Source: Podarcis tiliguerta (lineage: Eukaryota). Taken from it: DNA of 64,000 nucleotides. The position numbers were made by a program, and so were the translations under genes. Numbering within the stretch: the first letter of the stretch is position 1; each line of letters opens with the position of its first letter. A model generated the notes under the pieces. That model did no database searches. It was not told the origin of the DNA and saw only the letters and a list, made by a program, of their open reading frames with translations. The DNA lies in NCBI GenBank assembly GCA_965153285.1, contig OZ229113.1; one strand, 5' to 3'. Below are positions 1-64,000 of the stretch, piece by piece.

Positions 1-746
1 TTTAATTAGTCTGACTATATTTTCCCTTGAAATCACAGTGTTAGCACATTGTCAGGGGATGTGTAAAGCATTTGCATTTATTTTCAGCCATATTCTATAA
101 GAATTCTCCAGATTTGAAAATAAAGGTGAAGTGTGTTGTTTTCTGTGGCGAGGTATTATTGTGAATGTGCATCAACATTGTCAGACTTAAATTAAACTGA
201 AGTCTGGGAAATTCAACCAACCTCATTGACACAGTGGTTTAATATAAATATACAAATACTAATTAATAAATTTGGCTATGCAGAGAAGAAGGCATCTCAA
301 TACATAATACTAAGGAGGAAGGATCCCCATGTAGAAATTTCCCCATCTAAATTGCCATGGATTGTACCTGACACTGTCAGTGCATGTGTGATTTTCACGC
401 GTGCAACAGAACCTCACTTCGGAAGTGTACAGGAAGGAAGGAGGGGAAGGGGAAGTTCCACTGGGCAAGCAGAAGTCCACTCACTCAACACTGGATTCCA
501 CACATGTAAGATTACAGGAGGTAATCTGCCTACTAAAATTGGGGTGGAATATAGAATATGTGCATAATGATTCTAAAATTGAAATCGGCCTTCCCTAATC
601 TGCAGCACTCTGTATGTTTTTGACTGCAGCTCTCATCCACTCCAACCAGCATGGCCAGTGGGTCAGAGACATTTGGGGTTGTAGTCCAAAACATTTGGTG
701 GTTGGGGAAGGCTGCTCTAAATGGCTTGATTTGTTTATTTTTAATT

Positions 747-813
747 GTATATATATCTATATATAGATATATATATATATATATTGTGTGTGTACGTACA
801 CACACACACACAC
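747..813. repeat. Compound (TA)n/(TG)n/(CA)n microsatellite
   Basis: Directly visible. Confidence 0.9.
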
Positions 814-2479
814 AAGACAAAATATTAACTTCTTGTTACTACCAACTTTAAATGTTTATATACTTATTCTTGTTAAGGATTATTATCTCAGTTTCTATTA
901 TGCCACATTGTATTTGAGTCTCATGGAGCCATTCAGGAGACATGCCGTTGTACGAAAGCTTTCCAATGAAAAAATAGTATCTTCAAAATGGAGAATCATC
1001 ACAGCTTTCAAATATTATTTTAAGTGCTTACTGCATTCATCTTATTTTACTAAAGATGTTATGAATGGATTGTTGTATTGAAGTACATCTTCCCTATAGA
1101 AGAATGAAATTGGAACCATAGAATTTGCAATTCTATTAACTGATTTAAACTTGTCTAAATATTGTACTGTTATCGTGTTCTTATGATTACGTACAATTTG
1201 AAGTACATTTCAGAGAAGCAAGCCGCACTCACTGCGTTAGACCCTCAGATAGGCACACTATAGGTGTTCATAACCTAGTAAGCAGCCTTAATATCTTTTG
1301 CCAATAAGAAAACGTTGGGCCTGAGTAGTGTGTTATAGGGGAAGTGCTTTAAGCAATTGGTTACTATTTCTGTCTTCCATGGACTCCTATCCATGGGCAA
1401 ATCTTCCTTGTAATCTGAGTACTTTGCATTATTATCAATCTTTTGCTAACCATGCCGGGTGTGTGTGCTGAATGATTGAAATTAAAAAGAAAACTAATCC
1501 TGACACGCAGGACTTTCGTGTGTTTGTGCAGCCTCCTGAGCATAAAAATGTAGCACGTCAGGACAGGAGTCCTAACATAGTCTGCCACGGTTTAAGAGTT
1601 TTGAAACGGTAAGGAGGTGTCTGATTTGTTTTGATACTAGGGTGTCCTTGTGTTCTTTATAGAGGCCAGTCCTCTATGTGAAGGGCTGTTTAGTTTTGAA
1701 GATGATTAACAATAAGGGAGAGAAGGGGCCTTGGCGTTGACTGCACCTGGACAGTATCAGACTGAGCAGGCAGGAACACAGAACACTTGGGACAGAGTCT
1801 TCCCCACAGTGGTGAAATGTGTTTTATTTCTATTACATTAATTATTTCTAAATATGCATCTGTACATATGTTAGCATGTGCAAATTTTATTCAAATCTTT
1901 TGCCTTTTTATTTTGGGAGGTGCATTTCCTCATTTTTGGCAATGTGTAAGTGGCCACCAGATTAGCTAGAAAAGAGAGAACTCAACCGAAACAGGTGTGG
2001 CATGTCAGCCTGATGGCCATATAGCCTACGTCTATACAGGCTTCCTGCTGAGCCACAAATTATTCTACTAAACTTTTGCTCAGTTTGGGTTAATGGGGGG
2101 AAATGCAGGATTGTGTTAAACTGAAACACCTAAAGATATGAGATCAGGGAAAGGAGCCATCTTGTTAATAATCTGATAACCCCCAAGTAGTAATTGTTGA
2201 AACCACAATAATCCTGCAATGTGTTAGTTTGCTGGTGAGAACAGCACTGTATGTTTTGCCTTTTTTGTTGTTGTTAATGGAGGGTTAAACCAATGGATTT
2301 GTAGTAATAATCTTCCTTAAGTACTGCAGAGGAAGGCGGCCCCACTGAAAGGCACCAAGCAAATCATTAAGAGGTTAGGAAAGAGGATTAGCCAACAATG
2401 TGTGAACTGTATATTTTGGTAATACAAGCTGAGCTTCTAAAACTCTGTAAATTGGTACAGTTGCTTAGCTTACTGAATA

Positions 2480-2705
2480 CTGTGGTACCTCAGTTTACAA
2501 ACTTAATCCATTCCTGAAGTCCGTTCTTAAACCGAATCCGTTCTTAAACCGAGGTGCACTTTCCCTAATGAGGCCTCCCACTGCTGGTGCCCTTCCACTG
2601 TTCGGTTTCCGTTTGTTCATAAATCGGAACACAACTTCTGGTTTTGTGGAGTTCGTAAACTGAATCGTTTGTAAACAGGACTGTTCTTAAACCGAGGTAT
2701 CACTG
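2480..2705. mobile_element. Tc1/mariner-type MITE
   Basis: TIR-like c.gtggtacctc.gttta...taaaccgaggtatcactg, TA flanks. Confidence 0.75.
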
Positions 2706-5539
2706 TATCTTTTTTTAAAAATCCTGATACACCTCTAACTTTCAGACCAATTAAAATCTGTTGCTCTGGGGATGCAGTTGAAAGAAAGCACAATCTGGCC
2801 TCTGCTGTCCACCAGGAGACTAGCTAAGGGCTACTGGGTTGTGCATGCATGCCAAATACAGGGAACCCCACCTGTCCAGATCAGATGGTCCTGCTGAGAT
2901 CATGTCATTTTAAGAACTGCTGCTTAAAACTTGCTGGCTTCCCCATTCCCTCCTCCGTTCCTTTTGTATCATGTCTATTAGATTGTGAGCCTGAAGGCAG
3001 GAGTTGTCTCATCCTTCCATCTCTTAAAACAGTGCTTAAAACACTTTTAGGCACTGTAGCTTGAAAATAAACTACAACGGGCCAAAATCTTGCATTACTA
3101 ACACTTTTTTAATATGAGATGCTAGAAAACTTGTCAGTCACTACTAGATTTTTTTACCTGTTCATAATTTTTGTACTTCCAAGCTTTTCTGTTCACAGAT
3201 GTACCGTATGTGGAAATATTTCCTGCTGATTTAAATTAATAAACTAATTTAACCTCTTGTGTGTGTGTTTGTGTGTACGCTTAAGGCTCTTTATGTTTAT
3301 GCCATGTCATCAGTGTTCATAATGCCATTACATAGGCAGCATAGGCAGGTAACAGCATAGTGAGGAAATGGAGGGAAGAACATGGAAATAGGCAGTGTCT
3401 TTGGAATGAGAAGCTCTGCCTTCACATAGGGTGATAGGCGTTGGAGGAGCACAGGTCACAGGCAGTGATGCAAAGAGAATAATGAGTGAAAGAATTCTGA
3501 AACTCCTGGAACTGGTACCAATTTGAAAACAAATTGTAGTTATAAAGTAAGCATAGAATAGGTCACTGGGTGAAACCCTAGCCTTGCTGAAGTCTATGAC
3601 ACTTAATTTAATTCCTTTCTACAGCACTTTGTTAAGTATAAATGAAGGCAAATTTGACCCAAGGGCAAAATATAAATATTTATATAGCTCAAGAATACAG
3701 CAAGCTGGACTGAAAAATGCAGCAAGGAATACTAGCTATAATTTGATTTCACATACAGAGGAAGAAAAGAATGGGGGAATGTTATGCATCATAAACATGG
3801 ACGTTATTTCCTATCTTTTGTACAATTAAAAAATCAAAAGGGGAATAAACTCATTTCTGCTGTTTAAACTCATTCTGCCAACTACTGATGTAAGCAACAG
3901 ATACTGATCAACCTGCAGGAAAATTTACTCTAGTCATGCAGTAAGACTCAGATGCTTCATAAGGCAATAAAGGACCAATATGATGTGATATCCATCTGGA
4001 TATGTGCCTGAAAGACCAAGGAAAAGCGTAGGTACATAAGAAAGTTATAAGAAAGCATAATTTACAAAAGCTTTGTGGTGCGTGAACAAATTCAAGAGAG
4101 CCTTAATTCTGGTCTTAAGCAGCATTTTTAAAAATCATAATAATAATTGGATGTTTATGTTATACAGAAGTATTGCAGTGACTTACAGCATATTTTAAAA
4201 CATACATTATAATAAAATATTCATACAAAACCATTCAATTCATTAACTATATGGAACACCCACACATATAACAGCTGCAGGTTGGGTAGCACACTAGTTG
4301 CTAAATTTAAAAATGTCTGTATTAGTTCAGATGATCTAAAAGTAAAATGCACTGTATCATTCACAAGGTGGCACTCTTATACAATCTTCCAAATGAATTG
4401 GAAGTCCCCATTGCAAGCTTAAGCTGCCTAAAATGACACAACTCAGTAAACACAAGAGACGTAACCGGCTATGTTCTTAGATAAATAAGGTGTACTATTC
4501 ATGTATCAAATCATAAATTTCAGCGGAAGTAACTCATAAAGTTCAGCTCATAAAGCAGAAGACCCAGTGGATCAGATCATTTTCTAATCAGTTCATGCAT
4601 GAAAGGTTGTTACAGTTCCACAGAATCCTTTCACAGAGTCTGTTAAGCAAGCTCTGTTTTAGAAGCTGACAACTGTATACTCATCAGGACTCTGGCAGCT
4701 GCATTTTGAACCAGTTTCCAGGCTGTCTGTAGAGACATGTAGGGTACCTCACTGAAGACTCGTCTGGACACAACCAGAGCATGGCTTACTGTGGCTAGGT
4801 GTGCCCTTTTGTGGACCGGAGCCTGTTCCATCGCATACAGAAAGTGTATTATGGGAAGCGTGCACCCCCCCTCCGCAATTCATAACTTTTGTTTGTTTAG
4901 GGGTGGGGGTTAATATATTTTATAGCACCTCTCTTGATATGAACTATCCTTAGACCTTCACCTCTTCCTGCTGCCCCTCAGAGGGAGCTATGGAGGGTGG
5001 GAATAAGCTAGAGGGCCTTTTCAGCCGTGGCCCCCGCTGCCCTGTGAGGCACCTGAAGGATGTTGTTTCCTCTCCCCGCCATTTGATGGGTGGAGACAAT
5101 TTTGCTGCCTGTTGGTGGCATGCTATATCCTCGCTGCTGCTTATTATATGTCATCATGTGGATTTCTGTTTTAATATTTTGTACTTTTACTAACTTTTCT
5201 TATGCCACGTACAGGGCCGGATTTAAGTTTGATGAAGCCTTAAGCTACTGAAGCTAATGGAGCCCTTTTTATGTCCAGCTGTCCTTTGTCAACAACAAAT
5301 AGTCGCTGTTTCTTGTGCTGAATTGTGTTATGTGGTAATTTATGGACCTAATAGTTGTCGAAAGCCATTTGCACATAACAAACAGGAGCCTACACAACAC
5401 AAAACACTGTTGCTGTATGTAGGTTTTATTATATTTGTTTTTTATTTTATATTTTGGAAATGTACATCCAGTTTTTTTCCCCTTTAAATTTTTTGGCCCC
5501 CGTATGCTCTGCATTTTGCAAGCCCCTGGGCGAAGCCTT

Positions 5540-6320
5540 CTGCGTCAAGCTCCTCAAAACACCCTTCGCGGCGGCGGGAGCCAGTTCCAATGCAACTCGG
5601 TGGGGCTTACGCCCGAGTAGACGAGCCTGGGCTGGACTCTCCTGGGCGGCAATGGGAGCCCGGCCCCGCCGAGCACAGCGGAACTCCTTTCCCCGTGAGG
5701 CGCTCGCGAAGTTTATTCCAAAAGCCCGTTTTGCGGGCGAGGGTAGAGGTGGCGGCGGCGGCGCAACCGTCGGCCGCTTGACGAGGCCGCGCTCGGCTGG
5801 TGGCACCGGTTTCCGACGGCTCCTTCCCCGCGAGAGAAGCCTCCCGGCTTTGCCCCCTGTCGGAGGAGTGCGGCGGCGGCTGCTGCGAGCGGGCTGGCTG
5901 GGGCGTGAACCGGGAAGCGCCCGGCGCTGAGGGCAAGAGGGCGAGGAGCGCCGCGGCTTTCCTCGTCCGCCACCTGGGACAGCAAGAAGGGGAGATAATG
6001 GTGCGGGCGGCCTGCAACAGTGAGTAGCTCAAAGGTTTCTCCCCCCACCCCGACCTTTTCTGGCCTTTTCGTTATTTCTAATCGACCTGTTTCCTTGTCA
6101 GAGGCTGCGCAAACTTCCGCGGTTGCTGCAGCGCTTTCTTAACGACGAGACTCGACCCATCTGCTCCCGGGAACCCAAACTTATTTGCAGCGTTAGGGTG
6201 CTTAAAATGCGCACCTCTGGGCACGCACAGAGTGCTTTCCCCTCGCTGTTGAGCGGTCGCGGCTCATCAGGGACTGGGCAAGGCGGGGTATGAGGGGGAA
6301 GAAGCCCTGTCCCCGTCACG
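5540..6320. promoter_or_regulatory. CpG island / FAM3B promoter and 5' UTR
   Basis: Sharp GC- and CpG-rich block spanning exon 1 in an AT-rich background. Confidence 0.85.
5998..6019 (+). CDS. FAM3B: FAM3B exon 1 coding part (MVRAACN)
   Basis: ATG in CpG island followed by gtgagt donor; phase 1 matches exon 2. Confidence 0.8.
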
Positions 6321-9300
6321 TTTAGAAATTAACCTCCCCAACACAGAAGGATTCCTCCCCCTCCAGTCTGCAACTGGGTGTCAGGAACCTGACAGCTATG
6401 TGGGAGGCCCCACCTACTCCTCATGGGCTCTATTTGAACTGGCATGATATCCCTTAGGTTTATTTATAGAGGTTTATTCAAGCAGAGGTTTAATGTGCTA
6501 AAAGGTTGAGAACCTCTGTTTTAACCTAAGGGACATTGTGCATCAGGGGTGCCAACCTGAATAAGATATTGTGGGGCCCAGTTAAGCCTCACCCCAGATA
6601 ATCGCAAGATGTGGCAAACACTATTTGAATGGCAATGCCCATCAACTTGGGGGGGCGGCCTGTGTTGCAATTTGTGAGCCAAATGTCTAGCTAATGATTC
6701 CATAGCAATTCCCTTCTATGTTGCAGAACCAAGATTGTATGGGTGCATTATATTGCTCTATTTCCTGAATTACTCTTGGCAACATTTTGTGTGCAACTTG
6801 GGAGTTGTCAGCTCTCCTAAATCCTTCAGCTATCCACGCACTGCAGAACAAAACGTCCTGTAAGCAATAATATTTATTATTTCCTTCATGGGGTGTGCCC
6901 AAGCTGCAATATTGTTTCTGAGCACTTTTAAATAATAATAATTTTTTGTTGTTTCTGAGTAATTGGGTGCTCTCTGCTTCAGTCTATCTCCTGAACCTTT
7001 CTATATAGATGGTACCTTGGGTTACATACACTTCAGATTACATATGCTTCAGGTTACAGACTCCGCTAACCCAGAAATAGTACCTCAGGTTAAGACCTTT
7101 GCTTCAGGATAAGAACAGAAATTGTGCTCTGGCGGCGGCACGGCAGCAGCAGGAAGCCCCATTAGCTAAAGTAGTGCTTCAGGTTAAGAACAGTTTCAGG
7201 TTAAGAATGGACCTCCGGAACGAATTAAGTACATAACCAGAGGTACTACTGTATAACAAAGCTTTGTGTTCCCCTGCCTTCAAAGTGGATAGAATTTGAA
7301 GGCACAGGAGCTTCTCTGGAAGCAAATAAGCTTGCAATATCGCAGACAAATAGGCCCAGGAGCTTTTGTGGGGATATTAAAGGAATTTGCTTTATTCATA
7401 ATCCCTTATGAGGGCAGGAGCAGGGGTTTGACTCTAGTTCTTTCTTATCTTAAAAAATGGTCCCCAAATGCATATTTGGGTTTCTAAACGTGTATTGGGT
7501 ATGAAAAGGTTTAAGACACCTGATCAAGAACCCTGTCTGAAGAGTTCTGGGTTGTTGTTTTTAGAGTCTGAGCTGGCCTGAAATCTGCTGGATCATGAGC
7601 CAGTCTAAGCTGTTGTGCGTTGACATTGAGCCGGATTGTCAAGCCCACCCACTCCCACTGCTGTTTCTGGGAGCATCCGTTCTGTGAATGTGGCCATACT
7701 GCTCCATAAAGCCCCACTAGTGGTTGGTGGGTGTTTATGCCCTATGTAGCAAACAAATCACTGTCTTTGTATATATGAATCAGGATGGATGAACAATATT
7801 GTGCACTATATCCTGCATTGGCATTTCTATAATTCATCTAGGGATAGATTGCTCCCTTCATTTCAGAACTCCCTAGAAGGGCAATGATATGTTTTCAGAA
7901 CTAGATGGTTGCTGGCCATTGTAGAAAAGTTGGTAGCTTTATGTGCTCTAGCAGTGAGAAAGTTATGGGCTACTTTTTAAAAACCCAAAACCGTACTGCC
8001 TGCCAAGAAAGTTTTATTTAATGTAAGTGACTTGAAGAACTTCTACAGTTTCAAGTTTTCACAACTTGCACTTCTGAAAATGTATATGTTTACATTACTC
8101 TTGGATTGACTTGTTTATATTTGTAAGTTACATTGCAAAGGCGTATTGCTGCAAGTGGGGGGGGGAGAATCTGGCTGGCTAGCTTTTTGGTAGTGCCTTG
8201 AGGGTCTCATAGTTGTGTACATTACAAGGTAGAAGAAAGTGATGAGTGAGCTCTTTGTAACCCTCCATAATGAGTAAATGCCTAGCATGTACAGTGGTAC
8301 CTCGGGTTACAGACTCTTCAGGTTACACACTCCACTAACCCAGAAATAGTACCTCGGGTTAAGAACTTTGCTTCAGGATGAGAACAGAAATCATGCTCCG
8401 GCGACACAGAGGCAGCTACAGGCCCTATTAACTAAAGTGGTACCTCAGGTTAAGAACAGTTTCAGGTTAAGAACGGACCTCCAGAACGAATTAAGTTCTT
8501 AACTGGAGGTACCACTGTAATTAGGTTTGTGGAGAGCTAACATTTACTCTGTAGAAGCTGGACTGTTAAGCCGACAGTGATAGTGATAGCATGTGTGCTC
8601 CAAAGAAGTGAATATGAAGAAAAGTTAGGCTGGCAAATATATTTGCTGGCAAGGCTTAAATTCCTTGTGTAACTTCGTGAGTAGCGTGTTGTACAATCGA
8701 TTTAAGAAAATGTGTGGAATGCTTGAAGGCTGTAGATATGCAATAAATATTTCCATAATGATTTGTGGCTGGAGTTTGATAGCTATATAAATTCATAATG
8801 CCTAAATTCATAATGACTATGTACTATGTCCTATAGCAAGGGTGGAGGACCTTTTTTAGCCCGAAGGCCACATTACCTTCTGGGCTCTCTTCCAGGAGGA
8901 ATCCACATGCCAGTGGTGGGTAGGGCCAGAGCAAAACTGGTCAGGGCAGTGAATATATGGTACATTTTACCTTTGTATAATAGGCTGGTTTCTACATATA
9001 CCCCCACAACTCCCTCTATCCTCTATTTAGGCAAGCTAGGCACATGATTAGAATTCAAAGACCCATTTGAGAAAGGCAAGTACACTTGAGCAGAGTGCAA
9101 ACCATGACTGTGGAAAGGGTGTGTGACCTGGGGAGGAGGGCTGGACAAAAGAGGCCTAGATTGGCATCTGAGGTTCCCATCCCTGTCCTAGGAAATCAAG
9201 GTAATGAAGAAGAAAAAAGAGCAAGTATTCCAAACAGCTGGGCCATAAAGAAGGCTGATCGCCGAAGAATTGATGCTTTTGAATTACGGTGCTGGAGGAG

Positions 9301-12300
9301 ACTCTTGAGAGTCCCATGGACTGCAAGAAGATCAAACCTATCCATTCTGAAGGAAATCAGCCCTGAGTGCTCACTGGAAGGACAGATCCTGAAGCTGAGA
9401 CTCCAATACTTTGGCCACCTCATGAGAAGAGAAGACTCCCTGGAAAAGACCCTGATGTTGGGAAAGATTGAGGGCAGAAGGAGAAGGGGACGACAGAGGA
9501 CGAGATGGTTGGATAGTGTTCTCGAAGCTACCAGCATGAGTTTGACCAAACTGCTGGAGGCAGTGGAAGACAGGAGTGCCTGGCGTGCTCTGGTCCATGG
9601 GGTCACGAAGAGTCGGACACAACTAAGCGACTAAACAACAACAAATTCCAAACAGACATTGTTCGACCAACATAACTGCCTTTAGGTGGACACCACACAG
9701 TATTTTAGCTCAGCTGGTAAGAGCACGGTGCTGATAATACCAATGCCATGGGTTTGATCCCCATATAGGTGCATATTTTGGCATTGCAGGGTGTTGGACT
9801 AGATGATCCTTTGGGTCCCTTCCAACACTTCAGGTTTTTTATTCTATGCAGTATATAGGACTTCCTGGTTCACTGGGTGAAAAGTTTTCTCTCTTACATT
9901 TCAGGGTAAAATCATGACGGTTTATGGGATTAGAGCAGAGGCAATTGACGTTTTTGAATTATGGTGCTGGAGGAGACTCTTGAGAGTCCCATGGACTGCA
10001 AGAAGATCAAACGCATCCATTCTTAAGGAAATCAGCCCTGAGTGCTCACTGGAAGGACAGATCGTGAAGCTGAGGCTCCAATACTTTGGCCACCTCGTGA
10101 GAAGAGAAGACTCACTGGAAAAGACCCTGATGTTGGGAAAGATGGAGGGCACAAGGAGAAGGGGACGGCAGAGGACGAGATGGTTAGACAGTGTTCTCAA
10201 AGCTACAAACATGAATCTGACCAAACTGCGGGTGGCAGTGGAAGACAGGAGTGCCTGGCGTGCTCTGGTCCATGGGGTCACGAAGAGTCGGACACGACTG
10301 AACGACTAAGCAACAACAACAATTGTATTTCATCCAGCAGAGCTTTACTGCTACTGAAGGCAGATGAGCATAATGGTCACAAATTCAATACATTCAGGAT
10401 TGGCACTGTCCATAAGAAATCCAGTTGCAGCAGACCTAACTTAAACTTTTATAGTCAGCATGACCTTGACAAAAAGAGATAAGAGAACCAGTTTAAGCCA
10501 ACTGTACTTAGCTTCTCTGAAGGAATAACACAAACATCATGAACCTTCTGCTTGCTTCTTTCACGCAGAGAAGCTTCCAGAACCCTCTTGAATTAAGTGG
10601 AATAGGAAAGTTCTCTACACATCAGATCAATACTTTCTGCACTAAGATATGTAAACAGAAGAACTGTTTTGGGTAGTAGAAGGTTTGCTATAAAGGAGCA
10701 GGGAGGCCAGAGGATTATCCCAATGTGACAGTTTTGCTAGACGTGTTTCAGACACTTGCATCTTCTCTGTTTGGGAATCACTTGCAGCAACCATCATCAA
10801 CATAGCTGGGGCTATGGGAGAAACAGTACCTTTTGGGGGCGTTAATGATATGAACTCAGGTTTTATATTTGTGTGAATAAACCATATGTCACAGCCTCCG
10901 CTGTACCTCATTTCCAAAGGAAACACAAACTCTGGTGAAGTGCATGGAACTCATGGAATCTCGCACTGCCTGGCGATTGGGATGGCGTGCAACAATATTT
11001 TGTGGCTCAGTGAGCTTGGCAGTTGCCACTTTTCCTTCTGAATGTACATAGATTGTCTCGACTGTCATGAAAATGTTTGTTAATTTTTTCAGATTTTATG
11101 AAGTTAGGAGGGTTTATCTTTGCAACTGTCTGTGCCTGGTACTTTGGATCCTTATTGGCATCTATTATACCTGAAAACTCCTTAGCATCAGCTTTCGACG
11201 ACCTTCAGAACATTGCTGAGAAACCAAAACTTAAAGGTATGTGATCACATTCTCCTGGATGTATTTTAATATTCTAAGGCACATGGTTACTTAAGTAGAA
11301 GTTTTGTAAAAAAAAATAATGACTCATGTGCTACCCAAGTAAAAATGGTCTGATTATTTAGTAGAGTAAATCCCACCCCTTCAGACTGTAAGAATAGTTC
11401 TTTGCCTCTACCTGAAATATGCAATCATTGCTGCACCACATCTGCTCTCTACATCTCCTTGATTATTAAAGGAAGCATCTGACCTTAACATTTACCTCAG
11501 TCTTTCCTCACCCATGTTCCAGTTCACTGACTGCAAAACATTGAGGGTGATCAGATAAAAGATCTGGGTTGGCAGCAGCCACAGGTTTGAGGAAACTATA
11601 TTGTTTAACATCAGCACTGGTTAAGATGACTTGTCACATGAAGAAGAAAAACCTGCTATACTTAACAGTTATAATTTACAACATGACAAAATAAATGTTG
11701 GCCGCAATCCAAAGTGGAGTTAAACATGGTCAGACCAATTACTGATAATTTTAGTGGACATTAGCATGCTTAGTTCTGTGTTGGGCTTCAACTATGAATG
11801 ATGGTTGCCCAGTGTTCAAAGGCCTTCCTATCTAATGTACTTTTCAGCACCACTCCCGAAAAGACTGAAATGTGACCACTGGTCTCCATGTTCGCCTGGG
11901 AGCTATGCTTATCGCATACTCAGTGGTGGTGGTCAGAAATCCCTCGCCAAGATCTGTTTTGAAGATCAGCTGTGAGTACTGAACAACACTTAAGGCCAGC
12001 TTTGCCATTTATTTATAACAGAGTCCATTGGACCTCCAGTGGTAGTTGTAGTGGTATGAGAAGGTAGGAGGTTTTAACACTATTAAAACTAGGGAGGGGC
12101 CATAGACAATCACTCCAACTGCTGCATGCCTTTCCTCTCCATCTGTAGGTGCTTCAGTGTACAAGTATAGACACAGTATATTTTTAATTCAAGGCATTCC
12201 TTACTTAAATTTCATGCATTCCTTTTGGGGGGAAAGAGGGCCCTTTTGGGGGAACTGTACCAAACTCCCCAACCACCTTGACTTGGGCCTTTGGGGAATT

Positions 12301-15300
12301 AATATATAGACAGTCATGGACTACATGGGGCAGTGGTCTCATTCTGTACAAGGCAGCTTCCTGTGGACATGATTTTCGGAACCTTCGCACTATTTTTATT
12401 ACAATATTTAAATTGTCTTCAAAACCAACATCTCAAGGCAATTTACACGCAAGATATTTATAAACAGTTTAAAAAAAAAACTTTTGAGAAACAGACTAAA
12501 ATTCTAGCAAATGGACGCTTGCAAATACTGTACCCATTTATCCAGCTAGGAATAAAGCTACAGTTCCCATAGAAAAGGATGCAATGAGAGTGAAATTGGT
12601 TTAAAGTTGGTTCACTCAACTTATTCAAGTGTTCCACTGATTAAATGGCTAATGGTGTTGTTTTGTCACAAAAGTGGGTTGTTGTTTTCCATTAGTGCAT
12701 TGATGCTACAATCCTAAACACGCTTAAGGTAGGAGTAAGTTCTATTGAAAAAGGTGAGACTTGCTTCTAAATAGACTGCCCACCCTACACCTGATGTGAA
12801 ACATGGCAGAAGGTGAGGGAAGTAATTTCAAGGAAACCACTGGGAGCTTAAAGTGAGCTTTTAATGGTTCCTTTGCTGAAGCTAGATGCATGCCCAATGT
12901 CCTTCATGGGTATTGCAAGTACTGTACACCTTGTTTCAGCAGGGGAAAGCAGCTTCCATTGAAACCACTGTTAAAATGAGGGGGGGTAGGGTATCCATTT
13001 TAGCAGTGTTTCAACAGAAGTTTCAAAAAGCAGCATGGAACTGTTAGAAAGCCTTATTGCAAACAAAGGACAGTGAGTGGGCTGATTTAAAGAGCAGTGT
13101 GGGGCTGTTTGCAAAAGGGCTTTCAAAAAGCCCCACACTGTGCTTCAAAGTCCTGACAGAGTGGGGACAGAGTTTAACATCACCCTCTACTGTTATCTCA
13201 TTATTAAATACCACAGGAAAGCACCTCCTGTCTGCCATATTTCCCAGATAAACACTTTGTGTTTCCATTTCAGACTTATGAGCAAAGAAAGTAAAAATGT
13301 TGGAAGAGGAATAAATGTTGCCATTGTAGACTGTGAGTAAAAAGACACAATCCTGTATGTGCTTTTTTAAAGAAATAAAAATGCTATGTCAAAGTGGCTA
13401 TGAGACTGTGAACCAAGAAAGCAACACTGGGAATCTCGTCTCTGCCATTAACTCACCCTGGTGGCCTTGCCTTGGCCTGTCTGCCATGATTGCCATAAGG
13501 ATTGCTGAGCCACTGTCTTGAAAGTGTTTGAGCACTCATTAAAAGTGCTCTTTAAAGACTTTAGTGGCCATTATAAAATGTATAATTTACAACAGTGATA
13601 CCTCACCTGCTTTGTCTCATTTATAGTGCTTATCATAGATTTTCCTGAGTGCTCTTCCTTTTGCACACAACACAACTTGTAATTCAGTGAGTTTTATAAG
13701 GAGCCGTGGATTCACAGAATCATAGAATTGTAGAGTTGGAGTGGACCACAGGGATCATCTCGTGTCCAACCCCCTGCGATGCAGGAATCTTTCTTCCAAC
13801 ATCGGCCTCGAACCCACTACCCTGAGATAAAGAGTCTCATGCTTTACCAACTGGACTTTAACTTTTTGTTTGGATCTTAGGATTTATATCATTATAGATT
13901 AGGTGTTTCCTTAGATAGAAACTTAGCAGTGTAACTGAAATTTGTTTATTTTTGATATCTTCCCTGCCAGCTTTTGCAGTGGTCTATACAAGGAGCGGGA
14001 CGCAAGTGGCACTGTGGGTTAAACCACAGAACCTAGAACTTGCCGATCAGAAGGTCGGCGGTTCGAATCCCTGCGACAGGGTGAGCTCCTGTTGCTCGGT
14101 CCCTGCTTCTGCCAACCTAGCAGTTCGAAAGCACATCAAAGTGCAAGGAGATAAATAGGTACCGCTCCGGTGGGAAGGTAAATGGCATTTCCGTGCGCTG
14201 CTATGGTTCACCAGAAGCGGCTTAGTCATGCTGGCCACATGACCCAGAAGCTGTACGCCAGCTCCCTCAGCCAATAAAGCAAGATCAGCGCCGCAACCCC
14301 AGAGCCGGTCACGACTGGACCTAATGGTCAGGGGACCTTTACCTATACCAGGAGCAGGGATTTATTTATTTTTGGGTCTGGGATCTTTATCTGGCCTCAC
14401 CCCACCGACCAACTTTAGCACGTGGGTGGTACAATCCATTTGTCAGTCTCATGTCACTTCGATGTCACATGATTGTCAGGTGGATTGTCTCCCCCTCCCC
14501 CCCACACACACCTGTAGAAATCCCTTGTATTCTCCATGATCCCGTTTCAGCATGGGAGAGCAGGGACTGAGCACTCTTTGCAGCACTTTCTTCCACCCTT
14601 TTAAAGATCACAGCTGGAACAATCTCTCTCTCTCTCCCAAGATCACAATGTGTATGATAGCAGTGTCTCACACAAAATGTAACTGACCTGTAGAAAAGAC
14701 TCTATAAACTGAAAACAAAGACGCTGTGTGTACCTTTCTTATCTATGGAAATCTTTCAATGAAAACATTTTAAGCAGGAGGGACGGGAACGGAAGACTGC
14801 TGCAAAGGGTGTGTGCTTTAAGTCAGTCCCCGCTATATCACACCTGTGCACTGAAGAATGGACCTGAGCAACAACAAAAGTGCCTCTTTCCTCACTGCTG
14901 TGTGACAGAGCAGTTTTTGTCAGAGCTGATGTCTAAAGTAGACATAAGCTCCAGTGTCAGGGACAGTGCTTTCTTGCAGCAGTGAAGAGAACAAAACTCC
15001 AATAAAAGCAAACAGACCGTTTGTTTGGTAAAGCCTTCCCCATGCTGATCCTTTGGGAAGGTTGGAGGGATCAACGCAGGGTGGACTTTCCAAGAAGGTC
15101 CCACACATCAGCTGAACATCATCAGTGGCACCATCTGATTGGTTTGGGGAGAAAGGCCTCATGGACCAAATTAGACCCACAGGTGGGCCTGGATTGACTC
15201 AAAGGCCATAGGTGCCCACCTTGCCTACACAAAGATGCACAGACCTGCATACATGGCGCATGATGTGTGCTTATTGCCCTCTTCATTCTAAACTAAACAT

Positions 15301-18300
15301 TTTTGTTTGGGAGATTTTGGAAACATTTTTTCTGTATTGTTTTCTTTCATTTTTTTTAATGCATTCTCTTCCTTACAGATAACACTGGGAAGCTTGTTGA
15401 TGCAAAATCTTTTGACATGTGGCAAGGAGGTAAGAGGCATGTCTATGTTCAATATTGTTATAAAAGCGTCTGCCAAAAATCCTCATGCAGTTATGACACT
15501 TATGCAATATCAGAGAGTAGAGCGTGTCTACAGCAGATTGTTTGGATCATGGACATACAACTCAGCCTTTACTGAGGCTCCCATCCCAAGCACTTTCTCT
15601 ATATTGCTCCTTTTCCTTCAGTGGAAGAGAGACATTGAGTTGGAAGGCAAGAGTTTTGGGGGGAAGGGATGTCAGGGGAAGGGAGAATCCCTCTTCCAGT
15701 TTGCTGGAACTGAGACCACCCTGTTCTACCCACGAGTGAAACTTCACTCAAAGTTTTCTTGGGTCCTGCCTTGTCCGAAAAGAGCAAGAATACAATGTTT
15801 GAGGGGGAAATAGCACATTTATGTAGGTTTCTCTCCCCACTGCCATTAACAGCATTCTCCAGACCACTGGCTGATTTTGTCCAAAAAGCACCCCAGAAAT
15901 CTCTGCTCCTGATGGTGACCTATGATGATGGAAGCTCAAGGTAAGCAAACAGATTTATGGCCCTGTTTTTAACATAGCTAGTGGTTTCACTTTGCAGACT
16001 TGAGAAATAAGGTAGCAAAATATGTGGTGGTATGATAAATTTTATCTCCCATCTTACCAAATACACTTGAATTTTCCTATACAGTATACATACATGGACC
16101 CCTTGGAGGCCACAGTCTGGTGTTCATGTCATATTTTGAGGAATGTGTTAAATATTGGCTTCAAAACTCATTTCCTCAAGCAGTTGTTTAAAATTCTAAA
16201 TTTATTTTTTAATATTTATTTTTCTTTTATTTTTAATTATATAGCACCACAACAAACAACAGGTTAAAAAATACACTGAGACAGAGGGTATCTTGGGGCA
16301 TTGTAACATAAGAACTCAAAGATTTCTTTATGATCCAGATACAGTCTTACCTTAGAAGTCAAACAGAATCCGTTCCGGAAGTCTGTTCAACTTCCGAAAC
16401 GTTCGACTTCAAAAGCATGGCTTCTGATTGGCTGCAGGAAGCTCCTGCAGCCAATTGGGAACTGTGGAAGCCCTGTCAGACATTTGGCTTCCAAAAGAAC
16501 ATTAGAAAACCAGAACAATCACTTTTGGTTTTTGATTGTTCGGGAGCTGGTACATCCAATTCCCACAGTGTTTGGGAGCTAAGGTACGACTGTAATTAAC
16601 TTCTAAACTTCACTTAGACTTCTAAAGTGTCACCTGGTAGCATCATGACTGATGTGACTGATATATATTCGGGGGGTGGGGTGGAGCAGGAACATAGGGG
16701 AACTGAGTTCCTTTATCTTTTTTTGAATTAAATAATTATTTTTTTTGTTCAGGGGTTGGGGCTGGAATGATATACACTCAATGCCTGAGCCAAAAATCCA
16801 CCTGTATCTCTAATCACTAAAGTTGTGGCCATTTGTAATCCAGATCATTGTCTGCTTGAGTTTATTACGTAATCACATCTTACATTTAGCCACTGCCTCG
16901 TGTGTGTGAGTGTGGTAGTGCAACTGGGCCCTAAATAAACAAACAAACTTACTTCATATTGAGTACCCCCTCCTTTCCCCCCAGAAAAAAAGCACTAGAT
17001 ATACTTGTGCAATCATCAGTTTTATCCGTTTGCATAATTTTAAAACAGGAACACAATATTTCTCTGATGCAGAAACTTGATACCTGATGCTGGCTTTTTT
17101 GGATCCTTTGTTCCTAAGCGATTGCCAACAACTTGTTCATGTTATTATGTATTTTAAGGTGGCTTTAACAGAATAAATAAGAGTGGTAGTGTTGCAAGCA
17201 GGTGATAAGGTGATGCATGGAAATGAATCCATTTAATTCAGTGGGATCTTTTTCTGAGTAGACATGCTTAGGATTGTGCTATTAATGCTCTTTATTTCTA
17301 AGTGCTAAAGAAAACATTTTAGGAAGAAATTAAATCTGAAGAATAAGAATATCGGAAGAAATCTATCCTATCCTATTCAGACTTTAGCTTTTAGCAAACA
17401 TGAGTTGTCAAAGGTACAAAATTCGGATTAATCCTTTCTCTCTCACATAGGTTAATGGAGGATGCGAAAAAGGCAATAGCAGATCTAGGAAGTAAAGAAA
17501 TAAGGAATTTGAAATTCAGGTCAAGCTGGGCCTTTATAGCAGCAAAAGGTTTTGAACTGCCAGCCGGCACACAAAGGGAAATGGTAAGACTTGTGTAAAT
17601 TAAGAGACTCAAAAATGTATATGGATGTAGATAACACTTGCTAGAACCGCAGAACTTTAAATACTGATGTGTTTCATGTAGTCTAGCTATGTTCTACGAT
17701 GGACATCCAAACAAATGAAATAAAAGCTATCCATATTGGCTAACTTACAGTAATGGAACCGTAGAATTAGAGAGTTGGGTCATCTAGTACAACCCCCTCC
17801 AATTAGGTAATCTCAACTAAAGCATCCCTGAAAGATGGCCCCTCCGACCTCTGCTTAAAAATCTCCAATGAAGGAGAGTCCACCAGCTTTTGAGGGATTC
17901 TGTTCTCCTGTCAAACAGCTTTTACTGTCAGAAAGTTCTTCCTGATGTTTAGCTGGTATCTCCTTTCTTGTAACTTGACTACATTGGTCTGAGTCATCCT
18001 CTCTGGAGCAGGAGAAAACAACCTTGCTTCATCTTCCATGTGACAGCCCTTAAGGTATTTGAAAATAGCTCACCGTATCCCCTCTCAGTCTCTTCTTTTT
18101 ATCAGGCTAAATATGCCCAACTCCCTCAACCGTTCCTCATAAGGCTTGGTTTCCAGACACTTTATCATAGGGTCACCCTCCTCTGCACACAGTAACTTAA
18201 CTAATATTATGAGAGTATATTACCGTCCACTTTTGTAACAGAGAGCCAGTGTGGTGTAGTGGTTAAGAGCGGTAGTCTCATAATCTGGGGAACCGGGTTC

Positions 18301-20132
18301 GCGTCTCCACTCCTCCACATGCAGCTGCTGGGTGACCTTGGGCCAGTCACACTTCTCTGAAGTCTCTCAGCCCCACTCACCTCACAGAGTCTTTGTTGTG
18401 GGGGAGGAAGGGAAAGGAGAATGTTAGCCGCTTTGAGACTCCTTCGGGTAGTGATAAAGCGGGATATCAAATCCAAACTCCTCTTCTTCTTCTTAAAATC
18501 AGAACAGGGCCTTATTATTTAGCATCTTTACCATATACCACTTAATTGTCTGATTTCTTTCTGCTACTTAGTATGTCTTGCTGCAGAAACAAAATAGAAT
18601 TAAGATGTTGCAAAAAAAAAGAAACCTACCAAAACATTAACTCTTAAAGTCCAAGATTAAGCTCCATATTCCCTTATTAGGAGGTGGTTCTTTGAATTAA
18701 TAGGCAATTACAGTCAATATTTGATTTAGTTTTTTTAAAAAAAAACAAAAACGCCCTGAGAATGTTTATTAATTCACTTTCTAAATTCGTTTCAGTTGCT
18801 TTACTATTTCCATCCTGCATGTCCTTAAAAAGCTCTGGCTAGGTATCATGGCCTATACACCCCCCAAATGTATCACATACTCAAAAGTTTACTCTAGTGT
18901 CAGCTCCTCTCTGCTCTACTCCAGAGGCTCCTTAATTTTAAAGGAGGAGGAAGCTGGAAGTGTTTTCAATCCTGACTCCTGTCAAACAGATGCTTATATC
19001 AAAGATGCCCCTTAGCAGGAGTGCTCCTGTTTAGATATTTGCCCCAGGATAATATAAGGTAGCTAGCGGTATCCAGGCTGCCCACTGACTTTTCTTTCCT
19101 TCCTGGTCTCTCTCCATTTTTTGAATGTACAGTCGTACCTTGGCTCCTGAACACCTTGGGAGTCGAACATTCTGGCTCCTGATCGAAAACCAGAAGTGAG
19201 TGTTCTGGTCTGTTTTTTGGAAGCCGAATGTCCAGCATGGCTTCCGCTATTGTTTCCAGCACACCTGTGCAATCGGAAACCAATCGGAAACTGTGCCTTG
19301 GTTTCCGAACATTTCGGAAGTTGAACGGACTTCCGGAACGGACACCGTTCGACTTCCAAGGTACGACTGTAATGTCAAAATACAGATACATTGTAGTAGA
19401 CATTATAGAGGAATGCTATGAACTGGACATGGGGCTGTCCTTTCTGACGATACCCAAACATATAATACCTAGTTTTTTGCCTGAATATTCTCAGTCAGAA
19501 GTGGAAAGGGGTTGTGCTAAAACATGATCTCAACTGTGGGTCCCCCGTTTGGCAAATACCTTTGCCAAAGCTATCCCACTTTGCAGCACACTCCCAAGCC
19601 CTTTTGATGGAGCCAAAAACTATGTGGTTCACATGAACTGATCTAGATAAATCGGCTTTAGCGTTTTCTTTTCTCCATAAGCTTAGTGATAAAAGGGGTG
19701 GGTTGCTTCCATTGTGTATTTTGGAACGTAGGAAGCTGCCCTATGCTGACTCAGATCATTGGTCCATCTAGCTCAGTATTGTCCACACTGACTGGTAGTT
19801 GCTGTCTATGGTTCCAGACAAGAGTTATTCCCAGCCTTAACTGGAGATGCCAGGAATTGAATCTGGGACCTTCGGAATGCAAGGAACATGAGCTGCAGCT
19901 CTTCCCCATTCCAAAGTGCCCCCCCCCCTTGTGGCTGATTGGAAGCCACACTATTTTCTCTTGTTATGGCAATAATAGATAGACTTTCACAATTACATTA
20001 TTTTGAAGCCATAAACTGAATTGCTATTTATACGTTTCTTTTAAACAGATCAACCACTCTGATGCGAAAAAGAATCGATATAAAGGCTGGCCAGCTGAAG
20101 TCCAGATAGAAGGCTGTATTCCAAAAAACTAA
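5998..20132 (+). CDS. FAM3B: FAM3B (PANDER), complete 8-exon CDS, 234 aa
   Basis: join(5998-6019,11093-11236,11848-11971,13274-13332,15379-15429,15853-15940,17451-17583,20049-20132) = 705 nt, all GT-AG with consistent phases. Translation [30 protein letters not shown]...KCDHWSPC...KICFED...RGINVAIV...[10 protein letters not shown]...[12 protein letters not shown]...[15 protein letters not shown] matches FAM3B motifs; FAM3B-MX adjacency is the known amniote synteny. Confidence 0.95.
7006..7251 (+). mobile_element. Tc1/mariner MITE family 1
   Basis: Shared body with the 8292, 26529, 29525, 33906 and 41558 copies. Confidence 0.8.
8292..8517 (+). mobile_element. Tc1/mariner MITE family 1
   Basis: TA|CAGTGGTACCTC...GAGGTACCACTG|TA. 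Confidence 0.85.
9238..9644 (+). mobile_element. 5'-truncated BovB LINE
   Basis: [24 protein letters not shown]...VHGVTKSRT; 11-bp TSD attccaaacag (9227, 9645). Confidence 0.93.
9943..10320 (+). mobile_element. 5'-truncated BovB LINE
   Basis: Same 3' ORF end and (CAA)n tail; short caattg repeat at both ends. Confidence 0.92.
11093..11236 (+). CDS. FAM3B: FAM3B exon 2 (signal/TM segment)
   Basis: ttttttcag acceptor, gtatgt donor; [27 protein letters not shown]...KPKLK. Confidence 0.93.
11848..11971 (+). CDS. FAM3B: FAM3B exon 3
   Basis: [42 protein letters not shown]; cag/gtgagt. Confidence 0.95.
13274..13332 (+). CDS. FAM3B: FAM3B exon 4
   Basis: [19 protein letters not shown]; cag/gtgagt. 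Confidence 0.93.
13997..14343 (+). mobile_element. Sauria SINE (Squam1-type)
   Basis: tRNA-like head with B box ggttcgaatcc, acctttacct tail, near-TSD tatac(a/c)aggagc. Confidence 0.88.
15379..15429 (+). CDS. FAM3B: FAM3B exon 5
   Basis: [17 protein letters not shown]; cag/gtaaga. Confidence 0.92.
15853..15940 (+). CDS. FAM3B: FAM3B exon 6
   Basis: [29 protein letters not shown]; cag/gtaagc. Confidence 0.93.
16342..16592. mobile_element. Tc1/mariner (Tigger-like) MITE family 2
   Basis: TA|CAGTC.TACCTT...AAGGTACGACTG|TA; internal palindrome attggctgcagg..cctgcagccaat. Confidence 0.78.
17451..17583 (+). CDS. FAM3B: FAM3B exon 7
   Basis: [44 protein letters not shown]; tag/gtaaga. Confidence 0.95.
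17760..18190 (-). mobile_element. CR1 LINE 3' fragment (older)
   Basis: Diverged homology to the 22286 CR1 copy. Confidence 0.75.
18241..18494 (+). mobile_element. Squam3-like tRNA-derived SINE
   Basis: gagagccagtgtggtgtagtggttaag head (A box), B box gggttcgcgtc, (CTT)n tail; second copy at 40894. Confidence 0.8.
19130..19369. mobile_element. Tigger-like MITE family 2
   Basis: TA|CAGTCGTACCTTGG...CCAAGGTACGACTG|TA. Confidence 0.8.
20049..20132 (+). CDS. FAM3B: FAM3B exon 8 coding part
   Basis: [30 protein letters not shown]. Confidence 0.95.
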
Positions 20133-21149
20133 CGGTCTGGATTCTCCAGTTAAGATGTATCAACAAAGGAGTGCACTGCATTTTTACCATATGATCTCAG
20201 AATGATTTGTTTGCCATACATAGGAATGTCTTTGGCCATGAAATTGCCCATACTTTTCCACAATACTATGAGCTGAGTACAAATGCAAGGGGATTGTGGC
20301 TGCTTAGTTCATTCCCCGGTTCTCCTGTTCATCTGCTGCTGTGAGTTAAGCACATCACACAAACCCGGGCTCATGGTTTGTCAGAAATATTAACCCAAGA
20401 AAAACCTTGGATATAACGTGGTTTGTCTGGAGCAGGACAAACCGTGAGGCCGGGTGTGGGCAACACACTGACTTTGCAAAGCACTGCAGCAGAGCAGGAG
20501 CACAATCTTCTCTCTGGGAGCTCAGCTTACATATTCACACTTTGGGTATGTTCACATTAGTGGCTTAAAATGCAGCCCGCTAGCCGTCGGGGAGGTGGGC
20601 TCAGGCTGGGCCTGGGTTCAGCCGCATGTTTCCTCGCGGCCTCCGTCTGCCCTCCTACCTCTCCTCCTTTCCCTTGGCGGCGGCAGCGCAATGGCGGGGC
20701 AGCAGGGTCAGGACTTCTCCTTTCCCCCTACGTGCTCACTCCTGGGTCCCTCCGGCCCAGGAGCTCCAGATGCGGGTGCCCCCGGCACCCACATGACAGC
20801 GGTGGTGGTGGCGGCGGTCCCAGCGACTTGGAAGCCGGCCAGGCAGCACAAGCAACACTGGCCGCCCTCAGGAGCTCCGCGGCGCCATGCGCCATGCTGC
20901 CTCCTTTTGATTCTTCACCAGACACACTTGATCTTTTATGTTTCTCTACTGCTGGAACTGCCACCTCCGCGCCAACCGCCTATTCATTAAGCTGTCATCT
21001 TTGCATGTGCGGTGATTGTCTCAGTTGTTCACATTATCACCACATTACTTTCATTGAAACATCTTAAAGCCAAATCTAGTCATCATGACGCTGGTAGTTT
21101 CATGGCTTCACGGTTTTATACTTGAATGTATATGCATCTATTACTCTGG

Positions 21150-21159
21150 AATAAATAAA
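21150..21159 (+). terminator. Likely FAM3B polyadenylation signal (overlapping AATAAA x2)
   Basis: aataaataaa about 1 kb after the stop, followed by T/GT-rich sequence. Confidence 0.55.
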
Positions 21160-21784
21160 AGGATTTAATTTTTAAAATTAGCGGTGTAGTATTTTGTATA
21201 TAAAATGTGACAGAAACATCATGAATTCAGTAAATTGCTTGGGATGGAATTTATAGTCTGTTTCATGTTTTGTAGACCACCCTTAACAGAGACAGGAAAG
21301 GTGAAATCATACCTCAGAGAGCTTGTTGAATTATCAGAGGCATTAACGAAGTCTGAAGTTAAATATGATCAAAACTAGCTTTACTCGCCCAAATAAAATC
21401 ACTTCCTCTGTCAGCAAAATGGAATGCTTGTGTCCATTTATATATTAGAATCCCAAAATGGGGTCAATGTGTGTGACAGAAGAGGTCTCATTCTATAGCA
21501 ACACTTAGATGATTATATGTGCATTTAATAACCTGAAGGTTGGGAAGTGAGGAAAACTGCTGTGGGATTTGGAGTGGGCAAATGGTGTCTAGGAAAAGGT
21601 TTAAGATCCACCTACCTACTGCGACTCCTTTGTTCCCTCTCCTCACCCACCCTAGAAGTAACCTTTTCTGATCTAAATGGGTTGCCACTAGATGGCCACT
21701 TCTGTCTTTTTTGGCCCCACTCTTGTAACTTCTGTGAAGAGGAACTATGTGGATTTAAATTATCTGTGTCTTTTCCTTTGCCAC

Positions 21785-21884
21785 TGAATATAGCTCAGTC
21801 GGTAGAGCATGAGATGCTTAATTTCAGGGTTGTGGGTTTGATCCCCACATTGCAGGAGATTGGACTAGATGACTCTTGTGGTCT
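21785..21884 (+). mobile_element. tRNA-derived SINE with CR1-like tail (truncated)
   Basis: tagctcagtcggtagagcatgaga...gggtttgatcccc...ttggactagatga; relatives at about 9706-9845 (+), 13716-13853 (-) and 23700-23795 (+). Confidence 0.65.
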
Positions 21885-22285
21885 ATGGACGTCTAATGGC
21901 CAAATACTTCATGTCACAAGTGTAACAAAGCCTTCATAAAGTCCCTCAGAGAGGCATGATCTGCATTATAAAGGACAAACTCTTATTCTGCCCATGGCTT
22001 CCCCTGTTACCCACTCACCCCTACCACTAATTTTATATCACCAGTGTGCTGGACTCCTGTTACTTTGGAATCTGCAACATTGTTGAAAGAATCACTCAAG
22101 TAATGCACTATGAAAACTCTCAATAAAGTCAGAATCCTATTGTTAGCATTTTATTTATACTGCAACTTGTTTCCTAGATTTCAGCTGTTGGTGTTAATTT
22201 TGTTTTTTGTTTTGTTTTAATGGAGGCGGAGTATTGGGAAATCAGAACAAAGAGCTAAACAAATGTCTAATCATTACAGCACTAG

Positions 22286-22631
22286 AATCATAGAATCATA
22301 GAGCTGGAAGAGACCACAAGGGCCATCGAGTCCAACCCCCTGCCAAGCAGGAAACACCATCAGAGCACTCCTGACATATGGTTGTCAAGCCTCTGCTTAA
22401 AGACCTCCAAAGAAGGAGACTCCACCACACTCCTTGGCAGCAAATTCCACTGTCGAACAGCCCTTACTGTCAGGAAGTTCTTCCTAATGTTTAGGTGGAA
22501 TCTTCTTTCATGTAATTTGGATCCATTGCTCCGTGTCCGCTTCTCTGGAGCAGCAGAAAACAACCTTTCTCCCTCCTCTATGTGACATCCTTTTATATAT
22601 TTGAACATGGCTATCATATCACCCCTTAACC
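22286..22631 (-). mobile_element. CR1 LINE 3' fragment (young)
   Basis: Minus-strand RLRGDMIAMFKYIKG...FLTVRAVRQWN.LP..VVESPSLEVFKQRLD, the CR1 ORF2 C-terminus; (ATTCTATG)n terminus; absent from the duplicate promoter copy. Confidence 0.92.
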
Positions 22632-22718
22632 TTATAAAATGCAAAAGGAGCAGATGGCTGCTCATTCTGGTGTGATGCTGATCTGTTTCAGATGGAACCA
22701 GTTCAAGGATCTGAATGA

Positions 22719-22872
22719 AGTTTCGTTTCCTCGTCATGAGACAGCATTATTTTCAGTTTCCTTTCTGTGTTCTGCAGCGAGGAAAACTGACACACTGTTG
22801 GGACCCTTGCGATATTGCTTTTGGTGTGGGATAATGCCATTGGTTAGATGCCTTTTTAAGTTTCGATTTCCC
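22719..22872 (+). promoter_or_regulatory. ISRE cluster, distal copy of Mx-A promoter
   Basis: AGTTTCGTTTCC (22719), TTTCAGTTTCCTTTCT (22751), AAGTTTCGATTTCCC (22858); Mx-type and canonical ISRE forms upstream of an Mx gene. Confidence 0.75.
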
Positions 22873-22971
22873 TGAACAGGAAAGGCGGAGCTGATGCTGA
22901 CACAATAGAAACAAGAGCAGCAGGCAAGCAGCATTTCCCCCAGAGCAAGAGGTCAGAATCCTTCCACAGGA

Positions 22972-23178
22972 CAGTCATACCTCGGGTTGCAGACGCTTCA
23001 GGTTGCGTTTTTTCAGGTTACGGACCTGCCGAAATCCGGAAGTACTGAAACGGGTTACTTCCGGGTTTTGGGGTTCACACATGCACAGAATCGCTACCCG
23101 CGTGTTCACAGACATGCCGCTGCAGATTGCCAACGTGCATCCCGCATGGATCATGTTCACAACCCAAGCATCCACAGT
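22972..23178. mobile_element. Tigger-like MITE in the distal promoter copy
   Basis: cagtcatacctcgggttg start; absent from the proximal duplicate. Confidence 0.75.
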
Positions 23179-24732
23179 ATAATCAGCCTGCAGGGTGGAT
23201 TTCCATTTGGGGAGCGGGAAGGGAGAGCCTGGAAAGTAATGACTGGATTAAATGTCTGCAAGCAGAGGAGTCTCACTGGGTTGTAGGGGGAAGAGGGAAT
23301 GTTGTTCACTGCCCCATTCAAGGGTAGCTAACGTGGTGTCCTCCAGAACCTGTTGGGTTACAGTTTCCATCATCCATAACGTTGTCCATGCTGGTTAGGA
23401 GTGGGATTGATGGGAGTTGTAGTCCAGCAACAACTGGAAGTCACCATGCTGGCTATTCTTGCAGAAGACCTACAGAAAGGACTAAACAGGGAAGAGCTGG
23501 TTTGTAGCATCCTGGCTGATACCTGGTCTGCTCTCCCAGCCAGCAGGTGTGTTTGTGTCTGTACAGATGTTTTTTGCCTGCATCACATTGTCTTGTGAGG
23601 TATCCGCCTGCTGGTATGAGAGTGTTCATGCTGATTGCAGTGTGGGCTATTATCTGATCACTGGCTGAGTGGACATGCCACACATACACATACACACACC
23701 AGGTCATGGGTTTGATCCCCACATCGGGCAAAAGATTTGTACATTGCAGGGAATTGGACTAGATGACTCTTGTGGTCCCTTGCAACTCTACGATTCCATC
23801 TCCTGTCAGGAGTGGAAAGATGAGAGCATAGTCATCTTATTATTTGCAGACTCTACTGACTCCAATTCGCTTTTGGACCCAATTCAAAATGCTGGCATCA
23901 AAACCCTGAACGGGTTGGAATTAAGCATATTTTAGGGACTGCGTCTATACATATGAATCCAATTATCCTTTATAATTATCAAGAGATGGCTTGACAACGG
24001 ATTTGGACCTGTTGTAGTACATACAGGGCTTTTTCCGTGTTTGCTCCAAATATAGAACATGCTGTCTGCTCAAGGTTCCACATATCCTGAGCTTGTAGGC
24101 TATTAGATGTCAGTGAACAGCTTTTCTGGTTCTAGTGAGCTTTTAAGTATACTTCTTACTGAGAGCCAGAGAAGCACAGTAACTGAGTTGTTTCCAAGGC
24201 AGTTCTTGGTTCAATCTTGCCTGTGCCATTATTGATGGACGTCTAATGGCCAAATACTTCATGTCACAAGTGTAACAAAGCCCTGTCCCTCCATAAAGTC
24301 CCTCAGAGAGGCATGATTTGCATTATAAAGGACAAACTCTTATTCTGCCCATGGCTTCCCCTGTTACCCACTCGCCCCTACCACTAATTTTATGTCACCA
24401 GTGTGCTGGACTCCTGTTACTTTGGAATCTGCAACATTGTTGAAAGGATCACTCAAGTAATGCACTATTAAAACTCTCAATAAAGTCAGAATCCTGTTGT
24501 TAGCATTTTATTTATACTGCAACTTGTTTCCTAGATTTCAGCTGTTTGTGTTACGGTAATTTTGTTTTGTTTTTAATGGGAGCGGAGTATTGGAAAATCA
24601 GAACATAGTGCTAAACAAATGTGTAATCATTACAGCACTAGTGCATTATAAAATGCAAAAGGAGTAGATGGCTGCTCAGTCTAGTGTGATGCTGAGCAGT
24701 TTCAGATGCAACCAGTTCAGGGATCTGAATGA

Positions 24733-24971
24733 AGTTTCGTTTCCTCGTCATGAGACAGCATCATTTGCGGTTTCCTTTCTGTGTTCTACAGCGAGGAAAA
24801 CTGACACACTGTTGGCACCCTTGCGAAATTGCTTTTGGTGTGGGATAATGCCATTGGTTAGATGCCTTTTTAAGTTGCGATTTCCCTGAACAGAAAAGGC
24901 GGAGCTGATGCTGACACAATAGAAACAAGAGCATCAGGAAAGCAGCATTTGCTCCCAGAGAAGAGGTAAGA
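24733..24971 (+). promoter_or_regulatory. ISRE cluster and putative non-coding exon 1 donor, proximal copy of Mx-A promoter
   Basis: AGTTTCGTTTCC (24733), GGTTTCCTTTCT (24769); consensus donor AG|GTAAGA at 24966. Confidence 0.72.
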
Positions 24972-25377
24972 ATCCTTCCATAGAATAATCAGCCTGCAGG
25001 CAGGATTTCCATTTGGGGAACGGGAAGGGAGAGCCTGGAAAGTAATGACCTCACAGGGTGGATTAAATGTCTGCAAGCAGAGGAGTCTCACTGGGTAGGA
25101 GGGGGAAGAGGGAATGTTGTTCACTGCCCCATTCAAGGGTAGCTAGCGTGGTGTCCTCCAAAAGTTGTTGGGTTACAATTTCCATGCCAAATTGAATTCA
25201 GTGGTTTGGGAAACTTGTTTTTGGCATGTCAAAGCTAAATGCATTCTTAATTTACAAATAGATTCTTATGTGGCATTGAATTATATATTGCTAAATATTT
25301 GGGGGGGTCAGTATGGATGATACCCAGGGATCTCTTTGAAAGCTGCAGTCCAGTTTATGAGAACGTAACATCTATAA

Positions 25378-25727
25378 GGGGATGTGGGTGGTGCTGTGGG
25401 TTAAACCACAGAGCCTAGGACTTGCCAATCAGAAGTTTGGTGGTTTGAATCCCGTGACAGGGTGAGCTCCCTTTGCTCAGTCCCTGCTCCTGCAAACCCA
25501 GCAGTTCGAAAGCACGTCAAAGTGCAAGTAGATAAATAGGTACTGCTCTGGCAGGAAGGTAAACAGCATTTCTGTGTGCTGCTCTGGTTCACCAGAAGCG
25601 GCTTAGTCATGCTGGACACATGACCCAGAAGCAGTACACCGGCTCCCTCGGCCAATAAAGCGAGATGAGTGCCGCAACCCCAGAGTCGGCCATGACTGGA
25701 CCTAATGGTCAGAGGTCCCTTTACCTT
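25378..25727 (+). mobile_element. Sauria SINE
   Basis: Homologous to the 13997 copy; 12-bp TSD taacatctataa. Confidence 0.88.
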
Positions 25728-26528
25728 TAACATCTATAAAAGGAAACTTGCTGAACCAGTCAAACTACTTCCTTTGTCAAGGTAATTGCCCTAGCCAAAT
25801 ACCCATCATCTGCATCTTGAAGAGTGAGCACTGTTGCCATAGAGATGAATGGGTGAGCTTGTCCCCACCTCATCCTAGGAAGAGGAACAGTCAGCCAGAG
25901 GGTGCAGGGGGGCTGTGTGTGAGTGACCTGGAAGCTGGAGATGCTGTCTTGCTCTATGCTGACCTCTGCGTTGTGGCTTGAGGCTTCCCTGGAAACCTAA
26001 TGGGGAAGCAAGAACTTGTTGAGGGCTAATGCTGCTCCAGTCCCTTCTTAGGTTGTGTGTAGAAAAGCAACTTAGGTTGTAAAGAAAACCATATAGACTA
26101 ATGACAGCACAGGCTCTACAGAACTTCATTCTAAGGAAGCCAAACCCTGGGATACTGCAGGTACATGTGGACTCTCTTGCTGCTCAGGTATTGGGGTGCA
26201 TGCAATAGTACAGTATTTCGGTTTTCAGGAATGGTGTAGCCCAATTCTGACTGGGTAGATCAGGGAGGTATGGCTAATGCTAGGAGCCTTGGATGGGGAG
26301 GGGGATAAGGATTGACACCAATGTAGAGTCAATAGCTAGGGATTTGCTTTGCAAATACTTAGGGCATCATGCAGTTCAGTGGCACCCTTTAACTTTTTTG
26401 TATGGATCGCTGAGTGTCTGACTCATTATTTTGAATGGGAGGCCAGTAAACTTACTACCAGTCTTCATGGTTCTTTAAAATATATCCCCCCAAAACCCCA
26501 AGAGATATGTAACAAGCTTATATATATT

Positions 26529-26767
26529 CAGTGGTACCTTGGGTTACATACACTTCAGGTTACATACGCTTAGGGTACAGACTCCGCTAACCCAGAAATA
26601 GTGCTTCAGGTTAAGAACTTTGCTTCAGGATGAGAACAGAAATTGTGCCGGTGGTGCGGCAGCAGCAGGAGGCCCCATTAGCTAAAGTGGTGCTTCAGGT
26701 TAAGAACAGTTTCAGGTTAAGTACGGGCCTCCAGAACGAATTAAGTACTTAACCCGAGGTACCAGTG
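26529..26767 (+). mobile_element. Tc1/mariner MITE family 1
   Basis: Same TIRs and body. Confidence 0.85.
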
Positions 26768-27019
26768 TATTCTGTTTTAACTTTGCTATCATGGATCGTT
26801 TTCCAACGGGAAATACAAACCACTGAGTCTGGTGTGGGAGAAGGGGTGGCTCAGGCTTTAATAGTTCAAGAGCAATTTACTTCCACCAAAGATACCGGCC
26901 TTAGAATTTCTCTCAGAAGCAGCCTGCACATCAGAATAAAATCAAAATATTTTTTCTTCCTAAGACCAGGCAAACTGATTTTCCAATCTACGAAAATATT
27001 TTAATTCCGAGGGAGCAAC

Positions 27020-27115
27020 ATGTCGGTCAAATGTGAAACGGAAAATGACTCCTCTCCACTGAAGAGTAAACTTACAGAGGTACTATCAGAAATGCACAGC
27101 TATGAATCAACAACT
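27020..27115 (+). CDS. MX1: Mx-A first coding exon ([32 protein letters not shown])
   Basis: Acceptor tttttcttcctaag ending at 26964, caacATG with A at -3, gtaagg donor, phase 0 fits the next exon; no homology support for this variable N-terminus. Confidence 0.65.
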
Positions 27116-30100
27116 GTAAGGGCAAATTATTTTTTAATTTCGTGGGATACCTCTTAAATACTATGATGCAGACCTCGATACCCCAATAAGGATTCTGGGT
27201 GCAAGGAAACCATTCATATTTAAGGTTTGAATCATCCCTCTTATAATGCTAGAGCCTGGGGCATGGGGTGGGAAGGTTATCCAATAAAGCTGAATTTTGG
27301 AAGATTCCGGGCAGACCAAAGGTAGTATTTCTTCAAACAACACATAGTTAATCTTTGGAGTTCACTCCCACAAGATGTGGTGATAGGTCACTAACTTGGA
27401 TGGATTTGAAAGAGGATTAGACAAAATTTTGGAGGAACAGGCTATCTTGATGGCTAAGTTCTATCTCCACTGTCAGACGCAGTATGTCTCTGTATTCCAG
27501 ATTCTGGGAATCACAAGCAGAGAGAGCACAGTTGCTCTCAAGTTATGCTTGCGAGTTTCCTATAGGCAACTGGTTGGCCACTATGAGAAGAAGATGCTGG
27601 ACTAGCTGAGCCTTTGGCTTGCTCCAGCTTGCCTCTCCTTATAGTGATGCCCCTGATAAGGATGTGTAGGAAGTACCCATATATTATTGCAGGTATGTGC
27701 AAATATGAGCAGGTGGAAGGGACCTGAGAAGCTTACACTTAAGAAAACAGTTGCTGCTCCACATCACTAACATTTATTGGTAAAAATGGTTTATTGGACT
27801 TGATAACTAATTCTAGTTCTGGTCACAGGTGCCCTTTTGTTTTGTTTTTCTTTCAGAGTACAGGTGTCCTGAGCACCCAGTATGAAGAGAAAGTCCGTCC
27901 ATGTATTGACCTTATTGATTCTCTGAGAACCCTCGGAGTGGAGAAGGACTTGGCATTGCCAGCAATTGCTGTGATTGGAGATCAAAGCTCAGGGAAAAGC
28001 TCAGTTCTGGAAGCTCTTTCTGGAGTCTCTCTTCCAAGGGGCAGTGGTGAGAATCCCCCACCCCCTGCTTTTCCTCTTTTTTCTCCATGAGTCAATGTGA
28101 TGCAATCATCAACCTCTATATTAAGATTGTCTTCAGAGTCTATCCCACCATCTGGGGCTCCCACCATCTGGTGTAAAGGGAGGTGGTTCTAAATGCAACC
28201 TGAAAAAAGAGACAATGCATGTATTTTTGTAAACATAAGAAATATTTTTTAAAAATATTTATTTTTTTAAAGAGAGGGCTTTCTTGGTGGTGGCACCCAG
28301 TTTATGACATGCTTTTCCTTGGGGAGATTCACCTGGCAACTCTTTTGCTACTTTGGGAGGACTTTTTATTTTTTCTGAGCCCTTTAAGTAACTTTCATTC
28401 CCATGAAATTGGTTTAATACTTTTTATTAGTCTTTTTCATCAGTTAATAGTTTTATATTGCTTGGTATCTATCCTCCCCTTTTGGTTGCTATCTGTTATA
28501 GGTGTCTTGGGAAATATTTTGTAATGCACAGGATATTACTCTCCCTATGACTAAACAGCTTTCTTTCCCTTCCTTCCTTCCTTCCTTCCGTCCTTCCTTC
28601 CTTCCTTCTTTCTTTCTTTCTGCCATTTGAAGGATGCAAAGACCCAACTATACTGATCATGGCACTTTCTTTGTGTCTAAAGACTTCAGTAGTGTTGTAA
28701 TGTTATGGGCTATGTCTGCTGTCGGTGGCAGTATGCCTCTGAATAGCAGTTACTGAGAATCACAAGTAGGGAGAGGGCTGTTACACGCAGGTTCTGCTTA
28801 CAGTCTTCCCATGGGCATCTGGTAGGCCACTGTGAGCGCTGGATGCTGGATTAGATGGGCCTTTGGCCTGAGCCAACAGGGCTCTTGCATTCTAAGTGTT
28901 CTACCTGCTGATACAACCAGTCTTTCCTTGGCCCACCCATGTTTTGGTGACATTCAAGATAGAGTAGGGCTCCCTTTGCCCTTCCCTGTCATCTTCCATT
29001 CCTTCATGCTTGCTTTTTCACTTTACAGGTATTGTTACAAGATGCCCCTTAGAGCTCAAGCTGAAGAAAACACACAACACGAAGGAATGGAAAGGGAAAA
29101 TTTCATATCTGAACACAGTGGAAGAAATGAATAGCTCGAGACAAGTGGAAGAACAAATCATTAGAGGTAACTGTCGCTGACAGTGCAATCCTATAGATGT
29201 TAACACAGAAGCACGTCTCACTGTTCAGGAGAGCTAGTTTGCACATCGATGCACATAGAATTGCTATCTAAATTACTTTTTTGTATATCCTCTAGTGGGC
29301 AGCCAAACAGATATTAAATTGTTACTAGGGTTGGGCTATACATAAGGAGTTTTTCTGTGATGGTTTTTAGTGTCTTCCTTTGCACCAAGCAGAAATTCCA
29401 AATGCTTGTCTTTGTAATTAGTTTCCTTTTATGCCTAGTCTATTATAGAAGAACACATTTCTGCTGAAGTGTTCACTTTTTGGTCTGTAGGAAGAGATTT
29501 TCCCACAATATTCCTGTACTGTTACAGTGGTACCTTGGGTTAAGAATTTAATTCGTTGTGGAGGTCCGTTCTTAACCCGAAACTGTTCTTAACCTGAGGT
29601 ACCACTTTAGCTTATAGGGCCTCCCGCTGCTGCCGCGCGATTTCTGTTCTCATCCTGAAGCAAAGTTCTTAACCCGAGGTACTACTTCCGGGTTAGCGGA
29701 GTCTGTAACCTGAAGCATCTGTAACCTGAAGTGTCTGTAACCTGAGGTCACACTGTACTTTGTTTTTCCTCCTATAATACAGCCCAGAATGCAATGGCTG
29801 GCTCAGGATCAGGCATTAGCTCAGAATTAATTAGCCTGGAAATCAGCTCCTCAGATGTTCCGGACCTGACTCTGATTGACCTGCCAGGAATTGCAAGAGT
29901 GGCTGTGGGTGATCAGCCAAAAGACATTGGACAGCAGGTAAAAAGAAGATTGTTTTCAGAACTGGTAGGATCCTGAAAATGAATTGGGTGGATACAGCAA
30001 GGTATGGGAGTGCCCACATGCTAAAGGTATGATGCCATTGGAGGTAAGGCTTGCATCTACAAGGGAGAAGGGATTTTATTGGTGGTGCTCCAGTTATGGA

Positions 30101-33086
30101 ATCCTAGGGGCAGAAGTGGGTGGCATGGTGGAGCACTGGTGCTCCTCTGACCTCCTGAGAGCTGCTTACAGGAAAGAGAGAGGTGAGGTGGTGGGGAGGT
30201 CAGGAAGGTTGAAACACACTAGCAAAACCAATCTGGCACTTCTGCTGGTGCACTTGCACTCTCCATCCAGGTAAGCATCAGTGACACAGTTGTCAGGAGC
30301 TTGGGTGAACACTGGCTGGAAGGCATGCCTCGTACCACCATTGATATATTTTTAAACATTTTCTACCACAGTTAAAAAAAATACTAGCAGTTTTTTATTT
30401 GCTGCTTGCTTTGTTTGCTTTATCTGTTGTTTTAATTTTTGTAATTGTTTGTAAATTGCATTGAAATCCTTGGTAGACATTGGAATATAAATAACACTGT
30501 AACACAGCAGTAGGAAACCTGATGTTGCTGGACTCAGACTCCCATCATCCCATGCTGGTTGGGGCTGATGGGTGTTAAAGTACAACAATGCTGATCACTT
30601 CCAATTCCTTGATTAGTTCAATACAGCAGTTATGTTAATAAATCCACTGCTTTGGCACAACAGATTCTTGTATTGTTCCAGTTTTGTACAAAATTTTGGT
30701 TGGCTGTATTTACTCATTTTATAAGGTGCCATATAACACAGCTCTTATTGTCTGAATTTTGTTACAGATAATAAAGTTAATTAAGAAGTATATTAACAAA
30801 CAAGAAACCATCAATTTGGTAGTGGTGCCAAGTAATGTAGACATTGCAACAACGGAGGCACTGAAAATGGCTCAAGAAGTAGATCCCACGGGGGAGAGAA
30901 CACTTGGTAAGTTAAATAAACACTTTAAAAAGTGATGGTGGTGTTTTTAACTACGGGGAGGACAAGTTATCACTGCAGGAATCCTACCACCCTGTTTGAT
31001 TTGCGTCATTCAGAATTTTATTTAGAGGTCTTACTGTAGCCTATTCACTTCTTAACATTTTGCCAAGCATCATTTCGCCAAGCATCTAATCAGTTTTTAC
31101 CATGATTTTGTGTTAGCCCTCAAATCAACCCTCTTTCTGCTGTATTTACTCAAATGGTGACTTATCAGCTGTATATTCTGTGAATATTCTAGACCTGCAG
31201 GCTGAATTCTTCTGGCTGATTCTGTTGCGGCTCTTTGCTGTTGTGAACTGCACATCTGTACAGAGAAATAGAAGAATATTGGGGGTTGGGTGGGAAGGAT
31301 GGACTCAGCATCAAGCAGTGTGGTCCAGAATCGGTGTGGGTCAAGGGCAGCAATTGTGGGTCCAAAGGAGCAGAGGCTGGTAACATGGTCCAAGACCATA
31401 GGTCAGGCTCCAGACAGCAGGCATGCTGAGGCAGCAGAAATCTGCATATCAGGCACTGACAGATTACACAGACTGGGGAGCCAAACCCAATATAGTACTT
31501 GTATTGGGCCAGCTGCCTTCCTATTGGTTCCACAGCTCATCTGATTCAGCTGGTCTGGCATTCTGCAGTCTGTTTCAGCGACCATCAGACTGCCCAATAG
31601 TCAGAGATGGTAGGACTTGGAAGTCTGAATGGCAACAGGCTAGTGAAGCTGTTCTGAAATCTTCTTGTTTGAGTGTTCCATGTGAACATTCTAAAACTGT
31701 TTTGTGAGAAAGAAAATCGCCCCCCCCCCCAATAAATACTTGAGATATAGGAGAAGAAAATGGTCTGTCCTCTTAAGTCATCTTTGGTAGGCAGGCCTCA
31801 AACGCACATGCTCTCACTTTGAAGTCCTCTGTTTCCTAATCCCAAAAATGTGGACAGTCACCATAATTTCACAGTGGTAAGGAGGTTCAGAGACACACTT
31901 TTCCCATACAGGTCCCATGGGTTCAAAGGTGACTTGATTCAGAATATGTACTACCTTTTCTCAAAATAAACCACCTAAAATAAGATACTTTTCTTCCTAT
32001 GCATCTATTATTTCACAGGCATCCTGACCAAGCCTGACTTGGTCGACAAGGGAACAGAGGTAGAGGTGGTCGACATAATCCGGAATCAAAGAGTCCCCCT
32101 GAGAAAAGGATATATGATCGTTAAGTGTCGTGGGCAAAGTGACATCAACGACAAAGTGACTTTGGGAGATGCAATTGAGAAAGAGAGAGAATTTTTCGAA
32201 GAGCACGATTTTTTCAGGTAGGCTTATTTTTAAAAAGAAAGAAAGAAAAATCCATTCGTTGTGGTCTTTGTTGGTTGAAATATAATGCCAAATTAAGTGA
32301 ACGTATGCAACCAATGCAAGCATCTGTTGGACACTTCAGCCTGCAGTACTCCACACACTGAGTCTGATCACTCCAAAGATTGTTTAAACCAGCCCCATTT
32401 GATTGAATATTGGGGCCTGCCTGCCTGCCTGTTTATCTGGATTATACTTGTGTCATACTTTTAAATTTAATTACTCACTCTTGTTTCCTGCTAGATCTCT
32501 TTTGGAGGAAGGCAGAGCTACCATCCCACTTTTGGCAGAAAGGCTTACACAGGAGCTGATAGAGCACATTAGCGTAAGAGAATACTGATTCATTTGAATA
32601 ACTAAATTTGTCAGTGCTTTGAAATAATTGTATTTACCTTGTCTTTGCTGGGAAGCATTTGCTCTGTATCTATTTTTAATGTCCACAAAAAACTTACATG
32701 TTTAGGAAAGCCTGTCCAAACATGTAAGTTAATATGTATTTTAATCTGTAATTTTAGTACATAATGTATATTTTTAATGATTGATTTTATTTATATTTCA
32801 TTTTTTTTAAAGAAAAAGAAAAATTGTTTTCAATCTTTGACTTCTATTGACAATTTTTTGCTTTAAAAAAAGAGTGGGAAAATGGCTGGAGGGGAAAGAG
32901 TTAAATAGCACCTTCTGCTTTCAATTCAAGATTTATACTGTAAAAAAAATACCAGCAGAGGAAAACTACATGTCGTTGGACATGTGACATGTCATTTTTA
33001 GTCCCAGGGCACAACTATATGTTGTATGCAAATGCATGTATCAGAAGTCCAATGATCTCCATTTCTCTAAAGAAAAACTATATGTG

Positions 33087-33117
<31 letters not shown>

Positions 33118-34904
33118 TATCTTGGTTGTCTAAATACATTCTGATTATAGGGTTGTGAATAAGACCTTCTGGCATGCTTTGGTGTGTTCCAAATACAAAG
33201 AAGTTGGTGGCTTCTATGTTTCACCACCAGTGTTAAGCAGCTGCAATAGCATTTATCTCAGTCAAGTGTCAGATTCTGTGAATGATTCTGTGAATTCACT
33301 CTGAAGAGGTGTTGAAACATTCTGAGACTGAATACTTTCCTTCTTGGTGCATGTCTGTCTTTCAGAAAACATTGCCAACTTTGCAAAAACAAATTAAGGA
33401 AAAGCTAGAGGTAACAAATGCAGAGCTGAAAAAATGTGGTCAAGATGTGCCTGAAAACACAGAAGAGATGACTTTCCTCATACAGGTAAATAAATGTGGG
33501 GTTTCCAATTTTATTTCTGGAATGCCTGAAAATTTTTAATATGTGTGTTTCTCAGGAAGCTGAAAACGAAGTACCTAAATATCAGTATCTAATTTTGGTA
33601 GAAGAGGTTTAGGCCTTGAACTCTGGCAGACATTTCCAAGTTTCAATGCAATAATGTACATTTAAAAAGAATGTTGATAATGAAAGACCAAATAAACAAC
33701 AACCATCCGGTGAAAAACAGAGGGTGGGGAGCATGTCCCTCTCCAGATGTTGCTGGACTCCTGACTAATGGTCAAGGGTGATGGGAGGTGATTTTGCATT
33801 AAAAGATTGGACAGCCATATGCTTCAATTGGACCAAAAGCATTGGTACAATACTAAGTTCCAAGGGCCATTATTATTATTATTATCATCATCATCGTCGT
33901 CATCACAGTGGTACCTCGGGCTACAAATGCTTCGGGTTACATACACTTCAGGTTACTCTGCTAACCCGGAGGTAGTACCTCGGGTTGCGAACTTTGCCCC
34001 AGGATGAGAACGGAAATCATGTGCTGGCAGCGCAGCGGCAGTGGGAGGCCCCATTAGCTAAAGTGGTGCTTCAGGTTAAGAACGGATCTCCGGAACGAAT
34101 TAAGTTCGTAACCCGAGGTACCACTATATAATGAATTAATTGATTGATTAATTAATTAATTAATTTTCTATACCGCCCTATACCCGAAGGTCCCATCGTC
34201 ATCAGCTATCCTTTCCCATCAATTATCTCTTTTATTACCTTGTGCATAGTGAATCTAAGTCTAGGCAGACAATAGTTAGGAGAGTTGAAAGTTATGTACA
34301 TTGCAAAACAGGTAGAAAGTCATGTAATGACTCTGCTGTGGGCTTCTCTTTAAATATTATGCCTCCTTCACCCTATATCATCTATTTGAAGGATATACTT
34401 TACTTAAGATGAGGATTGGCTACTTGTTGAAAAGTAACATCAGGGAACCACTTTAAGATTGTAAAGCTTATTTGCATGTGATTTGGGAAGCATTCTCTTT
34501 GTGCTGGTTTAGGAATGGTACTATGGAATATGAAAGGTGGTGCCTATCCTGAACATGATCCACTTCTCTTTTATTATTGTACTCTGCTCACTTGTATAAG
34601 CCATAAAGCTTAAGCCATCAAGTTCAAAGCCTAACGGGTTGACTGTCTGTGTCTTCTGCTGTCCCTTCATCCCCCACCCCGGTCCTTTTAATGGCTTGAC
34701 ATGGCTCCAGCATTTTGGTTTCTTCATTCTTTCCACAATCTATTCTCATTTCAGAGAGAAATTATCCTCACCTCATCTCCTATCCTATGTAAAACCTCAT
34801 TTGCATGTAATGCTTGGTGGCGAGTCTTGATGCTTTCTGGATAATCAATTCTTTTTCAAAAGATGTACATTGTAGCTGGACAGACTGAATTTATATATAA
34901 ATAT

Positions 34905-34954
<50 letters not shown>

Positions 34955-37900
34955 TTTTTACAGAAAATCAAGCTTTTTAATCAAGACATCTTAAATAATG
35001 TACAAGGAGAGGATTTAATGGATTTGAAAGAAACAAGATTGTTCACAAAAGTGCGAAATATCTTTAATCAATGGCAAGAGGAGATCAACAGCAATGCACT
35101 AAATGGTAAACTGTTTCAAATTTCTTATTTTTTTCCCTGCAAGTGAACACCCAGTTTTAACCTGAATTCTCATGCAGGCTGGGTACACGTCAGAGTGATA
35201 GCGTGCATGTAGTTTGCACAGACCCATTTTTCCCATATGCACTTTTGTGCATGTTTGTTCACACATGAGCATTTTCAGTTGAACTCTGATCTCAGTATTT
35301 CCTAGCCACACTTGTGGGTGGGTGCGGTACTTAATGGGATATATGCACATTATGTGCTGTTGTCCCTATCATCTCTGAATTCCAGAAACCTGTGGTTCAT
35401 TTTGGGCATTGTCACAGATATTTGTTTACCTGTGCATGCAGCCCATTTTTATTTTGCTTTTGAGATAGACGTCTTCCAATATCAAACTTGCAGAAAAGAG
35501 CAGGTTAAAAAAATGTGTGTTCTATAATTCATGGAGTAGCCATGATTATTAACTTCATCAGTACTGGAGCCTCGAAAGCTGAGGGTGATTACTTAATGCA
35601 ATTTTTTCAATGTTGCAGTAACAGATACTATGAAAGATGAAGTTCACAGCTATGAAAATATATATCGTGGTAAAGAACTCCCAGGGTTTATTAATTACAA
35701 GACCTTTGAGACCATTGTCAGACGACAAATTATGATGCTGAAATCGCCAGCTGTTGAAATGTTGGCGGATGTAGCAGGTACGTTTTACAGTAGCAACATG
35801 GTTTCTGTTTCTAATATCTGGTTTATGTAAAGGATTTCATGTGTGATTTTAGGAATATAATTTAGTCTGGAATATATCATTTCTGAATGTTGTTGACGTA
35901 CTGTTAATATAGAAATAGCAGTTTTAAAACAGAATAGTTTTTTAATTTTAATACACATAAGTATTGTGAATATTTTGATTGACAAATGCAGGGTAATCAA
36001 AACACTTTAAAAGTCACTTGCAGAAAAACAAATTATTCTCTGTTAAGAGCACTACCTTCTATAGTGCAATCTTATGCATGTCCACTCAAAAGTAAATGTC
36101 ACTAAATTTTATACCAGGTAATTAGGTATAGAATCGCAGCCTAAATGTTTAATTGGCTTTGTGAAAGTCAGTAACAGCTCATAATTTATTTGCATACACA
36201 ATTTAACCCAATGATCTTCATGACTTGTGTCCTTTTTTATATCTGCATATTGCTTAGCATATATTGGCCTTGAAAGGAAAGAATATATATATATATATAT
36301 ATGCTTTCGTAGATTTTCACGGGTACAGGAATGCAGGTTTTGGTGTCCTCGGGTGTCTTCCCGTGTAAAAGTTGGGGTGTCTAGGCGACGTTTCGACGAG
36401 GTCTCACTCGTCATCTTCAGGCTGGTGCTTTCGGCTTCTTGTTACTGGAACAGAGCAGGATCTCAGTGTTTGAGTTCCTATAAATACTGTTGAGGAGGTG
36501 TGGTGTATAGCCTCCAATGTTCTGGGCAGAGAGGAGGTTCCCAGGCTAGTGTGCCTTTTCTTCTTTTGTTCCTTAATTACACAGATAAATTACAGACACC
36601 ATCCAGTAGCCAAACCAGGGTGGCACCTCCGGATGCTGCACCCCCCTGCAATCCCTACACAGATCTGGCTGGCACAGGCCACAAAACCACAGCTCGCCCC
36701 TATACACGAAGCCAAGCCAGAGCACAACCAAGTGCAGTACAGCCATCTTCTCAGAAAAACTCTTCACAAAGTTCAAGAGTTCAAGACACGAAGGCTTTAG
36801 CAACTAATCCACACCTAATGACCCACCTAAGTGGGATTCAGGAAATCACTCAAGAAATCACTCAAGATATCCCTCAAGTAATTAAGGAACAAAAGAAGAA
36901 AAGGCACACTAGCCTGGGAACCTCCTCTCTGCCCAGAACATTGGAGGCTATACACCACACCTCCTCAACAGTATTTATAGGAACTCAAACACTGAGATCC
37001 TGCTCTGTTCCAGTAACAAGAAGCCGAAAGCACCAGCCTGAAGATGACGAGTGAGACCTCGTCGAAACGTCGCCTAGACACCCCAACTTTTACACGGGAA
37101 GACACCCGAGGACACCAAAACCTGCATATATATATGCATATCATATATATATGTGAAAATCTACGAAAGCATATATATATATATATATATATGAGATTGA
37201 GCACAGTAATAATTGATTATTATGCCACAATAATTGATTATTATGCCACAATCTTACATGTCTTCTGTCAGTTGATCATTCTGATCCTAATTCTAACAAA
37301 ATACTTCCTAGGAAGCAATTCCCATTAATATTGTTTACTTGATTTTCCCAGTCTCTCTGTCTTTCTCAGCATATTGTACACACACAAGCACTCTAATCTG
37401 CATGCATGCCTCTGAGTAGAAGGTTGGGTTAACGGTAGACACAATAGCAAGAGTGGTCATTCTTTTCTGACATGTTGCACAATTTAACTGATGTGAACAC
37501 ATGTGTGTGCAGGGGCGCTGACTTGCTCCCCACATGTGGGGTGGGGGCAGCAGGCCAGTCTTGCCCAGCAGTGGTGGGGGACGGCGGCCCCCTAACTATT
37601 GGGGGGGCTCAGCCTCCTGCCCATAAATAGTGTTGGCACCCCTATGTGTGTGTGTTGGTAGAGGTGAAGGTGTGTAAAGACACAAGCCCAGGGCCCCAGT
37701 TTTTTCCAACAATACACAGGACAGTATATTATTTACTTTGGCCAGTTGCTTAGGAATTTTAGCCACAATTTTTCTCTTAAGATTTTGTGCCTTTAAATGG
37801 TTCTCCCCGTTTTCTAGAACTTGTGTGGGAAAATTTTATTCAAACTGCCTCCCAACACTTTGGTGCTTTCTACAATCTTCTGAGAGCTGCTCAGGTAAGA

Positions 37901-40656
37901 AGTGATGTATTTAGTTATAACCATGATTGTTAGACAAAAGGCAGACATGGAACCCTCTAATGAATCCATACAACCAGGATGGCTCTAGTGTGCTTGCTGA
38001 CAATCAGGGCTTTAAAGCACAGTTTCTCGTGATATCACTATGAAGTCAGGTGATTGACAGGTGGGCAGAAAATTTAGACCTGGCCCATCTTTCTGAAAAG
38101 GTCTCCCCCTGACTCCCACTTCAGATGATGAGTGTTTTATGTGAGCTCTGCCCCCAGGTATGTAAAGGTCCTGCCTTGATCCTAGATTTAAAAAATAAAT
38201 AAATAGTTTGACTTAATTTTAACTACTTCCTTGCCCCACCTAATATATATGAAGGAGATGATATGATGCAGGGATGGGGCTACTCTGCTGACGAGAGCCC
38301 ATGCGTCATGGACTGGTTGCTCAGAGGCCAGGGAGTGGTGGTGGGACAAGGATGAGCCATCAGAGGGAGAAGACTGAGGTGTCAGAAACTGAAGAGGGAA
38401 CAGGGCATAGTGAGCTGGGAGAGTCTGTGGCAGAGGGAAGTCCAGAATCAGAGGCAGACGCTGAAGCAGGGGAGGAGGCCAAGAGGCAGAGATGAGTCTG
38501 GCTGGAGAAGGTGTCTCTCCTTCCTGCTGTGACAAACTCCCTTCCCTGCTTGTCTCCCAGAACCAGAAGAAGTATGAAAAGAGCCAAGGAGAGATTAGTG
38601 AGGTGTAGATGCAGTCTCTTGCTTGGGGGGAAAAAAAACCCTGGAGAGGGGGGGGGGACTTATCTGTGGGGAGGTGGGGACCTTCAGTCTCAGCAACTGC
38701 TTTATGGGGGCAAGACCTACCAGAGATGAGTTGCGCTTTTTAGGCCCGACGCTCCTTTGCAGATAGTGTGCTTGCTGCTAAAGACTTAACCCTAACTTGC
38801 ACAGTATGATTTACTGCTGGCTCGCTCTTGACACAATGGTAGCTTTATATTTTTAAAGTGGAAATATTATCCACTGATATTTCTGTGCAAGATGGTATTC
38901 TGTGGTTCTCTCAAAATGTAACTGTTCTTCTACCATCAATTGTGGAGTTCTGACGAGGCCTGCTCGTCTTTTTGGAATGAGACAGTCTCTCACCAGGTTA
39001 GCTTGAAAGGATCTCACACACCAAGATGGATTTTGAAGGGATCTCGCACAGCCTCCAAAGCTGCTGCCCGCCTTTATTGTAGTGTTCAGCAAAATGATAC
39101 AACAATGTATCAGAAGCAAACAAAGAAAGCACAGTACATCACGCCTCTCTCAGACCATGTTACGTGGACCAATCACTAAATAGCATGGACTGATCACGCG
39201 TTGTCCATGCTTTTAAGCAGCATCTTGCTTTGCCCTGTAAGAAACTTCTGCCCATGCGCTTATGCATAAGCAACCATTTTCCTACAGAGTTCATGCATTT
39301 CAAATATTTGTACCTTTCCCAGCTCGCATGGAAGTGCTTTGTAACACCCTACCTTATTTATCTACACAATGCTACCCATCAAGGCTTGCGGAAGGGTCCA
39401 GTTTTTAAAAATCTCTGATAACACCTTTGCCTGAGACACTGGAACTGTCATTCAGGGTGGTGGGTGAAATGGACTAATGACCTATATTGGTAAAGCAGTT
39501 TTAAGTGTTATTTTCTGAGCCTTACTGATTATACTTGGGAACACTGAGTGTAGGGGTTCTCATAATGAATTACTGTGGAACAACAAAAGATAATATCTTT
39601 TGTCATGCAGATCAATATTGAAGATATAAAACTGAAGCAAGAAGAGGCTGCGGTATCCATGATCAATACTCAGTTTAAAATGGAACAAATAGTGTACTCC
39701 CAGGACAGTATTTATAGTGAAGATTTAAGTGGTATTAGAACGAAAGGTGTTGAAAATGCATCTACAGGATCAGTTGTAGTTCCTGCAAAGCTATGCTCCA
39801 TGGAGGAAATGACTTACCACTTGAACGCTTACTTCAAAGTGAGTTTCAACTTCTTTTTTTAACACCTCAATCTCCCATTACTACACGGAACAACTCTAGT
39901 AGTAAAATAAAGAAACAGAGTATCCAAAACTTTGATCTGAATAGTTTTTCTCCTGGGCTGATATAGCCTTCCACCACCTTCCCGCTCCTCTCTTAGGAGA
40001 GCTGAACTCAGTTTTAAAGTTTTTAATCTGTTGCTTTGGAGCAGCTTGCTCTTAACATAAATGTCACATAATAACCTAAATAAAGAAGTACTTACACATG
40101 CACATACATCAGGTTATCTCTTAGAGCTCTCATTGTAAAAAAAAAAAAAAAAAGTGGGTGGGGCATGGATATGATGAGAGAAATTATTTGCTCTATTGTC
40201 TGGGCCCAGAAAAAAGAGAACCAAACTAATTTGTGAAATAAATAAGGCCCCATTATCCCTCTCTGGATTGATTGTTAGTGGGAGGGATTTAAGCCTTCTT
40301 CCAGTGACCTATGTTTAAGTGGATGACCTGTTGTAATGATAGTCTTTTGATAATGCTACCTTCCTGGTTTTGTCTGTCTGTTAATCAGTCTAAAAACCCA
40401 AACATTTCTCTTATTCTGTTTGCAGAGCGCAGGAACCCGTCTTGGAACCCAAATTCCCATGATTATTCGGACATATGTTCTCCAGGATTATGCTGACAAA
40501 TTACAAAATGCAATGCTGCAACTCTTGCAAAACAAAGATCAGTTTGACATTCTCCTTCAGGAGAGGTACGATACTTCCAATGTGAGGAACACTCTGAAGG
40601 AGAAGATCAAGCGTCTCACCAAAGCACGACAGCATTTAGCAAAATTCCCCATGTAA
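27020..40656 (+). CDS. MX1: Mx interferon-induced dynamin-like GTPase, paralogue A, complete, 650 aa (MX1/MX2 orthology unresolved)
   Basis: join(27020-27115,27857-28046,29029-29166,29783-29937,30768-30906,32019-32217,32495-32573,33366-33485,34964-35105,35619-35777,37818-37894,39611-39838,40426-40656) = 1953 nt, open frame. G1 GDQSSGKS, signature LPRGSGIVTR, G3 DLPG, G4 TKPD, stalk [10 protein letters not shown]-terminal [14 protein letters not shown]; internal exon sizes (138,155,139,199,79,142,159,77) match those of paralogue B. Confidence 0.95.
27240..27620 (+). mobile_element. Degraded CR1-like 3' fragment
   Basis: ttcttcaaacaacacatagttaatctttggagttcactcccacaagatgtggtgat...tttgaaagaggattagacaaa resembles the CR1 3' end. 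Confidence 0.55.
27857..28046 (+). CDS. MX1: Mx-A exon (P-loop)
   Basis: [17 protein letters not shown]...[23 protein letters not shown]. Confidence 0.96.
28566..28620. repeat. (CCTT)n/(CTTT)n microsatellite
   Basis: Directly visible. Confidence 0.9.
29029..29166 (+). CDS. MX1: Mx-A exon
   Basis: [14 protein letters not shown]...VEEQIIR. Confidence 0.95.
29525..29755 (-). mobile_element. Tc1/mariner MITE family 1
   Basis: Reverse-orientation copy ending 27 nt before an Mx-A exon. Confidence 0.85.
29783..29937 (+). CDS. MX1: Mx-A exon
   Basis: AQNAMAGSG...[26 protein letters not shown]. Confidence 0.95.
30768..30906 (+). CDS. MX1: Mx-A exon
   Basis: [46 protein letters not shown]. Confidence 0.95.
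32019..32217 (+). CDS. MX1: Mx-A exon
   Basis: [14 protein letters not shown]...[11 protein letters not shown]...FFEEHDFFR. Confidence 0.95.
32495..32573 (+). CDS. MX1: Mx-A exon
   Basis: [26 protein letters not shown]. Confidence 0.94.
33091..33116. repeat. (CA)n microsatellite
   Basis: Directly visible. Confidence 0.95.
33366..33485 (+). CDS. MX1: Mx-A exon
   Basis: [14 protein letters not shown]...EEMTFLIQ. Confidence 0.93.
33906..34126 (+). mobile_element. Tc1/mariner MITE family 1
   Basis: Same TIRs and body. Confidence 0.82.
34908..34953. repeat. (TA)n microsatellite
   Basis: Directly visible. Confidence 0.95.
34964..35105 (+). CDS. MX1: Mx-A exon
   Basis: [17 protein letters not shown]...[13 protein letters not shown]. 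Confidence 0.93.
35619..35777 (+). CDS. MX1: Mx-A exon
   Basis: [26 protein letters not shown]...PAVEML. Confidence 0.94.
36384..36423 (-). ncRNA. Minimal hammerhead ribozyme motif, inverted copy
   Basis: Reverse complement of the 37035 motif. Confidence 0.68.
37035..37074 (+). ncRNA. Minimal type-I hammerhead ribozyme motif (PLE-associated)
   Basis: CTGAAGA (37038-44), T, helix II GACGAG/tgagac/CTCGTC, GAAA (37064-67), CGTC with predicted cleavage after GUC at 37071; helix I is short. Confidence 0.7.
37818..37894 (+). CDS. MX1: Mx-A exon
   Basis: [26 protein letters not shown]. Confidence 0.92.
39611..39838 (+). CDS. MX1: Mx-A exon (contains loop L4)
   Basis: [12 protein letters not shown]...[15 protein letters not shown]...[14 protein letters not shown]. 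Confidence 0.94.
40426..40656 (+). CDS. MX1: Mx-A last coding exon (GED/BSE)
   Basis: [15 protein letters not shown]...[10 protein letters not shown]...[17 protein letters not shown]. Confidence 0.95.
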   Translation, partial: SAGTRLGTQIPMIIRTYVLQDYADKLQNAMLQLLQNKDQFDILLQERYDTSNVRNTLKEKIKRLTKARQHLAKFPM

Positions 40657-40893
40657 TCAAGAGGTGTCTCTGTGTTAATTCCCTCTTCCAGTTGCAGAAG
40701 GAAGGGATCCTATTCATTGCTTGTGTATACAGTGGTACCTTGGTTCTCAAACGCTTTGGTACTCAAACAACTTGGAACCCAAATGCTGCAAACCCGGAAG
40801 TAAGTGTTCTGGTTTGCGAACTTTCTTCGGAAGCCAAACATGCTCCGTTTTGAGTGTTAGGCTGACTATCTGAGTGCTACACTTCCGATTTGA

Positions 40894-41126
40894 GTGTAGT
40901 GGTTAAGAGCGGTAGTCGCGTAATCTGGGTAACCGGGTTCGCGTCTCCGCTCCTCCACATGCAGCTGCTGGGTGACCTTGGGCCAGTCACAGTCTCTCAG
41001 CCCCACTCACCTCACAGAGTGTTTGTTGTGGGGGAGGAAGGGAAAGGAGAATGTGAGCCGCTTTGAGACTCCTTAAAGGGAGTGAAAGGCGGGATATCAA
41101 ATCCAAACTCTTCTTCTTCTTCTTCT
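40894..41126 (+). mobile_element. Squam3-like SINE nested in a DNA transposon
   Basis: Near-identical to the 18241 copy. Confidence 0.8.
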
Positions 41127-41557
41127 AATCTGGCCTTTGCTCATTCCTTGTGATTTTGTTTGTACAGGGGGATGGAAGTGGTTAATGTAGATTGACCAAT
41201 GAGAAAGCTCAGAGGCGGAGCCTACCTGGCTTTGAGGCTCAGCCCAGGGGTTTTACCATTGGGAGATAGAGGAGTCAGAGTCAGACAAAGCCAGTAAAAG
41301 ACGAACACAGCAGTTGTGACAGCTAGAGTGAGAGACAGGGATAGAACTGAGAGAGAAGAGTGTGACAGTGTGAGGTAGTGCCACATCTAGTTAAGGGCGC
41401 GCATTTCAGAAACCGTTCTGAATATATTTAAAACTTGCTCTTCAATAAACTTTAATCTTCGTTGTTGACTTTACAACCTGACTGAGACTCAGTATTTCAC
41501 CGGAAGAAACCTGCTTAGTGGCAGCGGAAGAATAAAGCACTGGTGTACAGGTCAATA

Positions 41558-41753
41558 CAGGGGTACCTCAGGTTAAGAACTTAATTCATCCTGGAGGTCC
41601 GTTCTTAACCTGAAACTGTTTTTAACCTGAAGCACCACTTTAGCTAATGGGGCCTCCTGCTGCTGCCGCAAAGTTCTTACTATTTGTGGATTAGCAGAGT
41701 CTGTAACCTGAAGCATTTGTAACCTGAAGCGTATGTAACCCAAGGTACCACTG
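41558..41753 (-). mobile_element. Tc1/mariner MITE family 1 (nested)
   Basis: Reverse copy flanked by TA. Confidence 0.82.
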
Positions 41754-42248
41754 TAGTCCGTGAAACGACCGGGGGCTCTGTATGAAAGCCACAACCGCAC
41801 TGCTGTTTTGAGTGTTACGCTGAGGTCTGTCTGTTTCTGCTATTGATTTTGCATTTTTGTGGCTCTTTTTTGTGTGTGACTGTGTGGAACCCAGTTCAGC
41901 TACTGACTGATTGATTGATTGACTGCAGTACATTGTTTATTGCTTTCATTTTAGGGATCAATGGTCTCATTAAATAGTAAAATTCATGTTAAATTGCTAT
42001 TTTAGGGGTTGTTTTTAAAAGTCTAAAACGGATTAATCCATTTTGCATTATTTTCTATGGGAAAGCACACCTTGCTTTTGGAAAGCTTTAGTTTTGGAAC
42101 GGACTTCCGGAACAGATTAAGTTTGAAAACCAAGGTACCACTGTATAAACAACTTAAGCTTTCATACCACCACCACCATCCTAGTAATAACTGATTTAAA
42201 AAATGCTAAATTCTAGACTTATGGTGGAAAACCTTGTTCTCCTTTTAA

Positions 42249-42254
42249 AATAAA
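42249..42254 (+). terminator. Candidate Mx-A polyadenylation signal
   Basis: AATAAA just after the nested TE block, followed by T/GT-rich sequence. Confidence 0.45.
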
Positions 42255-42858
42255 GTATTTGTTGCTGAACTGGTCTCAAATTATTGCTTTCCCTCGTATT
42301 CTTTGTTTGAGATTTTAATGCTGTTTTTTTCTCCAGGTGAATTATTACTGGTTATTTGGAGTGATTTCATGGTCTACACAATCCTTGCAATTAAAACATA
42401 GATGAATACTTTCCACCTTGAAAATGAGAGTCCACCTAAACCTAGGAATGTGCAATCAGATCAGGAGCATGCATTGTCTAGATCAGTGGATCCCCTTTTT
42501 TTTGGCCATTACGCACCTCAGCATCTCTAAAATCCTGGTGCCCCCCCCCCCCATGACATACATTCAAAAAGTAAACTCCTTTTCATGTGGAGGAAGCCTA
42601 AAAGGCCATTAACTGTTAATAATTCCTTCTCAAATTGCCACCCTGTGGGTCGTGTGCCCCACATTGGCAACCAGGGGTCTAGATGTATCATGGACAATGG
42701 GAACTTGCAATGGAATGTCTGACTTTGCGGCTTCAACACTATGCCAGCATTTTCTCTCACACTCTATTTTTCTTGACAACTGATAAAGGCTGTAATCTTA
42801 TACACACCAATTTAGGAGTAAACCCAATTAAGTCCAAGGGACTTATTTCTGCGTAGAT

Positions 42859-43371
42859 CAGGGGTCGGCAAACTAAGGCCTGGGGGCCGGGTACAGCCCA
42901 CCGGGCTCGTTAATGCGGCCTGCGAACCATGCTGACCCTGCCACCCCATGCTAAACCGATGCGGCACAGAGGCCTCACCACGTGGGGACTAACTTCCGCA
43001 ACACTGATGTGGCTTCAGATTGGCTGCAGGAAGCTCCTGCAGCCAATCCGAAGCTGCGGACACCTCTGGGCAACACCCCTTCCTTCCCGCTGAGACAGCC
43101 GCGTATGGTCAAAAGCCAAGCAGGAGGAAACGGTGGCGGCGGGGAGGCTGCCTCCACAGCCCAGGCCGTTGGAATGGGCTCTGCACCCCGCAGACCCCTG
43201 GTCGAACCAGAGGACATTACCACCGCACAAAACATGGCATCAGTGGCTGTGGCGTGACTGGCAGGGGGCTCCTTTCGGGAGAGGGGGTGCTTTTGGCAGA
43301 GGGTGGGTCCGTCCCCCAAGGTCTGAGGGACAGTGGACCAGCCCCCTCCTGAAAAGGTTTGCTGACCCCTG
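42859..43371. mobile_element. hAT-type non-autonomous element
   Basis: TIR caggggtcggcaaac / gtttgctgacccctg; imperfect 8-bp TSD gcgtagat/gcatagac. Confidence 0.75.
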
Positions 43372-44869
43372 GCATAGACATTGCACTAGAAGAGTTCTGA
43401 AGAACATGAAATCTTATTTATTGGTTTGTTGCTAGATTGGCTAGTTCTAAATACATAGCCCACAACTGTCTCTATTTGCTCTCCTGCAAAACCAATCAGT
43501 GATTGGTTTGGAGCTATGGAGTTCCCCAGAGAATTTATTAGCTGGTTCTAATTAAGCTATTATACAACTTAGTTTTGTACTGAGTTTTCATCTCTCAACT
43601 GAACCAGCACAGGCTACTTGCTACCTGTTTTCTGAGCTTGTCTCTGGCTAAGTCAAAACCCAGCTTTGTCTGTTCTGCTAGGGAGTGGCTGTGGTCAACC
43701 AGAGACAACAGGATTCACACAGAAAACAGGTAGCTTGTGGTCTGCCAATTTGCCTTCCCACCCCCCAAAAATGGCCCAAAATACCCCTCACCCTACCTTG
43801 AGATAACTGCAAGCTGCATTGTTTTAAATGTTGCTGGCTATTAGATATGAGAGTTAATAGTTTCAGTTGGTTTAATTTAGCCCTTGCTTGGCTCCTTGGC
43901 TGAAATGGAATGATTTATGTACATTAAGACTCCTCAGAACCTTTTAAAAAGTATAATAATAATCCAAAAAACAACATTCAAGGACAATGTGGTGGTTAAC
44001 AGTAGGAAGTGGAGCAAAGACCGAATGGAACAGTCAAAAGGACAGCCCTGTGTGGGGTTGAGAAAGTGGTATATGAAGCGTGTGTAAGAGTGAGAGGCAG
44101 AGAAACAGACTATTAAGGGATGTTGCAAGAGAGTGAACAATGACGTAGGGGTGTGTGAAATCAACTTCCCTAAATCAGTGGAGATCTGATTTCGCAAGCT
44201 TGATGTTAGCTTAGTGACTTTTTTATAGTGACTTACCATTGAAACTCTTTAATTGGAATGTCTGTAAATGTTTTAAGATGTGAAGAAGCCATAAGATCCA
44301 GGGCAGCACACAGATACAACATTTAAAAGCAAAAACACAGTAAAAAAGTTTTAAAACTGAACAGTCCAAGAATAATTACAATTAAAGAGTTATAAAAATG
44401 GTCTTCTATCCAATGATGGGGTTGGCAGGCACAGTATTCTCCAGCCACCAAATGCCTGGCTGAACAGGAATGTTTTCAACTTCCTCCTGAAAGTTAATAA
44501 TGACAGAGACAAACATACCATACAAGCAGGTGGGTTCGGCCCAGTCAGCCAGCACAACCCCAACCATACCTACTCAAGCAAGTCCTATTGAATTCAGTGG
44601 GGCTTCTTCTCAGCTGTGTGGTGTTAGGATTGCAGTCTTAAGGAAACTGAATTTAGGTACCATTGGAATCAATGGGAAATATTGTCATGTCTTAAATCCC
44701 ATGGATTTCAGTGGGAATGAAGTGCAGTGAAGTTGGGCCTGCAGCCAACTCCATGCATCGAACCCCCATTGCATCTCTGTAACTGATTTATTTTAAAAAT
44801 GCGGATTTGTTAAATATGAACTATATGATGCTTGGATTGAACTGTATCACTATTTAGCAGGCTATCCGA

Positions 44870-46290
44870 GGCTTCCCCTGCTCTTATAGTCGGCCCCACT
44901 CGGGTGGAGTGAGGAAGCATCTCTGCAGTGTTTGTGGGTTTTTCTTCCATCTGAGGCTCTTCCAGCTCAAGCGCGCAAGATATTTCCTCATCCAGAGCCT
45001 ACTGCACTTACGTTCGGCGGGGCCAGCTTTCCTGCACCCCAAACCTACAAAGAAGGCGGGGGGGGGGATAAGAAGGTAAAGATGCAGGGATCGGGCGTAA
45101 GGCCCGCTTCGTCCGGCATCCGGCCCCAAGGTGCCTTCTGGGAAGCTCGCCAGCAGGATCCGACCACAGCTGCGCCCTCCCCGCTGGCGATCCAGGGAAC
45201 TTAGTTGCTACGCCGGGCACCATCCTCTCCGCTCCCCGCCCCTTCCCGCTTTCCTTTCTGCCCAGATTTTACTTTTAAGTTTCATTTCCCCAGATTTTGT
45301 CCCGGGGAAGAGGCGGGGCGAGGGATGCTGCTAAATTGCCGGCCCGGAGATCCAGAGGAGACTGGCTCGGAGTCGCTTCGGTGGACGCAACAGCCAGAGA
45401 TCCGGCAGCGGGACAGATCGCCACCCAAGATCTCCGCTCCGTAAAGGTAACGTTTCCCCTCGACCCTTTCGACGCCTTGCTGTTAATCGAGTGATAGGCA
45501 AACAACCTTCTAGGAGAGATTTCATTTTATGCCGCAAGAGGGCGAGCGACGCTGGTTGCGGCTCCGCCTTCCCTCCTGGAAGAGCCGAAAGGTCTCGCTC
45601 GGTCCTTGGAGGCGCTTCAGCCTTTCCATTTAATGGGGCGAATAAAGGCTTCGTGGGGCGGGAGGGAGGGGCCATGTTCTCGGGCCCCTGGCTTGGGGAG
45701 GAAGGGCGGCGTTGATTGGCCCCCATTGCGCTCTGCCTTCGCGCCCCAGGACGCAGCAGGTGGGAAGCGTCCCGCCCGAAGTCCTGCTGGATACGGGGGT
45801 GGGAGGGTTAGTCTCGAGAAGTGAAGTTGGGATTAATAAAGGGGGCGTGGGATTTTGGTTAGGAGGCGCAGACCCTCGGATTCGTATTGCTTTTTATTGA
45901 TGGGGGGAACTGCCCCCTTGGCTACGCCAGGGAAGGGGGCTCAGTTCCCTCAGGCAGGCACGCGAAGTGCCACAAAACAGCCTGAGGGACGCAGTCGGGT
46001 TGTCGTTCTTTCACGGTCCTGTAGCACCAGCCCAGAAGTGATGCTCCGCTCCGGGCTAGTCAGGCTGTCCGGTGTAGAGAGGCGGTGTTTTCTGAGGGAA
46101 GACTGCTGGCGCCCCTTGTGGCAGAAGCGAATAGCGCTGAAGCCCTTTTGTCACCTGATATGAACGCTCCTTGTAGTTTTGGGCGTTGGCTGGTTCTTGT
46201 TTGGAGCCGCGCTAAAAGGTTCCTGTTCCAGGCAGATGCAGAGCTTGATGCCCCCTTGGTGTGGGGAAGAGCTAAGGATGGAAGTGTCAG
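44870..46290. promoter_or_regulatory. CpG island promoter of Mx-B with ISREs and non-coding exon 1
   Basis: GC/CpG-rich; TTTCCTTTCT (45250) and AGTTTCATTTCC (45278); GC boxes ccccgcccc and ggcggggcg; donor AAG|GTAACG at 45447. Confidence 0.8.
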
Positions 46291-46456
46291 GTGTGGGTGA
46301 ACGCTCCAGAATATTATTATTATAATTATTATTATCATTATCATTTCTGCTGTTGTTATTCATTTCTATTGTTAGGTTTATATACCACTCTTCATCAAAA
46401 GATCTCAGGGGGGTTCACTTTCAGGTGGCCCCCAGGCTTTTAAAGGTTCTCTAAAA

Positions 46457-46807
46457 GGGATGCAGGTGGCACTGTGGGTTAAACCACAGAGCCTAGGACT
46501 TGCCGATCAGAAGGTTGGCGGTTCGAATCCCCGTGACAGGGTGAGCTCCTGTTGTTTGGTCCCTGCTCCTGCCAACCTAGCAGTTCGAAAGCACAGCAAA
46601 GTGCAAGTAGATCCATAGGCACTGCTCCGGTGGGAAGGTAAATGGCGTTTCCGTGCGCTGCTCTGGTTCTCCAGAAGCGGCTCAGTCATGCTGGCCACAT
46701 GACCCGGAAGCTGTACGCCGGCTCCCTCAGCCAATAAAGCAAGATGAGCGCTGCAACCCCAGAGTCGGTCACGACTGGACCTAATGGTCAGGGGTCCCTT
46801 TACCTTT
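46457..46807 (+). mobile_element. Sauria SINE
   Basis: Homologous to the 13997 copy. Confidence 0.88.
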
Positions 46808-48089
46808 AACCATGTTTTAATAGAAAGTAATAATCTGAGCAATCCTGCTTGTAGTTGTGTATAGGACCACAAACTAAATATAAAGCAGGAGATTTGCAAT
46901 CAGGACCTCCCATGTTTGTCCCCACAGCTGCTGTAATGAAAACAATCAGATTAAAAACTGCAGCTTTAGGAAGAGGGTAAGATATTCTTTCCCACAGTTC
47001 TCTCAGTTAAAATCCCCCCTCCAGCAAAGTTGCTGTGTTTACCCCTGTAGGGCAGACAGCAGCCGTGTATGTAAAATTGGAGAAAGGGGCAGGGGGGAGG
47101 GGAATTAAAGCCCCTCCACCAGTGTCATGATCTTGATCTGATTCCCCTCTCCCTCCTACACACATGACTGGTTTTCTGTCTAAACATTTGTTTTCTAAAG
47201 CATGGGAGAACTTCCTTAGTGTAAGAATGGCACAAGAAAACCTGGGAACATTGCCATTTTATCAGATTTCGCTTACTGTAAATGGGAGGATGCATCACAG
47301 ACAACAGATAAATGGGATAAAAATCGAATTTTATACAATGACCAGGAACAACAAAATATATTATACTATTCAGCTGCTTATCTTATGTTACTACAGTTAC
47401 GTCATATGTGTTATGGATAATCATGCTGTGTTTTTGTTTTGTTTTTCAACTTTGAATTAAATGTTGCAGAAATCAGACCATAAGATAATCATTTGAAACA
47501 CATGCCAGGACATCTTTTATTTTCCTGATACGTATGTCAGGAGAGTCAGCTTGCACCTTTGTGTCATAGACATTATGAACATGATACAAAGTGCAAAATA
47601 TTTATACAGTAGCCGACAAAAAAAAACCCAGGCGCACGCGTTTATTCCTCAAACACACTGGAAAATGACAAAAGTTGGAAGAGGATTTTGGCAAGTTACT
47701 AAAATAGGGTTGCCTTTTAAATATCAGCTTGTCTAGCAGCTTTCTTTGCATTACATGGAAGTCTGCCATTACACATATTAGAGCATTTTTGCACAACTCT
47801 GTTCTTGTGGTTAGAGCAGAATATGAATCAAACACTTCCGTCCTTTGTTTCACACACAGTCAGCTGTCAATTATTTAGAAGTCTAGGCCTCATTGATTTC
47901 GTTAACATTTTTTTAAAGTGTGAGAGAACATCATCACTTAGCAATGAGCAAATTCTTGAGAGAACTGGCTAGGAAACAGAGTGAAAATGATGTATTGAGA
48001 AGAAGGTAGGAACCTGCCATCTAGTGGACAAAGATTGAATTATTGACATTGCCTTTAAAACCGTACACAAAATCTACAGTAGGACAATA

Positions 48090-48329
48090 CAGTGGTACCT
48101 TGGTTCCCGAACGGCATAGTGGGCGAACAAATCGGCTCCCAAACGCCGCAAACCTGGAAGTAAGTGTTCCGGTTTGCAAATGTTTTTTGGAAGCTGAACA
48201 TCCATTTCAGCTGTCGGCATTGTTTCTTGGGCCAATCAGCCAATCAGAAGCTGCGTCTTGGTTTTCGAACATTTTGGAAGTTGAGCGGACTTCCAAAATG
48301 GATTGAATTCAAGAACCATGGTACCACTG
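48090..48329. mobile_element. Tigger-like MITE
   Basis: CAGTGGTACC TIRs, TA flanks. Confidence 0.78.
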
Positions 48330-49232
48330 TACCTTTACTAAGCCTACCAGGTATTGGATATTCCCCTAAAGTGGATTTAGGATTTTTTTTTTCTTATTGG
48401 CCAACATGTTTATTTTTGCTTTTTCAAATACCAGGAGCTCTTTACACAAGTGGGTTCCCTGCCTTTTCTGCAGGGCACACAATGTGTGTGGTTTGTACAA
48501 AGAGGGTTCTAGAAGGTTTCTTCTCGTTGTGATCAAAGGTTTATTTCTATGTGAAAGAAACAGGAAGAAGGTTTTGGATGTTTGGGTTATTTCTCTGGGA
48601 ATCTGAGTACAGCTGGTTTCAACTGGTTTTGTTGTTCGTTCTGTCAAGGTCATACTGACTAATATAGTAAGGCCAGGAGGAGCCTGGGTCTCACTCACTT
48701 TCACTTCTGCCTTTGTTCTAGTGTTCTGTTTCTTTATGCTGTAGTGTTAAGGTTTAGTCTTACAAAGTTTGTAAGTTTTGTTGTAAGTGCTGCAACTGGA
48801 TTTTTATGGACTGTGCCAATCCCAATTGTTTTGGATTTGTGACCATTTATGCTCATTTGCTTTACCAGTAAAACTCTGCTGGATGATGTACAATTGCCCC
48901 TGGTCTGTTTTTTGGAAACTCTGCTGCACGTGTTTAAGTTTTTTCCTCCAGTGCTAATGCGACAGTGACCACCTGGTTGATACCCTCAGCCTTGGAGCAG
49001 GTGCTTCGTCACAATCTGAAATCCTGTGGGCGCTGGCCAGCTGACAAGAGTAGCAGTGAGTGAAGACAGGACTTCTTTGCTATCTTCTGCTACTTCAGAG
49101 TAGTGGTAGTGGTGGTAGTGAACACAGCTGGCTTTGAATTTCCATTTGTATTTATACTTTATGCTTATGGGTTAAGAGCCGAAACCTGGAAATTCTTCAT
49201 TTGCATCTCTACTCCTTTCTTCTTCTTCTGAT

Positions 49233-49415
49233 GCCTTAAAGACTTAATACATTTATTGTGGCATAAGCTTTCAAGGACTGCAGTCCTCTGTATCAGATAC
49301 ACAAAGTGCTGTCTTGACTAGGAGGACAGATAGCACTTCACACACCTGCTGTTGACTGCAGTCTGTGAAGCTTATGCCATAATACACTTATTTATTTATA
49401 TTTATGGTGCAACAG
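49233..49415. mobile_element. Degenerate inverted Penelope/Neptune-like pLTR remnant
   Basis: atttattgtggcataagctttc..gactgcagtc versus gactgcagtc..gaagcttatgccataat; eroded hammerhead core on the minus strand. Confidence 0.55.
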
Positions 49416-50104
49416 GAACGCTTGTTGTTGCTGCAAAAGACTTAACATGCCTAGCCCTCAAGAAAAGGGAAAAATACATTATTGCAGACAGGCACATGGT
49501 GAGGAAAAAAAAATACACACGGTGGCATTTTTTTAAAAAAAATCCAATTTATTTAAATGAAAGGATATGGATATGCAAGCTTGCAAAAGCAGAACTTGTT
49601 TGCACAGGACTCTTCCTTTTGAACTTTCCCTTTTGTCTGGATCTGAGAGAGCAGAGTTTTATAGTTCTAGCCTTAGAGTTTTTTCATTCAGCTTGTATAG
49701 CATTCTGACCTTACCTGGAAGTAAACCCTATGGTATACAGTGGGACTTGCTTCCAAGTAAACCACATAGGATTGCACTGGAAGTGTATTAAATATTGAAC
49801 CATTGTTGGATAAAGATATTATGCAGATTGACAGCTATCTTGCATTAAGATGGAATGTAAAATGCTGTGCAGATGTTTTCCTTTCCTTCTGCTTCTTTAG
49901 ATAGTTAAGTTGAGAATAGTGGAGGCAAACATTCTAATGTATCTCCTGCTTCCAGATCTCCATAAACATGTGCCTGCGCCATTTTCACCCACCCACATCC
50001 ACAGTTCCAATCCAGCCCCCATCACTGCTTTGAGCTTTTCTTATTCTTGACAAAATGTCTAATATCATTTCAGGAATCAATAAAAGAAAGTCCCAGATAA
50101 CTAA

Positions 50105-50383
50105 ATGTTGAAGTCCTCTTTCTGGCGTGAGTCTCCATCTGACCGGCGCACTCGGAAAATTAGGAGCAGGCGCTCTTCAGTTGAGGAGATGGATAACCCA
50201 TGGAATCTGCAACGAAATGGGACTATAGGCACCATCCCATCACTGTTGCCAGAAGAAGCTAAATCTATACAATATTTTGCTACACCAAATGTATTTGCTC
50301 CATCAAAAATGGAAGGCTTTGTGTTCAGTCCCATAAAACAAGAGGATGTGGATCAACTGGGAAAACAAAACCAACCTAATAAA
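50105..50383 (+). CDS. MX1: Mx-B first coding exon (93-aa N-terminal domain)
   Basis: Acceptor tttcag ending at 50073, open frame to gtaagt donor, phase 0; second in-frame ATG at 50189 (MDNPW). Confidence 0.75.
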
Positions 50384-53300
50384 GTAAGTCTTTTGAGTTA
50401 ATATGCACCTTGTTAGCACTGAAATACTGCAATTTAGAGCCAACTTTTTAGTCAAGGTTGTGCATTCTTGACACTAAACAAATCTAGGATTGTATGCCTC
50501 AGAAATCCAGATTACTGGCCAAGAAAATCTGAAATTATGTGGGTCTGCATAATTACTCTTATTTTCTGAAATTTATCCTGCTGCTTCTCCCTTGAGCCCT
50601 GCTTGTAACTAAAGTCATACCTTGGAAGCAGAACGCCTTGCAAGTCGAGCGTTTTGGCTCCCGAATGCTGCAAACCCAGTGAGTGTTCCGGTTTGCGAAC
50701 ATTCTTTGGAACCCAAACATCCAGTGCGGCCTCCGATTAGCTGCAGGAGCTCCCTTGGTTTCCAAATGTTTTGGAAGTCGAATGGACTTCCGGAACGGAT
50801 CCTGTTCGACTTTCGAGGTATGACTGTACTGGATATCTTACTCAGCCACCCCTCTGGCTTTGGAGAGCTTAACAGGTGTTGCCCACACACTCTCAAGAGT
50901 ATAGGCTCCTAGCCATAAGAGCCTGTGTGAGGGTTCAGGGAGCAGATGTTGGAACAGGACCCATTACAAGACTAGTAGGGGAAGGAAGGATGGATGGAGA
51001 GGGGAAACCACAAGGGAGGCCACTGTCTTCCTCTCTAGATGGCCAGTTGTCTTGAGTGAGAGGGAATCTTTCTCATGGGAACTAACCTGCCTGGTGTGTT
51101 GTCTTTTTCTGGAAGGAGACTGGTTATGAATCAACTATGTTAGTGATGTTTGAGAATGATAACGAACACAAATTCTGCTCATGGTCCTGTTGGAATATTC
51201 TAGTTGCTAGGCAATGGAAAATTTCTCCAGCAACAGGTGTCCTTATCAGGGAAGTCTGGGTCAGTGTAAATGACTACAGTCATACCTCAGAAGTCGAAAG
51301 GAATCTGTTCTGGAAGTCTGTTTGACTTCCAAAATGTTCTGAAACCAAAGTGTGGCTTCTAATTGGCTGCAGGAAGCTCCTGCAGCCAATCAGAAGCTGC
51401 GGAAACCCTGTCGGACGTTCGACTTCTAAAAATAGTTCGCAAACCAGAATACTCACTTCCGAGTTTATGGTGTTCGGGAGCCAAAAAATCCAAGATCTAA
51501 GCTGTTCAAAAACCAATGTTCAATTGTATGTGAATGAGTCAGCATTAGGTATCTGGCCTGATGGCTAAAAAGAGAAAAAGATTATGTTGCCTTATTTGCT
51601 TTGCTCATTAATGACCAGTGGAAAGTTTTGTAAATAACATATACTCTGAGAAACAGGACCAGATGATGTTTATTCCTGTAATGGGAATTTCACTAAGAGA
51701 TAGCTGGAATGCTGCTGATGCTATAAAGAAGTAAAAGATGCAGAAAAGCCTTTCTGTAAAAAGGAACTCTTTTGCAGAAAGAAATGAAAACCCAAGAGTA
51801 AGATGCTCACACACCAAAAAGACGTGCCTAGCCTGGTCTAGAACCAATGCTACTTTTTGTGCATGTTCAGTGATCTTTTTGATCCAAGCTGCTCCTTTGA
51901 GTGTCACTCAGTGTTTGAAATACAATTCTGGCTTAGCTTTACATCTGACCCAAGGGCGGTTCTTTTGTTTCTTCATCGTAATTTGTTCGAATGAAACAAG
52001 CCCCCAGTTTAGACATAACTTCAGAGATTGTGTTTTGTGGTCCCATTTGCGCAAAGCAGGAGTTTTCTCCCTATTCAAAGCAAACCATTAACCACGGCTC
52101 AGATGATGTATGAATAGAGCCACATACTAAAATGGAAGTGAACTGTGTATTTGTGTGTTTTTAACCAGAAACCAGAAAACACCTTATTCAACCAATACGA
52201 GGAGAAGATCCGCCCTTGTATTGACCTCATTGATACCCTGAGAGCCCTCGGAGTGGAGAAGGACTTGGCATTGCCAGCAATTGCTGTGATTGGAGATCAA
52301 AGCTCAGGGAAAAGCTCAGTTCTGGAAGCTCTTTCTGGAGTCGCTCTTCCAAGGGGCAGTGGTGAGAAATCCCGCCGGCTTTTCCTTCTGGGAAGCTTTG
52401 AGGATGTGCAAGTTCAGAGATTTTTTAACTTCAGTGTTCCTACTTTATAAGAGGCATCTTTATTTTCTAAAGTTACCTTCTCTTTGGTGTCTTTGCCTGC
52501 ATTATTTTAACATCTCAGAGGGTTGGATACACTTCAAAGAAAGCAATGTTACCAGTTAGAAGTCTCTCATTTATGAGAAACTAAATTGATTTTAAAAAAA
52601 TCTTTTTGTAATATTATCGGGGGGGGGAGGGGAATGGCACTGTTCACCTATAAGGTTAAGTGCAAAGATTTTAAGATAGCTGCCTACATCTGCAGTATTG
52701 CTCAGATTATTTATGGAGGTCCATTTTAGGAGCTGATTTTGCCCTAGAACTAGGTGTCGTTTCATCATAATCCATGGGATTCTGCCTGTTTTTAGCAATC
52801 TTTAGGAAGTTTCTGTGAATCTGAATAACCTATACTTTTAATGAATTGGATTCTCTTCATGAACAGGCATTGTCACCAGATGTCCCTTAGAACTCAGGCT
52901 AAAAAAGCTGCAGCCTGGTGAAAAATGGAATGGGAAAATCAGTTACCTGGGAAAATATATGGAACTTGCAAATCCTTCAATGGTAGAAATAGAAATAAGA
53001 AAAGGTGAGTGTTGTGGTTTCCATTATAGTCAATAACAGATCATTATTTTCTTTCTTAATTTCCTTCTATTATAAATGAGAATATTTCTTCAACCAAATT
53101 CTATGTATAGTCCCAAAACCAGTGATGAGGTTTACCAGAAAATTTAGGGTAATTTTGCACTGGATTTTTTAAAATTAAAATAAGGTTTCTTATAAAATCT
53201 TATCCAATTTAGTGTATTTATTTTACTTTTATTTAGCAAACAAAGCTTAACACTTGATAACAATGAAGCTTCTCTCACGTTGTATTTGACATTGATTGTC

Positions 53301-55962
53301 ACAAATGAACTTATGAACTCATCAAAAACACACTGGATTTTTTTCCATTCTACATTGCTGGCCAAATATCTTCGATGGCTAAAGTTTGCAAGATGTGGAG
53401 GCTAATGCATTGCTGAAATCAAATGATGGCTCTTACGTGGCTTCTATAGTATTCTTCTAACCTTTCCCAGCTTTCCCAATTGCTGTCCTCCAGCAGGTTG
53501 GGTTTTTTTTAGGTTGGGGGGGAGAGTCTTGTGGGCATTGTGGTGTCACAGATGCCCCATGAAGGGGTCCCAGGTCTGCAATGATTGGCAGCTGCTATTT
53601 AGAAGATTCAGGCAGAGATGTTTCCCCCACTCCTGTCTCCCTGGAGATGGTTCAGAGATTGAACCATGGGAAATTCTGTATGCAAAAAACAACAGCCCTT
53701 GAAAATAAAACTGCACCATTGGAAACCAGAATTAACTTTTACAAGAAAATTTATAACGGTTCCGTTAACACTGTTTGATAAACATAGCCATATTAACCTT
53801 TCCAGTCTCAGAACTTCATTAATTATAAGAAGATACAGTCATACCTCGGGTTGAAGTTGCTTCAGGTTGAGTGCTTTTGGGTTGTGCTCCGCAGCGACCC
53901 GGAAGTAACGTAACGCGCTACTTCTGGGTTTCGCCGCTCGCGCATGCGCAGACAGTCAAAATGACGTCACACGCATGCGCGGAAGTGGCGAATCGCGGCA
54001 CGCGCAGTCACAGGTTGCATTCGCTTCCGGATGTGAACGGGGCTCCGGAACGGATCCCGTTCACATCCTGAGATACCACTGTACTGATTTTCTAAAGAGT
54101 TTTTCTTCCTTCCAAGTTTGGCACCTGTGTTGTATAACAAATGGTAGCCAGAAGAGGCTGCCAGTCCTATGACATGATATTCTGAAATGCTGATGTTAAA
54201 CTTTTTCTTGTTTCTTCATTCCAGCTCAGAACATAATAGCTGGTGATGGAGTGGGCATTAGTGATAAACTAATTACCCTTGAAATTAGATCTCCTGAAGT
54301 TCCAGACTTGACTCTGATTGATCTGCCAGGGATTGCAAGAGTGGCTGTGGGTAATCAGCCAGTAAATATTGGAGATCAGGTAAAACACTAAATATCTTGG
54401 CCAAGATAAGTGTACTGCATTCCTTACTAGGTTTCTGCTCCTTTCCTGCTGCTTCTTGCAAGCTCCCAGTCCTGGTGCTTTCTGCCTACCCCCTAAACTG
54501 GCAACCCCAGTCCTCTTTCAGCCTTGCATCTTGCCCAGTATATTATCCTGCCTTGATTCCTGTACTAGCTTCAACTTGGCTTAGGTAACTTTCTATCAGA
54601 CAGTGAAATAACTATACAGTAGCTCTAACAGCAGTTCTGTTTGTCTTCATTGCAGATCAAAAAGCTGATTAAAACATTTATTGATAAACAAGAGACAATA
54701 AATTTAGTGGTGGTTCCAAGTAATGTTGATATTGCCACAACAGAGGCGCTGAAAATGGCCCAGGAGGTGGATCCAAATGGAGAGAGAACTCTTGGTAAGG
54801 AGGCAAAATAATTCTCCTTAACTTTGATAATCTTGCACTGTTGAAATGAGTACATGCTTTTCAGATCCCAGAATGTCGGTATTTGTAGGTTGTTGTTGCT
54901 TTAAATGGTTCATGGTCACTGTTTGTTTAGTTCCTTAAATATTCTTTATTTATCTCACTAACCCACATGAAAACATGCGTTTCCTCTCTTCCTCATCATG
55001 AAGACAAGCAAAAGGTCCCCAATTCTATATAGGGAGTTTTGCTGGAGTGGCAGCTGGACTTTATTCAGCACTGGCAATGGGACAACATACTTCATCGTAC
55101 CTGAAAGTTAGCTTAGGGAATTCAGGGGAAGTGGTGGTTTCTCTATAATGTTTCAGTTGGCCCTGGTTCAAAGACACAATATTTTGCTTAATTCAACTGC
55201 AAGAAAGTAGAACTCTTTGGCCTGCATGATGGTTTTTGAGCCCTTGATTTTGCCAATGCAGGCAAGATGATTTCTATACAAGTGTGAATAGTCCTTCAAT
55301 TATGCGTCACCTTTGCCATTTTGTATTATGTTGGGTTTTTTCCTAATGTTTTTCCGTATTTCATCCCAAGGGATCGTGACAAAGCCTGACCTGATGGACA
55401 GAGGAACTGAGGGGACAGTTGTGAACATAGTGAGAAACCAAGTTATTCCCTTGAAAAAGGGATATATGATTGTGAAATGTCGTGGGCAGCAAGATATCCA
55501 GTCCAGCATGACCTTGGCCTCTGCACTCAAGGAAGAAAGAGCATTTTTCGAGAAACATAAATGCTTTAGGTACTCATGGACTGGAGAGTGATTTTTAAAA
55601 CAATAGTATAATTACAGTTACTTAAACGGCCTCGGTCCTGTATACCTGAAGGAGCATCTCCACCCCCATCGTTCAGCCCGGACACTGAGGTCCAGCACCG
55701 AGGGCCTTCTGGCAGTTCCCTTATTGCGAGAAGTGAGGTTACATGGAACCAGACAAAGGGCCTTCTCGGTAGTGGTGCCTGCTCTGTGGAATGCCCTCCT
55801 ATCAGATGTCAAGGAAATAAGCAGCTATCCTATTTTTAAAAGACATCTGAAGGCAGCCCTGTTTAGGGAAGCTTTTAATATTTAATGCTGTATTGTTTTT
55901 AATACTCGATTGGGAGCCACCCAGAGTGGCTGGAGAAACTCAGCCAGATGGGCGGGGTATAA

Positions 55963-55998
<36 letters not shown>

Positions 55999-58900
55999 TT
56001 ATAAACCACACTTTTCACAAGAAGCAAAGTAATATTGTGTAAAACGTAATGCAACACTAAAAACATCAGTGAGTTTAACTTCAATTGTTAGCATCAGATT
56101 TTCTAGTAAACATTTTCTTTGTTCCCATACAGTATCCTTCTACAGGAAAAAAAGGCCACAGTCCCCTTACTAGCCGAGAAACTGACAAGCGAGCTTGTGG
56201 AACACATTTCCGTAAGTTAGCAAAATGACACTTTAAAAACACCGAAACATCAACCCCAAAGTTTGTTTCTTTACTCATTACAAGTTTTTTCCCCCCAGCA
56301 CCATATACGTCCTTTCTTTCTTTCTTTTTTTCTTTTTAGAAATCTTTGCCCACTTTAGAAGAGCAAATAAGATTTCAACTCCAAAAAACATATACTGAAA
56401 TGCAGAGATATGGCAAAGCTGTGCCAAAAACCGATGGCGAGAAACAATATTTTTTAGCAGAGGTAAGTATACTGATGAAGACTCACGCTAAACTTTTCTA
56501 GTCTTAATAGTGTTATGCAGACAACATATGTCAGTGTAAGAGTATGTGAGCCTTGGAGGCATCCAGAACCAGCAGCCAATGTAAGATAAGTCATGAACCT
56601 GTCTTTGCTGTAAATCAAAGATGCTTTTTGTCATTTGAGTTTCTGACCTATCTCACTCTGTGTACAACACATTTAGCTACTTTTCTGTTCTGCCTACTGG
56701 AAAGCTATGTAAAGAGTTCATAAGGAGGAGAAAACGTAGCATAGTTATACACCAACAAAAACTGAAGTTAGTTTGTAACTCTATTCCCACTTACCTGGGA
56801 AGAAGCTTGATTGAACTCAGTGGTACTTCCTTCATAATGGTTGCCCATTTGCATTCTTACATACTTTGTCTCTTACATATTCTCAATTATTTTCTGGGAT
56901 GAATACTTCCAGTGATTACATTCAACTAATCTTAGGCCTCCAGTTTATTAATTAGTCATCCTGATTTGCTTGCACAAAGTTTACATGGTGGTTAGATGTT
57001 GTCTAGTCTTCGCTGAGCAGTCATTCAGATTTGTTGGTTGTTTATCCCACACTTTTGGGGCATTTTCCCATCACTATCCAAAGTGGATTGTGCTTTAATT
57101 CACTTTCATTGCACAAACATAAATTTCCAGTATTCTGTTTACTTTATCCCACAAAATACTGACAATCTGGAGTCAACTAAGACATACGCATTCTTTCTAA
57201 TATGAGCCATTCAGTTCCAAAATGATTACATTGCTCATAGCTTTATGGAGGCAAGTTCTGGAACAAATTTTGGATGCTTTTTTAAAAAAGATTGGATGTG
57301 TTTGTCTGCTTGGACACATTGCCAGTCAATTTGCTTGATCATTTTAACATTATGGACTTGCTGTCTGAGTTGAATTGATGTCTGCAACATAATTATTTAT
57401 GTATTTCATAAAATTTATATACTGCTTGATTGTAGGGGGGGTACTCAAATTAGTTTACAAAAAGATAACAAAAAAAATCTCTAAAAAAAAGTGCACCATA
57501 ATTAAAAACATACAAAAAGTTAAAGCCACAATAGAATAGACTAAAATAAATTAAAACTCATCAGAGCAGGACTTTCTAAATATTGCTAACATTGCAACAA
57601 AAATAATCACTCATTTTCATTGCTGAAAAAACACTTTGTTCAGATTTGAAACATGCACAAAACAAATTGTCTTTATAATCAACAAACCTCATTGCATCTC
57701 TTTAAATTGTTTGCTTTCACAGAAAATCGAGCACTTTATTGCAGATGTTGGAAGCACAGTACAAGGAGAAGAAAGTGTGTCTGAAAATGAAGCCAGACTG
57801 TTTACCAAAGTTCGTAAAGAATTTCAGAAATGGGGCGAAGGAGTTGCTAGTAGTGGCTTTAAAAGTAAGTACAGACTGTTAGGATATTTCCGTTCTACCT
57901 TAAAAGAGAGCAGGCTTTGTGAGTCACAGAGTCTGCGTATTTCCTGTTCACAGAAAGTTTCTGTTTGTGAATAGCTTTCGATTTCTCTCTGTGCCTGAGA
58001 CATCGAAGCAGGCAGTCATGTTTTCTCTTTGTTCTGAGCAACGCTGAATAAAGTTGTAAATATACTCTCCTGAGTGCATCTTTCGCTGTACAAACTCTGC
58101 TGATAGAGCGTGCACCAGCTCTGGAATGTGGCAAGCTATTTCTGAAGCTCGTGTCGCTAATTGAGTGATACTGTATCTACGGGAGATCGATGGATCGTCC
58201 GGAATCGACGTGGGGTCATGATGGCTTTTGTCTCCCTGGCAGTATCCCAACACAGACTACTCTGTGTCTAGAATAGCTCCTGTTTTAATAGCATCACATG
58301 TCCCTTCTAAACTGAGTCTCCAGGATTAGAAATGGCTACCTTAAAATAAAAAGGTGTGTGCATTTAAAAGAAATGCTGTACAAAGAACTTTGTTTTGAGG
58401 TAAGATGTTAAGTCCAGCTTATCCTTGTCTGGAGATTTTATCAACCTTAAATGGAAGGGGCGATGGAGTAACAGACATGATTAGGTTTAAGCAGGATGCA
58501 TCCTAAGATTTTGTGTTATCAGGCACCTGGGAGAAGCAGTGGATGATCTTTGGTTGCTTTTAAACCAACTGCGAAGGGAAAGTCCAATGCTGTAAAGAGA
58601 AATATTGCATAGGAACCGGAAATGTAAGAACCATGAACCTGGGTAAGTTGGATGTGGTCAAAAATGAGATGGCAAGAATAAATATTGACATCCTGGGCAT
58701 CAGTGAACTAAAATGGACAGGAATGGGCGAATTCAGTTCGGATGACTATCATATCTACTACTGTGGGCAAGAAACCCGTAAAAGAAATGGAGTGGCCCTC
58801 ATAGTCAACAAAAGAGTGGCAAAAGCTGTACTGGGATGCAATCCCAAAAATGATAGAATGATCTCGATACGAATCCAAAGCAGACCTTTTAACATCACAG

Positions 58901-61900
58901 TAATCCAAGTTTATGCACCAACTACTGGTGCTGAAGAAACTGAAATTGACCAATTTTATGAAGACTTAAAACACCTTATAGAAGTGACACCGAAGAAGGA
59001 TGTTCTTCTCATTATAGGGGACTGGAATGCTAAAGTAGGGAATCGAGATAAAAGGAACAACTGGCAAGTTTGGCCTTGGAGATCAAAACGAAGCAGAGCA
59101 AAGGCTAATAGAGTACTGTCAAGAGAACAAGCTGGTCATCACAAACACTCTTTTCCAACAACACAGGAGTCGACTCTACACATGGACATCACCAGATGGG
59201 CAGTATCAAAATCAGATTGATTATATTCTCTGCAGCCAAAGATGGAGAAGCTCTATACAGTCAGCAAAAACAAGACCTGGAGCTGACTGTGGCTCAGATC
59301 ATCAGCTTCTTATAGCAAAATTCAAGCTCAAACTGAAGAAAGTAGGAAAAACCACTGGGCCGGTAAGGTACAATCTAAACCAAATCCCTTATGAATACAC
59401 AGTGGAAGTGAGGAACAGGTTTACGGATTTAGATTTGCTGGACAGAGTGCCTGAAGAACTATGGATGGAGGCTCGCAACATTATACAGGAGGCAGCAACG
59501 AAAACCATCCCAATGAAAAAGAAATGCAAGAAAGCAAAGTGGCTGTCCAATGAGGCCTTACAAATAGCGGGAGAGAGAAGGCAAGCAAAATGTGAGGGAG
59601 ATAGTGAAAGATACAGGAAATTGAATGCAGATTTCCAAAAAATAGCAAGGAGAGACAAGAAGGCCTTCTTAAATGAGCAATGCAAAGAAATAGAGGAAAA
59701 CAACAGAATGGGAAGAACCAGAGATCTGTTCAAGAAAATTGGAGATAAAAAGGAATATTTCGTACAAAGATTACCATAATAAAAGACAGAAGTGGTAAGG
59801 ACCTAACAGAAGCAGAAGACATCAAGAAGAGGTGGCAAGAATACACAGAGGAATTATACCAGAAAGATACGGATGGCTTGTACACCCCAGGTAGTGTGGT
59901 TGCTGACCTTGAGCCAAACATCCTGGACAGTGAAGTCAAATGGGCCTTAGAAAGCACTGCAAATAACAAGGCCAGTGGAAGTGATGGTATTCCAGCTGAA
60001 CTATTTAAAATTTTAAAAGATGATGCTGTTAAGGTGCTACACTCAATATGCCAGCAAGTTTGGAAAACTCAGCAGTGGCCAGAGGATTGGAGAAGATCAG
60101 TCTACATCCCAATCCCAAAGAAGGGCAGTGCCAAAGAATGCTCCAACTACCGCACAATTTCACTCATTTCACATGCTAGCAAGGTTATGCTTAAAATTCT
60201 ACAAGACAGGCTTAAGCAGTATGTGGACCGAGAACTCCCAGAAGTGCAAGCTGGATTTCAAAAGGGCAGAGGAACCAGAGACCAAATTGCAAACATGCGC
60301 TGGATTATGGAGAAAGCTAGAGAGTTCCAGAAAGACATCTACTTCTGCTTCATTGACTGTGCAAAAGCCTTTGATTGTGTCGACCACAGCAAACTATGGC
60401 AAGTTCTTAAAGAAATGGGAGTGCCTGATCACCTCATCTGTCTCCTGAGAAATCTCTATGTGGGACAAGAACTGGATATGGAGCAACTGATTGGTTCAAC
60501 ATTGGGAAAGGAGTACGACAAGGCTGTATATTGTCTCCCTACTTATTTAACTTATATGCAGAATTCATCATGCAAAAGGCTGGGCTGGATGAATCCCAAC
60601 CCGGAATTAAGATTGCCGGAAGAAATATCAACAACCTCAGATATGCAGATGACACAACCTTGATGGCAGAAAGTGAGGAGGAATTAAAGAACCTTTTAAT
60701 GAGGGTGAAAGAGAAGAGTGCAAAATATGGTCTGAAGCTCAACATCAAAAAAAAGAAGATCATGGCCACTGGTCCCATCACCTCCTGGCAAATAGAAGGG
60801 GAAGAAATGGAGGCAGTGAGAGATTTTACTTTCTTGGGCTCCATGATCACTGCAGATGGTGACAGCAGCCACGAGATTAAAAGACACCTGCTTCTTGGGA
60901 GGAAGGCAGTGGCAAACCTAGACAGCGTCTTAAAAAGCAGAGACATCACCTTGCCAACAAAGGTCCGTATAGTAAAAGCTATGGTTTTCCCAGTAGTGAT
61001 GTATGGAAGTGAAAGCTGGACCATAAAGAAGGCTGATCGCCAAAGAATTGATGCTTTTGAATTATGGTGCTGGAGGAGACTCTTGAGAGTCCCATGGACT
61101 GCAAGAAGATCCAACCTTTCCATTCTGAAGGAAATCAGACCAGAGTGCTCACTGGAAGGACAGATCCTGAAGCTGAGGCTCCAATACTTTGGCCACCTCA
61201 TGAGAAGACTCCCTGGAAAAGACCCTGATGTTGGGGAAGATTGGGGGCACAAGGAGAAGGGGACGACAGAGGACGAGATGGTTGGATAGTGTTCTCGAAG
61301 CTACCAGCATGAGTTTGACTAAACTGCGGGAGGCAGTGGAAGACAGAAGTGCCTGGTGTGCTCTGGTCCATGGGGTCACAAAGAGTCGGACACGACTAAA
61401 CGACTAAACAACAACAATAACAACAAACCAACTTCAAGGCTCCTAGTTCTATTAAAAACACATTGAATAGGAAGAAACCTTTCAACCTCTATTTGGAACA
61501 CCTTAATAAAATACGTTACTGATGCTGAATTTTGTTGCTGGACAACAAATCCCTTCACCTCTGACTATTGACCATGCTAGCTGAAAATTAACAGTGGAGA
61601 GCACTGTGTTAGATAGGGACCCCTGACAGTTAAGTCCAGTCACAAACAACTCTGGGGTTGCGGCGCTCATCTTGCTTTACTGGCTGAGGGAGCTGACATT
61701 TGTCCGCAGACAGTTTTTCTGGGTCATGACTAAGCCACTTCTGGCAAAACCAGAGCAGCGCACGGAAATGCCGTTTACCTTCCCGCTGGAGAGGTACCTA
61801 TTTATCTACTTGCAGTTTGACATGCTTTCGAACTGCTAGGTTGGCAGGAGCTGGGACCCCTGTGCTGATTTGGGGACTTCTGTAATGAAAAATGATGGTG

Positions 61901-62651
61901 TAAATTAAACAAACCTAAACCTATCCTGATTCCAACTAATGGTTCCCGGGGTGATTTACTGAGCTTTTTGTAAATCCGTGACAGGTTTTGGGGGTTTTAA
62001 AAAAATGTTCTTCTTCCTGCAGTTCAAGAATCCCTACTCCCCGAGAAGTGGAAATTTGAAAATCAGTATCGTGGCAGAGAGCTTCCTGGATTTCTCAATT
62101 ACAAGACGTTTGAGATGATTACAAGGAAATATATCACCAATCTAGAAATACCAGCTGTTGATATTCTAACTAGAGTTACAGGCAAGTCCATTTATTAAAT
62201 TTAGATTTCTGGCTACTGGGACAGTGTAAGTTGTTTTAAATCATTTTAAATGTTGCAGTTGTACCCGCCATAGGACTTTAGGGTGAAAGGTGTGTAATAA
62301 AGGAGATTGATTATACATAACATAAAAATATGAAAGGGGTTTTCAAATACTATCTATATATAATAAAAGCACATGCAATGTAAGTGATTTTGCTTGAGCT
62401 GTGAAACCTCCAACATTTATATTTTTGTAAAAGGGCTGTAGGAAAAAATGAATGGAATTGTTAATGGTTTGGGTGTGTGCAACATTTTTACCAAAATACA
62501 TGTGAGAAAGCAAGAAATTATTTTTCTACACAGATTCTGATCATTTGGTGTATTCTCTCCCCCCCCCCTTTCAGAAATAGTGCGTCAAGGTTTTGTGGCG
62601 ATTGCTAAAAGCCATTTTGAAGGATTTCATAATCTTCATTCGGAAGCCAAG
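50105..62651 (+). CDS. MX1: Mx interferon-induced dynamin-like GTPase, paralogue B, 3'-incomplete in window (MX1/MX2 orthology unresolved)
   Basis: join(50105-50383,52169-52361,52867-53004,54225-54379,54656-54794,55371-55569,56133-56211,56340-56462,57723-57864,62023-62181,62575-62651...). Frame open throughout with [26 protein letters not shown] and YRGRELPGF; the L4 and GED exons are not in the window. Confidence 0.94.
50612..50826. mobile_element. Tigger-like MITE family 2
   Basis: agtcatacctt...aggtatgactg. Confidence 0.75.
51277..51526. mobile_element. Tigger-like MITE family 2
   Basis: Homologous to the 16342 copy. Confidence 0.75.
52169..52361 (+). CDS. MX1: Mx-B exon (P-loop)
   Basis: [18 protein letters not shown]...[23 protein letters not shown]. 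Confidence 0.96.
52867..53004 (+). CDS. MX1: Mx-B exon
   Basis: [14 protein letters not shown]...VEIEIRK. Confidence 0.95.
53836..54081. mobile_element. Tigger-like MITE (CpG-rich, young)
   Basis: TA|CAGTCATACCTCGGG...GATACCACTG|TA; related to the 22972 copy. Confidence 0.78.
54225..54379 (+). CDS. MX1: Mx-B exon
   Basis: AQNIIAGDG...[26 protein letters not shown]. Confidence 0.95.
54656..54794 (+). CDS. MX1: Mx-B exon
   Basis: [46 protein letters not shown]. Confidence 0.95.
55371..55569 (+). CDS. MX1: Mx-B exon
   Basis: [14 protein letters not shown]...[15 protein letters not shown]...FFEKHKCF. Confidence 0.95.
55617..55997 (+). mobile_element. L2-type LINE 3' fragment with (TTA)n tail
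   Basis: ggcctcggtcctgtatacctgaaggagc...gccttctcggtagtgg...tggaatgccct; tail (ATT)n. Confidence 0.7.
56133..56211 (+). CDS. MX1: Mx-B exon
   Basis: [26 protein letters not shown]. Confidence 0.93.
56340..56462 (+). CDS. MX1: Mx-B exon
   Basis: [11 protein letters not shown]...GEKQYFLAE. Confidence 0.93.
57723..57864 (+). CDS. MX1: Mx-B exon
   Basis: KIEHFIADV...QGEE...[13 protein letters not shown]. Confidence 0.93.
58571..61424 (+). mobile_element. BovB (RTE clade) LINE, near full length, frameshifted
   Basis: APE endonuclease ([25 protein letters not shown]) and RT ([18 protein letters not shown]) split across frames; (CAA)n tail; 9-bp TSD aaaccaact at 58562-58570 and 61425-61433. Confidence 0.95.
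61613..61858 (-). mobile_element. Sauria SINE, partial
   Basis: Reverse complement of the same SINE body. Confidence 0.82.
62023..62181 (+). CDS. MX1: Mx-B exon (ends at a GC donor)
   Basis: [21 protein letters not shown]...PAVDIL; 159 nt, same as the Mx-A exon. Confidence 0.93.
62575..62651 (+). CDS. MX1: Mx-B exon
   Basis: [26 protein letters not shown]; 77 nt. Confidence 0.92.
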
Positions 62652-63165
62652 GTAAGAACAACATGATGCAGATTTAAACTCTCTTGGATGTGTGGAGCTG
62701 CTGGCAGGCAGAGGATGCTTTCCTGAGCTCCCCATTCATAATCTAAACATGATCATCAGAAAGGAGTGTCCCTGCCTGAAACCATCCTACCATCTGCTGT
62801 TAGCCAGCCATGATTACATGTAATGATGGGCTAAACTATGGTTTTATTTTCGGGAAAATTATTGGAATTTGTCCCTTTTCTAAAGAAAAAGCAGCTGTGG
62901 AGCCCACATGCCCTGGGACTCATCACCAGTTTCCCGCTGAAGATTAGTCCCCTCCTTAGCAGTAAACAGTATGGAGGACAGAGTGCATCCCTCACCCAGT
63001 GGAAGAACACATTCTGGGTTGCTCACCCATGATTGCTTATTTTTCTTCAAAATAAACATGAGCAGATTTTAAAAAGTTACGATAATGTAACATTCAGTTG
63101 GCCCCAGGTACTGTCATAGTGGGACAATCCCCATTTGTTTTGTTTCTCTTATTTGTTGCGGATAG

Positions 63166-63182
63166 TTTCTTTTCTTTTCTTT

Positions 63183-63230
<48 letters not shown>

Positions 63231-63241
63231 TTTTTTTTTTT
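63166..63241. repeat. (TTTC)n microsatellite
   Basis: Directly visible. Confidence 0.95.
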
Positions 63242-64000
63242 GGATCACATCTATTGTATTCCAGCATCATGCTAAACTACAGTTCAGTGAAACATGAATG
63301 ATCCTCACTACCTCCAAGGCTGCTTTTGAGCAGCTGGGAGGATGAGTTCATAGTATTTCATTTTTCAGCCATCCCTACTTTCCCTGTGCTAATAACTTGC
63401 TTTACCCATTATTGATACCAGCTAGTGCCCAGTAATGCTTTGTTGGATATGGGCCCTAATTTCTGTGTAACTTGATATCAGCTTGCTGCTTCTTGTGATC
63501 TCTTGAACCATTGTTCAGAGGTTAGAATAAGTCTGCTATTTTCTGTCTTGTTTATTTCATCTCATTTATCTCACTCTATCTTGGATTGTGCCATCTAACA
63601 TGTGCCATCTTCTGGGCCTCTTGGCCTGTGCCATTCAACTCACCGGGTCAGGATGGGACCAGGTTCCCCCCTACCCCCCCCCTCCTGATCATGAATTGCT
63701 TGCTGCTGTAATGAAAAAAGTTGTGCCCTAATTATTATCCACACACTGGTCTAGTCTGTGTCACTCCTTTGGTCCTTGGTGTGTGTCAAAATTGTGCATA
63801 TACCACATGTTTGCATTTCTTCTTCTGCATCATTTTCCTTTTAATCTAGCTCTGCTGTTTGTAGAAACTGGATGGGCAGTGCTGAAAAAAATTTCAAAAG
63901 CTGCAGGAGGGGTGGAAGTTTAGTTTTTCGCAAGCAGCTATCAAAAGCAACAGAACTTGTATGCAGTGAAGCAGAGTATTTCAGAGTATGAAATAAATTC

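What the first reader, a model, noticed from the sequence alone, without database searches (positions are those of the whole stretch)
36283..37192. Young 250-bp inverted repeat (Penelope-type) inside an intron of the antiviral Mx-A gene
Seen: 36331-36580 is the reverse complement of 36878-37127 with no mismatch I can find. The arms enclose a 297-bp spacer, with a further 18-bp outer arm and (TA)n on both sides. Established: Penelope-like elements often insert as 5'-truncated copies with an inverted pseudo-LTR. Inference: this is a recent, possibly polymorphic insertion. Mx-A pre-mRNA would fold into an approximately 250-bp duplex about 0.5-0.65 kb from both flanking exons. That would place an ADAR substrate, and a potential PKR/MDA5 ligand if the intron escapes the nucleus, inside an interferon-induced transcript. 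It could also affect splicing of the 77-nt exon downstream.
Basis: partly seen in the sequence, partly recalled or inferred. Interest (0 to 1): 0.72.

Follow-up and report, generated by a model that had tools for sequence, protein, structure and literature searches.

The report
Ordinary Penelope retrotransposon palindrome in Mx
The 250-base mirror repeat in an intron of an antiviral Mx gene is real and is a short, protein-less, back-to-back copy of a very abundant Penelope-type jumping gene, missing from a close relative; it is predicted to fold into double-stranded RNA, but the genome likely holds many hundreds of such insertions, so its place in Mx is likely chance.

Summary
The inverted repeat is confirmed: 36331-36580 against 36878-37127, 250 nt, 100%. 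It is two 5'-truncated 3' ends (250 and 548 nt) of a Penelope/Poseidon retroelement, joined head to head in a (TA)n run. It is 99.5% identical to a long copy that encodes a ~1,000-aa RT + GIY-YIG protein. The element's hammerhead-like 38-mer has 3,375 exact matches in the genome. Of 100 insertion clusters in the first 72 Mb of C1, 64 are simple outward-facing pairs, and 60 of those 64 carry the known ~28-nt tail at exactly one end. One contig of a relative about 2% diverged bridges the site without the insertion, so it is young; polymorphism within the species stays open. The host is an intact-looking Mx gene. The hairpin is predicted; nothing shows editing, MDA5/PKR sensing or a splicing effect. 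An 18-kb gene has about a 2% chance of such an insertion. The scan noted the same kind of insertion before on other DNA. Ordinary; the family's paired-end statistics are the only lead.

The parts
36283..36302 (.). Left (TA)n run, target microsatellite
   Evidence: nearly all family ends examined abut (TA)n
36303..36330 (-). 28-nt PLE tail on the left (shorter) copy
   Evidence: the same tail sits at one end of family insertions and continues into the ORF in tandem copies; 1,617 tailed ends next to (TA)n genome-wide
36331..36580 (-). Left arm: 250-nt 5'-truncated 3' end of the element, inverted
   Evidence: 100% to long copy L037; 100% complementary to 36878-37127
36387..36420 (-). Minimal hammerhead-like motif, antisense to the Mx transcript
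   Evidence: reverse complement of 37038-37071
36580..37127 (+). Right copy: 548-nt 5'-truncated, tail-less 3' end of the element (the 297-nt 'spacer' plus the right arm); encodes only the low-complexity C-terminus of the ORF; 1-nt overlap at the inversion junction
   Evidence: 99.45% to L037 over 548 nt; 99.45-100% to full 547-nt matches in other copies; no Pfam hit; junction
37038..37071 (+). Minimal hammerhead-like motif (core, one bulged U, 6-bp stem II, palindromic stem III stub) overlapping the element's likely ATG at 37044; sense to Mx; predicted to be paired in the hairpin
   Evidence: features as in PMC4209133; no Rfam hammerhead hit
37128..37170 (+). 25-nt AT-rich filler plus an 18-nt tail fragment; unique to this copy; likely an aborted priming event or an assembly error
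   Evidence: 1 match genome-wide; not verified by reads
37171..37192 (.). Right (TA)n run
35619..35777 (+). Upstream Mx exon (159 nt)
   Evidence: PDB Mx1 E=2.5e-14
37818..37894 (+). Downstream Mx exon (77 nt)
   Evidence: AG/GT borders, keeps the reading frame
27857..40656 (+). Host Mx gene, 12 coding exons traced (618 codons, only the final stop); the first coding exon was not located

Best explanation
The repeat is a recent, protein-less insertion of a high-copy Penelope/Poseidon retroelement, made of two 5'-truncated copies of the element's 3' end joined head to head in a (TA)n run of an Mx intron; it is predicted to form a 250-bp RNA duplex in the pre-mRNA and is likely a neutral passenger. 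Shown: identity, truncation, orientation, tail on one end, family size, and absence from a relative's contig. Inferred mechanism: the element's GIY-YIG endonuclease cuts both strands of AT-rich DNA. Each free end would prime reverse transcription, one at the distal start site (giving the tail) and one at the proximal site (no tail), and the two truncated cDNAs would be joined over a 1-nt overlap. Inferred fate: the duplex forms in the nucleus, is probably edited by ADAR like other intronic inverted repeats, sequesters the hammerhead motif, and is degraded with the spliced intron.
For: 99.45% and 100% identity to a long copy whose ORF carries RVT_1 (E 6e-16) and GIY-YIG (E 0.0014, below the Pfam cutoff). 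ESM Atlas neighbours at 0.98 have HTH_animal/RVT_1/GIY-YIG architecture. 3,375 exact hammerhead 38-mers, 1,617 tailed and 1,415 tail-less ends beside (TA)n. 60 of 64 simple pairs have one tailed end, against half expected if ends were independent (p 4e-14). The published description of EN+ PLEs is the same: an inverted 5'-truncated copy, a 30-40-bp tail often at one end, microsatellite bias (PMC8557442, passages; PMC3846280, passages). The Anolis Poseidon protein cuts and extends both strands of AT-rich DNA, starts at two RNA sites that bound the tail, and has its ATG inside the hammerhead (PMC11167929, parts 1-2 of 4); here the ATG also lies in the motif. Empty site in organism B. Chance of a hit in an 18-kb gene is 1.8-2.5%.
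Against: Neutrality is inferred from base rates, not measured. No RNA reads from a carrier were available, so editing and splicing are untested. The right end has an extra tail fragment seen once in the genome, which the simple two-primer account does not explain without an aborted first priming. Arm lengths are strongly correlated across the family (21 of 54 within 30 nt against 2.6 in shuffles), which two independent truncations would not give, so a fold-back step is probably involved. The GIY-YIG Pfam score is below its cutoff. No phylogeny against named Poseidon elements was built.
Confidence: 0.88

Rival explanations
1. The insertion is the same element but has a real effect on Mx: the duplex slows or alters splicing of the intron, or, when interferon induces Mx and infection disturbs splicing, intron-containing RNA reaches the cytoplasm and feeds MDA5/PKR.
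For: A perfect 250-bp duplex is predicted. ISRE-like motifs lie upstream at 22720-22870 and 24734-24780. In human cells MDA5 binds intronic, Alu-proximal host RNA during infection (PMC13506345, abstract only).
Against: Both arms are in one intron and more than 500 nt from each splice site. Most measured family insertions give equal or longer duplexes (39 of 54; 17 of 23 in the set not chosen by length), so any sensing would be a genome-wide load and not specific to Mx. The element is too young to show conservation.
Confidence: 0.07
2. The palindrome at this locus is an assembly or read-chimera artefact built from a high-copy repeat.
For: The arms are 100% identical, no laid contig spans the element, and the right end is unique.
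Against: The flanks are unique and not mirrored. The arms differ in length and tail as in dozens of other copies. Contigs of organism A (X1, X2, X4) break at the TA run on the left, and X1 also on the right, whereas B runs through. 1.46 Gb in 258 contigs suggests a long-read assembly.
Confidence: 0.03
3. The sense-strand hammerhead cleaves Mx pre-mRNA co-transcriptionally and damps Mx expression.
For: A minimal hammerhead-like motif lies sense to Mx at 37038-37071.
Against: Its complement is transcribed first, and the motif is fully paired in the whole-intron fold. Single minimal PLE hammerheads showed no cleavage in vitro (PMC4209133, passages), and the Anolis one needs the element's protein (PMC11167929).
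Confidence: 0.02

Closest known systems
PAc / Poseidon_Ac of Anolis carolinensis (Frangieh et al. 2024, PMC11167929)
   Same: Single ORF with RT and C-terminal GIY-YIG, tandem units forming pseudo-LTRs, start codon inside the hammerhead motif, AT-rich targets, and a tail between two 3' end points (here +84 and about +112 from the ATG).
   Different: Different host and family. Sequence identity to PAc was not measured because PAc was not among the fetched sequences. This copy is a non-coding stub. The one-tail-per-insertion count and the arm-length correlation are not quantified in the parts read.
Inverted, tailed insertions of EN+ Penelope-like elements (Arkhipova et al. 2013, PMC3846280; Craig et al. 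2021, PMC8557442)
   Same: An inverted 5'-truncated copy joined head to head, a ~30-nt tail on one end, microsatellite targets that hide any target-site duplication.
   Different: Here both halves are truncated stubs, so the arm is a second truncated copy and not a full pseudo-LTR. An extra detached tail fragment sits at the tail-less end.
Intronic inverted Alu repeats (IRAlus) of primates (PMC11263572, search listing only; PMC13506345, abstract; the rest recalled)
   Same: Retroelement-derived inverted repeat in an intron, predicted to form nuclear dsRNA that ADAR could edit.
   Different: Made in one insertion event, perfect rather than about 80-85% paired (recalled), far rarer, and no editing or sensing was shown here.

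Membership tests
EN+ Penelope-like elements | Single ORF with RT followed by a C-terminal GIY-YIG endonuclease in the parent element | tested here: met
   P0001: RVT_1 410-588, E 6e-16; GIY-YIG 757-796, E 0.0014, below the cutoff; Atlas neighbours
EN+ Penelope-like elements | [quoted passage not shown] | tested here: met
   read by eye from the translation: CxxC between the two halves of the core and two downstream histidines; definition in PMC8557442
EN+ Penelope-like elements | Partial tandems (pseudo-LTRs) and inverted 5'-truncated copies | tested here: met
   2,965-nt tandem units in L031, L032 and L037; inverted arms in the pair loci fetched
EN+ Penelope-like elements | Optional ~30-nt tail at one end | tested here: met
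   60 of 64 simple pairs; this copy is tailed on the left
EN+ Penelope-like elements | Minimal hammerhead motif in the terminal repeat | tested here: met
   core, bulged nucleotide, 6-bp stem II and palindromic stub read from the sequence against PMC4209133; Rfam gave no hammerhead hit; cleavage untested
Penelope/Poseidon clade | No CX2-5CxxC zinc-finger linker between RT and EN (present in Neptune and Nematis); EN C-terminal (N-terminal in Naiad) | tested here: met
   the linker of P0001 holds a single cysteine, read by eye; definition
Penelope/Poseidon clade | RT phylogeny groups with named Poseidon elements | not tested
   no named PLE reference proteins were fetched
Repbase/Dfam named family | Match to a deposited consensus | not testable with these tools
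   neither library is offered
Mx dynamin-like GTPases (host gene) | Dynamin_N, Dynamin_M and GED domains with best structural-sequence hits to Mx | tested here: met
MxA orthologue | One-to-one orthology with mammalian MX1 | tested here: inconclusive
   Mx1 scores above Mx2, but there are two tandem paralogs in the window and no tree was built
ADAR-edited or MDA5/PKR-sensed intronic dsRNA | A-to-G clusters, retention or cytoplasmic dsRNA in carrier RNA | not testable with these tools
   no raw RNA reads of the carrier species were offered

The most novel reading that the evidence does not exclude
This young family records how Penelope elements integrate. Each insertion uses two primers, one from each cut strand, at the two different RT start sites (one tail per insertion, 60 of 64). 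One cDNA then folds back on itself and switches onto the other. That would explain the matched arm lengths (21 of 54 within 30 nt) and why the loop is mostly on the tail-less arm (25 of 33 where the arms differ by more than 60 nt). The Mx copy's detached tail fragment would be a frozen aborted start.
Probability: 0.3. Interest if true: 0.5.

Novelty: new member of a known kind. Interest (0 to 1): 0.15.

Why it matters
As a locus it matters little: it is one of an estimated 1,500-2,000 young insertions and at best a species or population marker in an immune gene. If the filled allele segregates, it offers a clean natural test of whether a perfect intronic duplex changes splicing or innate sensing in an interferon-induced reptile gene. 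The family matters somewhat more. It is apparently active, copies are 99-100% alike, several hold open ~1,000-aa frames, and its end and arm statistics give predictions for the still unresolved late steps of Penelope integration, testable with the in-vitro Anolis system. It also implies a genome-wide load of several hundred perfect duplexes, a share of them in introns, that the host must edit or silence.

Tried and rejected
A DNA search of the own genome with the 547-nt body returned nothing because common words are skipped; an exact pattern then showed 3,375 matches. Rfam gave only sub-threshold AT-rich miRNA and sRNA matches and no hammerhead; the miRNA reading was rejected. The 157-aa frame in the stub has no Pfam domain; it is the element's C-terminal tail and not a new gene. 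PDB holds no close relative of P0001, only 4 weak RT hits. The two read-laying runs covered the flanks only, so the arms, the inversion junction and the odd right end are unverified by reads. Run X4 (organism A, another study) had no cover just right of the insertion, so polymorphism is undecided. A first count of 'tail on the shorter arm' (25 of 32) came from a crude arm-walk. BLAST-based lengths gave 20 shorter, 9 longer and 3 ties, and 15, 6 and 3 in a second set; the bias vanished when the tail was counted in the length (16:16 and 9:15). Only the subset differing by more than 60 nt keeps it (25 of 33, p 0.005), so it is a weak lead. A MITE or DNA-transposon reading (terminal inverted repeats in TA) was rejected because both arms are 3' ends of an RT-encoding element with variable 5' truncation. 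Circular-RNA promotion was rejected because no exon lies between the arms. Paper searches for a lacertid Penelope study, twin priming in PLEs, PLE hairpin small RNAs, a two-strand dimer model and reptile Mx genes listed nothing on this locus or on the paired-end counts. Only listings were seen for those, subscription papers are not covered, and no supplements were read (those of PMC11167929 may hold tail statistics).

Full report
Observation. The repeat finder gives arms 36331-36580 and 36878-37127, 250 nt, 100% complementary, 297 nt apart, with an outer 38-nt pair made of 18 nt of unique sequence plus (TA)n. The region folds at -642 kcal/mol against -234 for shuffles. Nothing else in the window matches the arm.

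Host gene. Twelve GT-AG exons from 27857 to 40656 give 618 codons with only the final stop; the first coding exon was not located. Exons hit Dynamin_N, Dynamin_M and GED, and their best PDB matches are Mx1, then Mx2. A second Mx paralog starts near 52184. The insertion sits in the 2,040-nt intron 35778-37817, before a 77-nt exon. The window's repeat content suggests a squamate, likely a lacertid lizard; this is my inference and comes from no call.

Identity of the repeat. A 38-nt exact pattern from the right arm has 1,666 + 1,709 matches in the genome and 0 for the reversed control. I fetched 40 stretches around the first 100 matches. They match the window's 547-nt body at 98.9-100% (one short match 97.5%), and several carry open frames of up to 1,043 codons. 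[quoted passage not shown] Against L037 the window holds one 548-nt piece (36580-37127, 99.45%) and one inverted 250-nt piece (100%), overlapping by 1 nt. The 'spacer' is therefore just the extra length of the longer copy. A minimal hammerhead-like motif lies at 37038-37071, with the likely ATG at 37044 inside it. This matches the layout of the Anolis Poseidon element (PMC11167929, parts 1-2 of 4 read).

The architecture is the family norm. Genome-wide there are 1,617 tailed and 1,415 tail-less ends abutting (TA)n. On the first 72.3 Mb of C1, 176 such ends form 100 clusters: 64 simple outward-facing pairs, 5 complex and 31 single; some singles have a partner that misses the exact pattern. Of the 64 pairs, 60 have one tailed and one tail-less end, 2 have two tails and 2 have none. 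In fetched loci, 33 of 39 and 26 of 28 were simple two-ended, and 32 and 24 of those had exactly one tail; these overlap the 64 and are not independent of them. After dropping 2 with complex junctions, 39 of 54 have a shorter arm of at least 250 nt, and 21 of 54 have arms within 30 nt of each other, against 2.6 in shuffles (0 of 20,000 reached it). Extrapolating, the genome holds roughly 1,500-2,000 insertions and several hundred duplexes as long as this one. The inverted copy, the one-sided tail and the microsatellite bias are published (PMC8557442 and PMC3846280, passages). The latter proposes self-priming to explain head-to-head palindromes.

Age. In run X5 (organism B) a contig of 1,780 letters at depth 10.3 appears in both read-laying runs. 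Its letters 1279-1780 lie on 36270-35770 and its letters 1-1226 on 38428-37216, leaving 52 letters where the window has 945. That it is the same record is inferred from equal length, depth and strand. B differs at about 2% of flank positions, so the insertion postdates that split. In organism A the contigs of X1, X2 and X4 end 32-35 letters past 36270, and X1's right contig begins at about 37170. This fits a filled allele but does not prove it, and X1 may be the assembly's own source. Polymorphism is open.

Mechanism. Shown: two 3'-coterminal truncated copies, one tailed, head to head in (TA)n. From the Anolis work: the protein cuts and extends both strands of AT-rich DNA, is predicted to dimerise, and starts at two RNA sites bounding the tail. 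Inferred: each cut end primes at a different start site, and the products are joined with a few bases of overlap or filler (junctions from -16 to +35 nt). The matched arm lengths argue for a fold-back step in addition to two primers. The bias of the tail to the shorter arm is weak. This copy's extra right-end filler and tail fragment occur once in the genome and may be an aborted start or an assembly error.

Function at Mx. The whole-intron fold pairs the arms and buries the sense hammerhead. Single minimal hammerheads did not cleave in vitro (PMC4209133, passages). ADAR editing of a perfect nuclear duplex is likely on general knowledge (recalled) but untested. Random placement gives a 1.8-2.5% chance per 18-kb gene, no exon is looped out, and the insertion is too young for conservation. 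No RNA from a carrier could be examined.

Earlier notes. After forming this reading I found several unreviewed notes of the scan on similar Penelope palindromes in other lizard genomes. They agree but are not independent evidence; one pointed me to PMC3846280. No note lies near this place.

Verdict. New member of a known kind; interest 0.15.

Noticed in passing
window 52184-62180 and beyond: A second, diverged Mx paralog lies in tandem (45-90% exon identity to the first), with a large RTE/Bov-B-like LINE remnant at about 58500-61400 in one intron (the LINE name is recalled).
   Followed up: partly
window 22632-22977 and 24646-24991; 45249-45290: A 347-bp duplication (93%) carries ISRE-like motifs upstream of the first Mx gene, and similar motifs lie in a GC-rich region upstream of the second; these are likely the interferon-responsive promoters.
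   Followed up: no
window 34892-34953: A (TA)32 run ends 10 nt before the acceptor of the exon at 34964, in the branch-point and pyrimidine-tract region. Length variation here is a more direct candidate for a splicing effect than the palindrome, and it is also a target for the same element.
   Followed up: no
window 36479-36486: A TATA-like octamer in the left arm is antisense to the element but faces along the Mx sense strand; bidirectional pseudo-LTR promoters were proposed in PMC3846280.
   Followed up: no
window 37128-37170: AT-rich filler plus a detached tail fragment at the tail-less end, unique in the genome.
   Followed up: partly
G000:C1 loci L031-L099: Arm lengths of family insertions are correlated (rho 0.79), with exact or near-exact palindromes of up to 2.1 kb per arm (L035, L093, L098), and one tail per insertion.
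   Followed up: yes
L033:2956 and L040:2135: Internal tailed ends followed by a short (TA)n and then more element sequence, suggesting template switches or insertion into the element itself.
   Followed up: no
L038:1278 and L038:5101: One family copy sits in a (TAGA)n microsatellite rather than (TA)n.
   Followed up: no
window 37208-37249: A perfect 21-bp tandem duplication 15 nt right of the insertion.
   Followed up: no

What the first reader, a model, noticed from the sequence alone, without database searches (positions are those of the whole stretch)
50105..50383. Mx-B has an MX2(MxB)-like Arg-rich N-terminal extension with a leaky-scanning two-ATG layout
Seen: the first ATG (50105) is in weak context (ctaaATGt) and opens [29 protein letters not shown] second in-frame ATG (50189, Met29) is in strong context (gagATGg) and starts MDNPW. 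Established: human MX2 makes a long isoform whose basic first 25 residues (RRR motif) give nuclear-envelope targeting and HIV-1 capsid binding, and a short isoform from Met26. From memory, chicken Mx begins MNNPW, which matches Met29 here. Inference: a squamate Mx may have independently gained a 28-aa basic leader that produces long (nuclear pore or capsid-binding) and short (cytoplasmic) isoforms, converging on mammalian MX2.
Basis: partly seen in the sequence, partly recalled or inferred. Interest (0 to 1): 0.75.

Follow-up and report, generated by a model that had tools for sequence, protein, structure and literature searches.

The report
Ancient MX2-style leader on reptile Mx
This lizard antiviral Mx gene opens with a conserved, arginine-rich 28-residue leader and a second in-frame start codon; a related leader is found in other lizards, turtles and crocodilians, so it is old rather than a lizard invention, and it likely yields long and short proteins as human MX2 does.

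Summary
ATG 50105 opens a 28-residue leader with 7 Arg; ATG 50189 is in frame, with no ATG between them. Spliced contigs from close relatives put both in the mRNA. The gene is an intact 710-aa Mx, 97% identical to Podarcis muralis 'Mx2-like'.

The interpretation needs changing. The leader is not a squamate gain: 9 of 12 squamate genera keep it, and it aligns with turtle and crocodilian leaders beyond shuffles (p 0.002-0.012). The gene groups with bird, crocodilian and turtle long Mx; a clade with MX2 alone is rejected (AU p 4e-5), and it sits in the MX1 slot of the locus.

Likeness to the eutherian MX2 leader (Lys3; Glu-Met at 26-31) is real but thin (p 0.004, falling to 0.09 without those columns). 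Shared amniote ancestry is somewhat more likely than convergence. There is no RRR motif, and ATG1 is only mildly weak in a measured table (77 against 83). Two isoforms and nuclear-envelope targeting are inferred, not shown. A 2023 review treats reptile Mx as MX1-like; I found no paper on this leader.

The parts
45248..45289 (+). Two ISRE-like elements of the Mx-B promoter (45248, 45278)
   Evidence: Pattern scan; sequence. Function inferred.
45360..45446 (+). Non-coding exon 1 of Mx-B (5' end approximate); GT donor at 45447
   Evidence: Spliced joint in 3 of 4 runs, with contigs reaching 79-94 nt upstream of the joint; no ATG
50074..50104 (+). 5' UTR part of exon 2; in-frame TAA at 50102-50104
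50105..50188 (+). ATG1 and the 28-codon basic leader (Lys3, Arg cluster 8-23, Ser-Ser-x-Glu-Glu)
50189..50191 (+). ATG2 = Met29, candidate start of a 682-aa short isoform
50192..50383 (+). Rest of the first coding exon (N-terminal domain to residue 93); AlphaFold pLDDT under 50, no secondary structure
   Evidence: (no Pfam match)
52169..62651 (+). Mx-B coding exons 2-11 (G1, G3 and G4 motifs at residues 135, 236, 305; stalk). The last two coding exons lie beyond the window, at 64518-64736 and 65294-65521 on the same count.
   Evidence: 710 codons, no internal stop, 97% identical to P0005; Pfam Dynamin_N, Dynamin_M, GED on P0005
27020..40653 (+). Paralogue Mx-A, with a short 20-codon first coding exon and no Arg leader (internal comparison)
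   Evidence: short-clade placement 100/99
11089..17580 (+). FAM3B-like exons (synteny anchor)
   Evidence: tblastn with the FAM3B part of P0223

Best explanation
Mx-B is an intact lacertid Mx GTPase gene whose first coding exon begins with a conserved Arg-rich 28-residue leader and an in-frame Met29; the leader is shared with turtle and crocodilian long Mx and likely descends from the same amniote ancestor as the MX2 leader, and leaky scanning likely gives a major long form and a minor short form, the leader predicted to act as a phosphorylation-tuned targeting or target-binding tail. Shown: intact gene, splicing that includes ATG1, conservation of the leader and Met29, placement in the sauropsid long-Mx clade with bird Mx, no orthology to MX2 alone. 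Inferred: interferon induction through the ISREs; initiation at both ATGs, with a short:long ratio of roughly 0.2-0.5; nuclear-envelope or nuclear targeting of the long form; control by the Ser/Thr-Pro site before the Arg cluster and the Ser-Ser-acidic site after it; common ancestry with the MX2 leader. Odds by step: leader translated and constrained 0.95; at least sauropsid-old 0.85; two isoforms 0.65; homologous with the MX2 leader 0.6; localisation role 0.55.
For: Splicing. Intact CDS. Leader in 9 of 12 squamate genera found; identity 0.51 against 0.46 for the rest of the exon; Met29 in 8 of 9 species, while the six other columns after residue 1 that hold a Met have it in at most 3 of 9. 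Leader profiles with both Met columns removed, 10,000 shuffles: squamate-turtle z 3.3, p 0.0025; squamate-crocodilian z 2.7, p 0.010; both hold after trimming up to 2 columns per end (p 0.002-0.012); squamate-MX2 z 3.1, p 0.004. Turtle-crocodilian z 5.1. K/R at residue 3: squamates 10 of 12, turtles 8 of 8, crocodilians 3 of 3, MX2 39 of 41, MX1 2 of 14; K in 10 of 127 control N-termini. Internal Met kept in 10 of 12 squamate rows, 6 of 8 turtles, 3 of 3 crocodilians and 33 of 41 MX2. Residue 2 implies no G at +4 of Met1 in 0 of 23 sauropsid long and 1 of 41 MX2 rows having G, against 11 of 14 MX1. Single-sequence scores against the squamate leader: median z 1.6 for MX2, -0.1 for 127 controls, 0.3 for 21 basic controls. 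With chimpanzee MX2 residues 1-125 as query, 7 of the 8 non-mammalian rows among the best 120 (of 1226) were squamate Mx-B; the eighth was a tandem fish model. A -3U start without +4G showed downstream initiation in 63% of mouse transcripts (PMC4299517). MX2 precedent: PMC7391006, PMC10224399, PMC9426416.
Against: The squamate-MX2 signal falls to p 0.09-0.11 when Lys3 and the Glu before Met are dropped. Turtle-MX2 and crocodilian-MX2 leaders are not significant (z 0.9, 1.4), and the rest of the exon shows no squamate-MX2 signal (z -0.1). MX1 N-termini also beat controls (median z 1.3), so the signal is not MX2-specific, and rows are related, not independent. Two amphibian N-termini score z 0.2-0.4. 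Rhineura has Ile at 29, and one Tiliqua paralogue lacks the Met. The gecko, Hemicordylus and Salvator models lack the leader. ATG1 scores 77 against 83, so leakage may be small and is below that paper's 0.5 cut-off. No RRR in 11 of 12 squamate rows. No monotreme, tuatara or chicken sequence was obtained. There is no protein-level or localisation data.
Confidence: 0.5

Rival explanations
1. Convergence at depth: a basic leader with a second Met arose twice, once in the stem-sauropsid long Mx and once in stem-eutherian MX2, by extending the same first exon upstream.
For: MX2 plus long Mx rejected as a clade (AU p 4e-5). The long gene lies next to the TMPRSS2-like gene, whereas MX2 lies next to FAM3B. 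The MX2 likeness rests on 2-3 columns. Basic N-terminal patches also occur in amphibian, elephant-shark and lamprey Mx models, and a rabbit MX1 model has an Arg-rich upstream extension, so such tails may arise easily.
Against: Same position at the start of the first coding exon; matching Lys3, leader length (25-30) and Glu-Met; both eutherian paralogues score above unrelated N-termini. A tree with long Mx sister to MX1+MX2 is not rejected (AU p 0.25).
Confidence: 0.3
2. One functional product: ATG1 is used almost always, and Met29 is kept as part of the Ser-Ser-acidic-Met protein motif, not as a start site. (This concerns isoforms and is independent of the ancestry question.)
For: FACS-seq value 77 for ATG1; Met29 lost in Rhineura; E27 and E28 are more conserved than M29; turtles have no inferred -3 purine with +4 G at this Met (0 of 6).
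Against: -3T/+4T context; no competing ATG between the starts; purine at -3 implied in 9 of 10 squamate and 33 of 33 MX2 internal Mets. Horse and baleen-whale MX2 models begin at the internal Met, so that start can be used.
Confidence: 0.3
3. One reading: the leader was gained within squamates, and archosaurs and turtles start at the Met29 equivalent.
For: The chicken ATG lies 92 nt into exon 2 (PMC4171530); some turtle paralogue models start at the Met29 column; the gecko model lacks the leader.
Against: 8 turtle models (both suborders) and 3 crocodilian models carry an alignable leader, in the same clade as lizard Mx-B.
Confidence: 0.06
4. The leader is untranslated 5' UTR that annotation pipelines extended to the first ATG.
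For: All relatives are predicted gene models, and none has peptide evidence seen here.
Against: Frame, Met1 and eight residues are near-invariant across five squamate families, and identity matches or exceeds that of the downstream exon.
Confidence: 0.03

Closest known systems
Human and eutherian MX2 (MxB), isoforms 1-715 and 26-715
   Same: Long disordered N-terminal domain (93 against 83 residues before the same exon boundary by alignment); Lys3; basic leader; Glu-Met second start at 26-31; serines right after the Arg cluster.
   Different: Not orthologous (AU p 4e-5) and in the other slot of the locus. No RRR (only 4 of 41 MX2 rows have it either). More Arg (5-7 against 0-5 in 28 residues), plus an acidic Ser-Ser-Asp-Glu-Glu patch. 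Isoforms, localisation and antiviral activity untested.
Avian Mx (chicken, duck, palaeognaths, passerines)
   Same: Same sauropsid long-Mx clade (97/95); non-coding exon 1 and a promoter about 4.8 kb upstream of the ATG in exon 2 (PMC4171530; here about 4.8 kb); an internal Met in good context (Met14, 9 of 9 rows chosen).
   Different: The leader is shortened to 13 residues or lost. Chicken and duck Mx are reported inactive against influenza (PMC8005160 passage).
Turtle and crocodilian long Mx (RefSeq 'Mx1/Mx2-like' models)
   Same: Same clade; alignable basic leader; Met at 29-30.
   Different: Much longer N-terminal domains (about 120-220 residues); Cys in the leader; weaker inferred context at the internal Met; crocodilians have RRR.
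Eutherian MX1 (MxA) and sauropsid short Mx (window Mx-A)
   Same: GTPase, stalk and GED core; ISRE promoter.
   Different: Short first coding exon (20-35 residues), 0-1 Arg, usually G at +4 of the start in MX1.

Membership tests
Mx dynamin-like GTPases | Dynamin_N, Dynamin_M and GED domains with G1, G3, G4 motifs in an intact frame | tested here: met
Mx dynamin-like GTPases | Groups with vertebrate Mx; FAM3B-Mx-TMPRSS2 synteny | tested here: met
   The TMPRSS2 name is inferred from an SRCR_2 hit and its position.
Mx dynamin-like GTPases | Interferon inducibility | tested here: inconclusive
   Two ISRE-like sites before exon 1; induction not measurable
Eutherian MX2 (MxB) orthologue | One clade with MX2 to the exclusion of MX1 | tested here: not met
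   MX1+MX2 clade 98/96; AU p 4.3e-5 on 33 of 55 rows. MX1/MX2 gene conversion (PMC4687636) may inflate this.
Eutherian MX2 (MxB) orthologue | Position next to FAM3B, upstream of the other Mx | tested here: not met
   Order here is FAM3B, short Mx, long Mx, TMPRSS2-like, against FAM3B, MxB, MxA, TMPRSS2
MX2-like architecture (works like) | Basic N-terminal leader of about 25 residues before a second in-frame Met | tested here: met
MX2-like architecture (works like) | Triple-arginine motif required for HIV-1 inhibition | tested here: not met
   Longest Arg run is 2. RRR is not needed for nuclear-envelope localisation (PMC4442396).
MX2-like architecture (works like) | Two translated isoforms | not testable with these tools
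   Only contexts and a reporter table
MX2-like architecture (works like) | Nuclear-envelope localisation and capsid binding through the leader | not testable with these tools
   No assay; N-terminal domain unstructured in the model
Sauropsid long-Mx clade (with bird Mx) | Groups with turtle and crocodilian long Mx and avian Mx | tested here: met
   97/95; 98

The most novel reading that the evidence does not exclude
The basic leader with a second start codon is the ancestral amniote Mx design, not a eutherian MX2 invention. Reptile long Mx and MX2 both kept it, while MX1, the sauropsid short Mx and (partly) birds lost it independently. Reptiles would then have an MX2-type, nuclear-pore-directed antiviral GTPase with a long/short isoform switch some 300 million years old (age recalled).
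Probability: 0.35. Interest if true: 0.68.

Novelty: new variant of a known kind. Interest (0 to 1): 0.45.

Why it matters
MX2's first 25 residues decide its localisation and its activity against lentiviruses and herpesviruses, and they are usually treated as a eutherian feature. A 2023 review says reptile, bird and fish Mx are MX1-like (PMC10224399). If the leader and second start are ancestral, MX1 is the derived, trimmed form. The leader would then have a conserved job older than lentivirus restriction, and lizard, turtle and crocodilian Mx become ready-made natural variants for asking what it is. It could also bear on why chicken and duck Mx, whose leader is cut down, look inactive in influenza assays (speculative).

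Tried and rejected
No run on record as RNA was listed, and contig depth cannot rank expression or fix the transcription start.

dN/dS was not computed: only Podarcis-level DNA was available (4 non-synonymous and 1 synonymous change in codons 2-28 against organism A, read), too few to use.

The 50%-identity representative search gave no identified monotreme, tuatara or chicken protein among the 10 of 150 rows named. The FASTA supplements of PMC4687636, which may hold platypus sequences, cannot be read here; this bears directly on the ancestry claim.

PMC11789081 has no passage on reptiles, platypus or N-termini. The bird-start test is split. The AlphaFold model (mean pLDDT 66, pTM 0.47) says only that residues 1-95 are unstructured, so no fold search was run. 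No complex was predicted: no suitable partner was available. By eye the leader fits neither a classical monopartite NLS nor a PY-NLS consensus (consensus recalled). P0006 was left out as an apparent Mx-A/Mx-B chimeric model. Earlier-findings look-ups returned nothing.

Full report
Observation. The exon is real and as described. The acceptor AG is at 50072-50073, and the exon is 50074-50383 with a phase-0 donor. ATG1 (50105; -3 T, +4 T) follows an in-frame TAA. ATG2 (50189; -3 G, +4 G) is the next ATG in any frame. Contigs of two related organisms, from runs that are RNA only by guess, splice a non-coding exon ending at 45446 onto 50074 in 3 of 4 runs, and 50383 onto 52169 in 3 of 4. Two ISRE-like sites precede exon 1, and the 118-nt reconstructed UTR has no ATG. 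Thirteen coding exons give 710 codons without a stop, 97% identical to Podarcis muralis XP_028583072.2. The window is therefore from a Podarcis-type lizard, and the long start is already in RefSeq models named 'Mx2-like'.

Conservation in squamates. A search with P. muralis residues 1-200 listed the best 120 of 2550 hits. The leader is present in Podarcis, Lacerta, Zootoca, Rhineura, Elgaria, Phrynosoma, Sceloporus, Anolis and Tiliqua, and absent from the Hemicordylus, Eublepharis and Salvator models: 9 of 12 genera (Phrynosoma was placed by its N-terminus, not by tree). In 9 species of five families (window and Tiliqua rows left out), between-family identity is 0.51 for residues 2-28, 0.46 for 30-93, and 0.74 for the core (5 species). 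R8, R14, R15, E27 and E28 are invariant; R17, S24, S25 and M29 are kept in 8 of 9. The leader is thus under constraint as protein. Rhineura has Ile29.

Age. Eight turtle and three crocodilian long-Mx models, chosen because they begin with a leader (shorter turtle models and one alligator paralogue were left out), open with Met-x-Lys, a basic cluster at 14-21 and usually a Met at 29-30 (6 of 8; 3 of 3). Profile alignment of the leaders, with both Met columns removed and 10,000 column shuffles, gave z 3.3 (p 0.0025) for squamate-turtle and z 2.7 (p 0.010) for squamate-crocodilian, stable to trimming. The core tree puts Mx-B with these genes and with bird Mx (97/95), Mx-A with short squamate and turtle Mx (100/99), and MX1 with MX2 (98/96). 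The careful tree used 33 of 55 rows, dropping long and redundant ones; the deepest forks are unresolved. A gain within squamates is therefore unlikely.

Relation to MX2. The gene is not an MX2 orthologue. A long-Mx plus MX2 clade is rejected (AU p 4.3e-5), while long-Mx plus MX1 plus MX2 is not (p 0.25). The order FAM3B, short Mx, long Mx, TMPRSS2-like is the reverse of the mammalian FAM3B, MxB, MxA, TMPRSS2 (PMC4687636 section 8). Yet in 41 eutherian MX2 rows (one search hits with a full N-terminus, about one per genus) residue 3 is K/R in 39 and the internal Met is kept in 33, always after a residue whose codon starts with a purine. The squamate-MX2 leader test gave z 3.1 (p 0.004). It dropped to p 0.02 without the Glu and to 0.09-0.11 without Lys3 as well. 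Turtle-MX2 and crocodilian-MX2 were not significant, and the rest of the exon showed nothing. Against 127 unrelated natural N-termini (median z -0.1), MX2 rows scored 1.6, but MX1 rows scored 1.3 too; rows are related, so these are not independent tests. I put common amniote ancestry of the leader at about 0.6 and two deep gains at about 0.3. RRR is in 4 of 41 MX2 rows, 1 of 12 squamate rows and 3 of 3 crocodilians. 'Arg-rich' describes lizards better than it describes most MX2.

The chicken argument. No chicken sequence was retrieved. PMC4171530 (passages) gives an R5W polymorphism and 92 nt of exon 2 before the ATG, nearer to the lizard ATG2 offset (115) than to ATG1 (31). Against this, palaeognath starts align with the turtle leader (z 4.6, p 0.0015, one of 24 tests) and not with post-Met segments. 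Unresolved.

Mechanism. Shown: one mRNA with two in-frame ATGs 84 nt apart and nothing between them. Inferred: leaky scanning. The reporter table of PMC4299517 (supplementary file 4, rows) gives 77 for ATG1 and 83 for ATG2; the canonical Kozak context also reads 83 there, although the text scales it to 100. My reconstruction of their model (equation not shown in the text; k = 0.86) gives a short:long ratio of about 0.2-0.5, below their 0.5 cut-off. Their base rate for -3U without +4G is 63%. These are mammalian data. The N-terminal 95 residues are unstructured in an AlphaFold model. By analogy with MX2, where residues 1-25 are needed for nuclear-envelope localisation, the short form dampens the long one, and Ser14/17/18 phosphorylation represses it (PMC10224399 and PMC7391006 passages, PMC9426416 abstract), the lizard leader likely targets the long form. 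It could be tuned at the Ser/Thr-Pro and Ser-Ser-acidic sites (kinase consensus recalled). HIV-type capsid binding is doubtful: human MX2 needs RRR for it, though not for localisation (PMC4442396 passages).

Novelty. Ten literature searches (listings only, except for the papers cited) found no description of a reptile Mx leader or two-start layout. The library lacks most subscription papers, and the FASTA supplements of PMC4687636 were unreadable. PMC11789081 (term search) and PMC8005160 (passages) add nothing on it. PMC10224399 states that reptile Mx is MX1-like. Verdict: a real, conserved feature of a known gene family; a new variant of a known kind, more interesting as possible deep ancestry than as convergence, with function untested. 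Interest 0.45.

Noticed in passing
window 22630-22990 and 24643-25003: The Mx-A promoter and first-exon region, with its ISRE-like sites, is present twice about 2 kb apart and nearly identical. The first copy has GT changed to GTC-type spacing at the likely donor and the second lacks one ISRE match; this may be alternative promoters or a recent duplication.
   Followed up: partly
window 58564-61400: A broken LINE (endonuclease and RVT_1 matches) sits in the Mx-B intron between coding exons 9 and 10; the RTE-like label is recalled.
   Followed up: partly
P0055, P0066, P0073, P0046, P0053, P0070, P0079, P0109, P0047: Bird Mx keeps an internal Met (position 14, or 11) in all 9 rows chosen for having an upstream Met, 8 of 9 with inferred strong context, and many passerine models start there: a second two-start layout.
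   Followed up: partly
Sauropsids have an old two-paralogue Mx system (short and long) shared by squamates and turtles and separate from the MX1/MX2 duplication; the one snake protein found belongs to the short clade.
   Followed up: partly
P0185, P0146: Horse and baleen-whale MX2 models begin at the Met26-equivalent, i.e. short form only; the horse case is known (PMC10224399).
   Followed up: no
P0093, P0232: Salamander and frog Mx models both open with a Lys-Lys-Arg-Pro patch; it does not score against the squamate leader (z 0.2-0.4).
   Followed up: partly
P0225, P0199, P0050: Some eutherian MX1 have Asp-Met at 28-29, in register with squamate Glu-Met29, so the short MX1 exon may be a remnant of the leader.
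   Followed up: partly
window 50121, 50166, 50181: The window's allele differs from P. muralis and other relatives at F6, S21 and V26; V26 replaces the usual Asp of the acidic patch.
   Followed up: yes
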